Below, piece after piece: positions 1 through 64,000 of a DNA stretch of 64,000 bases. A program made the translations under genes and the position numbers. The DNA comes from Acidobacteriota bacterium (GTDB lineage Bacteria > Zixibacteria > MSB-5A5 > GN15 > FEB-12). The notes below the pieces were generated by a model. That model did no database searches, was not told the origin of the DNA, and saw nothing but the letters and a program-made list of their open reading frames with translations. Where the stretch lies: positions 76,264 to 140,263 of the forward strand of contig DATKXK010000014.1 of the NCBI GenBank assembly GCA_035529075.1, given 5' to 3'. Each line of letters starts with the position of its first letter. Positions within the stretch are counted from its first letter, which is position 1.

Positions 1-534
1 CTGGCTTTCGGCATCATCACTCCGTACATGTGGGGACGGCTGGCCGATTACCAGAAGCTGCGCATGCTGACGTTCATTGACCCCGGTCGTGATCCCCGGG
101 GGGCGGGCTACCAGATCATCCAGTCCAAAATCGCCATTGGTTCGGGCGGCGTCTGGGGGAAAGGCCTCCTGGGCGGGTCGCAGGCAAGGCTGGACTTCCT
201 GCCGGAACGCCACACCGACTTTATTTTTTCCGTGCTCGGTGAAGAGCTGGGCCTTTGGGGAGCGTTTGTCGTCCTCGCTCTGTTCGCTTTCATCTTTTAC
301 CGGGCGATGCGGATTGCGGTGCGGTGTCGATCACGGTTTGCCTCCCTGGTGGTCATGGGGGCCGCGGGTATTCTTCTGTTCCAGTTCGTGATCAATGTCG
401 GCATGACACTGGGTTTCATGCCGGTGACCGGCCTGGCGCTCCCGTTTCTCAGCTATGGGGGCACGGCACTCATGCTCTCATGGGCGCTGATCGGCCTGAT
501 TGTTTCGGCTGACTACCGGTGGCAGGAGTATTAG
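1..534 (+). CDS. rodA: Peptidoglycan glycosyltransferase RodA (SEDS family), C-terminal part; the 5' end lies outside the window
   Basis: Frame 1 is open from base 1. The translation carries GYQIIQSKIAIGSGGVWGKG, FLPERHTDFIFSVLGEELGL and LPFLSYGGTA followed by terminal TM helices. This is colinear with the RodA C-terminus as I recall it from E. coli. Confidence 0.9.
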   Translation: MAFGIITPYMWGRLADYQKLRMLTFIDPGRDPRGAGYQIIQSKIAIGSGGVWGKGLLGGSQARLDFLPERHTDFIFSVLGEELGLWGAFVVLALFAFIFYRAMRIAVRCRSRFASLVVMGAAGILLFQFVINVGMTLGFMPVTGLALPFLSYGGTALMLSWALIGLIVSADYRWQEY

Positions 535-590
535 TCATAGCGGGTTTATTCCGGTCGGGGACGTCAAGCCCGATAAACGGCAGGTCGGCC

Positions 591-2177
591 ATGCTTAAAA
601 CACGCCTTAGGCACATACTGGCAGCCCTTGCCCTGACCCTGGGCCCGTCGCTTTCTGAAGCCGTCAATCTCGATTCTCTCCTGATCGTATCGATCGGCGG
701 CCGCACCGCCCTGGAACGGCTGGCCACGGTCGACAACTACCGGACTGAGGGAACGGTATCTATCAACGGTCAGCAGGGAACTTTCGTTTCCGTGTACGCG
801 AAACCGGACCGTGTGTACTTCGAACTGAGCCTGGGATCCGTCTCCATTGTTCATGCATACGACGGTCAGGTGGCCTGGCAGAGAGATTTCAACGGCGTTA
901 CTTCGCGACTGGAAGGGTTCGAGAAGCGTGAACTGCTTGGCCAGGCGTACTTTCAATCCTATTCGTTCCTTTTCGACGACCGCATGCCGGGCGGCAGGGA
1001 GTACCGGGGCACGGCCGTGATCGACGGAAGAACCTGCCACGAGATCGCCCTGGTTCCGCTGAACACCGACACCGTGCTGGTTTACCTGGACGTTGAGACC
1101 GGCCTGCAGCGGCTGATGATCAGTTGGCTCGACAACACCCAGACGCGTACCACGGCCGACGATTACCGGGATGTATCGGGCATCCGGATACCGTTCTTCT
1201 CGCGGGCCGAGATTGTGGGGGCACCGCTCGTCCTTGAGTTTAGCGTTGGGCGCGTCCTCTTTGACCAACCGCTTGATGACGCCCTGTTCAGGCAGCCTGC
1301 CGCCGGTCAGGTGGATTTCAGGTTCCCGGCCGATGTCCGCTCCGTCACGGTACCGTTTGACTTCAGCTTCGGACACATCTATGTCACCGGCACCGTGAAC
1401 GGCAGGAAGAGAGCGCGTTTCATCCTGGATTCCGGCGCCTCGGCCAATGTCTTCCACGAACCGATATTGTCCGATCTCAATCTGCCTTCGGTCGGGTCTC
1501 TCCCGGCCAAAGGGATCGGCGGATACCGGGAGGTTACGCTTGTGCGAATCGACTCGGTGAACATCGGACCGCTGACGCTGCTGGATCAGGTGGCGGGCGC
1601 CGTCAACCTGGAAGGAATCGGTCGTGCCGGCAGCGACGGCACTCCGTTCGGCGGTGTCCTCGGATTCGATTTTCTTTCCCGCTTTCCCGTTCTCATCGAC
1701 TATGCCGGGAGACAGTTGACCGTCTATGAGCCGGGCAGCCGGGAACTTCCCGCCGGCGGCAGCGAGGTCCCGTTCCACCTGACGATGCACGTGCCCACCA
1801 TTGAGGCCCGACTGGTCGGAACCGAAGGGGACTTCCTGATCGACCTGGGCAGCCCCTTCGGCGTCATGGTGCACGCACCGTTTGTCGAACGGCACAACCT
1901 GGATCAGCAGCTTCAGGACATACGTCCCATATCCCGGACGCTCTCAGGACTGGGCGGGTCGGTAAAGGGAAGAAGCGCCTATGCCGCATCGTTTGCTTTC
2001 GGGGACGTGCGCGTTGAGTCGCTCAGGGTGCTGCTGCCCGAGGGCGGTGAGGGTATTTCCGGTTCGGAAGAGCTGGCCGGCAGCATAGGTAATCTTCTCC
2101 TGGAACAATTCCGTGTTTTATTCGATTTTGGAAACAACCGGCTCATCTTCTATGAGCGTGCCGAGAGTGCCAAATGA
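591..2177 (+). CDS. Secreted protein with an N-terminal LolA-like-looking half and two tandem retropepsin-like (clan AA) aspartic protease domains
   Basis: ATG 591 gives the signal peptide MLKTRLRHILAALALTLGPSLSEA (the ORF track opens at 519). Two active-site-like motifs are present: FILDSGASANVF and FLIDLGSPFGV. Confidence 0.6.
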   Translation: MLKTRLRHILAALALTLGPSLSEAVNLDSLLIVSIGGRTALERLATVDNYRTEGTVSINGQQGTFVSVYAKPDRVYFELSLGSVSIVHAYDGQVAWQRDFNGVTSRLEGFEKRELLGQAYFQSYSFLFDDRMPGGREYRGTAVIDGRTCHEIALVPLNTDTVLVYLDVETGLQRLMISWLDNTQTRTTADDYRDVSGIRIPFFSRAEIVGAPLVLEFSVGRVLFDQPLDDALFRQPAAGQVDFRFPADVRSVTVPFDFSFGHIYVTGTVNGRKRARFILDSGASANVFHEPILSDLNLPSVGSLPAKGIGGYREVTLVRIDSVNIGPLTLLDQVAGAVNLEGIGRAGSDGTPFGGVLGFDFLSRFPVLIDYAGRQLTVYEPGSRELPAGGSEVPFHLTMHVPTIEARLVGTEGDFLIDLGSPFGVMVHAPFVERHNLDQQLQDIRPISRTLSGLGGSVKGRSAYAASFAFGDVRVESLRVLLPEGGEGISGSEELAGSIGNLLLEQFRVLFDFGNNRLIFYERAESAK

Positions 2178-2178
2178 C

Positions 2179-2206
2179 TTGACACTATTGTTGCGGAGGA
2201 TATATT
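2179..2206 (+). promoter_or_regulatory. Sigma-70-like promoter TTGACA-N16-TATATT upstream of the beta-barrel/gap-pgk-tpiA-secG block
   Basis: TTGACA at 2179-2184 and TATATT at 2201-2206, in the 98-nt gap after the previous stop codon. Confidence 0.45.
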
Positions 2207-2281
2207 AGGATTCTGTACCTCTCGCCGGAAGCGGGCGGTATAACTTTTTGAGCGGGAGCAAGTTAGGGTTAGATTTTGTAT

Positions 2282-3037
2282 ATGTCCGGAAGTTTCAACA
2301 AGGCGGCAAACTGCATGTATTCACGTCTCTGCGGGCGGATGGTCCCGGTGGGGGTTGCTTTCTTTCTATGCTTGGCAGTACTCTTCTTGACTGTCGGCGC
2401 CGCGGCGGCCGGTGAGAGCAGTCCGGAGCCGAGGGAGTCATTCAACCACCGTCATCAGGCCGGGTTGCGAATCGGCGTCTGGGGGAACCTCGGCGAAATC
2501 CCCATGACCGTCGACACGCTGGGCTCCTCGATCTTCAACAACGATTTTAACTCGGCCAGTTTCTACATCGAGGGGTTTTTCGGTTACCGCATCATGACGC
2601 AGTTGGTCGGCGAACTCTCGGCGGGCATAGTCAGCCGCGGCGACATTCAGCTTCTTGAGTCCGGCACCAGCTATTCGGGCAGTCTCATCGTGTACCCGGT
2701 TCTGCTGAGACTGAGGTACTACCCGTTATCGGCTTTAAATCCGAAGTATCACCCGTACCTTTCGGTTGGTGGCGGGATTTACCACGCCAGGCACGACATT
2801 CAGTATGCCAGCGGGCAATACGCCGGTTTCGCCGCTTTTTACGAGGAAGCCTCAGAAACGTCCTTTGACTTTGTCGTCGGCGGCGGATTTGACTGGCCCG
2901 TGGCCGCCGCTGTCGGGCTTGAGTTCAATGCCCAGTATATGCCGATCCGGTTCGGCAGCGCCATTATCGGTGTCAACGACTGGTCGTCACTGACTTTCAC
3001 TGTGGGCGTTAAGTACCTGTTCGATATGGAATCGTAA
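2282..3037 (+). CDS. Putative outer-membrane beta-barrel protein (small OmpW/OmpA-like barrel)
   Basis: Hydrophobic signal segment VPVGVAFFLCLAVLFLTVGAAAAG. Downstream sequence has alternating hydrophobic strands with aromatic girdle residues, and the C-terminal strand is LTFTVGVKYLF. The start is ambiguous (TTG 2276, ATG 2282 or ATG 2318). Confidence 0.55.
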   Translation: MSGSFNKAANCMYSRLCGRMVPVGVAFFLCLAVLFLTVGAAAAGESSPEPRESFNHRHQAGLRIGVWGNLGEIPMTVDTLGSSIFNNDFNSASFYIEGFFGYRIMTQLVGELSAGIVSRGDIQLLESGTSYSGSLIVYPVLLRLRYYPLSALNPKYHPYLSVGGGIYHARHDIQYASGQYAGFAAFYEEASETSFDFVVGGGFDWPVAAAVGLEFNAQYMPIRFGSAIIGVNDWSSLTFTVGVKYLFDMES

Positions 3038-3066
3038 ATCTTGGAGTTCAGGATCGGGAGGATTCG

Positions 3067-4050
3067 ATGAAGGTAGGCATTAACGGGTTTGGGCGGATCG
3101 GCCGGCTGGTTCTCAGGGCGGCTCGCGGCACCGACATAGACGTTGTAGGTGTCAATGACATCACGGACGCGAAAACGCTGGCGCATTTGCTGAAGTATGA
3201 CTCGATCCACGGACGCTATCCCGGCAAAGTGGGCCTCGAGGGTGACAGCCTCGTTGTGGAGGGCAAGAAGATACCGGTTCTCAAGGAGCTGGATCCGGCC
3301 AGGCTGCCGTGGAAATCGCTGGGCGCCGAGGTCGTGCTGGAATGCACCGGCCGGTTCACCAAGCGCGACGATGCAGCCAAGCATTTGGATGCGGGGGCTA
3401 AAAAGGTCTTGATCTCCGCCCCGGCCAAGGGGCACGACGGTACGTTTCTGCTCGGCGTCAATTCCGACCAGTACGACAAATCGAAGCACCACATCATCTC
3501 AATCGGCTCCTGCACCACCAACTGCCTGGCTCCGATGGTCAAGGTGCTGCTCGACAACTTCGGCATCCAGACCGGTGTCATGACGACCATCCACGCTTAC
3601 ACGGCCGATCAGCGTTTGCAGGATGCGCCCCACAAGGACCTGCGGCGGGCACGTGCCGCCGCCCTGTCGATGGTCCCCACCACTACCGGGGCCGCCCGCG
3701 CCATCTCCCAGGTGATCCCGGAGCTCGAGGGCAAGATGGACGGTGCCGCCATCCGCGTGCCTACTCCGGACGGATCGATTGTCGATCTCGCCGTTATCCT
3801 AGAGAAGGAAGCGACGGTGGACCAGATCAATGCCGCCGTGAAGAAGGCGGCCGCGTCCGGACCGTTGTCCAAGACGCTTGAATACTGCGAGGACCCCGTC
3901 GTCTCGACTGACATCATCGGAAACCCCCACGGCTGTGTTTTTGATGCGGCCCTGACGTCGGTGCAAGGTCGGCTGACGAAGGTCTTCGCGTGGTACGACA
4001 ATGAGTGGGGTTTCTCCTGCCGCATGATTGACATGATGTTGATGATGTAG
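3067..4050 (+). CDS. gap: Glyceraldehyde-3-phosphate dehydrogenase, type I
   Basis: [19 protein letters not shown] Rossmann N-terminus, catalytic SCTTNCLAP motif, and C-terminal WYDNEWGFS. Confidence 0.95.
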
Positions 4051-4070
4051 CCGGGAAAGGACACGTCCAA

Positions 4071-5285
4071 ATGAGCAAACTAAGCGTCTCGGATATCAAC
4101 TTTCGCGGCCGCCGGGTGCTGTTGCGGGTCGACTTCAACGTCCCGCTCGACAGCCGGCGGAACATTACCGACGACCGGCGAATCCGCAGCAGCCTGCCCA
4201 CCATCCGCAAGATACTTGATGACGGCGGCAGGGTCATCGCATGTTCGCACCTGGGCCGTCCGAAAGGCAAACCTGTACCCGAGATGTCGCTCCGGCCGGT
4301 GGCCGAGCGGCTCTCGGAGCTGCTCGGGCGGGAAGTGCTCTTTGCCGAGGATTGCATCGGCCCGGAGGCGTCCAACGTCGTGGACAGGATGAAGGACGGC
4401 GACTGCCTGCTGCTCGAAAACCTGCGTTTCCATGCCGACGAGGAACAGAACGACCCGGAGTTCGCCGGGAAACTGGCCGCCCTGGCAGACATTTACGTCA
4501 ACGACGCCTTCGGCACGGCCCACCGGGCGCACGCCTCGACCGAGGGCGTGACGCGCTATTTCAATCAGGCCGCCGCCGGGTTCCTCATGGAAAAAGAACT
4601 CCGATTTCTCGCGCAGACGATCACCGATCCGGCGCGGCCGTTCGCGGCCATCCTCGGCGGGGCCAAGATATCCGGCAAGATTGACATCATACAGAACCTG
4701 CTGGGCAAGGTGGACATCCTGCTGATCGGCGGCGGCATGGCCTTTACTTTCAGCAAGGCCCGGGGGTATCCTATCGGTAACTCCCTGCTGGAGCAGGACA
4801 AGGTTGAGCTGGCCCGGGAGATCATCTCGCGGGCGGACCAGGCAAAAGTGAGGCTGGTGTTCCCGACCGACGTCGTGGTGGCCCCGGAGATTTCCGAAGA
4901 CGTGCCGACCGAAGTGGTCGATATCGACAAGATACCGGACGGAATGATGGGACTGGATATCGGTCCGGCGACGATTGCGCTCTTTTCCGAAGCGCTCAGA
5001 AGTGCGCGTACGGTGGTGTGGAACGGCCCGATGGGGGTTTTTGAGTGCAAGCCGTTTGCCGCCGGCACCGCCGCCGTGGCCAGGCTGCTGGCCGATCTGA
5101 CCGACGAGGGCGCGACTACCGTGGTTGGCGGAGGCGATTCCGCGGCGGCCGTCGCACAGCAAGGGCTGGACGGCCGGCTGACACACATCTCGACCGGAGG
5201 CGGCGCATCGCTGGAGTTCCTCGAAGGCAAGACGCTGCCGGGCGTTGCCGCGCTGACCGACGTGTCCAAGGCGAGGGTGGTCTGA
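4071..5285 (+). CDS. pgk: Phosphoglycerate kinase
   Basis: RVDFNVPLD near the N-terminus, [22 protein letters not shown], and C-terminal [15 protein letters not shown]. Confidence 0.95.
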
Positions 5286-5286
5286 T

Positions 5287-6036
5287 ATGCGAAAACCCAT
5301 TATTGCCGGTAACTGGAAAATGAACGGTACCGCCGACCTGACCGAGGCGCTCATTACGGAACTGCTGGCCGGGCTGTCAGGCAACGAGAAGGCGACCATG
5401 GTAATCTGTCCGCCTTTCCCGTTCCTGGAAGCCGCACATCGTCTGTTGTCCGGTTCGGCTGTCGCGCTGGGTGCCCAGGAAATGTCGGCCCACGGGCCCG
5501 GTGCGTATACCGGGGAAGTCTGCGCGGAGATGCTCTTGACAGTGGGGGTGCGCTACGTTATCTTGGGTCATTCTGAAAGACGGCAGTACCATGCCGAAAC
5601 CGACCGTATAGTCAACGCCAAGGCCAGGCGTGCCCTCGAAGCCAGCCTCATCCCGATCATCTGCGTCGGTGAATCGCTGCAGGAGCGGGAGAGGGGCGAG
5701 ACCGAGCAGGTTGTGGGACGGCAGATTGACGGTACACTTTCAGAGTTAACGGTCGATGAATTGAAAGGAATAGTCATCGCCTACGAGCCGATCTGGGCGA
5801 TCGGCACGGGCCGCACGGCCACGCCGCAGATGGCGCAGGACGTGCACCGGTTTATCAGGCAACGACTCGCCAGCCGTTACGGCGAAGCTGCGGACGCGGT
5901 CCGCATCCTGTACGGCGGATCGGTCAAGCCCGACAATGCCGCCGGGCTCCTGCGGGAGCCTGACATTGACGGTGCGCTGGTCGGCGGGGCGTCACTCAAG
6001 GCGGATGACTTCAGAGCGATTATTGAAGCAGTTTGA
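5287..6036 (+). CDS. tpiA: Triose-phosphate isomerase
   Basis: IAGNWKMNG, ILGHSERR, IAYEPIWAIGTG and YGGSVKPDN motifs. The gene starts 1 nt after the pgk stop. Confidence 0.95.
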   Translation: MRKPIIAGNWKMNGTADLTEALITELLAGLSGNEKATMVICPPFPFLEAAHRLLSGSAVALGAQEMSAHGPGAYTGEVCAEMLLTVGVRYVILGHSERRQYHAETDRIVNAKARRALEASLIPIICVGESLQERERGETEQVVGRQIDGTLSELTVDELKGIVIAYEPIWAIGTGRTATPQMAQDVHRFIRQRLASRYGEAADAVRILYGGSVKPDNAAGLLREPDIDGALVGGASLKADDFRAIIEAV

Positions 6037-6051
6037 ACGGAGGCGAATTAC

Positions 6052-6471
6052 TTGTTCACCATCTGGGTAGTTTTCCATGTCCTTATTTCCATCGCCCTGA
6101 TGCTGGTTGTGCTGATGCAGTCCGCCAAAGGAGACGGGCTGGCGGGCACCGCGTTCAGCGGCGGTCTCTCCGGCGCCGTGTTCGGTGGGCGGGGTGCCGC
6201 ATCGTTCCTGTCCAGAGCGACCACCGTGCTGGCGATTGTGTTTATGGTCAATTGCGGGGTTCTGGCATTCATGTCGGCCAAGACGCGAACCACGACCGAC
6301 GTGCAGCAGACCGGTGAGTCGGTCGTGACCCGCAAAATGGCCGAGGAACAGGAGCGGATGCTCCAGCAGCAGCAGGCGGCGCAGGAGGCGACGAGACAGG
6401 ATTCGATCGCCCGGGCCACGGTGCAGGACCAGCCGGTCGATCTTCTGCCGCCGCAGCCGGACAGCAATTAG
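6052..6471 (+). CDS. secG: Preprotein translocase subunit SecG with a Q-rich C-terminal extension
   Basis: TTG start preceded by GGAGG. The N-terminus VLISIALMLVVLMQSAKGDGLAGTAFSGG is typical of SecG. Its position after gap-pgk-tpiA is a common arrangement. Confidence 0.8.
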   Translation: MFTIWVVFHVLISIALMLVVLMQSAKGDGLAGTAFSGGLSGAVFGGRGAASFLSRATTVLAIVFMVNCGVLAFMSAKTRTTTDVQQTGESVVTRKMAEEQERMLQQQQAAQEATRQDSIARATVQDQPVDLLPPQPDSN

Positions 6472-6500
6472 CACGTAGTAATCTGTGATTGATATCGATT

Positions 6501-6582
6501 GCGGAAGTGGTGGAACTGGTAGACACGCTATCTTGAGGGGGTAGTGAGGCAACTCGTGCGGGTTCGAGTCCCGCCTTCCGCA
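6501..6582 (+). tRNA. tRNA-Leu (anticodon GAG), class II with long variable arm
   Basis: Acceptor stem GCGGAAG/CTTCCGC. Anticodon stem CTATC/GGTAG with loop TTGAGGG. T-arm GGTTCGAGTCC. Long variable arm. Confidence 0.9.
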
Positions 6583-6670
6583 TATAGATAAGGCCCTTGG
6601 CCGCCTGACCGCCGGGGGCTGTTTCTTGTCGCCGCGTGCCGCACGGCCGTTTGCTCGTCATACAAACTGA

Positions 6671-6698
6671 TTGACATTCCTACGGTTATGGTTATAAT
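6671..6698 (+). promoter_or_regulatory. Consensus sigma-70 promoter TTGACA-N16-TATAAT, about 280 nt upstream of locus 1
   Basis: TTGACA at 6671-6676 and TATAAT at 6693-6698, both perfect hexamers. Confidence 0.55.
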
Positions 6699-6980
6699 AA
6701 TATGATAGCAGCGGGGCAACGACTTTACTCCTTCGTGTATCCATCGCCCGGGCAAGTCGATCCTTGCAATGCAAGGTATCTGGTCTTACGAAACGAGTTC
6801 GACAGATCATGAGTGGATTCGTCTGATTGATGTAGAAGGTTGAGCTGGGGGTTCCGCAGCCAGAGGGTAAATCACCGCAACAGCCCGCCTGGAGTACCTG
6901 AGACAGAAAGGCTAGAGTTTTTCAGTCGAGGACTGCCCGTCCGGTCAGGGCGGAAGTTCGTGACCCGAAGGGGGAGTATT

Positions 6981-9065
6981 GTGACAAAGCATTTCGTTAG
7001 CCGAGGGATAGTACGGCCTTTCCTGGGCCTGATCACGGTCATACTGCTTATCGCCGACCCGGCGCGGGCTGAGCCGGACGATCCGGGTGCGCTTCCCGGT
7101 TGCTACTGTGTCGGCATGGTCGGCAACGTCGATTGCGACTACGCGGATATTGTCGATGTCGGTGACCTGACGTTTCTGATTGACTACCTGTTCATCAGTC
7201 ACGCGCGGCTGCCGAACCGGGAGGAGGCCAACACCGACGGGGATCCCGACGGGGTCATTGATATCGGCGACCTGACGGCGCTGATAGATCATCTATTCAT
7301 TACCCATTCCGATCTTCCGCCCTGCCCGGCCCCGCCGAACTGCCCTCCGAGGACGAAAATTCTGTATTTCCCGGTCGGGCCGTATATCGATGCCCCTGCG
7401 CCCGGCTCACCCGTAACGGGGATTCCCATCTCCTGGGAGGCGTTTGATCTGGTCGACCACCCCTACTACCCGCCGCCGTTTGAATGCGAATGGCGCCTGT
7501 ACGGCCCGTACGTTTCCGATACCATTCACGACAGCACCTGGGAGGAACTGACCGACCGATTCATCAAACCTGCTTTCCGGTGCCTCACCGGCGAAGTATA
7601 CCTTTTCGGCGAGGGGGGTGGCATTATCGTCTGCGACAGCGTCCCGGTGCCGATCGGGGACGATTCGGTCGGCTTTGTCATCACGTGCGACACGGTCTTC
7701 GTGGACACCATCACGGGGGCGAATGTGTACGGGTGGCTCGATACGGTTCTCGATGTCGACGATCCGGATTTTGTCGACGATCCGCTCTTTGACCGTGTGG
7801 CCCTGCGGTCGCAGGGGGACGGTCCGGGCGACGTCTGGGTTTTCGACCTGACTGACACGCTGTACGACGTTTACCGTTATGATTCGGACGACACCACCCG
7901 GGAGGAGTATTTCATCTTCTGGGTGCGCGCCCGCGATGTGGTCGACTCCAATCTGTACGACCCCACTCCGGATTTCAAAGCGTGCCGGGTCATCGATCCG
8001 CGTTATGAGCACGACGTCGGCATATTGGACCTTCAGCAGGGGTTTTCTATCAATGCCTGTATCAGAGACAGCGCAAGAGCATTCTGGGATCGCGCCCTCG
8101 ATTCGTGGGCCGGCAGCAGCGGATTGACGATTGACTACGAACCAACTCGCGACTATCGGGTCGTTAATAGTGCTATGGGAATCGGGGTTACGCTTCGTGA
8201 AGTGCTTGCGTACAAGACGGTGGTCTTCGTCGACGACAATGTCCTCCCCGGATGTCTGGCATGGTGGGCGATCAGCGGTGATGTGTTGACCGTCATCGAC
8301 GCCGGTGTCAACGCCTGGATGTGCGGCCGGACGCTAATATACGGTGATGAGGCAGCCCCGCCGCAGTTTGACGTTTTCTCCGCCATACCTCCGAACCTCG
8401 CTGAGGGTTTCAGCTTCTACTTCGGTGTCGAGCAGATGGTCTTCTCAGGGTGGGAATGGCACATCTATTTTGACGCCCGGATGAAGGTGCAGGCGGGCTG
8501 CAGAATTGAGGACTTCATCGGTGCGCACAGCTATGACGAGGAACAGTGGCCCGATCTGACTGTGGACTCGGCGCTGCTTCATCGCCGATATAGGTGGGAG
8601 TACATTTATCCCTGGGTAGACACGCTGGCCGCCATGCCGGAAGTGGACTGGTATCAGCTTGGCGCGGATGTCCAACCGATGTACAGTTATGCCTCCCTGT
8701 ATCCCGGCGGCCACTTCCTCGGGCCTGAGTATACGTTTGAAGGCAGGGACGTGGCGCACCGGTTGAATCGCGGCCTGTTCAGAACCGCATTCTTCATGTT
8801 CACGCCGTTCGCCCTGGAGGAATCAGCCGCGCAGACGGTCATCGACACCGTGCTGTCCTGGCTGTATGATCCGTACCTGGTCACGCCTCCCCTTTCCACG
8901 AGGTATACGGATGCCCCGGTTCCGGTTAATCAGTCACAGGTGCGCGAACGATACTTCCGAAGGTTGGCGGAGCAAGAGAATGACGCGAAGCGAGAACAAT
9001 CATTGGGGCCGCCGGCATCACCCGTAACGAATCCAGCAGACCTGTTTCGGGGGGAAAGCAAATGA
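6981..9065 (+). CDS. Family D secreted protein (D1) with an N-terminal dockerin-like module; function unknown
   Basis: GTG 6981 follows AAGGGGGA and gives the signal peptide VTKHFVSRGIVRPFLGLITVILLIADPARA (the ORF track opens at 6840). It is a paralogue of 61559-63841. Shared strings include FECEWRLYGPY, EYFIFWVR, IRDSARA, FYFG.EQ..SGWEWHI and VAHRLNRGLFRT. Confidence 0.8.
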   Translation: MTKHFVSRGIVRPFLGLITVILLIADPARAEPDDPGALPGCYCVGMVGNVDCDYADIVDVGDLTFLIDYLFISHARLPNREEANTDGDPDGVIDIGDLTALIDHLFITHSDLPPCPAPPNCPPRTKILYFPVGPYIDAPAPGSPVTGIPISWEAFDLVDHPYYPPPFECEWRLYGPYVSDTIHDSTWEELTDRFIKPAFRCLTGEVYLFGEGGGIIVCDSVPVPIGDDSVGFVITCDTVFVDTITGANVYGWLDTVLDVDDPDFVDDPLFDRVALRSQGDGPGDVWVFDLTDTLYDVYRYDSDDTTREEYFIFWVRARDVVDSNLYDPTPDFKACRVIDPRYEHDVGILDLQQGFSINACIRDSARAFWDRALDSWAGSSGLTIDYEPTRDYRVVNSAMGIGVTLREVLAYKTVVFVDDNVLPGCLAWWAISGDVLTVIDAGVNAWMCGRTLIYGDEAAPPQFDVFSAIPPNLAEGFSFYFGVEQMVFSGWEWHIYFDARMKVQAGCRIEDFIGAHSYDEEQWPDLTVDSALLHRRYRWEYIYPWVDTLAAMPEVDWYQLGADVQPMYSYASLYPGGHFLGPEYTFEGRDVAHRLNRGLFRTAFFMFTPFALEESAAQTVIDTVLSWLYDPYLVTPPLSTRYTDAPVPVNQSQVRERYFRRLAEQENDAKREQSLGPPASPVTNPADLFRGESK
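7101..7328 (+). other. Cys-flanked dockerin-like duplicated Ca-loop/helix module within D1
   Basis: CYCVGMVGNVDCDYADIVDVGDLTFLIDYLFISH ... ANTDGDPDGVIDIGDLTALIDHLFITHSDLPPCP. This has two D/N-rich loops, each followed by a DLxxLIDxLF helix. Confidence 0.6.
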
Positions 9066-11464
9066 AACATTTCAGACCGTTAATAGTCGCGGCAACGCTG
9101 TGTTCTCTGCCCGCCTCGGTCACTTTCGGGCGCGCGGTCGCCGATCCCGCACCCGGGCGTGAGACACCAAGCACCGCCATGGCCAGTCCGGCGTACTGCA
9201 CAGCGGCGCACAACGTGGGCAACATCGCCCTGTCGGTAACCAACTTGGGCACCTTTGGCAGCCAGTTCTCTTTTACTCAGCAGGACTGCTTCACGGGAGA
9301 ACCGGTGCCCTCGTGCGAGTACCCTAAAGGATCCAATACACGATATCTCTTCGGGGGTGCTTTCTGGATCGGCGCGATCGTCGGCACCGATACGCTCGTC
9401 TCAGTGGGGGAGGATGGCTGGCAATACTGTGCCGAGTTGCACCCTGATGAGGCTCCTTTCGGCGAAATGGTCTATCGTTCCACCGTTGACCCGACCAGTT
9501 CCGCCTATTACGGGGCTGTCTCCGAACAGGACTATATCGCCGTGTATGCGGATACCTTCACCTTCGGGGTGACGGGTTTATGTTATGACTTCATGGACGG
9601 CAGACCCCATATCCCACTAAACGTCGAGGTCACTCAGCGGTCCTACGCGTGGAGCTACCCGGTGGCTGAAGATTTTGTGCTTTTCGACTACGAGATCAGG
9701 AATATCGGTACTGAGCCGCTCAGTAAGCTCTACCTGGGTATTTACGTCGACGGTGACGTGCATTCAGAGGCTTTCAGTGGTGGCGTCGGGGCTCAGGATG
9801 ATATCTCGGGCTTCCTGCGCCGCGTCCCGGCGGAGTATCTTCCGGAGCAGTGTTCTGATAGCGACGTGGTGAACCTGGCATGGATAGCTGACAACGAAGG
9901 TGACCTGCTGCAGCCGTCAAGCCTGCACGTGCCCCACGTGACAGGCGTGAGTATTGTCCGCGCACCCACGGAGTCGCCAAATGTGTCGTTTAACTGGTGG
10001 ATCAGCAACATGGACCCGTGGATTGACTTCGGGCCCCAGGCGCGGGCGACGTATCGGGACTTCGGCACGGGTGGAATGGGGACCCCCGAAGGAGATCGAA
10101 ACAAGTATCACGTGTTGAGCAACGGCGAGATTGACTACGATCAGATCTACACGGCCAGCATCAGCGATGACGATCCGATCTGGTTGCCTCCCAACCCGTA
10201 TATTAAGGATTATCTGTCGACCGGGTTTGACACGCGTTATTTGCTCTCGTTCGGGCCGTTCGATATCGACCCCGGTCAGAGCCTGCCGCTGTCGTTTGCC
10301 TACGTAGCCGGTGAAAACCTCCACACCGTTATGGGCAATGATTACAACCTCCCGGCGGCCCCGGACGCCTATTATGAAAACCTCGACTTCTCCGACCTGG
10401 CCCGTAACGCCATCTGGGCGGACTGGATTTACGACAACCCCGGCTACGATTCTGACGACGACGGTTATGCCGGTCGGGTTGACACCTGCGTGGTCGGCGA
10501 CGATACCATCTTTACGCCGCGCAAGGGGGATGGTGTGCCGGATTTCCGGGCGGCCAGCCCGCCGCCGCCGCCGGTGGTCCGGGTCGAGCCGATCTTTGAA
10601 GGTCTGATAATCCACTGGAACGGCCACCTGTCAGAGACGGCTTTCGACGCGCTTTCTCACAACAAGGACTTTGAGGGTTACAACGCGTACCTGGCAACGA
10701 ATCAGTCAGCGTCGAGCTTTTCAAAGCTGGCTACCTACGATATCGAGGATTACCTCACCTACGTCTGGGATGACGTCATGGGATGGGAACTCTTCGGACC
10801 GCCGCGGACACTGGACGAGCTTCGATGTCATTACGCCCCCGCCGGCTGTGACGATGGACTCTGGTACCCCCTGGACTATCCCCGCACCCGCCCGCATTTG
10901 CACGATGGCACGATCATGTACTTCGAGCCGTTCGGTGCTAATGCGGCCAAGTTTGGGCTGGAGACCCCGTTCATCAAGCGGTTCGCTGACGCACTTGAGC
11001 CGCCGTACAAGCGCTCCGAAGACGTGCCGCCGGATTCCGCCAGCAAGTACCTGACCGGTGATGGTTACTTCAAGTACTACGAGTACGAATACACCATAAC
11101 CGGCTTGCTGGGGGGTGTTCCTTACTGGATTGCGGTGACGGCGTATGACTGCGGCTCCATGGCGGTGGGAGGTTCGCCGCTGGAGACCGCCCCGACCGTG
11201 AATGCGGTGAAGGGTATTCCTCTTGCGGGCGCCGGGTGCTGCAACGGGATCACCGGCAATGTAGACTGGGATGAGCATGAATTTGTCGATCTGGGCGACC
11301 TGACATTTCTGATCGATTACCTGTTTATCAGCCATACTCCGCCGGTGTGTATCGAGGAAGCCAACCTCGACGGCGACCCTGACGGGGTGGTGGATATCGC
11401 CGACCTGACGGTGCTTATCGACTACCTTTACCTGACTCAAACCCCGCCGGCGGACTGCCCGTAG
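9062..11464 (+). CDS. Family B secreted protein (B1) with a C-terminal dockerin-like module; function unknown
   Basis: ATGA start/stop overlap with D1. Signal peptide MKHFRPLIVAATLCSLPASVTFGRAVA. It is a paralogue of 25567-28299: GNIALSVTNLG/GNILTTVDNWG, DFVLFDYEIRN/DFVFVILDIAN, FEGYNAYL/FRGYKLYR, YWIAVTAYD/YWYTLVAYD. Confidence 0.8.
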   Translation: MKHFRPLIVAATLCSLPASVTFGRAVADPAPGRETPSTAMASPAYCTAAHNVGNIALSVTNLGTFGSQFSFTQQDCFTGEPVPSCEYPKGSNTRYLFGGAFWIGAIVGTDTLVSVGEDGWQYCAELHPDEAPFGEMVYRSTVDPTSSAYYGAVSEQDYIAVYADTFTFGVTGLCYDFMDGRPHIPLNVEVTQRSYAWSYPVAEDFVLFDYEIRNIGTEPLSKLYLGIYVDGDVHSEAFSGGVGAQDDISGFLRRVPAEYLPEQCSDSDVVNLAWIADNEGDLLQPSSLHVPHVTGVSIVRAPTESPNVSFNWWISNMDPWIDFGPQARATYRDFGTGGMGTPEGDRNKYHVLSNGEIDYDQIYTASISDDDPIWLPPNPYIKDYLSTGFDTRYLLSFGPFDIDPGQSLPLSFAYVAGENLHTVMGNDYNLPAAPDAYYENLDFSDLARNAIWADWIYDNPGYDSDDDGYAGRVDTCVVGDDTIFTPRKGDGVPDFRAASPPPPPVVRVEPIFEGLIIHWNGHLSETAFDALSHNKDFEGYNAYLATNQSASSFSKLATYDIEDYLTYVWDDVMGWELFGPPRTLDELRCHYAPAGCDDGLWYPLDYPRTRPHLHDGTIMYFEPFGANAAKFGLETPFIKRFADALEPPYKRSEDVPPDSASKYLTGDGYFKYYEYEYTITGLLGGVPYWIAVTAYDCGSMAVGGSPLETAPTVNAVKGIPLAGAGCCNGITGNVDWDEHEFVDLGDLTFLIDYLFISHTPPVCIEEANLDGDPDGVVDIADLTVLIDYLYLTQTPPADCP
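11234..11461 (+). other. Cys-flanked dockerin-like module at the C-terminus of B1
   Basis: GCCNGITGNVDWDEHEFVDLGDLTFLIDYLFISHTPPVCIEEANLDGDPDGVVDIADLTVLIDYLYLTQTPPADCP. It is near-identical in its core to the D1 module. Confidence 0.6.
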
Positions 11465-11480
11465 AATCTCAGGCAAAACG

Positions 11481-11511
11481 CGACCGGCGACCCTTGCGGG
11501 GCCGCCGGTCG
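11481..11511. terminator. Hairpin between convergent genes (possible bidirectional terminator)
   Basis: CGACCGGCG (11481-11489) and CGCCGGTCG (11503-11511) are perfect inverted repeats. The hairpin is followed by TATATT. Confidence 0.5.
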
Positions 11512-11548
11512 TATATTCGCCGAATCTTCCTGTTACCGGCCGTCGGGG

Positions 11549-11917
11549 CTAATTCTCAATGTATTTGCCCAGAATCTGGTTCATCCGCGAGGTCATTTTC
11601 GAGTTGGGGAATACCTCGTTGGCACCGGCGGTAAGGGCCGCCTTCATCTGATCGGCAAGCATATGCGGTGAGTAGCAGACAATCGGGATTTTGCTGGTGG
11701 CATTGTAGGAGCGCAACTTGTTGATTAGTGACGGTGCCTCAATTCCATTGAGGTTCAGGTCAATGATGATCAGATCGGGCTTCAGCTCATGAGCCTTGCT
11801 GAAAATGTCATCTGATCTTATGGCCTTGATGCCCTCCGCATCCAGTCTGTCCAGCACCGACATAATCTTGGAAGTGAATATCATGTTGTTGACAGCAATA
11901 ATTACCCGTTTGCTCAT
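11549..11917 (-). CDS. Stand-alone receiver-domain protein (CheY-like) with a degenerate acidic pocket
   Basis: REC-fold periodicity. A phospho-acceptor-like Asp is present in DLIIIDLNL. The usual N-terminal DD pair reads NN (IIAVNNM). Confidence 0.7.
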   Translation of the reverse strand: MSKRVIIAVNNMIFTSKIMSVLDRLDAEGIKAIRSDDIFSKAHELKPDLIIIDLNLNGIEAPSLINKLRSYNATSKIPIVCYSPHMLADQMKAALTAGANEVFPNSKMTSRMNQILGKYIEN

Positions 11918-11985
11918 ACCACTCCTCCCTCAAACATCAGTCTTTATGATTCACCTCTGCTGAAGGCCTGCGCTTGGAGAGACTC

Positions 11986-12014
11986 AATATACGAAAAAGT
12001 TTGCCACTTGTGAA
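11986..12014 (-). promoter_or_regulatory. Sigma-70-like promoter TTCACA-N17-TATATT for the receiver gene
   Basis: On the minus strand, TTCACA is the complement of 12009-12014 and TATATT is the complement of 11986-11991. Confidence 0.35.
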
Positions 12015-12092
12015 GAGCTTATAACAAAAAAGTCAACAAAAAACAGTTCTGGGCATTAAGACGTTTCAGCGCAAGGGGTTACCGGAACCAAT

Positions 12093-12138
12093 GCCGAGGC
12101 CGGCCTTTCGGCCGGTCCGGGATCGGCTCGCTTTTTTT
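12093..12138 (+). terminator. Orphan intrinsic-terminator-like hairpin plus T7 run with no plus-strand gene upstream
   Basis: Outer stem GCCGA/TCGGC, inner stem GGCCGGCC-TTTC-GGCCGG, then TCGC and TTTTTTT (12132-12138). Confidence 0.35.
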
Positions 12139-12388
12139 GTTGATTGGCGGGAGTTTTCGGGCAAAATCAAGGTGTGGAAAACACCGGCATACTCGCGAAA
12201 TGCACTCCGGCCCCTGTTTCTTGTGCCACAACGTCGCGGTTATTGTTACGTCGGGTCGTTGCGCCACTCTTAAGTTGTTTGCGCATTACTACTTGGGGTT
12301 TTGCAGCCCCGGCCCGGGCAGCCCTTGGGCGACCGGGAAGTGCCGTACCTGCCAGTTTTTACGGCGTACCAGAAGGTGAGGTGAACTG

Positions 12389-13303
12389 ATGTATTTCCGG
12401 CCCGCGGCTACCAGGCGATTGCTGATCCTGCTTCTTCCGTGCGTTCTGACCGCCCTTCCGGTGCTGGCTCAGAAAACGGCATCCCGCGACGGCAAAAAGA
12501 GCAACAAGGAGATCTGCATCACGTTCGATGAACTGCCGGCGGCCCGGTCCTTCGGCGAGGTGGACCGCCAGGCGGTCAACTACCTGATCCTCGATGCTCT
12601 CAAGCGGCACAAGGTCAAGGCCGCCGGATTTATAGTTGGAGAAGGGATCGAGGATTCCTTTGACATTCTCGGCCAGTGGCTCAATGACGGCCACACCCTG
12701 GGGAGTATGACTTTCACCAACCAGGATTACAACTACATCGGGATCGAGGCCTTCATCGAGGATATTCGCCGCGGCATAGCGACAATCGAGCCGATGCTCT
12801 CCGGGTTCGGGCAGAAAAAGCGGTATTTCCGGTACCCGTACCTTCATTACGGCACCACGGTCGAGGGGAAAAAGCAGGCCGCGCTTTTCCTGGCGGATCA
12901 GAACGTCGCGGTGGTCCATGCCACCGTCATCCCGGAGGATTACCTGTATAACCTGTCGCTGGACAAACTTGGCAAAGTCCCGGACTCGGCGGCCTTTGAC
13001 AAACTTCTCAACGAATACATCAACCATGTCCTGGACGAGCTGGAGCGCATGGAACGGCTGGCCCTGGATCTGGTCAAGCGGCCGGTCCGGCACATACTGC
13101 TCCTGCGCGCCAACCGGCTGAACGCCGTCTACCTCGACGAACTGCTGGGCGCCCTGGAGAACGCCGGTTACAAGTTCATCACTCTGGACCGGGCCCTTCA
13201 GGACAAGGTTTACTCGCGGCGCGAAGCTTACTACGGCCTCAAGGGCCTGGGCTACCTCGACATGATAGCCAACTCCAATCCCGACCTGCTCCCGGCGGAG
13301 TAG
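12389..13303 (+). CDS. Secreted polysaccharide deacetylase-like (NodB-fold) protein with divergent motifs
   Basis: AAGGTGAGG precedes the ATG. A signal peptide is present. ICITFDELP occupies the position of NodB motif TFDDG, and GHTLGSMT the position of the H-x-x-x-H motif. Confidence 0.5.
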   Translation: MYFRPAATRRLLILLLPCVLTALPVLAQKTASRDGKKSNKEICITFDELPAARSFGEVDRQAVNYLILDALKRHKVKAAGFIVGEGIEDSFDILGQWLNDGHTLGSMTFTNQDYNYIGIEAFIEDIRRGIATIEPMLSGFGQKKRYFRYPYLHYGTTVEGKKQAALFLADQNVAVVHATVIPEDYLYNLSLDKLGKVPDSAAFDKLLNEYINHVLDELERMERLALDLVKRPVRHILLLRANRLNAVYLDELLGALENAGYKFITLDRALQDKVYSRREAYYGLKGLGYLDMIANSNPDLLPAE

Positions 13304-13484
13304 GGCGCGGGCAGACAGTCCACGAGAGCCGGGAGCCGCTTTAATCAGGCCGGCGGTCTTTTCTCGGCCTTGCTTCGTGCGGCGCGACCCTCTGAAAAGT
13401 GATCCCCTCTCGGCCCGGATATTCGTTATAATATGGACAGGGATAAGGGCGCCTGAGTGCCCTTCCGATAGGTGTAGTATAGCC

Positions 13485-15755
13485 ATGAGAGAACAGGTCG
13501 AACTAACCGACAACGCCCTGACCGTCCTTCGTCGCCGCTACCTTCGCAGGGATAACGAGGGGCGCGTGGTCGAGACGCCGAAGGAGATGTTTCTGCGCGC
13601 GGCGCAGTTCATCGCCGAGGCCGACCGCGCTTACGGCGCTGACGACCGGCAGGTGGACCAGACCACCGTCGAGTTTTTCAACGTCATGGCGGATTTGCGT
13701 TTTCTGCCCAATTCGCCGACCCTGATGAACGCCGGCAAACCGCTCGGGCAGCTCTCGGCCTGTTTTGTCCTGCCGGTGGGCGACTCCATGGAGGAGATTT
13801 TCGAGGCCAACAAGTACGCCGCCCTGATACACAAATCCGGGGGCGGGACCGGGTTTTCATTTTCTCGCCTTCGCCCGCGCAATTCGGTGGTGGCCTCGAC
13901 TTCAGGCGTGGCCTCCGGACCGGTGTCGTTCATGAAGGTGTTCGATGCTTCGACCGAGGCGGTCAAGCAGGGGGGCACCCGGCGCGGCGCCAACATGGGC
14001 ATTCTCAGGGTGGACCACCCGGATATCCTCGAGTTCATTGCCTGCAAGGATGACCCCGGCGAGATTACCAACTTCAACATCTCCGTGGCCGTCACCGACG
14101 CTTTCATGGAGGCGCTTGCCGAGGGGCGGGATTACGCCCTGCACAATCCGCACACGGGCAAGACTCACCGTATCGACGACACAGAGGTCTGCCTGAGCGC
14201 CGCCGACGTCTGGCAGCAGATTATCGACCATGCCTGGCGTACGGGCGAGCCGGGGATCATTTTCGTCGACCGCATGAACCGGCTGAACCCGACCTCGCCG
14301 TCCGAGGTGATTGAATCGACCAACCCCTGCGGGGAGCAGCCTCTGCCGCCCTATGACTCGTGCAACCTGGGCTCGATAAACCTGGGCTGCTTTGTCAGGG
14401 ACCCGCTGCCGCCGGCCTATGACCCGGCGCATCCCGGCGACGCCGTGGACTGGGAACGCCTGGCCTCGGTCATTCATACGGCCGTGCACTTCCTTGACAA
14501 TGTCATCGACCAGAACAGGTACCCCATTTCCCTGATCGAAGATCAGACCAGGAAGAACCGCCGGATCGGCCTCGGGGTGATGGGCTGGGCGGACATGCTG
14601 GTCAGGCTCCGGTTGCCGTACAACAGCCCCCGGGCACAGGAATTCGGCGAGCAAATCATGCAGTTCATCGAGACCGAGGGCAGAAACCAGTCCTCGGAAC
14701 TGGTGCGTACTCGAGGGAAATTCCCCAACTGGGAGGGGTCGGTTTACCGGGGCGAGGAGCTGGCCATGCGCAACGCCACCGTGACGACGATTGCGCCCAC
14801 GGGGTCGATCTCGATCATTGCGGGTTGCTCCTCCGGGATCGAGCCGTATTACTCGCTGGCCTTCGAACGAAACGTCATGGACGGTACCCGGCTGACGGAG
14901 GTCAACCGGCTGTTTGAGCAGGCCGCCCGCGACGGCGGTTTCTATTCCGAGGACCTGGTGAAGCAGATTTCGTCGCGGCGCTCCATTGCCGATCTGCTTG
15001 ATATCCCCGAGGAGGTTCGGTCGCTGTTCGTGACGGCGGCCGACGTCAGCCCGGAGGATCATATTGGCATGCAGGCGGTTTTCCAGAAGCACTGCGATTC
15101 CTCGGTCTCCAAGACCATCAACTTCCCGGAAAGTGCCACCCGCGAGGACGTACGTTCTGCTTTTGAGCTGGCCTACCAGACGGGGTGCAAAGGGGCGACT
15201 ATTTACCGCGACTATTCACGCCCGGACCAGGTTCTGGCCACCTCGGCCTCGGGGGTTGATACCGCCGCGGCACCTCCCGGCGTCGGGCCGGAGCCGAGTG
15301 AGGCGGTGGCCCGAAGACCGGCTGTTCTGAGCGGTTTTACTGAAAAGATCAAGACCGGGTACGGCAACCTGTACGTGACGATCAACGTCAGGGACGGCCG
15401 GCCTTTCGAGGTCTTCGCGCAGATCGGCCGATCCGGCTACACTACTATGGCCGATACGGAGGCGATCTGCCGGCTGATATCGCTCGCCCTTCGTTCGTCG
15501 GTTCCGGTGCAGCAGATAATCAAGCAACTTCGGGGGATAGGCGGCTCGGCCCAGGTTTTCTCGGGAGGCAGCCGGGTATTCTCCATCCCGGACGCTATTG
15601 CGCAGGTGCTGCAGAAGCACTTCGGTTCCCGCCGGCCATCGGCCGGGTCATTCGAGCACGGGGAAGCGGCCGATATCTGCCCTGAGTGCGCGTCGGCCAT
15701 GAAGTTCGATGCCGGCTGTTACCTCTGCCTGTCCTGCGGTTATTCCAGCTGTTAA
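13485..15755 (+). CDS. nrdJ: Adenosylcobalamin-dependent ribonucleotide reductase (class II)
   Basis: LTDNALTVLRRRYL, FLPNSPTLMNAG, LSACFVLPV, NPCGEQPL and TIAPTGSIS motifs, plus a C-terminal Cys4 ribbon CPECASAMKFDAGCYLCLSCG. ATG 13485 is chosen over the track start at 13377. Confidence 0.9.
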   Translation: MREQVELTDNALTVLRRRYLRRDNEGRVVETPKEMFLRAAQFIAEADRAYGADDRQVDQTTVEFFNVMADLRFLPNSPTLMNAGKPLGQLSACFVLPVGDSMEEIFEANKYAALIHKSGGGTGFSFSRLRPRNSVVASTSGVASGPVSFMKVFDASTEAVKQGGTRRGANMGILRVDHPDILEFIACKDDPGEITNFNISVAVTDAFMEALAEGRDYALHNPHTGKTHRIDDTEVCLSAADVWQQIIDHAWRTGEPGIIFVDRMNRLNPTSPSEVIESTNPCGEQPLPPYDSCNLGSINLGCFVRDPLPPAYDPAHPGDAVDWERLASVIHTAVHFLDNVIDQNRYPISLIEDQTRKNRRIGLGVMGWADMLVRLRLPYNSPRAQEFGEQIMQFIETEGRNQSSELVRTRGKFPNWEGSVYRGEELAMRNATVTTIAPTGSISIIAGCSSGIEPYYSLAFERNVMDGTRLTEVNRLFEQAARDGGFYSEDLVKQISSRRSIADLLDIPEEVRSLFVTAADVSPEDHIGMQAVFQKHCDSSVSKTINFPESATREDVRSAFELAYQTGCKGATIYRDYSRPDQVLATSASGVDTAAAPPGVGPEPSEAVARRPAVLSGFTEKIKTGYGNLYVTINVRDGRPFEVFAQIGRSGYTTMADTEAICRLISLALRSSVPVQQIIKQLRGIGGSAQVFSGGSRVFSIPDAIAQVLQKHFGSRRPSAGSFEHGEAADICPECASAMKFDAGCYLCLSCGYSSC

Positions 15756-15796
15756 TTCTGCCGATATAGTAACGAACAGAGGCATTCGCTGATTTC

Positions 15797-16465
15797 GTGG
15801 TTCGTATTATGGCGGCAAGCACGTACATACCGGCGGGTCGGACGTCCATTATCAAGCGGCGTGACATTACGCTGCAAGTGCAGACCGAATACGCCCACCG
15901 CCCGTTACCGCGTATCACCACCACCATACTCGACGGTGGGAAGGTGGTGCACAAGATCGAGCGGGGGCTCGACAAGCCCATCGATTCGCTGGCCAGGCAG
16001 GAGAAGGTGGAGGAAGCCGTCAAGCGTCAGCACACGGAAGTCCTGGCCATCATCAGAAACGAGTCATCCGGAATCCCGCTTTCCGTCGGCCTGCCCTCCC
16101 GGCCGCAGAGGCGGCCGGTCACTCTCTACGACGAGTTGTGCGCCATTTCCGGCGTGCAGCACGTCTTCCGGCTGGACAACGAGGGGAACTTCGTGGGAGG
16201 TTCCACTTCTGATCAGTTTAAACGGTCGTTTGCCGAGGTTTTCAAGAACATCCGCCAGTTGATCGAGGTTTTTGTGCTCGAGCCGGGGGTCGGGGTGACC
16301 CGGGAGAAAGGCGTCTGTGAGATCGAACGCAGCCGTCTCTACCTGGCCTCGGCTGGCGCCGAGTGCTATTTCATACTGGTCAAGCCGGTCGATTTCACCA
16401 TGGACTACGAGAAGGCCATCAAGCACGTGATCGACCCGGATCCGTTCCGACCCCGGTCCGTATAA
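15797..16465 (+). CDS. Hypothetical protein; the C-terminal half may be roadblock/LC7-like
   Basis: The ORF shows coding-like periodicity directly after nrdJ. No diagnostic motif was recognised. The start may be GTG 15797 or ATG 15809. Confidence 0.5.
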   Translation: MVRIMAASTYIPAGRTSIIKRRDITLQVQTEYAHRPLPRITTTILDGGKVVHKIERGLDKPIDSLARQEKVEEAVKRQHTEVLAIIRNESSGIPLSVGLPSRPQRRPVTLYDELCAISGVQHVFRLDNEGNFVGGSTSDQFKRSFAEVFKNIRQLIEVFVLEPGVGVTREKGVCEIERSRLYLASAGAECYFILVKPVDFTMDYEKAIKHVIDPDPFRPRSV

Positions 16466-16530
16466 GGTTACCCGCAGCCGCGCCCGTCCCTATCCCGCCC
16501 GCAGCACCGATCTTTGAACGCCCCGCAGAC

Positions 16531-16564
16531 AAAAAGAGCCGCCCGTGGGGCGGCTCATACTTTT
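16531..16564. terminator. Bidirectional-looking intrinsic terminator
   Basis: AAAAA-GAGCCGCCC-GTGG-GGCGGCTC-ATACTTTT. The stem spans 16536-16556. Confidence 0.65.
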
Positions 16565-16928
16565 AACGGAGAGAGCGTCGTGATTTGAAAAACTCCCAGC
16601 TTTACACGGTAAAGGGTTTTTACAGCCACTTCCCGCATTTAGTGTTCGCTGCCGTTTCGAAAAACGGGTCACGGCGTGCACGCAGCGATGAAGAGACAAC
16701 CTTCATGGGAGAGGTGTTAGAGATTTTCAAATGACTCAACTCTCTCCGCTTTTCTCTCTACTGTTAGTATAATACGCGTATACTTTTTTAAGATGCAATA
16801 TTTTTTTTGGGTAGTTGCCACATCCGGGCCCGTTGGGTATGTTCCGTGCCAAAACGGGCTGCGGGCCGCCCCCGGCGCCGGATTACCCGTCGCGCCGCCG
16901 CCTGCCTGGCCCGCCATGTGGAGGAAAC

Positions 16929-17501
16929 ATGACTACTGACGAGATTCTGAAGCTTTTCAAAGACTCGGGGGCTTTGCTCAGCGGGCATTTCAAGCTGTCC
17001 TCGGGCCGGCATTCAGACGTCTACTACGAGAAATTCACGTTGCTGAAAAACCCCACCGTCTGCACACGGATGTGTCGTGAACTGGCTGATCAGCTTGCGG
17101 CCCTGAACGCAGACACGGTGGTCGGCCCGACAACCGGCGGGATCATCATCGCCTACGATGTTGCCAGGTACCTGGGCATCGAATCCATCTATGCCGAGCC
17201 CGGAGAGCACGGGCGGATCTTCAAACGCGGCTTCTCGCTTGCCAGGGGGCAGAAGGTGATAATCGTTGATGACGTGATGACCACCGGGCGCTCGGTCTTC
17301 GAGGTCATCGATCTGGTAAAAACGTACGAGGCCGATATCGTCGCGGTCGGCGAGTTGCTTGATCGCTCCGGGGGCACCGTCAGCCTCGACTACCCGTTCC
17401 ATCCGCTGGCTACCGTGGCGGCTGACAGCTGGGCCCCCGAAGAGTGTCCGTTGTGTGCCAGGGGAGAAGCGTTGACGCAGCGGGGGAGCAGGAAGTTCTG
17501 A
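16929..17501 (+). CDS. pyrE: Orotate phosphoribosyltransferase
   Basis: GGAGGA precedes ATG 16929. GHFKLSSGRHSDVY and the PRPP loop VIIVDDVMTTGRS are present. The track start at 16815 is rejected as an N-terminal extension. Confidence 0.9.
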   Translation: MTTDEILKLFKDSGALLSGHFKLSSGRHSDVYYEKFTLLKNPTVCTRMCRELADQLAALNADTVVGPTTGGIIIAYDVARYLGIESIYAEPGEHGRIFKRGFSLARGQKVIIVDDVMTTGRSVFEVIDLVKTYEADIVAVGELLDRSGGTVSLDYPFHPLATVAADSWAPEECPLCARGEALTQRGSRKF

Positions 17502-17518
17502 GGGGCGCTCTGGGGCGG

Positions 17519-19195
17519 CTACGCCGGTTGAGGCACTCGGACCGCCATGGGGAGGTCGATAGTGACCGTGGTACCTTCGCCCGGAGCCGAGTCGATCGAC
17601 AGTTCGCCGCCGTGGTTCTCGATTATCCGCTGGCAGACAACCAGTCCGAATCCGTGGCCGGTCGGCTTGGTCGTGAAGCGCTGGCTGAACGCCTTCTCCA
17701 GTAGTTCCGGCTCGATCCCGACGCCGTTATCGGAGACCGTGACCCGGAACGATTCCCGCTCAGGATCGGTCATCACGGAAACGGCGATCTGCCCGTCGCC
17801 CTTCTCCTGAGTGGCGTCGGCGGCGTTGTTAAAAACGTTGTACAGCAACTGCTGGATCTGCATGGCATCGGCCTGGAACGGGATTTCGTCGGCCAGCTCT
17901 ATGATGTCGATCTGAACGTCTCGAAACCGCCGCTGAGGCGTCAGGTACTCGATGACTTCCCGGATAACGCGGTCGAAGTACAGGATCTCCTTGCGGGAAG
18001 AGATTGGATGGAGATCCATCAGGTTGGCCGTGAACGTCTTTATCTTCTCGATAGTCTCAGCCGCTGTTTTGACGTGCCGGCTCGCCTCCCGGTGGTCCTG
18101 TTTTTTCAGGTGGACGTCCAGCAGGGAAATGCTGCCCGCAATTACTCCCAGAAAGTTGTTCAGTTCGTGGCCGATCTCCGCCGACATCTGGCCGCGCGTA
18201 GCCATCTTCTCCAACTCGATGGTTTCATCCTGAAGTTCCTTGAGACGGGCGTACGCCTGGCGTGACTGTTCCAGCAGTGACAGGTTTTCCAGCGTGATGG
18301 CCAGCTGGCTGGCGGTGATGGCCAGAAACTGCAGGGTTCGGCCGGAGAGCTTGACGGTGTCGTCCTCGAAACCCAGCATGATCATGCCATAGAACCCGTC
18401 GGCGCGCGTCACCGGGACGACCACCATGTGCAGATTCTCGTGCATCCAGTCAGGGCACAGGTAAGGTTTCAGATTCGGGTCCGGGTTATGCTTGAATACC
18501 GGGTGTTCCTCAAAGCTGGAAATGATGACCGGCTCTCGCAACAGGTCGGATTCGGCTGAATCCAGGCAGGAAGCCAGGGGTTCTTTGGCCAGAGACCGCT
18601 CCTGGGTGGAATCGTCGTTGATCGACACCATGATAAAGCGATCCTGGTCGGGGTCGACGAACAGAATGGAGCCGTGGTCGGCGTGCTGGTGCATCAGCGC
18701 GAACTTCAGCGATGAAACGATCAGCGACTTGCGGTCACCGGCGTGGAAGAGCATGTAGTTCAGATCGGAGAGCCCTTTGAGCTGGTGGTCGGGGCTGCGC
18801 TCTTCGGCTTCGAGCTTCTTCTGGACAGCGCTGTGCACGGCCTGGCGGATCTCCATCAACTCGAACGGCTTCATTATGTAGTCAATGGCCCCCTGCTTGA
18901 TCGCCTCCTTGGCGGAGCTGAGGTTGGCGTAGCCGGTCATGAACAGGACGGCTATGTCGGGCGCCTGCTCCCGGACCCGCCGCACCAGTTCAATGCCGTC
19001 CGTACCGGGCATACGGATGTCGCTGAGTATCAGGTCGAACGGCCCGCCACACATCTGGCGCAGCGCCTCGTCTGCGTTGGACGCCGTGACTACCTCCCAC
19101 CCCTCGTCTTCCAGCGCGTCCGTGACCAGCGAAAGCACGATTTCTTCGTCGTCAACGACGAGAATGCGGAATGTCCGTTCTTGCGACAGACTCAT
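17519..19195 (-). CDS. Hybrid response regulator / histidine kinase (REC - GAF-like - HisKA - HATPase)
   Basis: ILVVDDEE...DLILSDIRMPG receiver domain. H-box AEIGHELNNFL. N/G boxes NAADAT, DNGVGI and GHGFGL. Confidence 0.85.
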   Translation of the reverse strand: MSLSQERTFRILVVDDEEIVLSLVTDALEDEGWEVVTASNADEALRQMCGGPFDLILSDIRMPGTDGIELVRRVREQAPDIAVLFMTGYANLSSAKEAIKQGAIDYIMKPFELMEIRQAVHSAVQKKLEAEERSPDHQLKGLSDLNYMLFHAGDRKSLIVSSLKFALMHQHADHGSILFVDPDQDRFIMVSINDDSTQERSLAKEPLASCLDSAESDLLREPVIISSFEEHPVFKHNPDPNLKPYLCPDWMHENLHMVVVPVTRADGFYGMIMLGFEDDTVKLSGRTLQFLAITASQLAITLENLSLLEQSRQAYARLKELQDETIELEKMATRGQMSAEIGHELNNFLGVIAGSISLLDVHLKKQDHREASRHVKTAAETIEKIKTFTANLMDLHPISSRKEILYFDRVIREVIEYLTPQRRFRDVQIDIIELADEIPFQADAMQIQQLLYNVFNNAADATQEKGDGQIAVSVMTDPERESFRVTVSDNGVGIEPELLEKAFSQRFTTKPTGHGFGLVVCQRIIENHGGELSIDSAPGEGTTVTIDLPMAVRVPQPA

Positions 19196-19560
19196 GTTTT
19201 CCTGACGGGTTTGAGGATCGCGTCCAGAGTTTCCCGCAACTGGTTCAGTTCGAACGGCTTTCTCAGGAGGTGGTGTCGGCCGGTCCGGTGCACCTTCTCC
19301 GAAAGTGAGTCGGGCAGCGAATCAGTGAAAATGAGCCGCAGTTCGGGTTTTTGCGGGGTAATCTCCTTCATGACGTCGTAACCGTGCATCTTCGGCATGT
19401 GCATGTCGCAAATGCAGACGTCGTAATCGTTGCTCAAGGCCATTTGCAGCCCCTCCGGGCCGTCGGCTGATACATCTACCTCGTGGCCGAGTTCAGTGAG
19501 AAAATCCGTCAGCAGGTTTCTCATCACCAGCGAATCGTCAATTATCAGTATTCTTGCCAT
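19192..19560 (-). CDS. Receiver-only response regulator
   Basis: ILIIDDS, CICDMHMP and LLRKPF motifs. Overlaps the downstream gene by 4 nt. Confidence 0.85.
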   Translation of the reverse strand: MARILIIDDSLVMRNLLTDFLTELGHEVDVSADGPEGLQMALSNDYDVCICDMHMPKMHGYDVMKEITPQKPELRLIFTDSLPDSLSEKVHRTGRHHLLRKPFELNQLRETLDAILKPVRKT

Positions 19561-19573
19561 CGCTCCACCGTTT

Positions 19574-19939
19574 CTAGGCCAGGGCAGTTGTCACCGTCTG
19601 GATCAGTTCCTTGATGCTGAACGGCTTGGACAAAAACGCGCACGCACCGCTGGCAACCGATCGGCTGACCGTGTAGAGACTGGAATAGCCCGAGATCACG
19701 ATCACCCGTGTACTCGGGTCGATCTCCTGTGCTGCCTTGACCACTTCTTCTCCGGGGACTCGCGGCATGCGCAGGTCGGTGATCACCAGGTCGAAACGGC
19801 GCTGCCTCAACCTGGCTATAGCCTCATCACCGTCGCAGGCCAGTGTAACCTCGTAATCTTCCAGTACTTCCGACAGGAAATCGCGGATGATCTCCTCGTC
19901 ATCGACTACGAGTATTGAGTGCCTGTTTTCCGTACTCAT
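19574..19939 (-). CDS. Receiver-only response regulator
   Basis: ILVVDDEE, DLVITDLRMP and FLSKPF motifs. Confidence 0.85.
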   Translation of the reverse strand: MSTENRHSILVVDDEEIIRDFLSEVLEDYEVTLACDGDEAIARLRQRRFDLVITDLRMPRVPGEEVVKAAQEIDPSTRVIVISGYSSLYTVSRSVASGACAFLSKPFSIKELIQTVTTALA

Positions 19940-19951
19940 GCAGGTACCCGG

Positions 19952-21625
19952 CTAACCCCTCAGACTGGTTTCGCTTTCCCTTACTGTATCGGACGAGCGG
20001 GGCGATCTCTGTACCGGCAGAACAACCGTAAAGGTCGTGCCTTCACTCACCTCGGACTTGACGAGAATTTCGCCCCCATGGTCGCGGATTATACCGTAGC
20101 TGACCGAAAGGCCCAGCCCGGTGCCTTTGCCCACCTCCTTGGTCGTAAAGAAAGGTTCAAAGATTTTCTTGAGATTCTCTGCTGATACGCCATGTCCGTG
20201 GTCGATAAAGAGCAGCTCGACGGCGCCGCCGAACTCTCCGACCGCGGGAGAATATCGGCTGACGATCTCGATGGCGGTTCCCTTTTCGGAGGCGTGCATG
20301 GCGTTGATTATGAGATTGGTGAACACTTGCTGAAGCTGCCCGATGTTTCCCTGAATTGTCGGAATGCCCGGCGTCAGCGACACGATCAGTTCAACCTGGT
20401 TGATGCGCAGTTGATGTTCAACGAAGCTGATCGTTTCCTCGATCGCCCTGTTCACCTCGATTTCCTCGAAATCGACCGTCCGCGAGGATCGCGAGAACTT
20501 CAGCAGGTTCTGCACGATGGTCTTGCAGCGCCGCGCCTGGGCCTCGATATCGGAGACGTATTTCACGTAGCTGGCGATATCTTTGGTCGTCGTCTTTTCC
20601 GGGACGTTCTTGGACAGTTTCTCGAGGGTGAACTGGGCGTACCCGAGAATCCCGCCCAGGGGGTTGTTCAACTCGTGAGCCACTCCGGCGGCCAGCTGAC
20701 CGATAGCGCCCATCTTCTCGGATTGAATGAGTTGCGCCTGCGCCTCCTCGAGCTGCCTGGTCCGTTCAATGATCTTCTCTTCCAGCGTCCGATTGTACTG
20801 CTCGATCTCGTCTCGTGACTGTTTGAGAGACTCAATCATCTTGTTGAACGTCTTGGCCAGGTGACCGATCTCGTCGTTACGGTTGATTTCCACCTTCCGA
20901 CTCAGGTCCCCGTGGCTTATCTGATCGGTGACCTTCACCAGTTCCGTGACCGGATTGGTGATGGCACTTACGATGAAGGTGACCAGGATGATGCTGGTCA
21001 GGACGATGAGCAGGGCCAGCACAATGACGACGATGCGCCCTTCGGCGATTGACCGGTTGACGCTTTCTTCCGACAGACCGAGCGCGATGTAGCCGATCAG
21101 CTCCGGCTCGTACGAGTAGGGGATGGACTTGTCCAGTCCGCTCGTGATGCCGAGATTCTCGCGGCTGATCCTCTCGCGCTGGGTCAGCACGGGCGCTGTC
21201 AGAATGAGAATCCCCTGCCCGGAGGAATCCGTGACGTACGATTTGGCCGTCTCGACCTGCTGGTCGCCGGCAAGGTCCCGGACCTTCCATACCGTCGGAC
21301 TGATGGCACAATTACCGGTCCGGGATAACACGTCCCCGGCAAGATTGATGACGATGGCGAACTCGACCGTCTCGAACGGCGCCAGCACTTGCAGGAGGTC
21401 CTCCAACTCGTGGGTGGACTCAAACAGGACACCGCTTTCAGCGTTCATGGCCAGCATCTGTATCATCGTTTTGCCGCTGGTTTCCAGCTCGCGCCGGAAG
21501 CCGTCATCCTGGCGCTTAAGCAGGTAACCACTGGTGATGAGCATGCTGACGACCACCATCGCCGAAATCGGCAGGACGAACCTCGTCCGCAGGTTGACCT
21601 GAATCAGGCGACCAAAGAGGCTCAT
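19952..21625 (-). CDS. Membrane sensor histidine kinase (2 TM, periplasmic domain, HAMP, HisKA, HATPase)
   Basis: HAMP segment NPVTELVKVTDQISHGDLSRKVEI..EIGHLAKTFNKMI. H-box GVAHELNNPLGGI. G-boxes DHGHGV and GTGLGLS. Confidence 0.85.
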   Translation of the reverse strand: MSLFGRLIQVNLRTRFVLPISAMVVVSMLITSGYLLKRQDDGFRRELETSGKTMIQMLAMNAESGVLFESTHELEDLLQVLAPFETVEFAIVINLAGDVLSRTGNCAISPTVWKVRDLAGDQQVETAKSYVTDSSGQGILILTAPVLTQRERISRENLGITSGLDKSIPYSYEPELIGYIALGLSEESVNRSIAEGRIVVIVLALLIVLTSIILVTFIVSAITNPVTELVKVTDQISHGDLSRKVEINRNDEIGHLAKTFNKMIESLKQSRDEIEQYNRTLEEKIIERTRQLEEAQAQLIQSEKMGAIGQLAAGVAHELNNPLGGILGYAQFTLEKLSKNVPEKTTTKDIASYVKYVSDIEAQARRCKTIVQNLLKFSRSSRTVDFEEIEVNRAIEETISFVEHQLRINQVELIVSLTPGIPTIQGNIGQLQQVFTNLIINAMHASEKGTAIEIVSRYSPAVGEFGGAVELLFIDHGHGVSAENLKKIFEPFFTTKEVGKGTGLGLSVSYGIIRDHGGEILVKSEVSEGTTFTVVLPVQRSPRSSDTVRESETSLRG

Positions 21626-22635
21626 CGGTATACCTCCTTGGCGATCGCAATCATGTCGTCCGGGATAGTAACGCTGATATGGCGGGCCGTCTTCTCGTTG
21701 TAGTGAAACCAGATAATGTCGGGCGAAGTGATGCTGATTCCACCCGGGTTCGTTCCCTCAAGTATCCGATTGACAGTCTTCCCGGCCTGTCGGCCGACCG
21801 CTTTGTAGTCAAAATCGAGTGCAAACAGAGCCCCGGATTCGACCACGTAGCGGGAAAAACCCATGAAGGGGACTCCCCGGCGGATCGTATGCAGCAGGAT
21901 GAATTTCGTCGATTGCGGACTGAACAGGTTCGGATCGGCCACGGACCAGATTCCGTCGCAAACCCCGGTCAGGGAATCCAGCGCCCGCGGCAGTTCCTTC
22001 TGGTCGTTCACCTCCAGCGCCACAAGGTCCAGCCCCAGTTGCTGTGCCACCACCTTCGACGGCGGGATGAGCTTGGCCGTGTTGCTCGAATAGAGCACGC
22101 CGATGGTTCGGAGCTTGGGAATGATCTTCCGGAAATTCCGAAACTGGATGTTCACCGGGATATTCAGAGAGGCGCCGGTTATGTTGTGACCGGGGTTCAC
22201 GAGCGATTCCACGAAACCCGAGACGACCGGGTACATGACGGCGGAAAACACGATCGGTGTCCGGGTAAAATTATCCTTGGCGCATTCCGTGGCGCCGCTT
22301 CCGACCGTTAGAATGATGGCCGGCCTGGCGGCTTTGACGGAGTCGATCTGGCGGCTGCACTGGGCCGAATCCGGGGATATAAGGTACTGTATAAAAACAG
22401 CTTCGGGGTGTTGACTCTGGACAACTTTGATGGCCCCGCTGATGGTTCGCAGGGTTGATATCAGGCTGTCCGTGGTCAGAACCGCGACTTTCTGTGCCCG
22501 CGCCTCCCGGGCGTGGCCGACGACCAGCACGGCAAGACACAGTAGTCCCACAAGAGTTCTTTTGGTCCAGTTGCTAGCCAATGAGGGGCACCATAAAATA
22601 GGTAACCAGATCCCTTTTGCGCCGGCCCTTGTCAC
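21622..22635 (-). CDS. Periplasmic ABC-type substrate-binding protein (ABC_sub_bind-like) with no transporter partners nearby
   Basis: KVAVL..., TPIVFSAVMYPVVSGFVESLVNPGHNITG, IGVLYSSN and GVPFMGFSRYVVESGALFAL are colinear with that family as I recall it. There is a 4-nt overlap with the kinase gene. Confidence 0.7.
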   Translation of the reverse strand: MTRAGAKGIWLPILWCPSLASNWTKRTLVGLLCLAVLVVGHAREARAQKVAVLTTDSLISTLRTISGAIKVVQSQHPEAVFIQYLISPDSAQCSRQIDSVKAARPAIILTVGSGATECAKDNFTRTPIVFSAVMYPVVSGFVESLVNPGHNITGASLNIPVNIQFRNFRKIIPKLRTIGVLYSSNTAKLIPPSKVVAQQLGLDLVALEVNDQKELPRALDSLTGVCDGIWSVADPNLFSPQSTKFILLHTIRRGVPFMGFSRYVVESGALFALDFDYKAVGRQAGKTVNRILEGTNPGGISITSPDIIWFHYNEKTARHISVTIPDDMIAIAKEVYR

Positions 22636-22896
22636 TCCGGGTTTCCGGGATGATAAGTGCTCGCCCTGTCTATCGGATAGGTATCGGGATAAATCGGTAA
22701 AAGTTTAATTGACCCCGAGCGTTCCGGGCGAAGTCGGCAACCGCCCGAAAAAACCGTATAAGGTAGAGTCAAGTTTTTCCCCGGTAATCCGATCTTCACA
22801 GATAGTCACCTGCGACAATCATCATTCGACACCGTGAGAGTTTTTGTCAACGTGGACGAATACAAGCGGAACCATTGAAATACTGGAGAGGAAGCC

Positions 22897-25554
22897 TTGA
22901 AAAGACGGTTGTCAAACTTCCTTCCCGCAACCCTGACACTTCTGCTGGTGATCGCGGCAGGACCGGTGCAAGCCGGTGTGACCGGCAAAGTCTCGGGTGC
23001 GGTGGAGGACGGAAACACAGGGGCGCCGGTAATCGGAGCGACGGTTCGCGTTGCGGGCACCAGCCTGGCCACCAAGACTGACGAGGACGGAGAGTACTTC
23101 ATTATCAACGTCCCGGTGGGTAAGTACGACCTGGTCGCCACCCACGTCGGTTTTGAAACGGTCACCCGGAAGGAAGTACGAATACTCGTCGATCTAACAA
23201 CTCCGGTCGACTTCAATCTCGACCAAATAGCGGTCGAGTTGGGGGAGGCGGTGGTCGTGTACGCGTCCGAGCCGATTATTCGGCGGGACCTGACGGCGTC
23301 GCGCAGCATTTTCACGGCTGATCGGTTGAAGAACCTGCCCAATATCGTCACCGTTCAGACCGTGTTGACCAACTACCCGGGAGTGGTGGTCGACCGCGGC
23401 GAAGAACTGCACGTGCGCGGCGGGCGGTCCGGTCAGATTTCATACTACTTCGACGGGTTCTCGGTACAGGATCCGTTCGTGAACAAAGCCGGCATTCGGA
23501 TTATGCCGACCGCTCTCGAGGAGCTTTCGCTGACTTCCGGCGGGTTCACCGCTGAGTACGGCGAGGCCCTTTCGGGCGTGGTTAACGCGGTTACGCGAGA
23601 GGGAGGCCATGCCTACCGCGGCGGCCTGCGGTCCTACGAGGGCTTCACGCACACGTACTCCGTCGGCGACGCCGACTGGGGCCAAATGGACCGGCACGGC
23701 AACCGGTCGCTCAGCTTCGACGTCTCCGGGCCGGTGCCGGGACTTGACGGCAAACGATATTCTTTCTTCGCCGCCGGCGAGTACCTGGACAAGCGGACAC
23801 ACCTTCCCCATGACCGGGAGGCAAGCTACACGACGGCGGCCAAGCTGTCGTTGCAGCCGACGCCCAGGTTGAAACTAAAGTCGAACGTGACGTTCTTCGA
23901 CTCCAATGGCGACCTGTACACGCATCGAGACGTCAACGGGCGGTCGTATGACTTCAACCTTGACGGTTTGCCGTCATTCGAAAAGCGAGCCTACCTGGCC
24001 GGCGTGTCCGGAAACTACCATTTCAACGAACGTACCATCCTGTCGGCCGCGTTCAACCGGTTTTCGACGCGCACGCTCACGGCGCCGGGACACCTGATGG
24101 ACGTTCACTGGAGCCGGTGGCCGGGCTATTCAGAGGATGCGGACGGCACCTACGACGGGACCATCCACGAGGACAACTACGGTAACAACCCGGACAACTC
24201 CGATCCCTATGAGATATTCGGCTTTACCACCGGCGATGACTTCGAACCGACCTACTCGTTTCGCGAGACGAAGTACAGTTCGTTGAGCGGCAGCCTGGTC
24301 AAGCAGGTCGACAAGAACAACCAGGTCAAGGCGGGATTCGAATACCGCCAGTATGACATCGCCAAGGACTTCCGGCAGTTCTATAATACCAAGCCCTACT
24401 ACGAGACGTACGAGGCCAACCCGTTGTACGCGTCGTGCTTCCTCCAGGACAAGATTGAGTACGCCGCCTTCGTCGTCAATGTCGGGCTCCGTTACGACTA
24501 TCGTGACGCCGACATCGAGTACAACTCCACACCGGAGGACACGGTGGCGCACTACAAGGACGCCGATCCCAAGTCCAGGTGGTCGCCGCGCCTGGGCGTC
24601 TCGTTCCCCGTCTCGACGAAGACGGTGATGCACTTCAACTACGGAGTGTACTACCAGATGCCGACCTTCAGGTTTCTGTACTTCAACCCCGAAGGCGACA
24701 TCTCCTCCGGCCTGCCGCTGTTGGGCAATCCGGACCTGGCTCCCGAGCAGACCGCCTCCTATGAACTGGGTCTCGATCACCTGATCGGCGACGACATCCG
24801 CCTGGACGCCACGGCATACTACAAGGACATAAAGGACCTGGTGTCGGCCCGGTCGTTCAGGGTCAGTACGATCACCGTGACGCGGTTCACCAACGACGAT
24901 TACGGCTCAGTCAAGGGATTTGACGTTTCTCTGGAGAAGCTGCCCGGCGACGCCCACTGGAGCGGGTCCGTTTCGTACGGTTATATGCTGGCCAGCGGCA
25001 ACGGGTCCAATGCCCTGGAGCCGTACTACAACCTGAACACCTCGGACACTATCCTGCCGGTCACCGAGTACCCGCTTGACTTCGACCAGCGGCACACGGT
25101 CACGGCCATGGCGGACTGGCACGTCCCACCGCAGTGGAGCGGCAACCTGTTCGGGTTGAAATTGCCGGGTGCCTGGGGTTTCTCCATGGTTGGCTACTAC
25201 GGCTCCGGTCTGCCTTACACCAAGACCGATGCCGACGGCAACCGGTTCGGAGAACGCAACGAAGGCCGGCTGCCCGCCTACTACAGTGTCGATATGCGCT
25301 TTAACAAGGACTTCCGGACGGGCGCCAGCCAGATCCTGACCTTCTTTGTTGAGGTAGATAACGTCTTCAACCGGCGCAACGTGATCGACGTTTTCAGCCG
25401 CACCGGTCTTCCTGACAACGACGCCGTGTCTGTCTCCGGCAGCCTGGCGACCAATCAGGAGGAGATCGATGAGGCCAACCGGTTGTATGATCACGACCCA
25501 CAGCATTATTCCCCGCCGCGGACTATCAGAACGGGGTTTGAGCTAAGCTTTTGA
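22897..25554 (+). CDS. Family A outer-membrane protein (A1): CarboxypepD_reg-like domain + plug + TonB-dependent-receptor-like barrel
   Basis: TTG start after GGAGAGGAAG. Signal peptide present. GKVSGAVEDGNTGAPVIGATVRV...DGEYFIINVPVGKYDL, plug motif LHVRGGRSGQISYYFDGFSVQDP, and C-terminal GFELSF. Confidence 0.8.
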   Translation: MKRRLSNFLPATLTLLLVIAAGPVQAGVTGKVSGAVEDGNTGAPVIGATVRVAGTSLATKTDEDGEYFIINVPVGKYDLVATHVGFETVTRKEVRILVDLTTPVDFNLDQIAVELGEAVVVYASEPIIRRDLTASRSIFTADRLKNLPNIVTVQTVLTNYPGVVVDRGEELHVRGGRSGQISYYFDGFSVQDPFVNKAGIRIMPTALEELSLTSGGFTAEYGEALSGVVNAVTREGGHAYRGGLRSYEGFTHTYSVGDADWGQMDRHGNRSLSFDVSGPVPGLDGKRYSFFAAGEYLDKRTHLPHDREASYTTAAKLSLQPTPRLKLKSNVTFFDSNGDLYTHRDVNGRSYDFNLDGLPSFEKRAYLAGVSGNYHFNERTILSAAFNRFSTRTLTAPGHLMDVHWSRWPGYSEDADGTYDGTIHEDNYGNNPDNSDPYEIFGFTTGDDFEPTYSFRETKYSSLSGSLVKQVDKNNQVKAGFEYRQYDIAKDFRQFYNTKPYYETYEANPLYASCFLQDKIEYAAFVVNVGLRYDYRDADIEYNSTPEDTVAHYKDADPKSRWSPRLGVSFPVSTKTVMHFNYGVYYQMPTFRFLYFNPEGDISSGLPLLGNPDLAPEQTASYELGLDHLIGDDIRLDATAYYKDIKDLVSARSFRVSTITVTRFTNDDYGSVKGFDVSLEKLPGDAHWSGSVSYGYMLASGNGSNALEPYYNLNTSDTILPVTEYPLDFDQRHTVTAMADWHVPPQWSGNLFGLKLPGAWGFSMVGYYGSGLPYTKTDADGNRFGERNEGRLPAYYSVDMRFNKDFRTGASQILTFFVEVDNVFNRRNVIDVFSRTGLPDNDAVSVSGSLATNQEEIDEANRLYDHDPQHYSPPRTIRTGFELSF

Positions 25555-25566
25555 CGGAGCGGAAGT

Positions 25567-28299
25567 ATGAAAAGGAGCATGATGACATATTTGGTGGCGC
25601 TCGGGCTGGTGGTGGCAGTCCTGTTGCAGGCCGCGCCGGTGAGCGCCAAGCCGATCTCGGCCAGGCCCCCGCGGGTCGACACCGGCAGTACCGGAGGTAC
25701 CGGAGGACTGGCTCTCTTCCCCTCGCCCCTGACGATCGACCAGATCATTCACGACCGCGGTAACATCCTTACCACAGTCGACAACTGGGGGTACATCGGC
25801 GGGAGCCAATACTACGGACTGCCTTCGGGCGAGTGGCCGCGCAATTCCGGGCACGACTACATCGGTGAAATCAAGTACTGGATGGGGGCCGTTGACGCCG
25901 GCGGCGACACTCTGGTCGCTAACACCTACGATGACTTTCAGGGTCTTCCGTCGCTGATCTCGAGCGTTCCGCAGCAGAAGATTCTGCTGTCGACCGACAC
26001 GACGCGCTATTACGACTACAACCTGGAGGACACCACCGGGCTGGGCAACGGCAACCCGGCCCACGGGTGGCGCGTGTGGAACGCCGACTCCGCGGCCTGG
26101 GTCTGCACCCAGAACTACAATCCGCGCGACATGATCTTCTTCCCCGGGGGACCCGTTTCACTGCAGGAGTCGCACTATCGCTTCAATGACGCGTCCGGCG
26201 GTTCCTCGCTGATGGGCCTCGAGATGACCCACACCGTCTTGCAGTGGAACTACTGCTACAACGAGGATTTCGTTTTCGTGATCCTCGACATTGCGAACAC
26301 CTCGGCGATCGACTACACCGACTTTGCTTTCGGACTCTACGTCGATCTTGACGTCGGCGGTCCCGACGGTACGGGCGAGAACGGACGCCTCCATGACCTG
26401 GTGGCCTACGACTCGGCCGCCAACCTCGCCTGGACCTACGACTACGACAGCTATGATGAAGGCTGGCAAACCGAGACCGGCATCATGGGCACGAAATATC
26501 TCGAGACGCCGGACGACATCGGTATGACCGGTTTCAGAACCGGCGACTGGGGCCTGGTGCCGGAGACCGATGAAGGTCGTTTCCGCTTTCTTGACTCGGC
26601 CGGTTTTGACCCGCAACTGCCGCCTACCGATCAGTACTATATCCAGTGCACTCGCGGTATCTCGCTGGAGGCCGGCAAGACCGTTCGGGTCGTGTACGCG
26701 CTGGTGGCCGGTGAGGACAGTCTCGAGTTCCGGGACAACGCGGAGCTTGCCCAGCAGTTATATGACAACTACTTCGTCGGTCCCGAACCGCCGCCAACGC
26801 CGACACTGACCGTCGAGGCCAGTGACCAGAAGGTCTACCTGAAATGGGACGACACGGCGGAATTCGGCACCGACCCGCTGTCGGGCGAAAACGATTTCCG
26901 AGGCTACAAACTCTACCGCAGCGACAACCAGGGGAGAACCTGGGGCGAAGTGGTCGAGGACCTCGATAACAACTGCCTGGCGGTCGACTATGAGGCCATC
27001 GGCGACTACTGGGTCAGCACCCCCGGCGATCCGATTCAGCACAGCTACATCGACACCGACCTGTTCAACGGCATTGAATACTGGTATACGCTCGTGGCCT
27101 ATGACACCGGGGCTATTGACCTGGGCGTTGACTGGCTGCAATCCGGGTTCGGTGTCGCCGGCGGAGTGCCCAACGTGGTGGCCGTCACGCCGCGCGACGA
27201 CCCGGCCGGGTTCTACGAGGCCGCCGGTACGGTGGCACACGAATACTCCGGGGTCGTTTCGCCGTCGGCAGGCAACGTTATCCCGACCGTATTCGACCGG
27301 AATGCCCTGCTGGGAGCCGACTACAGGGTCGTGTTTGAGGATACTCCTGCACGTACTTACTGGCATCTGATCAACGTGACCACGGGAGACACCGTCCTGG
27401 CCAATCAGACCCGCTCTGAGGGTGACCCCGGCCTGTACGAGGTTGCCGAGGGTCTGCGAGTGGTCGTCCGCGACGCCGACCGGGTCCCGTTGAACATGGA
27501 ACAGACGGAGTTGGGCGGCGCCGAGGCAACCCTGGTGGCCGACCCGGGAGCATTCTACGGGGTGGTCATTGAGTACTTCTACGGCGTGTATTTCGGCTGC
27601 GAGCACTACCGGTCCACGTATGAATTCCGGTACACCGGTAACTCGACGGTGGCCAGCGCGTTCAACGACACGCTCGGCCAGGGTACGGCCTGGTCGGTGC
27701 CGTTTGAGGTCTGGAACACCACCACTGACCAGCGCGTGTCGCTGGTCGTGTACGATTTCGGGCTCGACGGTGCCTGGGATCCCCGGGACCTGCTGATTGT
27801 CGTAAACTATCCGTACGACCCAATGGAGGATCCGTTCGTCACCGCCTGGCCGTACTATTTCAACTGGATGTTCGGCTTCGACACTACCGTCTACAATCCG
27901 GCCGTCGGAGACGTGTTCACAATCGAGGGTAGTCCGCTGAACAGCCCCGCCGACGCTTTTACCTTCAAGGTTGACGGCATCAGCGTTGCGACGGCCAAAG
28001 CCTCCCTGAACGACATCAGGGTTGTGCCGGATCCGTACCTTGTGCACAACTGGTCCAAGATTGAGCTTTCGGGCGCGGAGCCCGTTCTGGAGTTCCAGAA
28101 TATCCCGGACAAGTGCACCATCCGGATTTACTCGTTGTCCGGAGACCTCATCAAGACCATAGAGCATGAAGGTGTTTCCGGCACGGCGCGCTGGGATCTG
28201 CTTTCGCAGGACCGGCAGCAGGTCGCGTCGGGGATTTACATCTATCACCTGGACTCGCCGTATGGCGAGCATTTGGGACGGTTCGCCGTCATCAAGTAA
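25567..28299 (+). CDS. Family B secreted protein (B2) with an FN3-like middle region and a T9SS-type C-terminal sorting-domain-like tail
   Basis: Signal peptide MTYLVALGLVVAVLLQAAPVSA. Paralogue of B1 (see 9062-11464). Starts 12 nt after A1. Confidence 0.8.
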   Translation: MKRSMMTYLVALGLVVAVLLQAAPVSAKPISARPPRVDTGSTGGTGGLALFPSPLTIDQIIHDRGNILTTVDNWGYIGGSQYYGLPSGEWPRNSGHDYIGEIKYWMGAVDAGGDTLVANTYDDFQGLPSLISSVPQQKILLSTDTTRYYDYNLEDTTGLGNGNPAHGWRVWNADSAAWVCTQNYNPRDMIFFPGGPVSLQESHYRFNDASGGSSLMGLEMTHTVLQWNYCYNEDFVFVILDIANTSAIDYTDFAFGLYVDLDVGGPDGTGENGRLHDLVAYDSAANLAWTYDYDSYDEGWQTETGIMGTKYLETPDDIGMTGFRTGDWGLVPETDEGRFRFLDSAGFDPQLPPTDQYYIQCTRGISLEAGKTVRVVYALVAGEDSLEFRDNAELAQQLYDNYFVGPEPPPTPTLTVEASDQKVYLKWDDTAEFGTDPLSGENDFRGYKLYRSDNQGRTWGEVVEDLDNNCLAVDYEAIGDYWVSTPGDPIQHSYIDTDLFNGIEYWYTLVAYDTGAIDLGVDWLQSGFGVAGGVPNVVAVTPRDDPAGFYEAAGTVAHEYSGVVSPSAGNVIPTVFDRNALLGADYRVVFEDTPARTYWHLINVTTGDTVLANQTRSEGDPGLYEVAEGLRVVVRDADRVPLNMEQTELGGAEATLVADPGAFYGVVIEYFYGVYFGCEHYRSTYEFRYTGNSTVASAFNDTLGQGTAWSVPFEVWNTTTDQRVSLVVYDFGLDGAWDPRDLLIVVNYPYDPMEDPFVTAWPYYFNWMFGFDTTVYNPAVGDVFTIEGSPLNSPADAFTFKVDGISVATAKASLNDIRVVPDPYLVHNWSKIELSGAEPVLEFQNIPDKCTIRIYSLSGDLIKTIEHEGVSGTARWDLLSQDRQQVASGIYIYHLDSPYGEHLGRFAVIK
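28015..28296 (+). other. T9SS C-terminal-domain-like (FlgD-Ig-like) tail of B2
   Basis: IRVVPDPY....LEFQNIPDKCTIRIYSLSGDLIKTIEH....ARWDLLSQDRQQVASGIYIYHLDSPYGEHLGRFAVIK. It follows the V-PNP ... I-IYD-G ... W-G ... SGVY pattern of Por secretion tails. Confidence 0.55.
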
Positions 28300-28312
28300 A
28301 GGAGGCTGGAGC

Positions 28313-29305
28313 GTGAAAAAAATAGTCGTTTTTCTGCTGGTGTTCGCCCTGGTGGGGACAGCCTCCGCTGAACAGTCGAAGGTTGGTTCCGCCGGAGCGC
28401 AGTTTCTCAAGATCGGTGTCGGCTCCCGGTACCAGGCGATGGGGGAGGCCTCGGTGGCTTGTGCCAACGACGTGTACGCGATGTACTGGAACCCGGCCGG
28501 CCTGGCTGAGATTGAAAACGCCGCCGTCAGCTTTACCAACGTCAACTGGATCCTCGACGTCGACCTGAACTATGTGGCCATCGCCAAGAACTTCGAGGAC
28601 GTCGGTGTCTTCGGCGCCTCGGCGACGGTGCTGTCGATGGACGAACAGGAGGTCACGCGGGCGGATATGCCCGAGGGTACGGGGGAGCGCTACGACGCCG
28701 GTTCCTATGCCATCGGAGTCTCTTTCGCGCGTCACCTGACCAACAAGTTCGCCTTCGGCGCCTCCTTCAAGTACGTCGGCGAAAAGATCTACCTGGAGGA
28801 ATCGAGAGGCTTCGCCTTTGACTTCGGAACCCTTCTGTACACGGGCTTCCGCTCGCTGCGTCTGGGCATGAGCATCTCCAACATGGGACCGGAACTGCAG
28901 TTTTCCGGGCCCGACGTGCGCTACGACGAACTGCTGGGTGACGGTGCCAACGATCCGTTTGACGCTCAACTGAAGACAACGCCTTACGACTTGCCCCTCG
29001 TGTTTCGGGTCGGTGTTGCCTACGACCTCGAGATGGCTCAGAACTCCGTTCTGACCGTCTCGGCCGAGATGAAGCACCCTAACGACAACAATCAGCAGGG
29101 CGGCATCGGCGCGGAGTACGGTTTCGCCGAGAAGTTCTTCCTGCGCGGCGGCTACAAGCTGAACTACGAGGAGGAAACACTCTCCTTCGGCGGCGGCTTG
29201 CGAACCTCGGTCGGCTCGGATGCTTCGCTCGTAATCGACTATTCCTGGCAGGACTTCGGGCGGCTGAATTCCGCGCAGCGGTTTTCCGTCGGCTTTGCCT
29301 TCTAA
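28313..29305 (+). CDS. Family C PorV/PorQ-like outer-membrane barrel (C1)
   Basis: GTG 28313 follows AAAGGAGG and gives the signal peptide VKKIVVFLLVFALVGTASA. GSAGAQFLKIGVGSRYQAMGEASVACANDVYAMYWNPAGLA resembles the PorV-family N-terminus. The C-terminus ends in FSVGFAF. Confidence 0.7.
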   Translation: MKKIVVFLLVFALVGTASAEQSKVGSAGAQFLKIGVGSRYQAMGEASVACANDVYAMYWNPAGLAEIENAAVSFTNVNWILDVDLNYVAIAKNFEDVGVFGASATVLSMDEQEVTRADMPEGTGERYDAGSYAIGVSFARHLTNKFAFGASFKYVGEKIYLEESRGFAFDFGTLLYTGFRSLRLGMSISNMGPELQFSGPDVRYDELLGDGANDPFDAQLKTTPYDLPLVFRVGVAYDLEMAQNSVLTVSAEMKHPNDNNQQGGIGAEYGFAEKFFLRGGYKLNYEEETLSFGGGLRTSVGSDASLVIDYSWQDFGRLNSAQRFSVGFAF

Positions 29306-29325
29306 CGGATTCGGCCAGATTGCAA

Positions 29326-29355
29326 AGGCCCCGGCAGGATCGGGGCCTTTTTTTA
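29326..29355 (+). terminator. Intrinsic terminator closing locus 2
   Basis: AGGCCCCG-GCAGGAT-CGGGGCCT followed by TTTTTTT. Confidence 0.8.
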
Positions 29356-29431
29356 TCGCGGCTGGACTTTGACGGTATAAGAATGTATTATTGATCTGAC
29401 GAATCGGCTACGAAGGGAACGGCACAGGAAT

Positions 29432-31015
29432 ATGATGAAGTCACTTCTACGCTCCGCGATATATCTCGCCCTCGGCATCGTGACGGCGCTTTCGGCATCC
29501 GCCCGCAGCAATCTTTCGCTGACCGTTATTGTCGACTATTTTGACGTGCTGTCCTCGGGGAACTTCGAGACCGCGCGTCTCATGTGGACACCCGAGGCAC
29601 AGGAGCGCGCGGGCCGCTTCGACATCGAGTACACGGGGATCCCGCTGAAAATCGACTGCGTGTCTCCCATTGTTCAGGATCTCGCGGTCATGACCAACTA
29701 TATGATGCCGGCGGCCAAAAACGTGGAGAGTCTGCCCGGCGACCGCTACTTCAGGCTTCACTACTCGCAGGTCATCGATGACCAACTGGTGGAACATTTC
29801 TACTACACCAGAGCCGACGGCGACTGGCAGTGGTTCTGCTACCCGCAGGATTACTATGCCGAGGACTGGCCGATTGTCCAGTCGCGATACTTCCGTGTCC
29901 ACGTCCATCCGGACAGGCAGGAGTTCATTCACCAGGCTGTCCTCGAGGAAGCCGACCGTCTGGTGGAGGGCCTGGCCGGAACGCTGCATCTTTCGGGGGA
30001 CGATCTCAGGCGGATCGAGGACAAAAAGATAGAGTTCTTTTACTGTTCATCCGACCAGGGAGTGGCGACGATAACCGGCCAGGCCACGCGCGGCGTGCTC
30101 GACAAGGCCTCCAACGATATCATCTCCGCCAGCTTCCCGCACCTGCATGAACTCGTTCACCTGCTCGTAAACATCAAACTGCAGCGGTTGCCGTTGTATA
30201 CGCTGCCCGTCGTCGCCGAGGGAGTGGCCGTGGCATACGGAGGCCGGTGGGGAAAGAATGCAGAGGCACTCATGGACCTGGGCGTCTTTCTGCACCGGGA
30301 AAAACTGATCGAACTGGATTCCATCCTCACGTTGCAGGGCTTTCAAGCGCACACCGGTGCCGACATTGCCTACCCGATGGTGGGTGTGTTCGCGTTCTTC
30401 CTTATCGACAGGATGGGACAGGACAACTTTCTTGACCTCTACCTGGCGCTTTCCGGAGATTTCAAGACTCTCTCGGCACTGACCACCGAACAGGTTCAGG
30501 AGACAATTGCCGGCGCTGCGGGGGTCGGCGACTGGGAGGAACTGAAAGCGGAATTCGAGCGCTACATCGATCAAAACCTGATCACCCGGGCGGCCGCCCT
30601 GCCCGGAAGAGTCGCCCGCGGCCGCGGTGTCGTCAGCGGCGAGCGGTTCAGCGTCGACCGGAACGGTGAATGGTTCGGGTGCGTCTTTGCTGGAGCCGGG
30701 GAAGAGCCGGTGAAGGGCAGCCTGCTTTTCAGCCATGATAAGCGGCTGGACGGGAAGCCGTCGGTTCTGTTTACGGAGCAATTTGACGATCGCCGTCCTT
30801 TTGAAGGTTACCGGTACGCCGTACGTTTCGATGAGAACGAAGCCGGGCTGTACGACTACGCCACCAACAGACTTCTGGCCAAGTACATCTGGGGAATATC
30901 CCCGTCAGAGGAGTACTTTGACCGCGAGTCCCGCACCATTGCCGTAAAATTCCGGAGGGACCTCGTGGACGGCCGGATGCCGGCCCGGGGGGACTGCGTG
31001 TTGCTGCCGGAATAG
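29432..31015 (+). CDS. Secreted protein with a peptidase-MA-like (gluzincin) motif
   Basis: Signal peptide MMKSLLRSAIYLALGIVTALSASA. HELVH (HExxH) is followed about 20 residues later by AEGVAVAYGG (E-G-x-A-x-Y). Confidence 0.55.
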   Translation: MMKSLLRSAIYLALGIVTALSASARSNLSLTVIVDYFDVLSSGNFETARLMWTPEAQERAGRFDIEYTGIPLKIDCVSPIVQDLAVMTNYMMPAAKNVESLPGDRYFRLHYSQVIDDQLVEHFYYTRADGDWQWFCYPQDYYAEDWPIVQSRYFRVHVHPDRQEFIHQAVLEEADRLVEGLAGTLHLSGDDLRRIEDKKIEFFYCSSDQGVATITGQATRGVLDKASNDIISASFPHLHELVHLLVNIKLQRLPLYTLPVVAEGVAVAYGGRWGKNAEALMDLGVFLHREKLIELDSILTLQGFQAHTGADIAYPMVGVFAFFLIDRMGQDNFLDLYLALSGDFKTLSALTTEQVQETIAGAAGVGDWEELKAEFERYIDQNLITRAAALPGRVARGRGVVSGERFSVDRNGEWFGCVFAGAGEEPVKGSLLFSHDKRLDGKPSVLFTEQFDDRRPFEGYRYAVRFDENEAGLYDYATNRLLAKYIWGISPSEEYFDRESRTIAVKFRRDLVDGRMPARGDCVLLPE

Positions 31016-31031
31016 GCCGCTGGGAGCAGGC

Positions 31032-32111
31032 ATGGAGATCACCAGCCTCGTAATCGTTGCCGTTGTCCTGCTCAATCTGGCTCTGGCCCTGTGGCTGATC
31101 GCGCGCGTGAGCCGCCTTTCGCGCACGGCGGACACGTCCCGCGTTGACACCGCGATGCAACTGCTGAAGGCTGAGTTGATCGGCCGGCAGGCCGAATCAC
31201 TGACGGCGCTGCGCGAATCTATTGATTCGGCCAACCGAATCGTCAACGAACGACTCGCCGAAGGCGCCAGCGCCATCGACAGGCGCATGTCCACTTTCGG
31301 CGAAATCGAAAACAAGCTCGGCCAACTTACCGAGCAGGCAGCCGGCATTGCCTCCGTCGGCAAGAACGTCCAGATGCTCTCCGAATTGTTGCGACCGCCG
31401 CGATCCCGCGGCAGAGTGGGCGAGCTGATGCTCGAGAACCTGCTGGGGCAGATTCTTCCCCGCTCCCTCTACGAGACACAGTACCGGTTCCCCGACGGTC
31501 TGCGCGTCGACGCGGTGGTAAGGTTGGGGGACAGGCTCCTGCCGGTCGACGCCAAGTTCCCGCTGGAATCCTATGAACGGCTGGTAGCGCAACCGGACGA
31601 CGCTGGCGCCCGGAGAGAGTTTACGCGGACGCTGAAAAAGCACGTGGACGCCATTGCCTCCCGGTATCTCAAGCCGGGCGAGCAGACGACGGATTTCGCC
31701 GTCATGTATATCCCGGCCGAGGCCGTTTACTATCAGCTTATCGCCGACAAGGACGGCTCGGCGTTTGAATACGCCCTGTCGAAGAAAATCATTCCCAGTT
31801 CTCCGGGACACTTCTACGGCTTTCTCGCCTCCGTGGCTGCCGTTTACTCCGAGGTGAGCCTGGCCCAGGCTTCCGTCGAGCGCGGCAACCGCTGGCTGGT
31901 TACAGGCATTAACGAACTCACGGAAACGTCGGTTCGCCTGGAACGGCTTCACGAGCGTATGGAGGCTTCACTTCGGTCGCTGACGGCTGCTCTCGAGAAG
32001 TCCCGATCCGAATTGCGACAGATTCGGCTGAACCTGGAGAAGTTGGGGCGGCCGGAAGACCTGCCGGGAGAGCCCGTCGCCGTTTCCGACCGCCAGGACA
32101 CTGCCGATTGA
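31032..32111 (+). CDS. rmuC: DNA recombination protein RmuC
   Basis: N-terminal TM helix, coiled-coil region, then RGRVGELMLENLL ... RVDAVVRLGDRLLPVDAKFPLESY ... AVMYIPAE. Confidence 0.8.
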   Translation: MEITSLVIVAVVLLNLALALWLIARVSRLSRTADTSRVDTAMQLLKAELIGRQAESLTALRESIDSANRIVNERLAEGASAIDRRMSTFGEIENKLGQLTEQAAGIASVGKNVQMLSELLRPPRSRGRVGELMLENLLGQILPRSLYETQYRFPDGLRVDAVVRLGDRLLPVDAKFPLESYERLVAQPDDAGARREFTRTLKKHVDAIASRYLKPGEQTTDFAVMYIPAEAVYYQLIADKDGSAFEYALSKKIIPSSPGHFYGFLASVAAVYSEVSLAQASVERGNRWLVTGINELTETSVRLERLHERMEASLRSLTAALEKSRSELRQIRLNLEKLGRPEDLPGEPVAVSDRQDTAD

Positions 32112-32176
32112 CAATCCGGTTGTCCGGCACTCCGCCGGGCTGTTTTTTACCAGGACGAGCGGGAGAATAACGACGC

Positions 32177-33607
32177 ATGGTCCAGCGAGACTTCGATCTC
32201 ATCGTCATCGGATCGGGGCCGGCCGGTGAGAAGGCGGCTATACAGGCTGCCAAGATGCACAGGTCGGTGGCCATTGTCGAGCGGGAATCGGTGCAGGGGG
32301 GCGTCTGCCTGCACACCGGAACCATTCCGTCGAAGACCCTCAGGGAAACCGTTGTCTACATGTCCGGGTTGCGGCAGCGCTCGGTTTACGGCCTCGCGGC
32401 GGCAATGAGAACAGATCTCACCGTCCGGGAGTTGATGTATCGTAAAGGGCAGGTGGTCCAGCAGGAGCTGGACGTTATCGCGCAGAATATGGCCCGCCAC
32501 CGCATTGAGGTCATTCACGGCACCGGGGAAATCGTCGATCCACATACGGTTCTCGTGCACGGCCGCAACGGCGGCACCCGCAGCCTGACCGGAGAAGCCA
32601 TCATCATCTCTACCGGCACCCGATCATATCGACCGCCTGATATCGACTTTGACGGCCCGTATATATACGACGCGGAGTCGATTATAGACCTCGACCGCAT
32701 CCCCGACCGACTCACGATCATCGGCGGGGGCGTCATCGGCTGCGAGTACGCCTCGATCTTCTCGCATATCGGCGTCAAGGTCACGATCGTGGATCTGCGA
32801 ACGCGCCTGTTGTCGTTTTTGGATCACGAACTCGGCGATGCCCTGATGTACCTTATGCGCAAGTACGGTGTGTCCTTTGTGCTCGCGGACGTCTCTGAGA
32901 AGATCTCGGTGGAGGGCGACGAGGTTGTCACGCTGACGAGAGCCGGCCGCCGAATAGTCGCCGACCGCCTGCTGTACGCTGCCGGTCGGTGCGGCAACAC
33001 TGAAGCCCTCGGGCTCGAGGGGCTGGGGATACGGACGGACGACCTGGGTCTTATCAAGGTCAACGAGAAGTACCAGACGGCGGTGCCGAACGTTTTTGCG
33101 GTCGGTGACGTCATCGGGTTCCCGTCACTGGCTTCCGTGTCGATGGACCAGGGGCGTCTTGCGGCAGTGCACGCCTTCAGGTCGGACGACATTGCCTGTT
33201 TGAACAACCTCCTGCCTTTCGGGATCTGGACAATTCCCGAGGTCGCCATTCTGGGCGAGACCGAGGAATCGCTGGCCGCCCAAGGGCACGAGTACGAGGT
33301 GGGCACGGCCCGATACTTTGAGCTGGCCCGCGGCCAGATCATCAACGATCACGATGGTCTGCTCAAGCTGATCTTTGACATTGATGCAGGCCGCCTGCTG
33401 GGCGTGCATATCATAGGTGAGCGGGCTAACGAGCTAATCCACATCGGCCAGGCGGTGATGACTTACGGCGGCACCATCGATTACTTTGTCGATACGGTGT
33501 TCAACTACCCGACCCTGACCGAGGCGTACAAGGTAGCCGCTCTGGACGGCCTGTCGCGCCTGGCCTTCCGCGCGTCCCGGGCTAGTTCTCGTCGAGTCGC
33601 TGATTGA
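32177..33607 (+). CDS. sthA: Soluble pyridine nucleotide transhydrogenase-like flavoprotein (pyridine nucleotide-disulfide oxidoreductase class I)
   Basis: FDLIVIGSGPAGEKAA, single-Cys motif GGVCLHTGTIPSK as in SthA, IIGGGVIGCEYAS, and C-terminal NYPTLTEAYK. Confidence 0.75.
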   Translation: MVQRDFDLIVIGSGPAGEKAAIQAAKMHRSVAIVERESVQGGVCLHTGTIPSKTLRETVVYMSGLRQRSVYGLAAAMRTDLTVRELMYRKGQVVQQELDVIAQNMARHRIEVIHGTGEIVDPHTVLVHGRNGGTRSLTGEAIIISTGTRSYRPPDIDFDGPYIYDAESIIDLDRIPDRLTIIGGGVIGCEYASIFSHIGVKVTIVDLRTRLLSFLDHELGDALMYLMRKYGVSFVLADVSEKISVEGDEVVTLTRAGRRIVADRLLYAAGRCGNTEALGLEGLGIRTDDLGLIKVNEKYQTAVPNVFAVGDVIGFPSLASVSMDQGRLAAVHAFRSDDIACLNNLLPFGIWTIPEVAILGETEESLAAQGHEYEVGTARYFELARGQIINDHDGLLKLIFDIDAGRLLGVHIIGERANELIHIGQAVMTYGGTIDYFVDTVFNYPTLTEAYKVAALDGLSRLAFRASRASSRRVAD

Positions 33608-35609
33608 GTTCCTCCAGCCGCTCCATCACCAAAGGTGCCAGGGGGTCCCCGGGGGCAAGAACGACGAACCTTTCATAGCATTCGGTCGCACGCCTGAACT
33701 CTCCTCTGCGCTCGGCAAGGTTCCCCTTCACCAGGTACGGCTGGGCCAGGGTCGAATCCATGGCGAGCAGCCGGGAGGCCGCAGAGTCGGCCAGGTCAAC
33801 TTGACCGGTGCGGCTGGCCAGGAACATGTGGTCGACAAGAATGTCCTTGTCGTTCGGAAAGATCCGCAGCGCCCTCTCCATGGCCGCGAACGCTTCGCGC
33901 ACACGCCCCGTATTACGATAGTAGGTGTACAGATTCGAGTGACAGTTCTTGCGGTACGGGGCCAGCATCAGGCAGGTGTCAATCTGGGGTTTGGCCAGGT
34001 CCGGCTGACCATCGTTTAACAGAACGGCCGCCGTTATCTCCCTCGGCTCGAGCCAGTATGGATGCCTGGCGATAATGCGATGCAGGATGGGCAGCGCGTC
34101 GTTAACCTTTCCCGCGGCCGCGAGTTCCGTGCACCCGCGGAGGTTCAGGATATCGGGGGATTTTATCGGCAGGTCCACTTCCCACTTGTCGGCCTTGGTG
34201 AAGTCCCGGTTGTAGAAGTAGGCGTCACGAAAGGCATAACCGCCGATACGGTGAAAGGCATCGTGCTTGTCAAAATAGTCTTCCGCGTACGGCGCCGCCC
34301 GGTCAATCGCCGTGTACGCCGGCGCGTAGGCAAGCGGTAACCAAACGCAGGCGACGGCCAGCGCGGACGTGAGCCGCAGCGACCTCATGCTGTCATTGTT
34401 CAGCCGGCTGAGGACAAGGACAAACAGGAACGAGAACGGGGTCAGGTAGGCGACCAGTCGCGGGGCGTCAACGACAATGGAGTCGACCGGGTTAAGAACA
34501 AAAACCACGGTAACCCCGGCCACGGCCGTGAGCCATGCCGCCATGCCGGCCGGGCCCGGCTTCATCCAGACTCGCGACGCAAAGGCAACGAGCTTCATGA
34601 CTATCGCAAGAGGGGCAAACAGAAAGAACAACTGAAAGATATCCCCGATCCTCCTCGGTGAGAAGAGACCGTAGTCGGTGTGAGGCGGCCCGGCCACCGG
34701 GAACAGGATAAAGGCCGAGAATTCCAGTGAATTGTGCGCCTGGCGATACAGCAGGACGACCAGAGCCACGTAGGCGACCGCCGAGAACAGGAAGGCCAGG
34801 TGGGATCGCGCTTTCTGCCGGCCGGGAGTCGCGATAGTCAGGTAGACGGCGGCCGGGACCAGGAAGGCAAGGGTATAGTGAATGATAATCCCGCCCAGTA
34901 CGATTCCCCACAAGGCCGCCAGCCGGCCGGGACGGAATTGCCGTTCCAGACGCACGGCCAGCAGACAGAACCAGATGGTTACCGCCACGATCAGCGGCTC
35001 CACGCCCACGAAACCGAGATACAGTATCGTCTGCGGTCCAAAGAGAAGGATGACAAACCAGAAGAAACGACGGGCGCGGTCTTCGGTCAGTTCCGACACG
35101 ATCCGGGCAGCTCCCACGAGTGATGCCGCGGCCGCTCCGAAGGAGATGATGCGCCAGGCTATTCCTGCCGCCGTGTCGGCTCTGGCCGCAAACGGCAGGA
35201 TCACTTTGTAGACGGCCGCAGCCAGACCCACGGCGCCGAATTCGAACCAGCGAAACATGATCCTGGGAACCTGTGATATCTGGGCCACGCGGAGGTTTCC
35301 GCCGCCGTACACGATGGAATCGAAACGGAACAGAACAAACAGGACAAAGAGCACGATCAGGCCGATGACGACGACGCGCCCGGAGGTAAGGGCGCTGCCG
35401 AGGCGCGCGGCGAATCTCCATACGAGCAACATGGCCGCCGCCAGAAGGACCAGCCACAGGTAGCCGTACCACCCGGGCAGGTACCCCCAGTGACTGAACG
35501 ACCAGTTGTTCTCGAACAATCCGGCGAGGAAGGCGTGCCCCGAGTACCACGCAAGCATGACTACGGCCAGCAGAACGAGACCCAGGGTGTGAACGGAGCG
35601 TGAAGTCAT
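33582..35609 (-). CDS. Polytopic membrane protein with C-terminal TPR repeats (possibly a glycosyltransferase-C-fold or oligosaccharyl-lipid-utilising enzyme)
   Basis: More than 10 hydrophobic helices in the first roughly 420 aa, then TPR-like repeats (AAGKVNDALPILHRIIARHPYW..., REAFAAMERALRIFPND..., EFRRATECYERFVVLAPGDP). Confidence 0.6.
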   Translation of the reverse strand: MTSRSVHTLGLVLLAVVMLAWYSGHAFLAGLFENNWSFSHWGYLPGWYGYLWLVLLAAAMLLVWRFAARLGSALTSGRVVVIGLIVLFVLFVLFRFDSIVYGGGNLRVAQISQVPRIMFRWFEFGAVGLAAAVYKVILPFAARADTAAGIAWRIISFGAAAASLVGAARIVSELTEDRARRFFWFVILLFGPQTILYLGFVGVEPLIVAVTIWFCLLAVRLERQFRPGRLAALWGIVLGGIIIHYTLAFLVPAAVYLTIATPGRQKARSHLAFLFSAVAYVALVVLLYRQAHNSLEFSAFILFPVAGPPHTDYGLFSPRRIGDIFQLFFLFAPLAIVMKLVAFASRVWMKPGPAGMAAWLTAVAGVTVVFVLNPVDSIVVDAPRLVAYLTPFSFLFVLVLSRLNNDSMRSLRLTSALAVACVWLPLAYAPAYTAIDRAAPYAEDYFDKHDAFHRIGGYAFRDAYFYNRDFTKADKWEVDLPIKSPDILNLRGCTELAAAGKVNDALPILHRIIARHPYWLEPREITAAVLLNDGQPDLAKPQIDTCLMLAPYRKNCHSNLYTYYRNTGRVREAFAAMERALRIFPNDKDILVDHMFLASRTGQVDLADSAASRLLAMDSTLAQPYLVKGNLAERRGEFRRATECYERFVVLAPGDPLAPLVMERLEELNQRLDEN

Positions 35610-35617
35610 GTCGTTCT

Positions 35618-36214
35618 CTATAGTTCCTGGCGGCCGTCGAGGGCTCGTGACAGAGTGACCGAATCGGCGTACTCGAGGTCGGACCCGACCGGCAAGCCCC
35701 GCGCGATTCTCGTTACTTTGACGCTCATGGGCTTAATCAATCCGGAAAGATACGCGGCCGTGGCTTCCCCTTCGACGTTCGGGTTGGTGGCGAGGATGAT
35801 TTCCGTGACCCCGTCCTTGAGGCGGGTTATCAGTCCCTCGATCTTGAGATCGTCGGGGCCTATGCCGTCGAGCGGGGACAGCCGCCCCCCGAGCACGTGA
35901 AACAGGCCGTTGTACCCCTCGACTTTGTCCATGGCGGCGGCGTCGGTTGCCTCCTCCACCACGCAGATGACGCTCCTGTTTCGATTGGCGTCGGTGCACA
36001 CGCGGCACGGGTCGGTCTCGGAGACGTTGTTGCAGACGGAGCAGAAACTGACCTTGTCCTTGACCTCGCGGATGAGGTCAGCCAGTTCGCAGGCCTCCTC
36101 CCGCGACAGCTTGAGGATATAGAAGGCCAGCCTGACGGCCGACTTGCGCCCGATACCGGGCAGGCGGGACAGCCAGTTGACGAGCCGTTCTACGGATCCC
36201 GCGGAGTCAAACAT
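35618..36214 (-). CDS. recR: Recombination protein RecR
   Basis: LPGIGRKSAVRLAFYIL helix-hairpin-helix, C4 zinc finger CSVCNNVSETDPCRVC, and Toprim segment ICVVEEATD. Confidence 0.92.
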   Translation of the reverse strand: MFDSAGSVERLVNWLSRLPGIGRKSAVRLAFYILKLSREEACELADLIREVKDKVSFCSVCNNVSETDPCRVCTDANRNRSVICVVEEATDAAAMDKVEGYNGLFHVLGGRLSPLDGIGPDDLKIEGLITRLKDGVTEIILATNPNVEGEATAAYLSGLIKPMSVKVTRIARGLPVGSDLEYADSVTLSRALDGRQEL

Positions 36215-36228
36215 GGTTCAGGCGCATC

Positions 36229-36555
36229 TCAAAAGGGAAGGCTTATGCCCGGGATTTTGATGCCGCCCGTCAGAGCCGACATCTGTTCAGCTTGCAGTTC
36301 CTGTACCTTTTCACGCGCCTGGTTGACGGCTGCCATGATGAGGTCCTGGAGCATTTCGACATCGTCCTTGTTCACAACCTCCGGGTCGATGGACATCGAC
36401 AGGATTTCGTTCTTGCCATTCACGGTCACTTTCACCATGCCGCCGCCGGCGGAGGCCTCCACCTCTGCGGCTTCGAGCTCGGCCTGCACCTGGGCCATCT
36501 TGCTCTGCATCTTCTGGACCTGTTTCATCATGTCGCCCAGACCGCCCTTTGTCAT
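36229..36555 (-). CDS. ybaB: Nucleoid-associated protein YbaB/EbfC
   Basis: MMKQVQKMQSKMAQVQAELE...GGGMVKVTVNGKNEILSMSIDPEVV. Located between dnaX and recR. Confidence 0.9.
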   Translation of the reverse strand: MTKGGLGDMMKQVQKMQSKMAQVQAELEAAEVEASAGGGMVKVTVNGKNEILSMSIDPEVVNKDDVEMLQDLIMAAVNQAREKVQELQAEQMSALTGGIKIPGISLPF

Positions 36556-36586
36556 AGATATGCTCCTCTGCTTGCCATTTTGAACG

Positions 36587-38275
36587 CTACTGTATTTTTT
36601 TTACACCTATGATTTCACCATCGACCAGTTTCAACAGTTTCTTCAGACGCGGGGATCGCTTGACCAGGTCCCCGGAGTTGATCCCGGCGGACGGGCCCTC
36701 GTCGTGATCCCCGGCAGGTTGCGAGTTGTTGCGGTCCCTCTCAACCGTAAGGCGCAGGTTGGCCTTGTAGTGCTCTCGCAGCAGCCTGGTAATCAGGCCG
36801 CTGTTCTCCGGCTTGCTGACCAGTTGCAGTGACGGTTCCACGGCCCCGGAAAAGACAAGGACCAGCTCATTATCCTGAACTGAACGGATAACGGCCATGC
36901 TCAACTGGGATGCCAGCATCCGGTTGTCGTTTCGCAGGTAGGCCAGGAAATTCTCCCAGCCGGCCTTCACCTGCGCAAGATTGATCGACCGGGAGTAGGC
37001 GGACGGATCGGCGGTCGGCCGGGTCTCATCCGGGACGGGCGGCTGTCCAGCCGCTCGACCTAAGGGATTTTTTTTTTGAGAAGGTTCGGCGAATATATCG
37101 GGTTGACCGGTATCCTCGGCCGGGGCGGCCCCCGGCGCTTCCGCGTCCGACGAGATTCGGGCCAGCACTTCTTCCAGTCGCACCGTTGATTCCAGTTCAG
37201 CCATCTTCACGGCCGTGATTTCGAGAAGCAGACGCTGGTCCAGACCGGATCTGAGGTCGGCATTGAGGTCAGCGACCATCTTCATCAGGCGCAGGACATC
37301 TCCCACCGTGAAGTCCACCGCCTGGGTCTTATACTCGTTCAATTCCGCGTCCGGCAGGTTCAGCAGCTCGGCCGCGTTCTCGTCGGTGGCCAGCACCAGC
37401 AAGGACCGCAGGTGGTCCAGCAGTTCAGCCACGAAATCGCCGACGTCTACGCCGCCCTCAAAGAGCTCCTTGATCAGGTGCAGGGCTTCGGCCTTGTCCG
37501 CCTTTGCCACGGACGTCACGAATTTGAACAGAAACCTGCGGTCCACCAGGCCCAGGGCGCTGACAACGTCGATTTCCGAGATGTTGTCACCGGCGAAGGC
37601 GGCAATCTGGTCGAGAAGCGACAGGGCATCGCGGACCGAACCGTCAGCCTTGCGCGCCAGCAGGTTCAGCGACGCCTCGTCGACGCGGAGGTTTTCCTGC
37701 CGGGCGATACTTTTCAGGTGCGACGCCAGGTCGTCCACCGAGACGCGCCGGAAGTCGAATCGCTGTGTGCGCGAAAGGATTGTCTCCGGCACTTTCAGCG
37801 GTTCGGTCGTGGCGAACACGAATATCACGTGCGGCGGCGGCTCTTCGAGCGTTTTGAGCAAAGCATCGAAAGCCGAGCCGGAGAGGCGATGGACTTCGTC
37901 GATTATGTAAATCCGTTTCTTGCCGCCGGTCGGGAGGTACCGGACGTTCTCGCGGAGCGTTCTGATGTCGTCGACGCCCGTGTTCGAAGCCGCGTCGATT
38001 TCCAGGACGTCCAGCGATGAACCGGCGGTGATCTCGACGCAGGCGGGGCACTCCCCGCACGGCGTTTCGGTGGGACCGTTGACGCAGTTTGTGGCCTTGG
38101 CCAGGATACGGGCCACCGTCGTCTTGCCCGTCCCGCGCGGTCCGCAGAAGAGGTAGGCTGAGCCGATGCGGTCGTTCTTCAGCGCGTTGCGCAGGGTGCG
38201 GGTGACATGTTCTTGTGCCACAACGGACTCGAACGTCTGCGGACGGTACTTCCGGGCAAATACCAGGTAGCTCAT
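36587..38275 (-). CDS. dnaX: DNA polymerase III subunits tau/gamma
   Basis: FARKYRPQTFESVVAQEHV, Walker A GPRGTGKTT, Zn module CVNGPTETPCGECPACVEI, and IIDEVHRLS. The start is ATG at the complement of 38275; the track ORF extends to 38329. Confidence 0.92.
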   Translation of the reverse strand: MSYLVFARKYRPQTFESVVAQEHVTRTLRNALKNDRIGSAYLFCGPRGTGKTTVARILAKATNCVNGPTETPCGECPACVEITAGSSLDVLEIDAASNTGVDDIRTLRENVRYLPTGGKKRIYIIDEVHRLSGSAFDALLKTLEEPPPHVIFVFATTEPLKVPETILSRTQRFDFRRVSVDDLASHLKSIARQENLRVDEASLNLLARKADGSVRDALSLLDQIAAFAGDNISEIDVVSALGLVDRRFLFKFVTSVAKADKAEALHLIKELFEGGVDVGDFVAELLDHLRSLLVLATDENAAELLNLPDAELNEYKTQAVDFTVGDVLRLMKMVADLNADLRSGLDQRLLLEITAVKMAELESTVRLEEVLARISSDAEAPGAAPAEDTGQPDIFAEPSQKKNPLGRAAGQPPVPDETRPTADPSAYSRSINLAQVKAGWENFLAYLRNDNRMLASQLSMAVIRSVQDNELVLVFSGAVEPSLQLVSKPENSGLITRLLREHYKANLRLTVERDRNNSQPAGDHDEGPSAGINSGDLVKRSPRLKKLLKLVDGEIIGVKKIQ

Positions 38276-38425
38276 GGTGCCGGAATATACTGAAAAACAC
38301 CTTCGGGGGGAATCATATTTTGACGACACTTTGCCGCACGGGCAGCTAGTTCCTTGTTGACAAAGGGGCTTCAGCAGTCGTCATAGCGATGAGGACTATC
38401 AGGTACGGATCGCTTCGGAGTCGAG

Positions 38426-38998
38426 ATGGACAGCGCCAGGAGGATAACAGCCGCGATCAGCGCTGTCATATTACTCTCGTCTGTCAGTGTCCTCGCCGTT
38501 TTGCCTTACGCCCCGAAAAGCAAAGGACTGGTGGGGATCAGGGCGGGTATCATCGGCCGGGCCACCATTGATTATGGGGCGGAACGCAACCTTCAGTCCA
38601 TGATTGATCTCTCCCTGGGACTGTTCTGGGAGGTCCCGTTCACGCGTCACGCCTACTCCGGTATCTGGATTGACGGGCATAACATCGAGGCCGCCGGCCA
38701 GCAGCAGTTTCTTCTGGACGTCTCCCTGCCGGTCGCGTACGCGTACGAATTCCCGCGGGCTCGCATGCTGCTCAGACCGGTGATCGCGTTCGGCTTGGGT
38801 CATCTGGCCAATATCACGTTCATGGACGCCACCAGCTACCTGACGATTAAGGTCCTCGTGCAGCTTCACTTTCTCCTGCCCAAGCAGCGTGCATGGATAA
38901 TCGAATTGGGGGTGTTCCACGCGCCCGTCGGGGGCAACAGCAAACTTGACGTATCGATCGGGCCGGCGGTGCTGCTGCGCCTCGGCTACGTGCTCTGA
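38426..38998 (+). CDS. Small putative outer-membrane beta-barrel protein, paralogue 1 of 3
   Basis: Signal-like ITAAISAVILLSSVSVLAV. Alternating amphipathic strands. The C-terminus LLRLGYVL aligns with paralogue ends MLRFGVVL and LIRAGIVF. Confidence 0.55.
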   Translation: MDSARRITAAISAVILLSSVSVLAVLPYAPKSKGLVGIRAGIIGRATIDYGAERNLQSMIDLSLGLFWEVPFTRHAYSGIWIDGHNIEAAGQQQFLLDVSLPVAYAYEFPRARMLLRPVIAFGLGHLANITFMDATSYLTIKVLVQLHFLLPKQRAWIIELGVFHAPVGGNSKLDVSIGPAVLLRLGYVL

Positions 38999-39120
38999 TA
39001 TTCTGCGAGTCCCCGGCGGGGCGGGCCGTTCGCTGAACACCAATTGGTGTTTGACAGTGCTCGTCTTTTGCCCCTTATTGACTTCTGAACGTGGCTTTCA
39101 AACAAGGGGGAGGTATCAAG

Positions 39121-39741
39121 ATGACAGCAACAGCACGCACTTTGTGCCTGGCCGGCCTGGGCGCACTTTTTCTGGTGTCTTCGTCTCCATGCGACGCCCT
39201 CGGCCAGGAGAAGTCTACACGCCGCCGGGGATACGTCGGCTTCAAGGTCGGGATGATCGGATGGGGCGAGGTCAGAATCAAGCCGATCAACAGCAACTCC
39301 GAAACCACGCTTAATACGGAGGAGAGTTACAGCCTCGGCGTTTTTGGCGATGTCTGGTCCCGGTCCGCGATGTCACTCGGAATCTCGATTGACATTTCTG
39401 ATGTCAAGAGCCAGGTTGCACCCGATGCCAACGAGATGCTCCTGGAGTTCGGTGCTCACGTGAGCCGGAGATTCGCCACCCCGGACGGCCGGCTGGTGTT
39501 CAGGGCTGCCAGCGGGTTTGGATACGGGATAATGAAAGAGATTCAGGTCAATAACGCTGTAATCGTTGATGCAACGCATTACCTGACCTTTCGCCTGTTC
39601 GGCGAATTGGCCCTCCTGAGCGCCAGCGGGCACGGCGTGCTGGGGGAAGTTGGGTGGCTGTGGGCTGTTGACGGGGGCAATGCTGGTGCCGTGGTCACAG
39701 CGGGTCCCATGTGGATGTTGCGATTTGGCGTAGTTCTATGA
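39121..39741 (+). CDS. Small putative outer-membrane beta-barrel protein, paralogue 2 of 3
   Basis: GGGGGAGG precedes ATG 39121. Signal peptide MTATARTLCLAGLGALFLVSSSPCDA. YVGFKVGMIGWG matches LAGLKVGWLAPG and LVGIRAGIIGRA in the siblings. Confidence 0.55.
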   Translation: MTATARTLCLAGLGALFLVSSSPCDALGQEKSTRRRGYVGFKVGMIGWGEVRIKPINSNSETTLNTEESYSLGVFGDVWSRSAMSLGISIDISDVKSQVAPDANEMLLEFGAHVSRRFATPDGRLVFRAASGFGYGIMKEIQVNNAVIVDATHYLTFRLFGELALLSASGHGVLGEVGWLWAVDGGNAGAVVTAGPMWMLRFGVVL

Positions 39742-40355
39742 AACTGCCGCTCCTCTACAACGGCGCCCTTGGACCGGGTCGCCTGCTGATTCTCTGCCTG
39801 ATTGCGCACGCATGGGTGTTGGCACCCGGGAGCAACGCCGTTGAGATAGAAGCCGACGAGCGGCTCGCCGGCCTCAAAGTTGGCTGGCTGGCTCCCGGTA
39901 CGGTAAAGATCGACGGTGTTGAGCACGAAACCAGGGGCACATATTCGTTCGGTGCCTTCTTTGACTTCCCGATGGGTCGCGGGTTTCACTACGGGTTCGC
40001 CGTTGATTTTCACCATATGTCGTGGGATATCCACGTTGGGCCGGGAGCCTGCGTTTCCGGCAACACGCTGATCGATATCAGCGCCGGCCTTAAGATGCTG
40101 CTGGCGCCCGCCGGCGGTCGCGTGGCCCTGCGACCGGGGGTGGCAGTCGGGTTCGGCTTCGTACGAAACCCCGAGCGATTAACAGGCTCGAACTACCTGG
40201 CAATCCGGGCCGGCATGGAATTGCTGGTCGCCCCGGATAGCCGTCTGGGCCTGCTTTCAGAAGTGGCTGTCTGGTATACGCCGACGGGATCCAATGGCGA
40301 GGTCGATATAATAATCGGGCCGCTGCTTTTGATCCGGGCAGGGATTGTGTTTTAG
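39738..40355 (+). CDS. Small putative outer-membrane beta-barrel protein, paralogue 3 of 3
   Basis: ATGA overlap with paralogue 2. Signal peptide MKLPLLYNGALGPGRLLILCLIAHAWVLAPGSNA. C-terminal Phe. Confidence 0.55.
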   Translation: MKLPLLYNGALGPGRLLILCLIAHAWVLAPGSNAVEIEADERLAGLKVGWLAPGTVKIDGVEHETRGTYSFGAFFDFPMGRGFHYGFAVDFHHMSWDIHVGPGACVSGNTLIDISAGLKMLLAPAGGRVALRPGVAVGFGFVRNPERLTGSNYLAIRAGMELLVAPDSRLGLLSEVAVWYTPTGSNGEVDIIIGPLLLIRAGIVF

Positions 40356-40483
40356 GCAGCCGGGCGCGGATGCTCACAGATCCTGAAATTGAAAAACCAC
40401 TTGGCGGTTGCTGCCCGTTGTGTTATTGTATAAGCCCGAAAATTGGAGATGAGGCCGGCCTGACTCGGGACCGGCATAAGTAC

Positions 40484-40556
40484 GGGGCAGTAGCTCAGTT
40501 GGGAGAGCGCTACGTTCGCAACGTAGAGGTCGTCGGTTCGATCCCGATCTGCTCCA
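40484..40556 (+). tRNA. tRNA-Ala (anticodon CGC)
   Basis: Acceptor stem GGGGCAG/CTGCTCC with the G3:U70 alanine identity pair. Anticodon stem CTACG/CGTAG with loop TTCGCAA. T-arm GGTTCGATCCC. CCA is not encoded. Confidence 0.9.
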
Positions 40557-40599
40557 CAAAAATCGAGATGCCGCCTCCGGTCCTCGGGGGCGGCAAAGC

Positions 40600-40866
40600 C
40601 ATGTGCTAGATGGGGAGTTAGCGGTGCCCTGTAACCCGGAATCCGCTATACCGGGGTTGAATTCCCACCCGAGGGTTTAGCGACCGTTTGACCCCGCCGG
40701 GCAAGCGGTGTTGACGCCCGGGTCCCGTGCAGCGCGAGCCTCTGAAACCCGTCAGGACCGGAAGGTAGCAGCGGTAAGGAGTCCCTGGCGCGTGTTGCGG
40801 GTCAGCCCGGTCCGAGCTGGCTGTCCGCCGGATCATTCGTGAGCGGCTCGGAGGTGGGTGCACACA
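40600..40866 (+). ncRNA. ffs: Signal recognition particle RNA, long form with Alu-like domain (about 267 nt)
   Basis: Domain IV motif GTCAGGACCGGAAGGTAGCAGC. The 5' region GTGCTAGATGGGGAGTTAGCGGTGCCCTGTAACCCGGAATCCGCT closely resembles the Bacillus-type Alu domain as I recall it. TGTGC (40602-40606) pairs with GCACA (40860-64). A GC hairpin lies at 40873-40898. Confidence 0.8.
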
Positions 40867-41028
40867 AACCTGGAGCCCGCCGGCAATGCCGGCGGGCTCG
40901 TCTGGTTTCAATGCCCCGTCGCTTGATGCAACCCGGGCGTCCGGTTACCCGTAACGTTTAGTATACAATCTATGCCGGTCGACTTCCGACCGGCCGATCG
41001 TACGGGACCCGTGGGGAGAAACAGTCAT

Positions 41029-41289
41029 ATGGCAAGAGCGATCCTTATAATCTTCATTGTAGTGCTCCTCGCATTTATCCTGGGCAGCAGCGGATGCGGC
41101 CTGCTCCTCGGTACGGCAGGCGGTGTGACGGCGGTAGCCGTCAGCACGGTTGCAGCGGGCGTGGGAGCAATCGCCGGCGTGTTTGGCGTCGTCATCGGGC
41201 TTGTGGCCGGCCTGGCGTCGCTGGTGCTCCCGGTGATTATCATCGCCCTGTTGATTGTGGGCGTGCTAAAGTTGATGGGGAGCTGGTAA
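41029..41289 (+). CDS. Small Gly/Ala/Val-rich membrane protein
   Basis: MARAILIIFIVVLLAFILGSSGC, then repeated GxxxG/A-type hydrophobic segments. No homology recognised. Confidence 0.4.
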   Translation: MARAILIIFIVVLLAFILGSSGCGLLLGTAGGVTAVAVSTVAAGVGAIAGVFGVVIGLVAGLASLVLPVIIIALLIVGVLKLMGSW

Positions 41290-41414
41290 GACCGGGTCAG
41301 TGACCCTGGCGTCGGCCGGCGGTCTGATGTCGGCTGCTCGGCTTGCGCCATAGTTGGGTGAATTCCGGGGCTTCGGGACGCTTCGGAGTCTGATCGTGTC
41401 CCACCGACAAACGA

Positions 41415-41443
41415 TTGACAACGGGTACGATCTTACTTATGTT
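41415..41443 (+). promoter_or_regulatory. Sigma-70-like promoter TTGACA-N17-TATGTT, about 210 nt upstream of the CBS gene
   Basis: TTGACA at 41415-41420 and TATGTT at 41438-41443. Confidence 0.35.
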
Positions 41444-41654
41444 GGTTGCGGCAAGGTCTTCACGGCCGTACTCTCTTTACAGGCCTTCTTTCCGCAAGAA
41501 TGCGGCCGGGCGACAAAGGGTTCGCTGAAAACCTTTGCCTGTCTGGTCGCTGTCTGGTAAAGTAGTCTCCGGACAAGAACATACGGGGAGGCATCTTTCC
41601 GGCAGTCAGTCGCCAGGGAACCATTCGAATCGTCATTTGCAGAAAGGTTTGAAT

Positions 41655-42110
41655 ATGCTCGTAAAAACCCTCCTGGATCGCAAGCCAAGGAAGATCATTA
41701 CTATCGGTGCCATCGCCGCGATTGATGAGGCGATGGATCTACTCATCAGCAACAGGATCGGGTGTCTGCCGGTGGTCGACAATGAAGGCAAGCTCGTCGG
41801 TATTATCAGCGACAAGGACATCTTCAAGAAGGTCTACGAAACAAAGGGGGACTACCACTCGCTGAAGGTCGGCGACGTGATGACGGCCGACCTGATTATC
41901 GGGTTGCTCGAAGATGAGATCACGTACATCGCCGGGATCATGGACAAGAACTGGATACGCCACGTCCCCATTGTCGAAGGGGAGCGTCTGGTCGGTCTGG
42001 TCTCGCTGGGGGATATCATTCAGGTACAGACGGAAGCCACCGAGGTGGAGAATCGGTATCTCCAGATGTACATGGACAGCCTCCACCGGCGCGATATGTC
42101 GGGCGATTGA
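41655..42110 (+). CDS. CBS-pair domain protein
   Basis: Two CBS motifs: IGCLPVVDNEGKLVGIISDKDIF and IRHVPIVEGERLVGLVSLGDII. ATG 41655 is chosen over the track start at 41535. Confidence 0.8.
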   Translation: MLVKTLLDRKPRKIITIGAIAAIDEAMDLLISNRIGCLPVVDNEGKLVGIISDKDIFKKVYETKGDYHSLKVGDVMTADLIIGLLEDEITYIAGIMDKNWIRHVPIVEGERLVGLVSLGDIIQVQTEATEVENRYLQMYMDSLHRRDMSGD

Positions 42111-42287
42111 GGACGGGCGGCTCCGCCCGGGTTAGATACGGGATGAGTCACCGCCGGTCTGCCCGGCGGCAAAGATCTGGCGGGCGGCAGGACCGGATAT
42201 CAAGGCGCGCTGACGACTGTCGGCGGGCCTTTTTCGCTGAGCCTTCGGCCGGGCGGCCGGCCCTGGATTGAAGTTGCGAATCGGACG

Positions 42288-43199
42288 GTGGTGCTGTTTA
42301 CTGGCGGGATGAACTGGTCGTCCGTCTTCCTCCTGCTCCCGGTTGTCTTCTGGGGCTTTTCGTACATCGCCATAAAAGTCGTCTTGCGGGAGCTGGAACC
42401 GGTCGAAATGATATCCGTACGCTTTCTGCTGGCGGCGCCGACGCTCTACCTGATAATCCGGGCGAAAGGGCTGCGGGTGTGGCCGGTTCGGATGAAGGGC
42501 AGACTTATCGTGGCCGCCGGGATCGTATTCCTTCACTTCTGGGTCATGGCCGTCGGTATGAAGGAGACGTCGGCTTCCAACACGGCATGGATTCTGACCA
42601 CCGCTCCGATATTCATAGCCGGTCTTTCGTGGGTGTACCTGAAAGAGAGTTTCAACACCTTCCAGTGGGCCGGTCTGCTTCTTGCCTGCAGCGGCGTGTT
42701 TGCGCTCGTATACAACGGTGATTCCGTGAATCTCGGGTGGATCAACTCACGGGGTGACGTGATCGTGCTCGGCTCGTGTGTGACGTGGGCGTTTTACACT
42801 GTGGCCACGAGGGAAATCACGGCCAAAGTGAACCCCTTGGTGGCGACCTTCTACATGACCGGCATCGCCGGTCTGGTGTTCGTGCCGTACACGCTGGTCG
42901 TGACCGGCCCGGGCAAGTTCGTCGGCGTGCAGACGACCACGGCCGTCAGCCTGGCCTTTCTCGGCGTCTTTTGTCTGGCCTTCGCGTTCTGGCTCTGGTC
43001 GGAGGGGCTTAAGCGGCAGCCGGCGGCCGAGGTGGGGGTCTGGCTGTACGTTGAGCCTCTGATTACGATGGTGGGGGCCTGGATGCTTCTGAGTGAACCG
43101 ATAACGGTCTGGTTGCTGGTCGGCGCCCTGCTGATCTCTCTTGGCGTATGTGTCGCCCAGCGCTATGGAAGAACAAAACTCGTGGAGCACGACGCATGA
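42288..43199 (+). CDS. DMT-superfamily (EamA-like) transporter, copy 1
   Basis: Ten hydrophobic helices in two EamA halves. FWGFSYIAIKVVL and FWLWSEGLKR motifs. The start is GTG 42288 or ATG 42309. Confidence 0.8.
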   Translation: MVLFTGGMNWSSVFLLLPVVFWGFSYIAIKVVLRELEPVEMISVRFLLAAPTLYLIIRAKGLRVWPVRMKGRLIVAAGIVFLHFWVMAVGMKETSASNTAWILTTAPIFIAGLSWVYLKESFNTFQWAGLLLACSGVFALVYNGDSVNLGWINSRGDVIVLGSCVTWAFYTVATREITAKVNPLVATFYMTGIAGLVFVPYTLVVTGPGKFVGVQTTTAVSLAFLGVFCLAFAFWLWSEGLKRQPAAEVGVWLYVEPLITMVGAWMLLSEPITVWLLVGALLISLGVCVAQRYGRTKLVEHDA

Positions 43200-44065
43200 T
43201 TCTGGCACGGGTGCTGCTCTTCTTTACGGTGGTCATCTGGGGATGGACGTTCATAGCCACCAAGATTTGTCTTGAGTTCGTGACCCCTTTCGAACTGATG
43301 GGCCTTCGGTTCCTGATTGCTCTGCCGGTGCTGCTGATCTTAATATCGATCAGGGGGGTCAAGCCGGATATTCATATCCATTGGCGCCGTTTGCTTATTG
43401 GATCGGCCGTTATCACGGCTCACTTCTTCATCCAGATTTCGGGGCTGAACTACACCTCCGCGACCAACACGGGCTGGATTATTTCCGTGACGCCGCTGGT
43501 AATGGCAGTGATGGCGTTTCTTATCCTCCGCGAGCGGATATCCCGCAACGCCATGGCGGGAATCGTGATTGCCACGGTCGGGATACTCCTGCTTGTCTCC
43601 CGCGGCAAGCTGGTCGACCTCGGCTGGCTGTCTTCAACGGGAGACTGGCTCATCATGGCGTCGGCGCACACATGGGCGCTTTACACCATCGCTACCCGGG
43701 AGGTCTCCCGATCCTCCGACCCACTGGCCGTGACGGTTGCCGTTCTGTTGCCGGCGGCCGTCCTGGTCCTTGGCATCATGCTCTTCACCTCCGACTGGTC
43801 CAGGTTCATGCACCTGTCGACCGAGGCCATAATAGCGCTGCTGTTTCTCGGTCTGTTCGGTACGGCCCTGGCTCACTGGTTCTGGCAGGAGGGCGTAGCC
43901 AGGTTGGGGGCCGCAGAAGCGGGGATTTTCCTGTACCTGATACCGGTTGCCACCACGGCCCTGGCCGTGCCTTACCTCGGGGAGTCTTTTGGCCGGTTTA
44001 CGGCTGCCGGCGGATTGCTGGTTCTGGCCGGTGTCTGGTACGCTCAACGCCGCCCGAGGCAGTAA
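43196..44065 (+). CDS. DMT-superfamily (EamA-like) transporter, copy 2
   Basis: ATGA overlap with copy 1. VIWGWTFIATKICL and HWFWQEGVARLG motifs. Confidence 0.8.
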   Translation: MILARVLLFFTVVIWGWTFIATKICLEFVTPFELMGLRFLIALPVLLILISIRGVKPDIHIHWRRLLIGSAVITAHFFIQISGLNYTSATNTGWIISVTPLVMAVMAFLILRERISRNAMAGIVIATVGILLLVSRGKLVDLGWLSSTGDWLIMASAHTWALYTIATREVSRSSDPLAVTVAVLLPAAVLVLGIMLFTSDWSRFMHLSTEAIIALLFLGLFGTALAHWFWQEGVARLGAAEAGIFLYLIPVATTALAVPYLGESFGRFTAAGGLLVLAGVWYAQRRPRQ

Positions 44066-44430
44066 TCTGCCCCGCAGGTCCCCGGTCACAGCGGCAGGCG
44101 TCTAGAGGGACAAGGGACAGCGGCCCTCGTACGATTCTTTAATCTATGCACATGAAGTCGAGCCACCCGCGTAAACGCGAGTGGCTCGTGTAGGCAAAGG
44201 GACATTAACAGGACAGGGAAGTCAGTGCCAGTCTGACAGGAGGAACCCGTTGCACTTTAGAAAAGCAGATGATCCACTTTTCTTTGGCGTCCCTTGCTCA
44301 TGGCCGCCATACAGGCGCCATTGAATGTCCAGTCTCTCAGACGAGCGCCCGCCCCGCAATGTTCAATGCTTTATGATGTTTTTCGAGATTTTCTTGCCGC
44401 CCGGCTGTGCGGGCGTGTCGGTCGAGGCGC

Positions 44431-44931
44431 CTACTCCGCTCCCCGCATCGCCCGGATGACCTCGCCGGGCGACTTAATCGTCATCAGTTCCTGCCGAAAG
44501 GAGTCATACTGCAGCATTTCGGCGAGCGCCCTGAACGCCTTGAGGTACAGGCTGTCATCATAAGGCGGCGCCGCCATGACAAAAAACAGATGGGTCGGCT
44601 GGCTGTCCGTGGCCCCGAAATCGTACCCGTCCCCAGACCGCGCGAATCCCAGCATGAAATCTTTGGCTTGCATCGAGCGGATGTGCGGGACGGCCACACC
44701 TTTTCCGATACCGGTAGTCGCTTTCCTCTCCCGGTTGATAAAATCGGTGACGAGCTTTGTCCGGTTGCCGATGCGGTATGCGCCTTCCAGAAGGTCGACG
44801 AGTTCCTTGATGATCAGTTCCTTGCCGCGCTGCCGCCATTTCTCCACCGGCATCCCGTCATCGGGTGCTTCGATGACGGTGGTCATTTCGAGCTTGACTG
44901 CGTTCTCTGTCAGGTAGCGCGAGAGATTCAT
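44431..44931 (-). CDS. ptsN: PTS EIIA-type (EIIA-Ntr / PtsN-like) regulatory protein
   Basis: GIGKGVAVPHIR active-site His region and THLFFVMAAP. Confidence 0.75.
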   Translation of the reverse strand: MNLSRYLTENAVKLEMTTVIEAPDDGMPVEKWRQRGKELIIKELVDLLEGAYRIGNRTKLVTDFINRERKATTGIGKGVAVPHIRSMQAKDFMLGFARSGDGYDFGATDSQPTHLFFVMAAPPYDDSLYLKAFRALAEMLQYDSFRQELMTIKSPGEVIRAMRGAE

Positions 44932-45352
44932 ATTCTAAATGTATCGGTGCTTGACCATGCAAATTGAGCCAATTATAGGCAGACCCGGTGCGATTTGTCA
45001 AGGAGAGCGATCGGATCGAATCCTTGCATCATCGCCTGATTGCACGTCAGGGCGCTAATCGGCGCATGCGACGAGAATGGAATTCGCGCGCCGCGCGACG
45101 ATCACCGGCCGTGCGGTCGGCCGGTCCGCTTCCGGTGGCCAAAGCCAGGGACAGCCCACCGTGCGAGACTGATTCATCCTGAAGGAACGCACACTATACT
45201 GGTGTGGTCAGGCTGGCGGGGTCTGCCGTGGCCGGGCCCGGCATCCTATTGACTTCCCGTTTCAAAAAGCGTACTTTTGGCCGGAACCAGGCGGCCCTTG
45301 GCTCTTAACCGGCAGAGGGAATTGCCGATAATACAATAAGATAGACGGATTA

Positions 45353-47209
45353 ATGGAGGACTGGGTGCCCCCATTTTCGGAGCTTAAGCGAACCCATACA
45401 TGCGGTGAAATCAGGCCGACTCACGTCGGCCGGAGAGTCTGCCTCAACGGCTGGGTACACGGCTACCGTAACCTGGGCGGCGTGTTATTTATCGATCTCC
45501 GTGACACGTACGGCCTGACGCAGATCGTCGTGAATCCCGAGTCCATCGCCCCGGACATGCATCGGGCTGCTGAACGTTCCCGGGCTGAGTTTGTCGTCGC
45601 CGTCAGGGGGGTGGTCCGCGAGCGGCCGGACGGCAGTGTCAACCCGAAGCTGGACACCGGCGCAATCGAGGTGGCGGCCGAAGAATATCATATCCTCTCC
45701 GAGTCCGAGACACCGCCGTTTGAGATCGTTGACGATCCGCACGCCAGCGAGCAGCTCCGTTTCGAATTCCGCTACCTTGACCTTCGACGCAAGCCTCTGC
45801 AGGACAATCTGAAACTCCGGCACGACGTAACCCTGGCGGTGCGAAACCACATGAGTTCGGTCGGTTTTCGCGAGATAGAAACGCCGATGTTGATACGTTC
45901 GACTCCCGAGGGCGCCCGCGATTACGTTGTCCCGAGCCGTATTTACAAGGGCAGATTTTACGCTTTGCCCCAGTCGCCGCAGTTGCTCAAGCAGATTCTG
46001 ATGATCGCCGGTTTCGACAGGTACTTTCAGATCGCCCGCTGCCTTCGGGACGAGGACCTCCGCTCCGACCGCCAGCCGGAGCATACGCAGATCGACATGG
46101 AAATGTCGTTCGTCACTCCCGAGGACGTGTTTGCGGTCATTGAAGAGCTGATGACGTACCTTTTCAAGGCCGTGCTAAACGTCAGTGTCGAATCGCCTTT
46201 TCCGAGGCTGACCTATGATGAGGTCATGTCGCGGTGGGGGGTCGACAAACCGGACCTTCGCTTCGGCATGGAGATTGTCGACCTGTCTGATGACGTGCGA
46301 GACTGCGGATTTCGCGTTTTTGCCGAGAACGTCGGGTCAGGCGGAGTGGTCAAGGGCATCGTCCTTCCCGGCGGGGCGGCGCTTTCGCGCAAGCAGCTCG
46401 ATGAGGTCAGCGAGAAGGCGAAGGCATTCGGGGCCGGCGGGCTGGCCTGGGTTCTTCGTGACGAATCGGGAGACAGATCGCCGATCCTGAAATTTATCGG
46501 CGACTCGGTCAAGGACGGGTTGTGCCAGCGGGCGAAGGCCGGGAAAGGGGACGCCCTGTTTATCGTCTCGGACAAACCGGGGGCGACTGAAAAAATCCTT
46601 GGGCAGTTGCGCCTTCACCTGGCGCGGCAGCAGGGACTGATTCCCCCGGACGTCTACCGGTTTCTCTGGGTAACGGATTTTCCGCTGTTTGAGTTTGACG
46701 AAGAGAGCGGCCGTTTGGCCGCCATGCACAATATCGTTTCGCATCCCCTCGAGGAACACGTGTCGCTCATTGACGAGGGATTCGGCAGCGCCATAGCGGT
46801 GGCCGATCCCGGTCATCCCTGGCGCCGGGTCAAGGCATTGCAGTACGACCTGGTAGTCAACGGCTGGGAGATCGGCTCGGGAGGCCAGCGCATCAACCGA
46901 CGCGAACTCCAGGAAAAGGTCCTTGAGATACTGGGCATAGACCGTCAGCGGGCCGAGCGAATGTTCGGCTTTCTCCTGCGAGCCTTGCAGTACGGTGCCC
47001 CGCCGCATGCCGGTATTGCGCTGGGTCTTGACCGGCTGGTCTGCCTGATGGCCGGCACCGCCAATATTCGTGACGTCATTGCCTTTCCCAAGACGACCAA
47101 CGCCACTTCGCTGATGGATAATTGCCCCGCCCCCATTGACCCGGAGCAACTTCAGGAGCTCGGTCTGATCGTCAAGGGGGGCGATGCGGCGGGGATCGGT
47201 GAGCGGTGA
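45353..47209 (+). CDS. aspS: Aspartate--tRNA ligase
   Basis: RTHTCGEIR, GWVHGYRNLGGVLFIDLRDTYG OB-fold, class II motifs FYALPQSPQL and FRDEDLRSDRQPEHTQID, and GIALGLDRLV. Confidence 0.93.
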   Translation: MEDWVPPFSELKRTHTCGEIRPTHVGRRVCLNGWVHGYRNLGGVLFIDLRDTYGLTQIVVNPESIAPDMHRAAERSRAEFVVAVRGVVRERPDGSVNPKLDTGAIEVAAEEYHILSESETPPFEIVDDPHASEQLRFEFRYLDLRRKPLQDNLKLRHDVTLAVRNHMSSVGFREIETPMLIRSTPEGARDYVVPSRIYKGRFYALPQSPQLLKQILMIAGFDRYFQIARCLRDEDLRSDRQPEHTQIDMEMSFVTPEDVFAVIEELMTYLFKAVLNVSVESPFPRLTYDEVMSRWGVDKPDLRFGMEIVDLSDDVRDCGFRVFAENVGSGGVVKGIVLPGGAALSRKQLDEVSEKAKAFGAGGLAWVLRDESGDRSPILKFIGDSVKDGLCQRAKAGKGDALFIVSDKPGATEKILGQLRLHLARQQGLIPPDVYRFLWVTDFPLFEFDEESGRLAAMHNIVSHPLEEHVSLIDEGFGSAIAVADPGHPWRRVKALQYDLVVNGWEIGSGGQRINRRELQEKVLEILGIDRQRAERMFGFLLRALQYGAPPHAGIALGLDRLVCLMAGTANIRDVIAFPKTTNATSLMDNCPAPIDPEQLQELGLIVKGGDAAGIGER

Positions 47210-48189
47210 GTCCCGACGTAGAAAAGAGAAAGAGCGCTACTTTCAGCATTGAAGGAATCGATCCGCGGCTGCTGTTCGGCCAGAGCGCGAGCCTCCTGAG
47301 GCTGATCGAATCGAACTTCCTGGCCCGGATCGTGGCCCGGGGCGACGTCATTCAGATTGACGGAGAGCCTGGCGAGGTCGAGCAGATTCTCCGCGTGTTC
47401 AGTGACCTGACCACGCGGATCAAACAGGGGGACATCATCACCGCGCAGTACGTGAACTATGCGATCACCATGGTCCGTGAGAGCGGCGCCGGCCCGGCCG
47501 AGCAAATCTCCACCGAGGCGCTGCTGACCAACTCTCTCAGGAAGGTGATCCGGCCGAAGACCGTGGGACAGAGCCGGTACGTGGAGGCAGTCGACAAGAA
47601 CGACATCGTCTTTGCCATCGGGCCGGCCGGGACCGGCAAGACGTACCTCGCGGTGGCGGTGGCGGTGGCGGAATTGAAGGCCAAGCGCGTCAATCGCATC
47701 GTCTTCACGCGTCCGGCCGTGGAAGCAGGCGAATCGCTCGGCTTCCTTCCGGGCGACATCCGGGCCAAGGTCGATCCGTACCTGCGCCCCATCTACGACG
47801 CCCTGTACGACATGCTCCAGCCGGACAAAATTCGCAAGTTGCTCGAGATGGGAGTCGTGGAGATCGCACCGCTGGCCTTCATGCGCGGCCGGACACTCAA
47901 CGAAGCGTTCGTGGTGCTCGACGAAGCCCAGAATACGACCAGCGCACAGATGAAAATGTTCCTGACGCGGATAGGGGAGGGGTCAAAGGCGGTCATCACG
48001 GGGGACATAACACAGATTGATCTTAACGACCGGCAAGCCTCCGGCCTGGTAAAGGTGCAGAAGATCCTGAAGAAAATCCCCGGAATCGAATTTATCTACC
48101 TGAGCGAAAAAGACGTTATCCGCCATCACCTCGTGCAGAATATAATCCGGGCGTACGAAAAGTATGAGAACCATAAAAGCCGGAAGTAG
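47206..48189 (+). CDS. phoH: PhoH-family ATPase
   Basis: GTGA overlap with aspS. Walker A GPAGTGKTYLAV, RGRTLNEAFVVLDEAQN and ITGDITQIDL. Confidence 0.9.
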   Translation: MSPDVEKRKSATFSIEGIDPRLLFGQSASLLRLIESNFLARIVARGDVIQIDGEPGEVEQILRVFSDLTTRIKQGDIITAQYVNYAITMVRESGAGPAEQISTEALLTNSLRKVIRPKTVGQSRYVEAVDKNDIVFAIGPAGTGKTYLAVAVAVAELKAKRVNRIVFTRPAVEAGESLGFLPGDIRAKVDPYLRPIYDALYDMLQPDKIRKLLEMGVVEIAPLAFMRGRTLNEAFVVLDEAQNTTSAQMKMFLTRIGEGSKAVITGDITQIDLNDRQASGLVKVQKILKKIPGIEFIYLSEKDVIRHHLVQNIIRAYEKYENHKSRK

Positions 48190-48210
48190 GGCAGGGCCGG
48201 TGCAGCTAAA

Positions 48211-50457
48211 ATGTTTTCTATTCTGTTGAAAATCAAGCGGAAGGTCAAGAGGCTGTTGCGGGCCCAGACCGAGAGCCGGCAGCAGCAGGCACCCACTCGC
48301 CGCTCGCGGCTCACAAAGGTGGCGATGCTGGTGGTGGCCTCGGCGTTGATTGGCCTGCTCTATCCGGGTGAAGTCCTGTATGATCCGCTCGACATGCCCC
48401 GGCGCGGAGAACTGGCTCCCGACGATGTCATCGCGCCGTTCCAGATCACGATATACAAGAGCCCCCGCGAGATCGCCGATGAGGAGGAGATGGTTCGTTT
48501 TTCCATTCCCTTCGTGCTTGACTGTGACACGAGCATCGTCAATTCGACCTACCGCGGCCTGAGACGCTTTGTCGCTCTCGTCGACTCGCTTCGTGCGTCG
48601 GTGCCCGTCGACTCCATCGAAGAGCTGGAGCGGCTCGATCTGGTTTCGGCGCGCTTCCCCATGTTGAGCCGAACGGCCATCAGCAAGGTCCTGACCGACA
48701 CGAATGACGTGGCCGTTCTCCATGGCCGCCTGGAGCGCATTTACTCGGACGACATATACGATGTCGGCGTGCTGAGATCGCTGAGCGAGGTTCCGGAACA
48801 GCGCAACAAGTCGGTACTTGTCAGGCAGGGTGATCGCGAGAGCATATACCAGCGTAACCGTTTGCTCGACGTTCCCCTGGCTAACGCCCGGCTGCTGACG
48901 GCACTGAACCGCCTGAGCGCCGTCGACTCGATAGACGTCGAATACTACTATCTGATCGGTCGGATCTTCATCCAGCCTTGCCTGTGGCCCAATACCGAGG
49001 AGTATAATCGCCGCGTGGCCGACGAACTGGCGCGGGTGTCGAACGTCAAGGAAGTGGTCAACACCGGCGACGTCATTGTCAGCGCGCGTCATAAGGTTTC
49101 CGAGCGACAGGAGGAAATCCTTCAGGAAATGGCCCGCTACCTGTACTCCCAGACGGCCGGCCGCCACTGGCTGGTTGCTCTGCTTCCGCTTCTTGCCCGC
49201 GTCCTGCTCGTGCTGGCCGCGTTCGCCGCGCTGTACCTCTTTCTGTATTATTTCAGGCGGCAGATATACAACTCCAATCCCAAGGTCCTGGCTCTCTTCA
49301 TCGTGTTTGCTTTGCAGCTTTTCCTGCTGTATCTCGTCGATCAGCTTGGATTGAAATCGATCTATGCTTACCCGGTAGCCGTGCTGCCGATCATGGTGAC
49401 AATCCTGTTTGACGCCGAGGTGGGGATTCTCACCACCATCATTCTGGCCCTCCTGCTCGGCATCATGCATCGGTTCAGTTTTTCCATAACCCTCCTGACC
49501 GCCCTGGTCGGTATCGTGGCCTGCTTCTCGTCTCGAATGGTGCGGAAAAGGTCCGACTTCTACCGGATTATGCTCCTGGTCGTGCTCTCCTACGTGATTG
49601 TGATCGTAGTGGTCGAGAACCTCAAGCTAAGCCCCAACGAAGAGATCCTGACCGAACTGGCCTACGGCATAGGCATCGGCCTGGTGTCCGTTCTGCTGAC
49701 CATCGGCATCCTGCCGGTCATCGAGTCGCTTTTCGGGATCACGACGGACATCACCCTGCTGGAGCTTTCTGACCTTAACCACCCGCTGCTCAAGCGGCTG
49801 GCCATCGAGGCGCCCGGGACGTATCATCACTCGATCATTGTGGGCAACCTCAGCGAGGCGGCCGCCAAGACCATCAACGCCAACTCGTTGCTGGCGCGTG
49901 TCGGCGCCTACTACCACGACATCGGCAAGATCGAGATACCGGAGTACTTCGTCGAAAACCAGCTCAGCATCAAGTCCAAACACGACTCGCTGACGCCGTC
50001 CATGTCGGCTCTCATCCTGGCCTCGCACGTGAAGAAGGGGCGCCTCCTCGGCGAGGAGGCGGACATCCCTGACGACGTCCTCAATTTCATCGAGGAACAC
50101 CACGGGACCATGGTGATGAGCTACTTCTACAACCGGGCGCGGGAACAGGGCGCGGATGAGTCTGCCATCGATAAGTTTCGCTATCCCGGTCCCAAGCCAC
50201 AGACTCGGGAGACCGGCATAGCCATGGTGTCCGACGCCGTCGAGGCGGCCAGTCGCACGCTGGATGATCCCAAGCCGGCCCGTATTGAGAATCTCATTCA
50301 GCGGATTATCAATGACCGTTTCCAGTCCGGCGAGCTGGACGAGTGCCCGCTGACGCTGAAGGACCTGGCCAGAATAAAGGAGGCTTTTACCCAGGTTCTT
50401 ATCGCGGCCTTTCACCGTCGCGTGGAATACCCGCATGAAGACAAAGCCAAGGTCTGA
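48211..50457 (+). CDS. pgpH: 7TM-HD membrane phosphohydrolase (PgpH/YqfF-like)
   Basis: Extracellular N-terminal domain, 7 TM helices, then HD domain HHSIIVGNL...YYHDIGK...HHGT. Confidence 0.8.
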   Translation: MFSILLKIKRKVKRLLRAQTESRQQQAPTRRSRLTKVAMLVVASALIGLLYPGEVLYDPLDMPRRGELAPDDVIAPFQITIYKSPREIADEEEMVRFSIPFVLDCDTSIVNSTYRGLRRFVALVDSLRASVPVDSIEELERLDLVSARFPMLSRTAISKVLTDTNDVAVLHGRLERIYSDDIYDVGVLRSLSEVPEQRNKSVLVRQGDRESIYQRNRLLDVPLANARLLTALNRLSAVDSIDVEYYYLIGRIFIQPCLWPNTEEYNRRVADELARVSNVKEVVNTGDVIVSARHKVSERQEEILQEMARYLYSQTAGRHWLVALLPLLARVLLVLAAFAALYLFLYYFRRQIYNSNPKVLALFIVFALQLFLLYLVDQLGLKSIYAYPVAVLPIMVTILFDAEVGILTTIILALLLGIMHRFSFSITLLTALVGIVACFSSRMVRKRSDFYRIMLLVVLSYVIVIVVVENLKLSPNEEILTELAYGIGIGLVSVLLTIGILPVIESLFGITTDITLLELSDLNHPLLKRLAIEAPGTYHHSIIVGNLSEAAAKTINANSLLARVGAYYHDIGKIEIPEYFVENQLSIKSKHDSLTPSMSALILASHVKKGRLLGEEADIPDDVLNFIEEHHGTMVMSYFYNRAREQGADESAIDKFRYPGPKPQTRETGIAMVSDAVEAASRTLDDPKPARIENLIQRIINDRFQSGELDECPLTLKDLARIKEAFTQVLIAAFHRRVEYPHEDKAKV

Positions 50458-50894
50458 TGAGACTGCTGACGTTCAGAGAATGCAAAACCCGTCTTCCCGC
50501 CGGAAAGATACGTCGCCTTTTCGAACTTGTTGTCGACGGGGAGGCGGATCCCGGGTGGCAGGGCTCTGTCAATCTGATACTCACCACCGACCGCCGAATC
50601 CGCAAGCTCAACCGGGAATTCCTGGGAAAAGACAGCGCGACCGACGTGCTTTCGTTCAACATAGACGACCCGCAGTCACGCCGGAGCGTCTTCGGCGAGA
50701 TATATATCTCCGTCGACACCGCCGCCAGACAGGCCCGGCAGCACGGGGCCAGCCTGGCGCGGGAATACCTGCGGCTCATCGGCCACGGGCTTCTGCACCT
50801 GTTCGGCTACGACCATGAGAAGAAGCGTCCTGCCGCCCGCATGCGGCAGCGCGAAGATTACTACCTTTCGCGGCTGGAGGAAGGGGCGTCATGA
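50457..50894 (+). CDS. ybeY: rRNA maturation endoribonuclease YbeY
   Basis: Zinc motif HGLLHLFGYDH, and ATDVLSF. Confidence 0.9.
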   Translation: MRLLTFRECKTRLPAGKIRRLFELVVDGEADPGWQGSVNLILTTDRRIRKLNREFLGKDSATDVLSFNIDDPQSRRSVFGEIYISVDTAARQARQHGASLAREYLRLIGHGLLHLFGYDHEKKRPAARMRQREDYYLSRLEEGAS

Positions 50895-52168
50895 TTCTGG
50901 TCCTCCTGTCCATTGTCCTGGTTATCGGCCTTTACGTGAGCGCTTACCTGGTGTCGCTGTATTCACTGGCCGTATACATAGACCCGGAGAAGGTAGAGTC
51001 GCTGTTTGCCGGTCAGTCCCGTCGTCGGCAGCGGCTGCTGAAGAAACTGGCCTCGGATTCGCGGGCTTTACTGCAGATTGCGGCATTCTACAAATCATTC
51101 TCTCTCATTGCCGTCACCGGGCTGGCTCTTCTCATGCTCAGGTGGCTCGCCGCCGTCGTTGAAACGGGCATCTATGTCACCGCCGTGCCCGGCCTGCTGC
51201 TCGTCTGGCTGTTATATATCGCTTTCGTGGAATACCTCCCCCGTCGGCATTCACGAAGGGCCATCAGCAGCCCGATGAGCCGGTACCTGTGGCTCATCTC
51301 GGTCCTGTATCATACGTTCTTTCCCGTCGTTGCCTTGTACCGTCGCGGGCTCAGTCGGGTCAGCCAGGAAGATAGAGTCACCGAGGAGGAAAAAGAGGAG
51401 ATCGTCGAGCGCGCCATCGAGACCCTGGCCGAGCAAGCCGGTATCGGTGAAGCCATCGTTGAGGAGGACGAGAAGGAAATGATCGGTCACATCTTCCTTC
51501 TCGACCAGACGGTAGTGCGGGAAATCATGTCTCCCCGCATGGACATCACCGGAATCGAACGATCCACCGGCTTCTCGGAGATACAGGAGATTGTGCGCCG
51601 AGACGGCCATTCCCGGTTCCCCGTGTTCGAGGAAGTCATCGACAGGATCATCGGCATCCTGTACGTAAAGGACCTGTTTAACAACATGCCCAAACCGGGA
51701 GAAGAGTTCGTCATCTCCAGGTACCTTCGCAAACCCTCCTTTGTTCCGGAATCGAAGGTCATCGGCGATCTCTTGCGTGAGTTTCGAGCCAAGAAGCAGC
51801 ATATCGCTATTGTCGTCGACGAATACGGCGGGGTCTCCGGGCTGGTCACGCTTGAAGACATTCTCGAGGAGATTGTCGGCGAGATCCAGGACGAGCACGA
51901 TGCCGAAGAGGCTCCGTTCGTGAAGCTTCTTGACGGACAGTATCTGGTGGATGCTTCACTGCTGGTCGAGGACTTGCAGGAGAGCCTCGGTACCGACTAC
52001 GAGCAGGGAGACTATGACACCGTGGGCGGTCTGATTTATGACCTGGTCAGTTCGGTGCCGGATGAAGGGGCCAAAGTCAGTTGGCACGGATTCGAGTTTG
52101 AGGTCATCCGTGTCGAAGGACAGCGGATCAAGAAGGTGAAGGTGCGCAGCAAGCGGCCGCAGGGATAG
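50891..52168 (+). CDS. corC: CNNM/CorC/TlyC-family protein (DUF21 + CBS pair + CorC_HlyC)
   Basis: ATGA overlap with ybeY. N-terminal TM domain, VREIMSPRMDI, HIAIVVDEYGGVSGLVTLEDILEEIVGEI, and C-terminal transporter-associated domain. Confidence 0.85.
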   Translation: MILVLLSIVLVIGLYVSAYLVSLYSLAVYIDPEKVESLFAGQSRRRQRLLKKLASDSRALLQIAAFYKSFSLIAVTGLALLMLRWLAAVVETGIYVTAVPGLLLVWLLYIAFVEYLPRRHSRRAISSPMSRYLWLISVLYHTFFPVVALYRRGLSRVSQEDRVTEEEKEEIVERAIETLAEQAGIGEAIVEEDEKEMIGHIFLLDQTVVREIMSPRMDITGIERSTGFSEIQEIVRRDGHSRFPVFEEVIDRIIGILYVKDLFNNMPKPGEEFVISRYLRKPSFVPESKVIGDLLREFRAKKQHIAIVVDEYGGVSGLVTLEDILEEIVGEIQDEHDAEEAPFVKLLDGQYLVDASLLVEDLQESLGTDYEQGDYDTVGGLIYDLVSSVPDEGAKVSWHGFEFEVIRVEGQRIKKVKVRSKRPQG

Positions 52169-52489
52169 TGCGCACCGCGCCGCAGAATGCATCCAGGGGC
52201 TGCTGTGCTTGATTCACCGGGATCTGGCTGGGGGGAGCGGGCTGTTGCAACACCAAAAAAGCCAGGCCGTCTGTAGCCCAATCCCGCGCCTTGCAGGGGG
52301 CATATTCTCAAGCTAAGTGCCGTGTGTTCAACGTATTGTGTGATCACTGTGTGAGTTGCTGAGCGCACACTCGACGCGGAGTTCATATCTGATGCTGTGC
52401 GTGAGAAGTCGCATCCGGCGGGCTCAAGAGCCAGCGAATTGGGCTCTGCGAGTTGCCCGGCGCAAATTCTGCGTCCCCTAAGATATTCC

Positions 52490-52518
52490 TTGACAAGAGA
52501 TTGGCTGGGTCGTACATT
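52490..52518 (+). promoter_or_regulatory. Sigma-70-like promoter TTGACA-N17-TACATT
   Basis: TTGACA at 52490-52495 and TACATT at 52513-52518, about 110 nt before the small ORF. Confidence 0.3.
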
Positions 52519-52626
52519 TATAGGGGCAAGATATGCGCCGGAGGGAAATTCACTGCGCAAGAATTATTTGTGTGAACCTGTAAGACAATTCGATTGTTAT
52601 CGTCTTAATATCAGGAGGATAGGTTT

Positions 52627-52866
52627 ATGAAAGGCAGAGCTCTCACCATCGTTGTGATGCTGCTGGTTCTGGCTGTCGCATGCTTCATCTCCGGTCCTGC
52701 GGTATCGGGTGAGCATCCGTGGGATGCCGACGAAGAGGACAAACAGCCGCTTAACCCCGGCAGCGACGAGGACACCCTCATTGCTCCTGAAAGCTACCCG
52801 GAAATGAGTGACAGTCCGGACTGGTACTGGTATTTGTACGTGCTGTACAATGCAACCCAGGTGTAA
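52627..52866 (+). CDS. Small secreted acidic protein with an aromatic C-terminus (79 aa), hypothetical
   Basis: CAGGAGGA lies 8 nt before the ATG. Signal peptide MKGRALTIVVMLLVLAVACFISGPAVSG. Acidic middle region. The tail is DWYWYLYVLY. Confidence 0.45.
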   Translation: MKGRALTIVVMLLVLAVACFISGPAVSGEHPWDADEEDKQPLNPGSDEDTLIAPESYPEMSDSPDWYWYLYVLYNATQV

Positions 52867-53017
52867 GCAGGTGGTGTACTTGGAGATGATTCCCTGGATG
52901 GCGGTGCATTCGGGGAGGAAATGCATGTGTTCAGAAGCAGCGAGCCATGATGTGATGACCTAAACAGGACCGACAATTATCGCCCGGCGTGACTGACCGG
53001 GCGAAAGAAGTTAGCTA

Positions 53018-55954
53018 ATGCAGACTTCCTCACAAAAGTTGGACTTCGATAACCGCCTGTTATCAGTCGAAGAGCTTTTTAGGCAGCGGAAATATGACGT
53101 TGCCCGCCGCGAGTTGGAGGGCCTGAGCGAAGAGGACTTCAACGGCGGCCAGCATGAAGCAGGGTTGCTTCTGGCTCTGAAGACTGACATTTGTTTCAAC
53201 GACGGGGTTTACCGGCAGGCGATTGAGATGGGCCTGCGCGGTGCCAGGATCCTGGCTGGTTTTCCACTCAACCGTCGCTACGGGCGGCTGTTGCTGGTCT
53301 TGTCCAAGACCTTCTCGGCGCTTGGCGATCTCAAGAACGCTGAAATCCGAGCACACGACGCGTTAGCATCCTATCGTCGGGCAGATGAGCCGCTGGGGCA
53401 GGTGGACGCGCTTAACGAGTTGGCGCGCATCGCCTTTACGCGAGGTGACTTCCAAGCTGCGGCCGGGTTTCTTGAAGATGCCATTGAGCAGGCTGCCGGA
53501 GATGACCGAAAAGTCGCTCTGTTGACCGGTAACGCCGGTGTCCTTCATACCCTGACCGGCCAGTGGAACCAGGCGGAATTGGATCTGAAGGCAGCCCTTA
53601 AGTACCACACTGAGGTCTCCAACGAGATCTCCGCAGCCCGCAACCTTCTGTCCCTGAGTTACCTGCATATCTGCAGGCGCGAGTTCGTCTTCGCCGAGCG
53701 TTTTCTGTCCAAGGCGTTGAAGCTGATCGAGAAGCTGGACCTCAAGCGCGAAAAGGTCATCTATCTCGAATACATCGGCGAGCTGGCTCTGGAGAAGGGG
53801 GACGCATTCAAAGCCAAGTCCCTGCTTGCCGAAGCTTACCATGAAGGCCGGCTGCTGGCTTCCGGGTCAGCGCTCGTCTCGCAGTCAGGCCGGCGTCTCG
53901 CCGAAGCGGAACTGCTCCTGGACAACCATGACGAGGCCATGAAGTACGGGCAGAAGGCACTGGAGTTGTCTCTGCAGATCGGTGAGAAGTCTGAGTTGGT
54001 GATGGCCCGGCGCGTCACCGGGCTCGTTTTTGCGGCCCGGGGCGAGTATGAAGACGCTCTGAAACACGTCAATCAGGCCGTGGAGCTGGCACGTGAAGTG
54101 CGGGATCCTCTGACACGGGCCCGCACGCTGTTGTCGCTGGCCGACATCAAAATCGCGGCTGGATCGGACGAGGTTCAGCGGATTCGTGCCGTCCTTGACG
54201 AAGCCAGACGCCTCTTCAAGAAGCTCGGGCTTGATTACTGGGTTGCCGAGACCGACCTGAAGGCCGGCACGTTTGCCTGCCGGCAGGGTGATCTTCCGCG
54301 TGGCTTCAAGAGGCTCAGCCGTGCCGAGAAGACATTCTCAATGCTGGGCGACTCGGCCAGGGTTCGCAAGGTGCACCAGTTTCTAACGACACTGGCCGAT
54401 CAGGCGGTGGCGCTGTCGGTTTCCCAGGAAAACGAATTCAAGGTCTTCGGTACTTTGCTCAACCAGTCCGATCTGGAGGATTTGAGGACCGGCCGCATCG
54501 ACCAGGTTCTGGAGGTGTTGACGCGCCGGACGGGTGCTGCGCGCGCCATCATCTTTACTCCCGATTTCGAAGACAGTCCGGTCACGGCTTCTTTTCCCCT
54601 GACCCCCTTCCAGGCACGCAGGTTTGCAGACGGTTTCGGGCAGTTGATGGGTGAAGAGATCGCCCGCGACAGACCCACCCTTTTGCTCGATTGTCGGCGC
54701 GATCCTTACATTAACAACCTCCTGCCCGATATTCCGGACGTGGTGGCCAGCGTGATCGTTATTCCGTTCAAGATGAGCGACAATACCACCAGTTACATAT
54801 ACCTGGACAAGCTGTCGTTCGACAATACGCTGAACCCGTTCAGCCAGACGCAGTTGAATTTCGCCGTCGGCTTTTCCGATATCATCGCCTTTAAGTCGGC
54901 AGAGTTGCACAAGATGAAGCTGCAGGAGGATAACCGCCGCCTGAAGGCCCAGTTGCAGGAGCAGGCGGCGTTCCCGAACATTCTCACCCGCAACTCGGCC
55001 ATGCTGGAACTGTTGTCGCAGGTACGGCAGGTCGTCGACTCCAATATCTCGGTAGCCATCGAAGGTGAGACGGGCTGCGGCAAGGATATTCTCGCGCGTG
55101 CGATTCACTACAATTCCGGCAGGCGCGACCGGCGGTTTATTTCCGTGAACTGTGCGGCCCTGCCTGAGACACTTCTCGAATCGGAACTGTTCGGTTACCG
55201 GAGAGGTGCCTTCACCGGCGCCGATCGTGACAAGTCGGGCCTTTTTGAAGAGGCCGACCGCGGCACCTTCTTCCTGGATGAAATCGCCGACATGCCGTTA
55301 AGCGTGCAGGCGAAAATCCTGCGAGTGCTGGAGGAGCAGGAGATTGTCCGTCTTGGCGAGAGCGTTCCGCGCAAAGTGGATGTTCGTATCATTTCAGCGA
55401 CCAATCGTGATCTCAAGGAAGAGATGGAGACGGGGCGGTTCCGACCCGACCTGTATTATCGGCTGTCGGCTCTGACGTTCCGGCTACCGGCACTTCGAGA
55501 ACGGAGAGAGGATATCCCTCTGCTGGTCAATCACTTCCTGGGGGAAAGCGGCAAGCGGGTCTCGCCTGAGGTCATGCGAGCGCTGGTCGCCTACGGTTGG
55601 CCCGGGAACGTTCGGGAGCTGGAGAATGAGATCAAGAAAATGGTCCTGCTTACCGGCGACATCGAGGAGATCGGTGCCGCTGTTCTCTCAGGCAAGATAG
55701 TCTCGGTCAGTCAGCACGCGGCGCCGGAGTTGGATGCTGATCTTTCCGGATATGACGAACTCGCGTTTGACGAGCAGTACTCTCTTTATGACTATCTGGA
55801 GGCGCATGAGCGCCGCTTCATCATCCAGGCGCTCAGGGAGCGCAACGGTGTCAAGAAGCACGCGGCGGCGGCACTGAACATTCCCGAATCGACCCTGCGC
55901 CTGAAGATCAAGCAGTACAACATCGATCTCGACCGGCTTGACGCGGTCAACTGA
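53018..55954 (+). CDS. Sigma-54-dependent transcriptional activator with a long TPR N-terminus, GAF-like domain, AAA+ domain and Fis-type HTH; no receiver domain
   Basis: GETGCGKDILARAIH Walker A, the GAFTGA loop (YRRGAFTGAD), WPGNVRELEN, and the C-terminal HTH AAAALNIPESTLRLKIKQY. The first roughly 430 aa show TPR-like periodicity. Confidence 0.85.
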   Translation: MQTSSQKLDFDNRLLSVEELFRQRKYDVARRELEGLSEEDFNGGQHEAGLLLALKTDICFNDGVYRQAIEMGLRGARILAGFPLNRRYGRLLLVLSKTFSALGDLKNAEIRAHDALASYRRADEPLGQVDALNELARIAFTRGDFQAAAGFLEDAIEQAAGDDRKVALLTGNAGVLHTLTGQWNQAELDLKAALKYHTEVSNEISAARNLLSLSYLHICRREFVFAERFLSKALKLIEKLDLKREKVIYLEYIGELALEKGDAFKAKSLLAEAYHEGRLLASGSALVSQSGRRLAEAELLLDNHDEAMKYGQKALELSLQIGEKSELVMARRVTGLVFAARGEYEDALKHVNQAVELAREVRDPLTRARTLLSLADIKIAAGSDEVQRIRAVLDEARRLFKKLGLDYWVAETDLKAGTFACRQGDLPRGFKRLSRAEKTFSMLGDSARVRKVHQFLTTLADQAVALSVSQENEFKVFGTLLNQSDLEDLRTGRIDQVLEVLTRRTGAARAIIFTPDFEDSPVTASFPLTPFQARRFADGFGQLMGEEIARDRPTLLLDCRRDPYINNLLPDIPDVVASVIVIPFKMSDNTTSYIYLDKLSFDNTLNPFSQTQLNFAVGFSDIIAFKSAELHKMKLQEDNRRLKAQLQEQAAFPNILTRNSAMLELLSQVRQVVDSNISVAIEGETGCGKDILARAIHYNSGRRDRRFISVNCAALPETLLESELFGYRRGAFTGADRDKSGLFEEADRGTFFLDEIADMPLSVQAKILRVLEEQEIVRLGESVPRKVDVRIISATNRDLKEEMETGRFRPDLYYRLSALTFRLPALRERREDIPLLVNHFLGESGKRVSPEVMRALVAYGWPGNVRELENEIKKMVLLTGDIEEIGAAVLSGKIVSVSQHAAPELDADLSGYDELAFDEQYSLYDYLEAHERRFIIQALRERNGVKKHAAAALNIPESTLRLKIKQYNIDLDRLDAVN

Positions 55955-55983
55955 CTTGCTGTCAGGTCCGGTTGTAAGGTGTT

Positions 55984-56011
55984 GCGTCCCCGTCGACGGG
56001 ACGCTTTTTTA
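55984..56011 (+). terminator. Intrinsic terminator
   Basis: GCGTCCC-CGTCGAC-GGGACGC followed by TTTTTT. Confidence 0.8.
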
Positions 56012-56017
56012 TAGCCT

Positions 56018-56815
56018 ATGACCAGAGCGCGCTACGACGCACATTTCGCCGCCGATCCGTACTACAACATGGCCTTTGACGAATGGCTGCTTTGTCGGGC
56101 CCTCGCCGAGCCAGCCTCCATATTCGTCCGGCTGTATACGTGGCGGGTGGGGGCTATAACGTTCGGGTTCAACCAGAACGAGAGAACCGCCCTCGATTTC
56201 TCGCGCCTTGACGGCACTCCGGTCATTCGGCGGGTGACCGGGGGGCGGGCCGTGTTTCACGACCCCTCGGAGTTGACTTACGCGGTCGCTGTCAACAGGG
56301 AAGGCCTGGCGCACGCAAGCTTGTCCGGCTCGCTCTCGCAGACCTGCCGGGCCATAGCCGGGGCGCTCCAGGATTTTCTCGACCGGGTCGGGGTCGTCTC
56401 GGAGTATGTCCACGTCTCGACGCCGGGGCAGGGGCGGCGGGAGTTTTTCAACAAGGCCCCGTGTTTCGCCTCGGCGGCGCGGCATGAGTTGGTGGCGGCC
56501 GGCCGTAAGGTGGTGGCTTCCGCGCAGAGGCGTATTGGCCCGGCGCTGCTCCAGCACGGGTCGATCAAAATGGGCGGAGTGGCCGTACATCCGGCGCTGC
56601 ACGGCCCGGCTGACTCGCCCCAAAACCCCCTTCCCCTGACCGGCCGGGAGTTCGCCGCGTGGTCTGAGGACTTTGCCGCCACCCTGGCCGGTTCTCTCGG
56701 AATCGATATCGAGCCGGACGCGCTTTCGTCACATGACGTACGGCAGGTAGCCGCACGCGTCGAATACCTCAAAAAAAACTCCTGCGCGAAGCGTCAAATT
56801 GTTAAACGACTGTGA
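56018..56815 (+). CDS. Lipoate/biotin protein ligase family (BPL_LplA_LipB catalytic domain) protein
   Basis: NMAFDEWLL, VRLYTW..GAITFGFNQ, VIRRVTGGRAVFHD.SELTYAV and GRKVVASAQRR (catalytic Lys region). Confidence 0.7.
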   Translation: MTRARYDAHFAADPYYNMAFDEWLLCRALAEPASIFVRLYTWRVGAITFGFNQNERTALDFSRLDGTPVIRRVTGGRAVFHDPSELTYAVAVNREGLAHASLSGSLSQTCRAIAGALQDFLDRVGVVSEYVHVSTPGQGRREFFNKAPCFASAARHELVAAGRKVVASAQRRIGPALLQHGSIKMGGVAVHPALHGPADSPQNPLPLTGREFAAWSEDFAATLAGSLGIDIEPDALSSHDVRQVAARVEYLKKNSCAKRQIVKRL

Positions 56816-56869
56816 CCCCCAAATAGTCTTAAAGGTAGCGGTTTAGGGCGGTGACGTCCAAAAAATCGC

Positions 56870-56899
56870 TTGACTTGCAAGGCCAGGGAAAGGTATTTT
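56870..56899 (+). promoter_or_regulatory. Sigma-70-like promoter TTGACT-N18-TATTTT, about 245 nt upstream of locus 3
   Basis: TTGACT at 56870-56875 and TATTTT at 56894-56899. Confidence 0.3.
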
Positions 56900-57143
56900 C
56901 CTGATCTGAAGTGAGTTCGGCAGCGTCTGGTAAGCACCGATGAGTGATAGGATTGAGGAGTGTTTTCCGCCCTTCGTGAGGGGGGTTCAGATGCCGTCAA
57001 TCCTGTCTCGTGTGCGCTCGCTCCGGCTCGCGGGAAGGCAGTCAGTTGGAGGTAAACCGCTTTACGGGAATGGATGCAGCTGAGCCAAACGTCAGGCGTG
57101 ACCGATAGGGAGCGTCAGTCGGGCTCATCGAGGAGGAAGAGAG

Positions 57144-60100
57144 ATGGTTTTCAATACCCGGAAGACTCGTGTCGTGTTAGCGGCCATAGCGGGTATGCTG
57201 GCCCTGTTGCCTTTGATCGTTTTGGCTGGCTCCACGGGGCAGATCAAGGGGAGGATTATTGACGCAGAGACGGGCGAACCGGTTGTCCAGGCATCGGTAC
57301 TTATTCTTGGTACTACCATGGGCAACACTACGGACTTGGATGGGTATTACCTCATCTCACGGGTGCCACCGGGAACGTATACGGTTAGAATGTCTTCCGT
57401 CGAATACAAGACTGTCGATATTACCGACGTTGTCGTGAGTGCCGACCTCACCAGCGAGCAGAACCGGGAAGTGGAGAAGAAAGTCACCGAACTCGATGAG
57501 ACTATCACGGTGAAGGGGACGCGTGACCTTCTCGACAAGTTCCAGACCGGCACGCAGGTCAACATCAGCCAGGAGACTATCAAGCATCGGCCGGTTCAGA
57601 CGGTGGACGCGCTGCTCGAGCAGGTTCCGGGTGTTCAGACGACGGCGGCCGGTGAGGTGTTCGTCCGCGGCGGCCGGGCCGGGGAGGTTTCGTTTATCGT
57701 CGACGGTGTGCCGATCGGTGATCCGCTCGGCGGCCTCGGACAGTCCGGCGCTAACCTCTCGCTGGTGTCCGGCTCGATCCAGGAAATCCAGATCATTAAG
57801 GATGGGTTCGATCCTGAGTACGGAAACGCGCTCTCGGGCATCGTGAACATCCGGAGCCAGACGGGGTCGAAGGACGCCACTCGCTTTAATATGCAGATCC
57901 TCACCGATGACCTCGGCAACTCCGACCTCAATGAGTTCTCGCGGAATTACGATTACATGCGGGCTTCTATTTCCGGTCCCGATCCGATTATAGCCGACAA
58001 GCTGTTTCCGGCCCTCGGCCTGAATTTCCTCGTCGACAAGGAGTTCACTTACTACCTGTACGGCGAGATGGAGAAGGACGATGGTGTTTTTCAGTACACC
58101 TCGTTTGACACGCCAGAAACGCGGCGTGACTGGTCGTCCTTCAACCTCTTTGGTTTTGACGTTCCCGAGCGGCTGCGCAACCGGTACCACGTCCAGGCGA
58201 ACTTCAAGATGCGCCCCAAGCAGAACATGCGCGTGGTGCTGTCACTGAAGAAGTGGATTACGCGCAACACGAAATTCGCGTGGGATCACCGCTACTCGTC
58301 GGCTACGGCACCGGTGGAGCGGCAGGAGAGGTCTGCTGTATCGCTGGAGCTTATCCAACAGGTCTCCAAAGACATGAACTATGAAGCCATTCTCTCGGTC
58401 ACGAATTTCGCGTATTCCGAGAAGCCCGGCGACCCGGACAACCCGGGGCGGGGGCTGGACCCTGACGACTTCCTGCTGCAAAGCGACTGGGAAGACTGGT
58501 CCGACACCAACCGCAACGGCATATATGACGCTCCGGAACCGGTGATCAACCTTTTCCCGGATACGGCCACGTTTGGCACCAACTTCTCCGGCCCTGCGTA
58601 CACGTACGGAGAGTTCTATGACCTGGACGGGGACGGTGTTTTCGACGACGATGCCCTGATTCTGCCCAACGTCCAGGGAGGCGGCATTATTGAGGGCAAC
58701 TTCCGCTTCAACAACAACGGCGTCTATGATCTTCTTGAGGGGGAAGCGTTTATAGATCTCAACGGCAACGGCGTGTGGGACCGCGGTGAGTTCCTTACCG
58801 ACAAGAACGGCAACGGCCAACTCGACCGTTACCGCCTTTCGCCGATCAACACGCGTGACGATGAGCCGTTCATCGACGGTGACTCGATCCTGGGTGAACC
58901 GTTCACCGACATCAACTCCAACGGCGGCTACGACATTGGCATCGACATTTTCGTGATCAGCGACGATGAAAACGTCAACCAGGATTACAACCACAACGGC
59001 CGGTACGACGGTCCCGAGGACCGTTGGACGCCGAAAGTTCCCTACTGGGATCGGAACGGCAACGGGATCTACGACGAGCCCAACACGGTGTATGATCCGG
59101 GTGAACCGTACGTTGACGTGAACGGTAACGGCGAGTACGATTTCGGCGGCTCCGGGACGTTCCTCAACTCGAATCAGCACCAGGATACAACCAGGTGGCA
59201 TCACCGTGAGGTACGCACGTACCGGGGTGAGGTGAAGGTTTTCCGCCAGATGGGCAAGCACGAAGTGAAAGGCGGGGTGGCGCTGACCTACGAGGATCTC
59301 ATCTACCAGGAGATAGAGCGTCCGTACCTGCCGTACACCGGCCGTGAGGACGGCGGTCCGTATCCGGATCGCGGCGCTTTCCGCGACTTTTACAGTTTCA
59401 AACCGTGGACCGGCACCGTATACATGCGTGACAAGCTGGAGTACGGTTCGATGATCGCCAATCTGGGCCTGCGCCTGGATTTCTTCCTGCAGGATACGGA
59501 CCGTCTTGCTGACATTCTTCGGTCTGATGACCGCGGCGGCATTATCGACGGCGACCGCCACAAGATCTCGCCGCGTATCGGGTTCTCATACCCCATCTCG
59601 GACAAGGCCAAGGTCTATTTCAACTACGGTCACTTCTTCCAGTTGCCGCAGTTTATGTTGATGTACGCGCGGAACACGTCGTCGGTGAACCAGAACGACG
59701 TTATCGGTAATCCGAACCTGGATTACCAGAAGACGATCCAGTACTCGTTCGGCGTCAAGTATGCCATGTCCGAAAGCTACTCCGTCGACCTGCAGGGTTA
59801 CTTCAAGGACGAGTTCGACAAGATTAACTCGGCGCGTATCCGTGACGGCTCCGTTTTCCGCCAGGCCTATCGCAACAGTGACTATGGTCGCAGTCGAGGC
59901 GTTGAGGTCACGCTGGAGAAGCGCACCGGCAACGTCAGCGGCCAGGTCAGTTACACTTACGCCTTCGCCTTCGGTAAGGCGTCCAAGCACAACGAATTCT
60001 TCCTGTCGGACTTCCTGCTGTCTCGTGAGCCGCTCTCGGAGCGTGCCCTGGACAACGACATCAGGCACAGCCTCAAGGCCGGCATCCAGATATATATGCC

Positions 60101-60515
60101 GAGGACGAGTAAGCCGCGACTGTTCGGTTTTCCGATTCCCAGCGGGTGGTCGCTGACCATCCAGTCGGTTATTGAGTCGGGGATGCCGTTCACGCCGGCC
60201 CAGAGCTTCCCGGATATTTCCGCTGACGGTACGGAGGACATCGAGAGGAACTCGATGCGGTTGCCATCGACGGCCGTGTTTGACGCCCGGTTCTCGAAGG
60301 AGTTCGAGCTGGCCGGCGTTGACTGGGAGGTTATCTTCTGGGTTGAGAACCTGCTGGACAGCCGTAACGTTTTGGGCGTGTACTCAGGCACCGGTCGGGC
60401 CGACACGGACCAGAACCGCAACCAGGTAGTCTTCGGCGGCACCGAGTTCTCCAAGAACCCGTTAAACTGGGACTACGGCCGTCAGATTCGGGTCGGTCTG
60501 GAGATGAGCTTGTAA
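57144..60515 (+). CDS. Family A outer-membrane protein (A2): CarboxypepD_reg-like + plug + TonB-type barrel with an inserted Ca-loop repeat array
   Basis: GAGGAGGAAG precedes the ATG. GQIKGRIIDAETGEPVVQASVLI..DGYYLISRVPPGTYTV, plug motif VFVRGGRAGEVSFIVDGVPIGDP, and C-terminal strand RVGLEMSL. Paralogue of A1. Confidence 0.8.
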   Translation: MVFNTRKTRVVLAAIAGMLALLPLIVLAGSTGQIKGRIIDAETGEPVVQASVLILGTTMGNTTDLDGYYLISRVPPGTYTVRMSSVEYKTVDITDVVVSADLTSEQNREVEKKVTELDETITVKGTRDLLDKFQTGTQVNISQETIKHRPVQTVDALLEQVPGVQTTAAGEVFVRGGRAGEVSFIVDGVPIGDPLGGLGQSGANLSLVSGSIQEIQIIKDGFDPEYGNALSGIVNIRSQTGSKDATRFNMQILTDDLGNSDLNEFSRNYDYMRASISGPDPIIADKLFPALGLNFLVDKEFTYYLYGEMEKDDGVFQYTSFDTPETRRDWSSFNLFGFDVPERLRNRYHVQANFKMRPKQNMRVVLSLKKWITRNTKFAWDHRYSSATAPVERQERSAVSLELIQQVSKDMNYEAILSVTNFAYSEKPGDPDNPGRGLDPDDFLLQSDWEDWSDTNRNGIYDAPEPVINLFPDTATFGTNFSGPAYTYGEFYDLDGDGVFDDDALILPNVQGGGIIEGNFRFNNNGVYDLLEGEAFIDLNGNGVWDRGEFLTDKNGNGQLDRYRLSPINTRDDEPFIDGDSILGEPFTDINSNGGYDIGIDIFVISDDENVNQDYNHNGRYDGPEDRWTPKVPYWDRNGNGIYDEPNTVYDPGEPYVDVNGNGEYDFGGSGTFLNSNQHQDTTRWHHREVRTYRGEVKVFRQMGKHEVKGGVALTYEDLIYQEIERPYLPYTGREDGGPYPDRGAFRDFYSFKPWTGTVYMRDKLEYGSMIANLGLRLDFFLQDTDRLADILRSDDRGGIIDGDRHKISPRIGFSYPISDKAKVYFNYGHFFQLPQFMLMYARNTSSVNQNDVIGNPNLDYQKTIQYSFGVKYAMSESYSVDLQGYFKDEFDKINSARIRDGSVFRQAYRNSDYGRSRGVEVTLEKRTGNVSGQVSYTYAFAFGKASKHNEFFLSDFLLSREPLSERALDNDIRHSLKAGIQIYMPRTSKPRLFGFPIPSGWSLTIQSVIESGMPFTPAQSFPDISADGTEDIERNSMRLPSTAVFDARFSKEFELAGVDWEVIFWVENLLDSRNVLGVYSGTGRADTDQNRNQVVFGGTEFSKNPLNWDYGRQIRVGLEMSL
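58503..59141 (+). repeat. Array of nine D/N-x-[DN]-G-[DN]-G-x-x-D calcium-loop-like repeats inside A2
   Basis: DTNRNGIYD, DLDGDGVFD, NNNGVYD, DLNGNGVWD, DKNGNGQLD, DINSNGGYD, NHNGRYD, DRNGNGIYD and DVNGNGEYD. Confidence 0.7.
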
Positions 60516-60560
60516 TGTGAGCGTGTTAGAAGTTAAGCGATGAGAATAGATGAGGTAGAC

Positions 60561-61544
60561 ATGTGTATTGACAATAACCGGCAGAGGAGGCGCCGCCTGC
60601 GGGTCGTCCTTGTGGCTGTTCTCTGCATGATTGGCGCTGCGGGTTTGTGGCTGCCTGGAGACGTTGCCGCTCAGGCTAAGGTAGGTACGACGGGCGCGCA
60701 GTTCCTCGAACTCGGCCCCTCGGCGCGGGCAATGGGGATGGCCGAAGCGTTTTCCGCCGTGGTCGACGACATCTCCGCGGTGTACTACAATCCGGCCGCG
60801 CTGACGTCGCTCCTGGGCCGCGAGGTCATGTTCACGTACGTCGATATGCCCGCTGACATTCAGTACGGTTTCCTCGGTCTCGGCTTCCCGCTCGAATCCA
60901 TCGGCGGCGTGCTGGGGTTCGGCGCCTTTGGCCTGACCAGCGGCAGCATGGTTGAGCGGACGTACGAGCAGGGGACGATGGAAGGTACGGGGCGGGAGTT
61001 CAGCTGGAACGACTTCTCCATGGCGGTAAGCTACGGCCGGTATCTGACGGATCGCTTCTCGGTCGGCGTCACGCTCCGCTACATCGGTGAGTTCGTCCAC
61101 AACTACTCCACCAGCGGCTGGTCGGCCGACGTCGGGACCTCCTATGACACGGGGTATCGCGGGTTCAAAATCGCTATGGCGATCACCAACTTCGGCCCGG
61201 ACCTCCAGTTCATCGAGAAGGAATACCCGCTGCCGATCAATTTCCGGTTTGGCAGCGCCATAAACGTTGTGGAGTCCGTAGAGCACGTCGTCACCATGTC
61301 GGCCGAGGGCTCGCACCCGTCCGATAATTTGGAGAAGTACAATGCCGGTGCTGAGTACATGTTCAAGGATCGCTTCATCCTTCGTGCCGGCGGCCGGTTC
61401 AACTATGACGCCGATGGGTTCACCGCCGGCGGCGGGGTCCGAGTTCCGTTTGGCGAAGAGGGCGAACTGCGACTTGATTACGCCTTCCAGGATTTCGGAA
61501 TCCTGACGGAAATCCACCGGTTCTCAATGTCAATCGCGTTCTAG
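60561..61544 (+). CDS. Family C PorV/PorQ-like outer-membrane barrel (C2)
   Basis: Signal region RLRVVLVAVLCMIGAAGLWLPGDVAAQA. GTTGAQFLELGPSARAMGMAEAFSAVVDDISAVYYNPAAL. The C-terminus is FSMSIAF. Paralogue of C1. ATG 60540 is an alternative start. Confidence 0.7.
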   Translation: MCIDNNRQRRRRLRVVLVAVLCMIGAAGLWLPGDVAAQAKVGTTGAQFLELGPSARAMGMAEAFSAVVDDISAVYYNPAALTSLLGREVMFTYVDMPADIQYGFLGLGFPLESIGGVLGFGAFGLTSGSMVERTYEQGTMEGTGREFSWNDFSMAVSYGRYLTDRFSVGVTLRYIGEFVHNYSTSGWSADVGTSYDTGYRGFKIAMAITNFGPDLQFIEKEYPLPINFRFGSAINVVESVEHVVTMSAEGSHPSDNLEKYNAGAEYMFKDRFILRAGGRFNYDADGFTAGGGVRVPFGEEGELRLDYAFQDFGILTEIHRFSMSIAF

Positions 61545-61558
61545 GGAGAGACGAGGAA

Positions 61559-63841
61559 ATGACTATGAATTTTCGCAAAGCGGCGGTGGCCGCCCTGCTT
61601 GGTATCACAATCTTGGCGATGCTCTCTCTCTATGTGCCGGGGTGTACCGATCGTCTCAGCGGCGAAAAGACCCCGAATCAGGCGCCCGTCGTCTGGTTTG
61701 TCAACGTCCCGCCCGAGGACAGCCGGACCAGCACTAACCCGATCATTAACTGGGTTGGACAGGATATCGACGGCCAGGTGGTGATGTTTCGCTACGTCGT
61801 GTTCACCGAGCAGGAAATAATCGATACCTACTACGACGGTATTCCGCCGGTGCTCCCGCTCGACAGTGCCAGTGTCCAGCCGTTCGTCGACGAAGCCCTG
61901 ATGAAGCTCGAGGATATCGGGTGCGACACCGTGTATGAGGAAACGGCCGGGGGTATCGACACGGTTATCGACTGCGATACGACCGAGATCTGGACCTATC
62001 TGGAGGTTGACCCGCAGGCCGGCGATCCCAAGACGAGCAATATCATTCCGATGTCGGCGGAAGTCTCGGACCCCGTCCGGGTTCTCATCAGGCAGTACAT
62101 TTTCGTGCAGGCTTTCGATGAGCAGGGATTGGGCTCGGAGATTATCTTCCGTGCCTTCGACCGTAACGACAACCCGCCTGACACCCGCATCATCGGCTTC
62201 CTCGGCGGACCGTTTATCAACGCCGAATCGTCCGGCGGTTCCGTGACCGGTGTCCACATGCGGTGGCAGGGTTCCGATATCGTCGATTTCCCGACTGATC
62301 CGCCTCCCTTCGAATTCGAGTGGCGCCTGTATGGCCCCTACCTGTCCGACACTATCAACGACAGCACCTGGGAGGAGATTCAACTGCGGTTTGTCAGGAC
62401 AGTCTTCGTCACGAGGGACGCCCGCTTGTTCAGGTACGGGGAGAATGATACGCTGGTCACCTGCGATACCTCCTGGGTGCCGTACCTTGATACGGTCATC
62501 GAGGTCATTGAATGTGACAGCATCCCGATCGACACTATTACCGTGTCCAACGTCCTGGGCTACATAGATACGATCTATGATGTCGCAGATCCGGACTTTG
62601 CCGCTGACCCGCTGTTTGACCGCGTCGCGGCGCAGTCATATGATACTACGGACAGGGACGAGTGGATCAGCAACCTGCGCGACTCCGTCTATGATGTGTT
62701 TGCAGCCGAACCCTCGGATACGACCCAGGAGCAGTACTTCATTTTCTGGGTCCGTAGCCGCGACGATGCCAAAGTTCCGGACATGACACCGGCTTTCGAG
62801 ACGTTCAGCGTTATCGATCCGCACTACGAGCGCGATATCGGCATTCTGGACGTGCAGTTCAGTTTCTTCATAAACGCCGGGATCAGAGACTCGGCCCGGG
62901 CTTACTGGGTGCGGGCCATTGATGGCTGGGAAAACAGCGCGGGGACAGCCGGCAATTCGGGCGCTTACGACGACGCTACCGACTACATGATAGTAAACGT
63001 GGCGCAGGGAATCGGTGTCTCTTTACGCCAGATGCTCGCCCACAAGATCCTGATTTTAGTTAATGACAACTCCTATCCCGGAGCGATGGCCAACCCTGAC
63101 TTTAGTGATGATATCTTCACGGCCATAGATGCCGGCGTCAACGTATGGATGTGCGGCAGGGCACAGTTCTTCGGTGGCGAGGCCAGCGGGCCGAATTTCG
63201 AACCGATGGGCGGTGCGCCGGCGGGACTGGCGCTCAACATTCTGTTCTACTTCGGGATCGAGCAGTTTGCGTATTCCGGGTGGGAATGGCACATCCTGGG
63301 CCGGCCCTTGCCTCTGCCGCCGGTCCGGATAGAGGACTTCGTGGGCGCGCTCAGCCTGGAGAAGGACATCTTCCCCAATCTCACGGTCGACACCGCACAG
63401 TTGCACCAAAGGTACCTGTGGAAGGATCACTACCCGTGGAATTCTGATATAGCCGCCCTTCCGGAGGTGGACTGGTTCATCAGGACACCGGGATCGCTGG
63501 CTATGTACCTGTACAAGTCAAAGTACGGCTCCAAGCATTTCCTGAACGATCCCAACTTCGACTTCCAGGGCAAGCCGGTGGCGCATCGCCTGAACCGTGG
63601 TCTCTTCAGGACCGTATACTTCATGTTCACGCCGTACGCCCTGGCGGACTCGAGCATGCAGGTGACGATCGACGCCGTTCTGGACTGGCTGTACGAGAGG
63701 TATGCCACGACACCGCCTGCTGCGCCGAGGTACCTGGACGCCGGCATGCCGACCACGGTGCAGGAGGTTCGGCAGCGGTACTGGGAGCGTATGGAACGCA
63801 AGGCGCTGCAGGACCCCAAATTGGCCGAGACGTTCCGGTAA
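61559..63841 (+). CDS. Family D protein (D2), probable lipoprotein; function unknown
   Basis: The signal peptide ends in the lipobox-like LYVPG-C (Cys codon 61643-61645). Paralogue of D1, with an extra N-terminal region of roughly 200 aa and no dockerin-like module. Confidence 0.8.
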   Translation: MTMNFRKAAVAALLGITILAMLSLYVPGCTDRLSGEKTPNQAPVVWFVNVPPEDSRTSTNPIINWVGQDIDGQVVMFRYVVFTEQEIIDTYYDGIPPVLPLDSASVQPFVDEALMKLEDIGCDTVYEETAGGIDTVIDCDTTEIWTYLEVDPQAGDPKTSNIIPMSAEVSDPVRVLIRQYIFVQAFDEQGLGSEIIFRAFDRNDNPPDTRIIGFLGGPFINAESSGGSVTGVHMRWQGSDIVDFPTDPPPFEFEWRLYGPYLSDTINDSTWEEIQLRFVRTVFVTRDARLFRYGENDTLVTCDTSWVPYLDTVIEVIECDSIPIDTITVSNVLGYIDTIYDVADPDFAADPLFDRVAAQSYDTTDRDEWISNLRDSVYDVFAAEPSDTTQEQYFIFWVRSRDDAKVPDMTPAFETFSVIDPHYERDIGILDVQFSFFINAGIRDSARAYWVRAIDGWENSAGTAGNSGAYDDATDYMIVNVAQGIGVSLRQMLAHKILILVNDNSYPGAMANPDFSDDIFTAIDAGVNVWMCGRAQFFGGEASGPNFEPMGGAPAGLALNILFYFGIEQFAYSGWEWHILGRPLPLPPVRIEDFVGALSLEKDIFPNLTVDTAQLHQRYLWKDHYPWNSDIAALPEVDWFIRTPGSLAMYLYKSKYGSKHFLNDPNFDFQGKPVAHRLNRGLFRTVYFMFTPYALADSSMQVTIDAVLDWLYERYATTPPAAPRYLDAGMPTTVQEVRQRYWERMERKALQDPKLAETFR

Positions 63842-63890
63842 CCGGGGACTGAAGCCGGCTTGAGCTCTGACGACCGGCTTACGATATCAG

Positions 63891-63925
63891 GGCGGGATTG
63901 CTCCGGCGATCCCGCCTTTCTTATT
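63891..63925. terminator. Hairpin plus T-rich tract after locus 3
   Basis: GGCGGGAT (63891-98) and ATCCCGCC (63909-16), followed by TTTCTTATT. Confidence 0.55.
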
Positions 63926-64000
63926 GGAGGTGGTCGCGGATCTCGCGCAAGGCGGAATGGTTCGGGAAACGGACCAGTGCCACCTGGAGAACGGAGTCAG
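63921..64000 (-). CDS. Possible 3' end of a minus-strand gene running into the window edge
   Basis: The reverse strand reads ...DSVLQVALVRFPNHSALREIRDHLQ-stop (TAA is the complement of 63921-63923). It is too short to identify. Confidence 0.25.
   Translation of the reverse strand, partial: DSVLQVALVRFPNHSALREIRDHLQ

Follow-up and report, generated by a model that had tools for sequence, protein, structure and literature searches.

The attachment complex of the T9SS (type IX secretion system), in which PorZ pairs with PorQ and PorU with PorV, is a precedent for surface proteins retained on outer-membrane barrels (PMC12704123). In Bacteroidota, porU and porV are adjacent (PG0026/PG0027 and Fjoh_1556/1555; PMC5445135). 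In addition, T9SS function in Porphyromonas gingivalis needs PorF, a TonB-dependent-receptor-like protein with unknown interaction partners (PMC5445135, PMC12704123). In the Bacteroidota BAM complex, the FadL-type barrel BamG is packed against BamA and serves as anchor for a surface lipoprotein, BamH, and the paralogous pair bamG2-bamH2 forms an operon (PMC12578637). Finally, Oar, a TonB-dependent transporter (TBDT), is required for secretion of the PopC protease in Myxococcus xanthus (PMC6434023).

Here, we analyse a cassette that combines a TonB-type barrel (A), a secreted surface protein (B), a PorV/PorQ-type barrel (C) and a lipoprotein or its dockerin-bearing paralogue (D). It is deeply conserved in the uncultured phylum Zixibacteria, and no description of it was found in the literature searched. 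The cassette is probably a cell-surface capture-and-uptake machine.

Four protein families in three loci

The window, the whole 64,000-nucleotide stretch analysed, comes from a Zixibacteria genome and holds the four families in three loci, all on the + strand. The ORF list places all eight genes where the first-pass annotation had put them. Locus 1 consists of D1 (6981..9065, with a GTG start at 6981 within an ORF spanning 6840-9065) and B1 (9062..11464). Locus 2 comprises A1 (22897..25554, 885 aa), B2 (25567..28299, 910 aa) and C1 (28313..29305). Locus 3 comprises A2 (57144..60515, 1123 aa), C2 (60540..61544, where the ATG at 60561 may be the true start) and D2 (61559..63841, 760 aa). Paralogy within the four families, first noted by eye, is borne out by BLASTP, every pair being significant. 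D1 and D2 share 50% identity across 545 aa (E 3e-176), C1 and C2 35% (E 2e-63), and A1 and A2 two blocks at ~30% (E 4e-53 and 6e-36). The B1/B2 pair is weak when directly compared, with just 25% identity across 281 aa (E 3e-7); B2 matches a B1-type protein of another genome at E 5e-32, and such intermediate sequences secure the homology.

Genes within each locus had been described as overlapping or closely spaced. Tight spacing is indeed found between A1 and B2 (12 nt), A2 and C2 (24 nt) and C2 and D2 (14 nt), and D1 and B1 overlap by 4 nt. The supposed B2/C1 overlap, on the other hand, is an artefact of taking the longest ORF (28166-29305). The most likely start of C1 is a GTG at 28313, located 13 nt past the B2 stop, with AGGAGG 7 nt upstream and a signal peptide after it. 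A strong intrinsic terminator (29324..29350, + strand; 11-bp stem with 7 GC pairs, then TTTTT) closes the A1-B2-C1 operon. Pfam scans of the ~38 other ORFs of the window found no SusD-like, PorK/L/M/N or SprA gene, in agreement with the initial reading.

TonB-type barrels

A1 and A2, annotated at first sight as TonB-type barrels, pass the corresponding Pfam models. They match CarboxypepD_reg at 57-64 bits (GA 32), Plug at 38.7 and 44.6 bits (GA 23.9) and the TonB barrel at 102 and 85 bits (GA 27), respectively. The SusC/RagA model is failed by both (66.6 and 47.4 bits versus a cutoff of 368). In A1, the CarboxypepD_reg N-terminal extension (aa 30-110) is followed by a candidate TonB box (GEAVVVYA, aa 116-123), the plug and the barrel. 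A2 has the same layout, its candidate TonB box being DETITVKG (aa 118-125), and carries an insertion (58494..59150, + strand) with about eight Ca-binding-type loops, Dx(N/D)GNGxYD. These loops are kept across 37 orthologues, and A1 has no such insertion. We infer from its sequence that the insertion would form an extracellular loop domain. Upstream of A2, a sigma-70-type promoter (56870..56899, + strand; TTGACT-N18-TATTTT, preceded by an A tract) is the sole block at least 80% conserved in the intergenic region among 33 genomes.

PorV/PorQ-family barrels

The early description of C1 and C2 as PorV-like holds at the family level, as both pass the PorV/PorQ family model NF033709 (214.6 and 190.4 bits, cutoff 90). 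On the equivalog models, C1 scores 83.9 bits for PorV (cutoff 250) and 75.9 for PorQ (cutoff 220). C2 reaches 95.6 for PorQ and 59.8 for PorV, both under the same cutoffs, and the PorV2 equivalog cutoff is also failed by the two proteins. On the BamG model, C1 scores 17.8 bits versus a cutoff of 250. The sole PDB sequence match of C2 is F. johnsoniae PorV (6h3i_F, E 9e-6). Judged from these matches, C1 and C2 are PorV/PorQ-family (FadL-like) outer-membrane barrels.

The C gene lies directly 3' of a B gene in most loci with both families, as seen in the window and in loci L051-L055, L057, L060-L062, L067, L074, L084 and L137-L139. In addition, B and C types co-vary according to phmmer scores, B1-type going with C2-type and B2-type with C1-type.

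B proteins and their C-terminal domain

B2 is predicted to begin with a signal peptide and to continue with a galactose-mutarotase-like supersandwich (aa ~61-405); FN3 and beta-sandwich domains come next, and a T9SS-type C-terminal domain (CTD) closes the protein. Its AF2 model (pLDDT 83), whose folds were matched by Foldseek, contains no catalytic domain. B is modelled as a secreted all-beta protein, made of a beta-supersandwich plus FN3. The CTD of B2 (28015..28296, + strand; IRVVPDPY ... CTIRIYSLSGDLI ... SGIYIYHL ... GRFAVIK) matches the PorZ (E 2e-6) and PorU (E 1.6e-4) CTDs best in NCBIfam, and its top Foldseek match is PorZ (5m11). It scores 18.2 bits on TIGR04183 (cutoff 23), and the curated type A tail model is passed by the B tail in one of four sequences tested. 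The CTD pattern matched 103 of 124 complete B ORFs; among the other 21, all 12 inspected have the same tail, missed by the pattern alone. Alignment sets the B tail apart from the canonical ones carried by S8 and M6 proteases nearby. From its matches, the B tail is a distinctive T9SS-type CTD, most similar to the retained PorZ and PorU tails, and its presence implies a type IX-style sorting step rather than the absence of one.

In B1, a dockerin-like module (11237-11461; Dockerin_1 at 18.3 bits, under the Pfam GA of 22.9) replaces the T9SS-type tail. B1 nevertheless matches the B proteins of A-B-C-B-C-D operons found in other genomes at E 1e-155 to 1e-162 (phmmer). More generally, B is a large expanded family, mostly outside the cassette, with far more B than C genes. 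B2 has 396 homologues, of which the 119 closest outside its own cluster are from Zixibacteria and 55-73% identical. About 65 of 78 metagenome B loci consist of a lone B gene or a tandem B array, neither A nor C being present within 6 kb; hence, B is not obligatorily tied to the cassette. M16, S8 and TldD genes are found near B arrays.

The cassette could alternatively be part of the type IX secretion/attachment machinery and not a nutrient system, with C1/C2 as PorV/PorQ, B2 like PorZ or PorU, and A as a counterpart of PorF. PorV is the slightly better-scoring model for C1 and PorQ the better one for C2, but these scores lie far under all three equivalog cutoffs (84 and 60 bits versus 250; 76 and 96 versus 220). 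The best matches of the B tail are those of PorZ and PorU, yet B has neither the PorZ beta-propellers nor a C25 peptidase domain. Finally, B2-C1 mirrors the porU-porV adjacency, whereas a large B family with tandem arrays is unlike a single machine subunit. To our knowledge, porF, porQ and porZ have not been reported as one operon in Bacteroidota, which also counts against this reading.

Another reading is that A and C form their own TonB-energised route for export or display of B, and possibly D, without the SprA translocon. Oar-type proteins have the same CarboxypepD_reg, plug and long barrel layout as A, and A orthologues show faint OMP_b-brl_3 and OMP_b-brl_4 matches. The position of B genes between A and C and a tail subtype distinct from canonical cargo tails would also fit. 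A 22-strand plugged barrel is, however, too narrow for a folded 900-aa multidomain protein, and most B genes have no A nearby. No T9SS core gene was seen in the window or in any locus examined (~60 kb per genome), but the canonical type IX tails on neighbouring proteases imply a conventional T9SS in these genomes. We regard such an export route as improbable, even if Oar is a precedent for a TBDT in protein secretion (PMC6434023).

D: a lipoprotein and its dockerin-bearing paralogue

D2 is a predicted lipoprotein, built from Ig-like domains and one alpha/beta domain. A lipobox (LYVPG-C29) precedes Ig/FN3-like beta-sandwiches (aa ~44-420), a three-layer alpha/beta domain (aa ~425-711) and C-terminal helices (AF2 model, pLDDT 91, pTM 0.84). 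Cys29 is invariant in a 23-sequence alignment and at least 90% conserved in an 86-sequence alignment, and a conserved segment adjoins the lipid anchor. The 95 homologues of D2 are all unnamed; where a source organism is named, it is Zixibacteria or candidate division GN15. D1 is not a lipoprotein; its signal peptide is cleavable at ARA-EP. The first Ig-like region of D2 is missing from D1, which has instead an N-terminal dockerin-like duplicated Ca-binding module (7101..7328, + strand; GDLTFLIDYLF ... DGDPDGVIDIGDLTALIDHLF; motif scan). This module is the same as at the B1 C-terminus, and Pfam Dockerin_1 is below cutoff.

No enzyme-family match was found for B or D in Pfam, NCBIfam or PDB sequences. 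Their designation as proteins of unknown fold does not stand, since binding-type beta-sandwiches are predicted in both, plus an uncharacterised alpha/beta domain in D.

Conservation and gene order in other genomes

The four families also co-localise in other genomes. The A2-C2-D2 order is the same in 47 of 50 species-representative genomes; the three exceptions are two loci cut by contig ends and one D1-B1 locus. The D1-B1 pair is also present in L049. A1-B2-C1-E, where E is a neighbour gene described below, was found with a divergent sensor cluster in all five other genomes checked. Several deeper lineages hold all four families in a complete, single A-B-C-B-C-D operon at the position syntenic with locus 3, as in L055 and L057, in the order sigma-54 activator, LplA-like gene, A-B-C-B-C-D, PMT_2 gene and S8 protease. 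The A-B-C-B-C-D order also appears on three metagenome contigs. A-B-C is found with different flanks in MAGs labelled Cloacimonetes 4572_55 and Fermentibacteria, the former having two TonB_C genes just upstream. In our best overall explanation, which we hold to be about evenly balanced between right and wrong, the ancestral gene unit would be A-B-C(-B-C)-D, in Zixibacteria and neighbouring FCB candidate phyla.

Identity among orthologues is 60% for A2 and 67% for C2 (medians) and 37.5% for D2, compared with 46% for the LplA-like protein and 62% for the sigma-54 activator. By this measure, A2 and C2 are as conserved as their cytoplasmic neighbours. Such near-housekeeping conservation, with one copy per genome, is less in keeping with a nutrient-specific transporter than with a core envelope machine.

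Gene E (29432..31015, + strand) encodes a 527-aa secreted protein that contains an HELVH motif and weakly matches Peptidase_MA_2 (Pfam E 0.002, below cutoff). It follows C1 in the five other genomes and is preceded by a promoter-like site; E is a linked neighbour gene outside the A1-B2-C1 operon. On the other side, a sensor cluster (17519..22635, - strand; Pfam) encodes a PF04392 periplasmic binding protein, which matches PDB 3lkv and 3lft, a HAMP histidine kinase, response regulators and a hybrid kinase. The cluster runs divergently from A1 in 6/6 genomes (the window and five others) and is a candidate regulator of A1-B2-C1. Upstream of A2 are CorC, a sigma-54 activator and an LplA-like gene; downstream of E are RmuC and a pyridine-nucleotide oxidoreductase. 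Downstream of D2, S8 and M6 proteases with type IX tails are found in ~30 genomes. These proteases, like the LplA-like gene and the sigma-54 activator, may owe their position to phylum-wide synteny and not to function.

This context bears again on a T9SS role. A2, C2 and B2 are universal and conserved like housekeeping proteins, and the proteases just downstream of D2 are canonical T9SS cargo, which would fit such a role. On the contrary, C is tandemly duplicated with B in A-B-C-B-C-D operons, and a divergent cluster sensing a periplasmic ligand is typical of uptake loci. Overall, we consider that the cassette is unlikely to belong to the T9SS machinery.

The context also bears on whether there is a dedicated complex at all. 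Ordinary TonB-dependent receptors could lie beside FadL/PorV-type channels and surface proteins, their recurrence reflecting paralogy and general synteny. The phylum synteny does extend to clearly unrelated genes, such as CorC upstream of A2 and RmuC downstream of E, but the set recurs outside the Zixibacteria synteny block, in the MAGs with other labels, and in three differently arranged operons of one genome. Barrels of the FadL family can act on their own as channels for hydrophobic molecules, yet the spacing of 12-24 nt or 4-nt overlap, the single terminator after C1 and the co-variation of B and C types argue for a functional unit. A fortuitous association therefore seems to us a poor explanation, with little chance of being right.

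A putative capture-and-uptake system

In the reading we prefer, which sides with the first-pass idea of a modular surface complex, all three loci belong to a single conserved outer-membrane capture-and-uptake system, a proposal drawn from sequence, models and analogy that we judge as apt to fail as to hold. It builds on the gene families, gene order, conservation, tail subtype and predicted folds. In this system, A would be the TBDT and serve as import channel. C, a 14-strand PorV/PorQ-type barrel made together with A, would be the platform holding surface proteins beside the transporter. B would be exported, presumably via a type IX-style route, and held at the surface by non-covalent binding of its family-specific CTD to C, like the retained tails of PorZ and PorU on PorQ and PorV. 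As a surface lipoprotein, D would complete the predicted physical assembly, in the manner of SusD, RagB, BtuG or BamH in theirs. B and D may then capture a macromolecular substrate, and A import its products. The recurrent peptidase neighbours favour a proteinaceous substrate, although a glycan would be compatible with the B supersandwich too. The transport direction and the substrate, as well as the C-B tail binding and the exposure of D, are predictions of the model.

In the lineage of the window, the ancestral unit would have split into three loci. A1-B2-C1 would be a complete transporter, tail-protein and platform operon, and A2-C2-D2 a unit that lost its B genes. In locus 1, a B1-type gene would stand beside a D paralogue, both with a dockerin-like module in place of a type IX tail or lipid anchor. 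Since A2-C2-D2 has a C but no tail-bearing partner, C may have a role other than tail binding.

Comparison with known systems

As in the SusCD- and RagAB-type utilisomes of Bacteroidota, the transporter (A here, SusC or RagA there) is a TBDT extended by CarboxypepD_reg at its N-terminus, and its gene accompanies surface-protein genes, including one for a lipoprotein (D), with a periplasmic sensor system alongside. The peptidase neighbours further recall the peptide importer RagAB. However, the cassette has no SusD-like (TPR-fold) gene, D being Ig-like plus alpha/beta, it has a second integral barrel, C, in the operon, and B has a predicted type IX-style tail anchor instead of a lipid.

The T9SS attachment complex PorQ-PorZ/PorV-PorU resembles the cassette in its barrels, of the same family as C, in the PorZ and PorU tails, which the B tail most resembles, and in the order of a B gene then a C gene, as porU then porV. 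In contrast, C fails the PorV, PorQ and PorV2 cutoffs, B has no beta-propellers or sortase domain and belongs to a large paralogous family, the B-C pair lies within a TBDT operon, and in A2-C2-D2 the companion of C is a lipoprotein, with no tail-bearing protein.

In Oar, a long TBDT, a CarboxypepD_reg domain occupies the N-terminus, a layout also seen in A. Oar is tied to a secreted protein and not to a small nutrient (PMC6434023). In contrast to the cassette, Oar has no described PorV-type barrel, type IX tail or lipoprotein partner.

In the systems with PorP/SprF-type barrels, the barrel family (PorP/SprF versus PorV/PorQ) and the tail type differ, and no TBDT takes part. The sprB-sprF pair of Flavobacterium is similar in that a distinct tail subtype goes with a cognate barrel encoded next to the cargo (PMC12704123).

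In BamG-BamH, a FadL-family 14-strand barrel sits against a larger barrel and is the platform for a surface-exposed lipoprotein (PMC12578637). The partner there is BamA (Omp85) and not a TBDT, and D is unrelated to BamH, but BamG-BamH provides a direct precedent for the proposed contact of C with A and its hold on D.

Gene content and paralogy of the cassette

The cassette combines four families: a TonB-type barrel (A), a secreted all-beta protein (B), a PorV/PorQ-type barrel (C) and an Ig-like plus alpha/beta protein (D). All eight ORFs assigned to it by the first-pass annotation were found at their reported positions, in three loci: D1-B1 (6981-11464, locus 1), A1-B2-C1 (22897-29305, locus 2) and A2-C2-D2 (57144-63841, locus 3). 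Neighbouring cassette genes are 12-24 nt apart or overlap by 4 nt. The overlap initially described between B2 and C1 disappears when C1 starts at GTG 28313, a codon with AGGAGG ahead of it and a signal peptide after it. C1 is followed after 19 nt by a strong terminator; A1-B2-C1 is therefore a three-gene operon. Paralogy, first judged by eye in each family, is clear by pairwise BLASTP for D1/D2 (E 3e-176), C1/C2 (2e-63) and A1/A2 (4e-53), the direct B1/B2 match being weak (only 3e-7). Intermediate sequences secure the homology of B1 and B2: a B1-type protein of another phylum-level lineage matches B2 at E 5e-32.

The remaining window is ordinary chromosome (FtsW, GAPDH, PGK, TIM, RNR, AspRS, DnaX, RecR, SRP RNA and tRNAs). 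Adjoining ftsW, a 552-aa ORF (519-2177) carries two retropepsin-like Asp_protease_2 domains and a weak DUF620 match. Rfam searches over the window, which returned two tRNAs and the SRP RNA only, gave no riboswitch 5' of A1 or A2; such an element could have named the substrate.

Conservation and genomic context

Scanning one genome per species for locus 3 yielded 50 loci. A2-like, C2-like and D2-like genes follow one another on one strand in 47 of them; two of the others are truncated where a contig stops, and the third has a D1-B1 pair, as in locus 1. Median identity between window proteins and their orthologues is 60% for A2, 67% for C2 and 37.5% for D2, and, for the flanking cytoplasmic proteins, 46% (LplA-like) and 62% (sigma-54 activator). 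For outer-membrane barrels, A2 and C2 are thus under unusually strong constraint, and conservation at this near-housekeeping level suggests that their role is central to how the phylum lives.

In the A2 leader, a sigma-70-type promoter, TTGACT-N18-TATTTT with an upstream A tract (56870-56899, plus strand), is the sole element conserved among 33 genomes; beyond it, the leader of about 250 nt is not conserved. A sigma-54 promoter for A2, considered in view of the adjacent TPR sigma-54 activator gene (53018-55954, two genes upstream), was rejected since the A1 and A2 leaders contain no match with two or fewer mismatches. The LplA-like gene upstream of A2 was likewise discarded as a functional link and judged to reflect general synteny. 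In four related loci (L003, L013, L042 and L047), the A2 or D2 orthologue appears as two to four separate ORFs, probably because of assembly frameshift errors and not because the genes are pseudogenes. The Zixibacteria-type operon and synteny are also seen in many MAGs labelled "uncultured Ignavibacteriales bacterium" (binchicken assemblies; L004, L006, L012, L018-L020 and others) and in one MAG each labelled Calditrichota and Candidatus Acidoferrum. These labels seem to be placeholders or wrong assignments.

Locus 2 is embedded in an equally recurrent neighbourhood. B2 has 396 homologues, the closest 119 outside its own cluster being 55-73% identical and from Zixibacteria. The B2 orthologue of each of the five other genomes is flanked on one side by an A1-like TonB-dependent transporter (886-902 aa) and on the other by a PorV-family barrel, which is followed by a 522-533-aa orthologue of window ORF 29432-31015. 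In the window, this ORF stands behind the terminator with its own promoter-like site, and encodes a 527-aa secreted protein that has an HELVH motif and matches Peptidase_MA_2 weakly (E 0.002). Divergently upstream of the A1 orthologue, a sensor cluster encodes a PF04392 binding protein, a HAMP kinase, response regulators and a GAF hybrid kinase (window 17519-22635, minus strand; six of six genomes). PF04392 proteins typically bind aromatic amino acids. The binding protein of the cluster matches PDB 3lkv and 3lft. Relatives have two receiver genes (120-132 aa) between the kinases of this cluster, the corresponding stretch in the window being 19195-19952.

The four families, proposed as a unit from partial copies in the window, do co-localise elsewhere, in single operons of order A-B-C-B-C-D (ABCBCD). 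In two homologous loci, L055 and L057, such an operon is followed by genes for a PMT_2 glycosyltransferase and for an S8 protease that bears a type IX tail. The L055 operon is preceded by a sigma-54 activator and an LplA-like gene, a position syntenic with locus 3 of the window (L055 was read on both sides, L057 on its downstream side). A metagenome scan with the B alignment added three further ABCBCD operons in full and several in part. In a Cloacimonetes-labelled contig (L053), two TonB_C genes, of which the window has none, precede A (1051 aa), B (838 aa) and C; a Fermentibacteria locus (L054) has A, B (703 aa) and C. Because four-family operons occur in deeper lineages, we take A-B-C(-B-C)-D as the ancestral unit and the three loci of the window as a rearranged version. 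It is highly improbable that the adjacency of the cassette genes is coincidental, a reading contradicted by their recurrence in different arrangements and in different phyla.

Downstream of D2, relatives (L008:12361-20608 and about 30 other loci) have a conserved block of a minus-strand PMT_2/TPR GT-C gene, S8 and M6 proteases with canonical T9SS tails, Fur and FeoB, in this order; the window ends at 64000, before this block. In the Fermentibacteria locus, a TMEM260/PMT-like GT-C gene follows A-B-C. The cassette may be linked to glycosylation on the periplasmic side.

A and C belong to known barrel classes

A1 and A2 were described at first as TonB-type barrels, and both indeed score above the Pfam gathering thresholds (GA) for CarboxypepD_reg, Plug (PF07715; 38.7 bits for A1 and 44.6 for A2 vs 23.9) and the receptor barrel (PF00593; 102.4 and 85.0 vs 27). 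In 37 A2 orthologues, the plug motifs RGGR and DG.P..DP show conservation of 90% or more. Candidate TonB boxes, GEAVVVYA (A1, residues 116-123) and DETITVKG (A2, residues 118-125), are positioned between the N-terminal extension and the plug, and are partly conserved. Both proteins fail the SusC/RagA model TIGR04056 (66.6 and 47.4 bits vs a cutoff of 368), the matching region being limited to the N-terminal extension and the plug. The absence of a SusD-like gene, already remarked on for the window, extends to the neighbours in the related loci, where SusD-family Pfam matches are also lacking. A2 carries an insertion of about 220 residues (residues 451-669; window 58494-59150) with about eight Dx(N/D)GNGxYD calcium-binding-type loops, kept in the 37 orthologues and not present in A1. 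Speculatively, this insertion may form an extracellular docking surface, possibly for dockerin-like modules.

The assignment of C1 and C2 to the PorV type holds at the family level, with 214.6 and 190.4 bits against model NF033709 (cutoff 90) and 41.4 and 33.0 bits against Pfam PorV (GA 27); among PDB sequences, C2 matches PorV 6h3i_F alone. Neither protein reaches the equivalog cutoffs for PorV (NF033710; C1 83.9, C2 59.8 bits vs 250), PorQ (NF033711; 75.9 and 95.6 vs 220) or PorV2 (NF052325; 65.5 and 48.0 vs 325), nor that of BamG (NF053685; C1 17.8 bits vs 250, C2 without a match). The PorV/PorQ family is very large, with 11,681 clusters at E 1e-3 or better in a full-library search with C2. 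Outside its orthologues, C2 has its nearest relatives in further Zixibacteria lineages, in a MAG labelled Cloacimonetes 4572_55 and in a Fermentibacteria MAG.

B proteins carry a distinct tail resembling type IX sorting domains

The AF2 model of B2 is all-beta (pLDDT 83). An N-terminal supersandwich of about 350 residues, resembling the non-catalytic N-terminal domains of GH94/GH116/GH149 enzymes and mutarotases (Foldseek probability 1.0), is followed by FN3-type domains and a terminal Ig-like domain. The best overall Foldseek match is PorZ, carried by the terminal domain. The model consists of beta-sandwiches, with no beta-propeller, and B scores 23.1 bits against the PorZ equivalog NF052228 (cutoff 260), on the tail only. 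A match of B or D to well-characterised enzymes would have counted against the proposed complex; in Pfam, NCBIfam and PDB sequences, the only matches are weak ones of the B2 C-terminus to the tails of PorZ and PorU, apart from a sub-threshold dockerin in B1.

The C-terminal domain pattern is found in 103 of 124 complete B-family ORFs from metagenomes, and the 12 inspected among the 21 ORFs outside the pattern carry the same tail, overlooked by it. This tail is of a particular subtype: PNPY, an insert of 15-20 residues, then RRIxFxNLPxxCTIRIYTLDGDLV ... WDLISRNTQ ... SGIYLYxVES ... GKFVIIK. It is unlike the canonical NYPNPFN ... KKMxLLK tail of the neighbouring S8 and M6 proteases, which score 29.9 and 28.7 bits against Por_Secre_tail (GA 27). 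Against the general cargo model TIGR04183 (cutoff 23), three of four isolated B tails give 18.2, 25.8 and 20.5 bits and the fourth is without a match at E up to 1, so that one of four is above the cutoff; three of four match PF18962 at 15-19 bits (vs 27). The retained tails of PorZ or PorU are the best matches for three of the four (E 7e-8 to 2e-6), ahead of the general cargo model; as exceptions, the second tail hits TIGR04183 first and the fourth hits neither significantly. One B orthologue is named "T9SS type A sorting domain-containing protein" by NCBI.

The canonical tails on the S8 and M6 proteases imply that a T9SS exists in those genomes. As noted from the start for SprA and PorK/L/M/N, the window holds no T9SS core gene: SprA, PorK/L/M/N, PorU and PorZ are absent from its 64 kb and, in relatives, from flanks of 10 kb or less.

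The B family is expanded. In about 65 of 78 metagenome loci, neither A nor C lies within 6 kb of B, which occurs singly or as a tandem array of two to four genes; frequent neighbours of these arrays are an MFS transporter and peptidases M16, S8 and TldD. A strict pairing of B with C was rejected on these grounds. Since most B genes lie in B-only arrays, C genes are greatly outnumbered by B genes; should C bind the B tail, each C would have to serve many B proteins. Within the ABCBCD operons of L055 (6426-12536) and L057 (2828-8972), the two B copies are near-identical in their C-terminal tails (identical except for one residue in L055, and over the last 65 or so residues in L057), and their N-terminal regions differ. 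The two C copies of L057 score identically. This pattern suggests a recent duplication, or else gene conversion, through which tail and barrel stay matched to each other.

Two further readings bear on these tails. The cassette could consist of T9SS attachment-type components, PorF-, PorZ- and PorQ-like. Its universality and conservation speak for this, and PorF (PG0534) of the Porphyromonas gingivalis T9SS is, like A, a plug-containing TonB-dependent receptor in general class (PMC5445135, PMC12704123); it is opposed by the expansion of B, by the tandem duplication of B with C and by equivalog scores below the cutoffs, and we consider it unlikely. It is similarly doubtful that B tails and C barrels form a third, hitherto unrecognised type IX-style class of cargo and carrier, in addition to the pairings of type A with PorV and of type B with PorP/SprF, and one with a direct physical connection to a TonB-dependent barrel. 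In one form, array-encoded B proteins would plug interchangeably into an invariant TonB-energised A-C core; in a more extreme form, A-C would be a SprA-independent, TonB-powered translocon or insertase.

D proteins and a dockerin-like module

D2 is a predicted lipoprotein whose Cys29 is invariant in a 23-sequence alignment and at least 90% conserved in an 86-sequence one; a conserved segment adjoins the lipid anchor. Its AF2 model (pLDDT 91) shows Ig/FN3-like sandwiches and an alpha/beta three-layer domain. For the whole model, Foldseek gave generic FN3/Ig tandems (TM 0.2 or less) and no informative match. The 95 D2 homologues are all unnamed proteins, and every named source organism is from Zixibacteria or candidate division GN15.

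In D1, a duplicated dockerin-like module occupies the N-terminus (7101-7328), where the lipid anchor would be. B1 is an orthologue of ABCBCD-encoded B proteins (E about 1e-160) with its tail swapped for the same module (11237-11461). The motif is GNVDCD ... DxGDLTxLIDYLFIS ... DGDPDGVVDIxDLTxLIDYLF, with flanking Cys pairs. It does not reach the type I dockerin threshold (PF00404; B1 18.3 bits vs GA 22.9, one D-family member at E 0.2), and the duplicated F-hand-like motif is visible by eye. In other Zixibacteria loci (L002:256-1404, minus strand; L016:1471-3969; L051:16716-17807), the module ends unrelated FG-GAP/VCBS-type proteins. No cohesin partner for these modules was identified. Across the phylum, the module seems to offer another means of anchoring or assembly.

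A utilisome-like model and its relation to known systems

The best-supported model, to which we give about an even chance of being right, is by analogy a utilisome-like complex in which A would import, C would serve as a platform, B would dock on C via its tail, and the lipoprotein D would complete the assembly. Contacts, transport direction and substrate are the part of this model that we infer. Uptake, possibly with a protein-derived substrate, is favoured by the divergent cluster sensing periplasmic ligands and by the peptidase genes that recur nearby. The opposite direction, a TonB-powered export route through A and C, has a precedent in Oar, which does so for PopC (PMC6434023); we regard it as very unlikely here.

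If the utilisome-like model is true, it would open the cell surface of Zixibacteria and allied uncultured FCB phyla, common members of sediment, aquifer and digester communities, to functional study for the first time. It would also establish a novel subtype of C-terminal sorting domain, paired with a candidate cognate barrel, and show that utilisome-like machines can be built without SusD.

Full-text literature searches found neither the cassette nor any link of Zixibacteria with T9SS, type IX secretion or PorV, and "PorV-like" was found in BAM papers and one T9SS review only. The operon of TonB-dependent transporter, PorV/Q-type barrel, tail-bearing B protein and D lipoprotein appears undescribed so far, as do the B and D families, the B-type tail subtype and the phylum-wide conservation of the cassette. 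Each component class is known, from TonB-dependent transporter surface complexes and from anchoring by PorV-family barrels, and there is a modest chance of something more fundamental than a variant of known systems. The closest analogies of the proposed complex are PorQ-PorZ and PorV-PorU (PMC12704123) and BamG-BamH (PMC12578637); if the model is true, the emerging view of FadL/PorV-type barrels as surface-protein platforms, as in PorV/PorQ and BamG, would extend to TonB-dependent transporters.

Follow-up and report, generated by a model that had tools for sequence, protein, structure and literature searches.

The TonB-dependent transporter A2, encoded in the 64,000-nucleotide stretch of a Zixibacteria contig analysed here (the window; Table 1), bears nine loops resembling calcium sites, all gathered between the seventh and eighth predicted strands of its barrel, and this arrangement is conserved across the phylum. 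The extracellular loops of TonB-dependent transporters decide uptake and, as a rule, vary more than any other part of the protein. In A2, by contrast, one loop (the fourth, hereafter L4) has been turned into a 256-residue domain that is conserved like the barrel itself and occurs in all of the 121 genomes sampled from an uncultured phylum, while its repeated unit is covered by no family library or solved structure. If L4 binds about eight Ca2+, it would offer a simple handle on a phylum-wide outer-membrane machine.

Table 1. Features of the window discussed in the text; residue numbers within A2 are those of its translation.
Feature	Position	Strand	Basis and remarks
A1, paralogous transporter	22897..25554	+	885 aa; short L4 (55 aa) with one relaxed loop
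TPR + sigma-54 activator	53018..55954	+	Pfam; upstream in part of the phylum
LplA/B-like gene	56018..56815	+	Pfam PF21948; conserved upstream neighbour
A2, TonB-dependent transporter gene	57144..60515	+	ORF and translation; 1123 aa
CarboxypepD_reg-like N-terminal extension of A2	57240..57503	+	aa 33-120; Pfam PF13715/PF13620
Plug domain of A2	57558..57839	+	aa 139-232; PF07715, 44.6 bits, cut-off 23.9
Extracellular loop L4 of A2	58425..59192	+	aa 428-683, 256 aa; predicted strand order
Span from first to last loop of A2	58503..59141	+	aa 454-666; translation
Loop 2, DLDGDGVFD	58620..58646	+	aa 493-501; lineage-variable extra unit inside an indel
Core module of L4	58860..59147	+	aa 573-668, loops 6-9; confident prediction
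PorV/PorQ-family outer-membrane barrel	60540..61544	+	NCBIfam NF033709, 190 bits, cut-off 90; conserved downstream neighbour
760-aa lipoprotein	61559..63841	+	signal peptide ends VPGC29; synteny; conserved last gene of the cassette

An Oar-type transporter

A2 belongs to the Oar-type TonB-dependent transporters of the outer membrane and is made up of a CarboxypepD_reg extension followed by a plug and a barrel of 22 strands. The extension scores 64 bits with PF13715 and 57.5 bits with PF13620 (cut-offs about 32) and is predicted with a pLDDT of 75-83 in the full-length model; the plug is the most conserved region of the protein, with 77% mean identity among 37 orthologues; and the barrel is recognised by Pfam TonB_dep_Rec_b-barrel (PF00593; aa 572-1070, 85 bits, cut-off 27), its 22 strands being countable in the structure model. 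When that model was searched with Foldseek, the top matches were solved TonB-dependent transporters, the best of them PqqU (9c4o, E 8.7e-19). Between the extension and the plug lies LDETITVKG (aa 117-125), a candidate TonB box judged by eye, and TonB_C has two matches above cut-off in the same genome. The SusC/RagA model TIGR04056 gives 47.4 bits, below its cut-off of 368, which leaves A2 outside that family, and the NCBIfam BtuB model gives 38 bits where its cut-off is 836, a kinship at superfamily level only. The subclass to which A2 belongs is delimited, in the available part of PMC6434023, by a CarboxypepD_reg (PF13620/PF13715) extension, which A2 possesses, and Myxococcus xanthus Oar as outlined there combines the same extension, plug and 22-strand barrel in about 1100 aa.

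Nine loops in one extracellular loop

A preliminary description of this DNA had placed nine loops at about residues 454-666 of A2, and all nine strings are present in the translation: DTNRNGIYD (starting at residue 454), DLDGDGVFD (493), NNNGVYD (523), DLNGNGVWD (538), DKNGNGQLD (553), DINSNGGYD (589), NHNGRYD (616), DRNGNGIYD (636) and DVNGNGEYD (658). A2 contains eight matches to [DN]x[DN]x[DN]Gxx[DNE] and nine to [DN]x[DN]GxxD, always within this span. In 2000 shuffles of the whole protein the two patterns had means of 0.07 and 0.21 (maxima 2 and 4), and shuffling residues 430-690 alone, as a control for their D/N/G-rich composition, gave means of 0.19 and 0.32. The loops follow D1-x-[DN]3-x-N5-G6-x-aromatic8-D9 and belong to a repeat unit of about 14 residues, G-E-P-[FY]-x-D-x-N-G-N-G-x-[YFW]-D, present in eight or nine copies joined by linkers of variable length.

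All nine are carried by the segment between predicted strand 7 (411-427) and predicted strand 8 (684-703), with seven strands of the model before the insert and fifteen after it. The periplasmic side of the barrel is marked by tight turns of 2-4 residues (359/362, 408/411, 703/706, 767/770, 817/822, 874/879, 926/931 and 1056/1059), and the insert emerges opposite these, on the same side as the other long loops. The predicted strand order therefore supports an extracellular position, as had been proposed, rather than one in the periplasm or the barrel wall, and makes the insert the fourth extracellular loop. L4 is strongly acidic, with a net charge of -41, and cysteine is absent from it and from A2 altogether. 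The comparison with the paralogue A1 was likewise borne out; a single loop occurs at the aligned site of A1 (SEDADGTYDG), and of the 238 residues by which the two proteins differ in length, 201 are explained by L4, which measures 256 residues in A2 and 55 in A1 between the flanking strands. The pLDDT of L4 is 25-35 in the full-length model and 46-79 over the first 150 residues of an insert-only model, so that the models give little guidance on the fold of the loop as a whole or on whether it sits over the pore. Its last 95 or so residues (573-668) are predicted at a pLDDT of 92-98, with almost no secondary structure according to DSSP.

Conservation across Zixibacteria

The transporter was matched in every one of the Zixibacteria genomes sampled, which represent 19 families and 80 genera. 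Comparison of insert length and repeats among homologues, a check suggested at the outset, found the repeats conserved, L4 being 186-274 aa long with 5-8 loops in 19/19 family representatives. Strict loops are confined to it: there are none elsewhere in A2 or in 18 of the 19 other family representatives, and one in the remaining representative. Of 20 sequences, 17-20 keep each of six loops (1, 4, 5, 6, 8 and 9); within these an aromatic residue at position 8 is retained in 18-20, and oxygen-bearing residues at positions 1, 3, 5 and 9 together with Gly 6 in 17-20. Position 12 shows conservation of an acidic residue in loops 1 and 4 alone.

Identity amounts to 62% within L4 and to 55-66% in the barrel, which puts the two on a par in conservation. 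Among 38 orthologues, 56 columns of L4 are invariant, including 33 D/N/E, 9 G, 7 P and 6 aromatic residues; judged from the alignment, this is the make-up expected if selection keeps metal ligands and a small core. Whole units have been gained or lost between lineages, as in loci L022 and L024 and in the case of loop 2, which occurs in some 4 of the 38 close orthologues and, phylum-wide, in 6 of the 20 representatives. At this site a related transporter has an L4 that reaches about 570 aa.

Possible calcium chemistry and relation to known families

From sequence, Ca2+ binding by the loops of L4 is plausible. Loops of the Dx[DN]xDG type bind Ca2+ in many unrelated folds, and those of EF-hand, thrombospondin type 3, dockerin and integrin-type sites, as set out in the available part of PMC3123361, share with A2 the ligands at positions 1, 3, 5 and 9 and the glycine at position 6. 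The A2 loops differ from this class in having Asn at position 5 and an aromatic residue at position 8, and in having no flanking helices and no cysteines. Position 5 is Asn rather than Asp in 8/9 loops, and strict Dx[DN]xDG consequently fits loop 2 alone, while eight loops fit once Asn is allowed there. They are not canonical EF-hands, which are helix-loop-helix units whose 12-residue loop ends in Glu or Asp: a PROSITE EF-hand pattern fits 0/9 loops, no helices surround them, and no Pfam EF-hand match occurs at E<=10.

Kinship with the dockerin-like modules of locus 1, which the preliminary description had suggested, was not supported. Dockerin_1 (PF00404) and TSP_3 (PF02412) match the genome 59 and 53 times at E<=10 but never in A2; TSP3_bac (PF18884) has 0 matches, the DUF7151 model does not match the A2 loops, and a Pfam scan of the insert found nothing. 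Dockerins pair loops that each precede a helix, and thrombospondin type 3 repeats are rich in disulfides, for which A2 has no cysteines. Since the insert has no Dockerin_1, TSP_3 or other Pfam match, the shared loop chemistry amounts to resemblance and not to membership.

A module shared with other surface proteins

The confidently predicted 95-residue portion of L4 is an autonomous module, present in 27/27 aligned loci of relatives and with 100 full-length matches among representatives. It defines a domain family that also occurs in lipoproteins of about 330-370 aa and in giant surface proteins. Many lipoprotein copies lie close to the anchor, about 44 residues after the lipid, and the giant proteins carry arrays of 12-35 loops beside Big_1, DUF11 or Flg_new domains; a module placed near lipoprotein anchors and in such arrays would suit a generic scaffold no less than a substrate site.

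Neither the core module nor the insert matches a Pfam or NCBIfam family. The insert model returned 0 PDB matches at E<=10 with Foldseek and, with VIA-align, 0 of 48,161 chains at Z>=2, but as an all-loop model it shows by these comparisons neither novelty nor its lack. Sequence and profile searches of the PDB gave only non-significant rows, calbindin (E 0.2) and chitodextrinase (E 0.05), and a search of the ESM Atlas gave only unnamed clusters with scores <0.9. Among solved structures none resembles the module, which leaves its function without a template.

A quick tree of the module was built from 112 of the 201 domain hits, namely the full-length matches of at least 60 bits. Its 109 inner branches include 58 without support. 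One supported clade unites 36/36 transporter modules with 18/66 lipoprotein modules and 7/10 others, so that the tree gives no direction of transfer. The idea of a split gene, in which module-bearing lipoproteins replace L4 beside transporters that lack it, was rejected on locus context. At locus L002 no transporter gene lies within 8 kb of the lipoprotein gene, and in six Zixibacteria loci the module lipoproteins are solitary or stand in tandem arrays; L039 alone of these six has two weak PorV-like genes, some 3-4 kb upstream. A2's own genome contains no module-bearing lipoprotein.

A proposed role for L4

Our essential contention, held with moderate confidence, is that L4 is a rigid crown ordered by Ca2+, which caps the pore and shapes or gates the capture of substrate. 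The fourth extracellular loop would have been enlarged into a separate, acidic and cysteine-free domain in which one Ca2+ sits in each D1-N3-N5-(backbone 7)-D9 loop, and the conserved aromatic residue at position 8, together with the acidic residues preceding each loop, may pack against adjacent units and bridge them. Once about eight Ca2+ are bound, L4 would fold outside the cell into a crown without helix or sheet on the rim of the barrel, whose most likely job would be that of a pore cap, shaping or gating the substrate-capture site.

The nearest parallel is with BtuB of E. coli, in which, according to the available part of PMC7360065, high-affinity cobalamin binding requires Ca2+ in the extracellular loops. 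Extracellular loops ordered by Ca2+ that raise affinity for substrate would be common to both, as a matter of proposal for A2, and the crown would then be a much larger version of what two Ca2+ achieve for cobalamin. The two differ in construction, since BtuB holds its two Ca2+ in a five-aspartate cage formed by short loops (PMC7360065, in the same part), whereas A2 has eight or nine repeated units in a separate 256-aa domain within a single loop. The available portions of the literature on TonB-dependent transporters, covering Zixibacteria, extracellular calcium-binding insertions, EF-hand and thrombospondin type 3, contained no prior description of such a domain.

Alternatives and the gene cassette

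L4 might instead be a docking platform, a cis-acting seat for surface proteins of the same cassette in which calcium only stiffens the seat, a reading we regard as unlikely. The proposed partners are the 760-aa lipoprotein, the B-family proteins of about 870 aa and/or the PorV/PorQ barrel, in an arrangement like that of SusC and SusD. SusC loops hold SusD. The order of the cassette lends this reading some weight: in 19 family representatives it runs LplA/B-like gene, transporter, B-family genes (0-2 copies), PorV-like gene and lipoprotein, with the PorV-like gene downstream in 17/19 loci and the other two loci stopping at a contig end. The lipidated Cys29 of the 760-aa lipoprotein, a protein matching no Pfam or NCBIfam family, is invariant in 15/15 sequences, and the barrel-level conservation of L4 would suit a protein-protein interface. 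Against this, the invariant residues of L4 are nearly all D/N/E/G/P or aromatic, which leaves, apart from the needs of the loops, little surface that is conserved, and the presence of B-family genes does not track the length of L4; A1 combines a short L4 with a B gene, A2 a long L4 without one, and other families a long L4 with one. A complex prediction for L4 (aa 428-690) with the lipoprotein (aa 30-760) scored 0.00 against a mark of 0.32 and speaks neither for nor against binding. The A2 cassette resembles the SusC/SusD pairs of Bacteroidota in its lipoprotein gene after the transporter and its CarboxypepD_reg-type extension, but it has no SusD-like protein and places a PorV/PorQ barrel between transporter and lipoprotein, and the large cap belongs to the barrel chain itself.

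Less probable still is that L4 is a passive shield or spacer, a generic Ca2+-stiffened surface scaffold with no part in substrate selection, which would guard the mouth of the barrel against proteases, phages or bacteriocins, or form bridges to anionic surface polymers. The recurrence of the loop unit in the giant-protein arrays and in the anchor-proximal part of the smaller lipoproteins, and the strongly negative charge of L4, are consistent with such a role. A shield that faces phages or competitors generally changes fast, however, whereas L4 is conserved like the barrel across 19 families. That the D-x-N-G-N-G-x-Y-D strings are Asx/Gly turns of a compact, loop-rich fold devoid of calcium would suit the preference for Asn at position 5 and the lack of a match between the insert and any calcium-binding family model, but we consider it very improbable, given that the kept oxygen ligands 1, 3, 5 and 9 and Gly 6 reproduce the spacing of known Ca2+ loops (PMC3123361, in the part available) and that 256 residues of such charge, with almost no predicted secondary structure, would be hard to fold without counter-ions.

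Returning to the crown, a bolder version of it seems to us doubtful: that the 95-aa module and the 14-residue unit constitute a new Ca-dependent extracellular domain family, serving the transporter as a built-in, Ca2+-latched lid, and that the machine moves or hands over large cargo. That machine would comprise the transporter, the PorV/PorQ barrel and the lipoprotein in every Zixibacteria cell, and its cargo, received or released by L4, might perhaps be proteins, as with Oar. If this version is true, a lid of chained calcium sites would be a new mode of gating for a TonB-dependent barrel. Oar has been connected with the secretion of PopC, a protease, and the available part of the same source (PMC6434023) describes for it no Ca-loop domain in an extracellular loop. 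A2, unlike Oar, is encoded in a cassette alongside a PorV/PorQ barrel and a lipoprotein.

Upstream genes and RNA data

Upstream of the transporter, the LplA/B-like gene occurs in 17/19 loci, in 16 of which it adjoins the transporter gene and in one of which (L026) it lies about 6 kb off. The TPR and sigma-54 activator gene was found in 6/19 loci, some of the loci being too short to reveal it. The sigma-54 promoter consensus, allowing <=2 mismatches, has 53 matches against 58 expected, none of them between the activator gene and A2. Contigs from the three RNA runs leave about 55126-56609 uncovered, a stretch comprising the last part of the activator gene and the bulk of the LplA/B-like one, which the DNA run covers; the missing cover carries no weight. 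RNA-library contigs identical to the DNA encoding L4 were recovered from 3/3 RNA runs.

The transporter and its predicted extracellular loop

A2 is a transporter of a kind already known. It is the longest of seven plug-domain genes in the genome, which also encodes TonB (two TonB_C matches over cut-off), and the loop insert lies within its single reading frame (see table). Its paralogue A1 (885 aa) has the same extension, Plug and barrel by Pfam, and the two proteins align at 29% identity over residues 6-299 and 31% over residues 746-1123, with no alignment over the stretch between. The architecture of A2 matches that by which PMC6434023 defines the Oar subclass, and this makes export, instead of import, conceivable as its direction of transport.

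Positions of features in the window and in A2, with conservation of loop ligand positions 1, 3, 5 and 9 over A2 and 19 family representatives (n = 20)
Feature	Nucleotides	Residues of A2	Source or count
A2 ORF, 1123 aa	57144-60515 (+)
CarboxypepD_reg-type N-terminal extension		33-120	Pfam
Plug domain		139-232	Pfam
TonB-dependent-receptor barrel		572-1070	Pfam
L4, predicted extracellular loop		428-683
Nine loops	58503-59141	454-666	translation
Loops 6 and 8			20/20
Loops 1 and 9			19/20
Loops 4 and 5			17/20
Loops 3 and 7			15/20
Loop 2			6/20
Predicted module, loops 6-9		573-668
PorV/PorQ-family barrel, A2 cassette	60540-61544
760-aa lipoprotein, A2 cassette	61559-63841
A1 ORF, 885 aa	22897-25554
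B-family protein after A1, 910 aa	25567-28299 (+)
PorV-like ORF, A1 cassette	28166-29305
Lipoprotein paralogue, 741 aa	6840-9065 (+)
Cohesin-dockerin parts	about 7146-7295 and 11264-11428
X4 contig junction	57103-60055

With a mean pLDDT of 53.9, the AlphaFold2 model of full-length A2 is weak as a whole; the barrel strands reach pLDDT 70-84 and number exactly 22, seven ahead of the insert (the last at 411-427) and 15 after it (the first at 684-703). Tight turns of two to four residues mark the periplasmic side in TonB-dependent transporters, and in the model they fall at 359/362, 408/411, 703/706, 767/770, 817/822, 874/879, 926/931 and 1056/1059. The insert is located opposite these turns, between strands 7 and 8 on the long-loop side, and so we infer that it is extracellular loop L4, the preliminary description having already supposed an extracellular loop; the placement does not depend on which end the strands are counted from, plug or C-terminal strand. 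By Foldseek the model groups with solved TonB-dependent transporters, including PqqU, FecA, FemA and BtuB. Between the flanking strands, L4 of A2 spans 256 aa and that of A1 55 aa, so that 201 of the 238 aa separating the paralogues fall here, bearing out the earlier attribution of most of that difference to the insert. L4 of A2 carries a net charge of -41 and is free of cysteine.

In one DNA contig from run X4, position 60055 is followed by 38 letters of other sequence and then by position 57103; chimeric assembly or a rearranged strain may account for it.

Nine loops without a family

All nine calcium-site-like loops first reported in A2 are found where they had been placed. The nine-residue pattern occurs eight times and the seven-residue pattern nine times, every match within the loop-bearing segment, while shuffled controls (of whole A2, or of residues 430-690 alone) gave means of 0.07-0.32 matches and a maximum of 4. 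The repeat unit is about 14 residues long, G-E-P-[FY]-x-D-x-N-G-N-G-x-[YFW]-D, with four copies of a strict form in A2 and an acidic-aromatic stretch ahead of each loop; the linkers are of unequal length, loop starts being spaced 15-39 residues apart.

A Pfam scan of the insert at E<=10 returned nothing but GEVED (E 0.33), NCBIfam gave no match, sequence and profile searches of the PDB gave no significant match, and a structural search with the insert model gave none. Genome-wide, with a limit of E<=10, none of 53 TSP_3 and 59 Dockerin_1 matches lies in A2, and TSP3_bac and DUF7151 have no matches. Strict Dx[DN]xDG fits loop 2 only, the remaining loops having Asn at position 5, and no A2 loop fits a PROSITE EF-hand pattern. 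The loop chemistry of EF-hands, thrombospondin type 3 repeats and dockerins, previously ascribed to the insert, is therefore retained as a likeness in ligand spacing only, and no match to these family models occurs in A2. Neither the L4 domain nor its module has an entry in the family libraries or a description in the literature searched.

About 23 of the genome's Dockerin_1 matches exceed the cut-off, some of them only once the scores of neighbours are added, as do 6 of 12 cohesin matches; this richness suggests a cellulosome-like surface assembly in this Zixibacteria genome.

Conservation of L4

Of 7,999 candidates scored in a search with A2, 802 are relatives at E<=1e-3. Identity is 58-74% and length 1060-1172 aa for the best 120 of these, whose source names, where given, are TonB-dependent receptors of Zixibacteria or GN15. 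Across 38 close orthologues aligned from these 120, L4 has 56 invariant columns (33 D/N/E, 9 G, 7 P, 6 aromatic, 1 Leu); mean identity is 62% in L4, 55% and 66% in two barrel parts and 77% in the plug. The 277-aa insert finds a match at E<=1e-5 in all 121 genomes drawn evenly from the phylum (19 families, 80 genera); judged by eye, the matches listed, all save 32 weaker ones, mostly fall in ORFs of about 1030-1215 aa, and in distant families they are limited to the last two thirds of the insert. When one locus was fetched per family, each of the 19 representatives had, within a full transporter, an L4 of 186-274 aa with 5-8 strict loops, which is the comparison of insert length with homologues that the preliminary description had called for; strict loops outside L4 number none in 18 representatives and one in the other. 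Loop 2 falls within an indel and is an extra, lineage-specific unit. Extra units occur at other L4 sites in other lineages (loci L022 and L024), and in a related transporter, whose cluster member carries the label of a Gemmatimonadota MAG, the L4 at the corresponding site runs to about 570 aa; L4 therefore gains and loses length in whole units.

A module shared with small lipoprotein-like proteins

When the insert was folded on its own from an alignment of 107 rows, piece residues 150-245, which correspond to the module, were modelled at pLDDT 92-98 with almost no DSSP secondary structure, and the remainder at 46-79. The end segment of L4 is thus predicted to be an autonomous module. Exhaustive phmmer over 1.84 billion representatives returned 316 proteins at E<=1e-3 (129 at E<=1e-10) in three groups: transporters of 1088-1403 aa with CarboxypepD_reg and Plug; proteins of 280-420 aa (88 among the 150 matches listed), the seven of these that were scanned having no Pfam domain; and giant proteins that carry 12-35 loops alongside Big_1, DUF11 or Flg_new domains. 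Among the representatives listed, the module profile finds 100 full-length copies, 67 of them in small proteins, 13 in proteins of transporter size and 20 in others.

The small proteins resemble lipoproteins: a lipobox-like motif occurs in 57 of the 88, the module starts a median of 44 residues past the lipobox Cys (n = 43), and the signal peptides read in Zixibacteria loci end in GC. They are present in other Zixibacteria, often in tandem, and absent from the window's own genome. At loci L034-L038 of other Zixibacteria, and at L002 of a MAG labelled Ignavibacteriales, lipoproteins of about 325-370 aa have the same 95-aa module close to the lipid anchor and, after it, about 200 C-terminal residues of no known family; tandem arrays of 2-3 genes are frequent.

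Proposed role and cassette context

We propose that each loop would hold one Ca2+ and that L4 would form a rigid, Ca2+-dependent, loop-only domain on the extracellular rim, because ligand-type residues are conserved at positions 1, 3, 5 and 9, as are a Gly at position 6 and an aromatic residue at position 8, and because the charge is strongly negative and the confidently predicted module lacks regular secondary structure. Ca2+ binding by Dx[DN]xDG-type loops is described for many folds (PMC3123361), and BtuB shows that loops ordered by Ca2+ can give a TonB-dependent transporter its high-affinity site (PMC7360065). The most likely reading, held with moderate confidence, is that L4 is a cap shaping or gating the capture site.

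A docking seat for the surface proteins of the cassette is an unlikely second reading; somewhat less probable again is a passive scaffold, and loops that hold no metal at all are very unlikely.

The 19 family representatives share the gene order LplA/B-like, transporter, (B-family), PorV/PorQ-family barrel, lipoprotein, with 0-2 B-family copies of 850-1025 aa between transporter and PorV-like gene. The latter lies downstream of the transporter in 17 loci, the other two stopping at a contig end, and its protein passes NCBIfam NF033709 (190 bits, cut-off 90); the lipoprotein is about 600-870 aa long, with Cys29 invariant in 15 of 15 sequences. Three RNA libraries hold contigs identical to A2, its L4-coding part included, and to both downstream genes, consistent with their transcription without proving it.

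The 760-aa cassette lipoprotein has a paralogue in the 741-aa ORF, to which its residues 205-748 are 51% identical; the N-terminal part of the paralogue is unlike it and has a weak Dockerin_1 match (16.8 bits). In the 910-aa B-family protein, whose homologues lie between transporter and PorV-like gene in many families, aa 808-892 weakly resemble the C-terminal part of T9SS PorZ and PorU, with matches far under the cut-offs (E 2e-5 and 4e-3, respectively). The PorV-like ORF of the A1 cassette, as listed, overlaps this gene by 134 nt, and its real start is probably further downstream.
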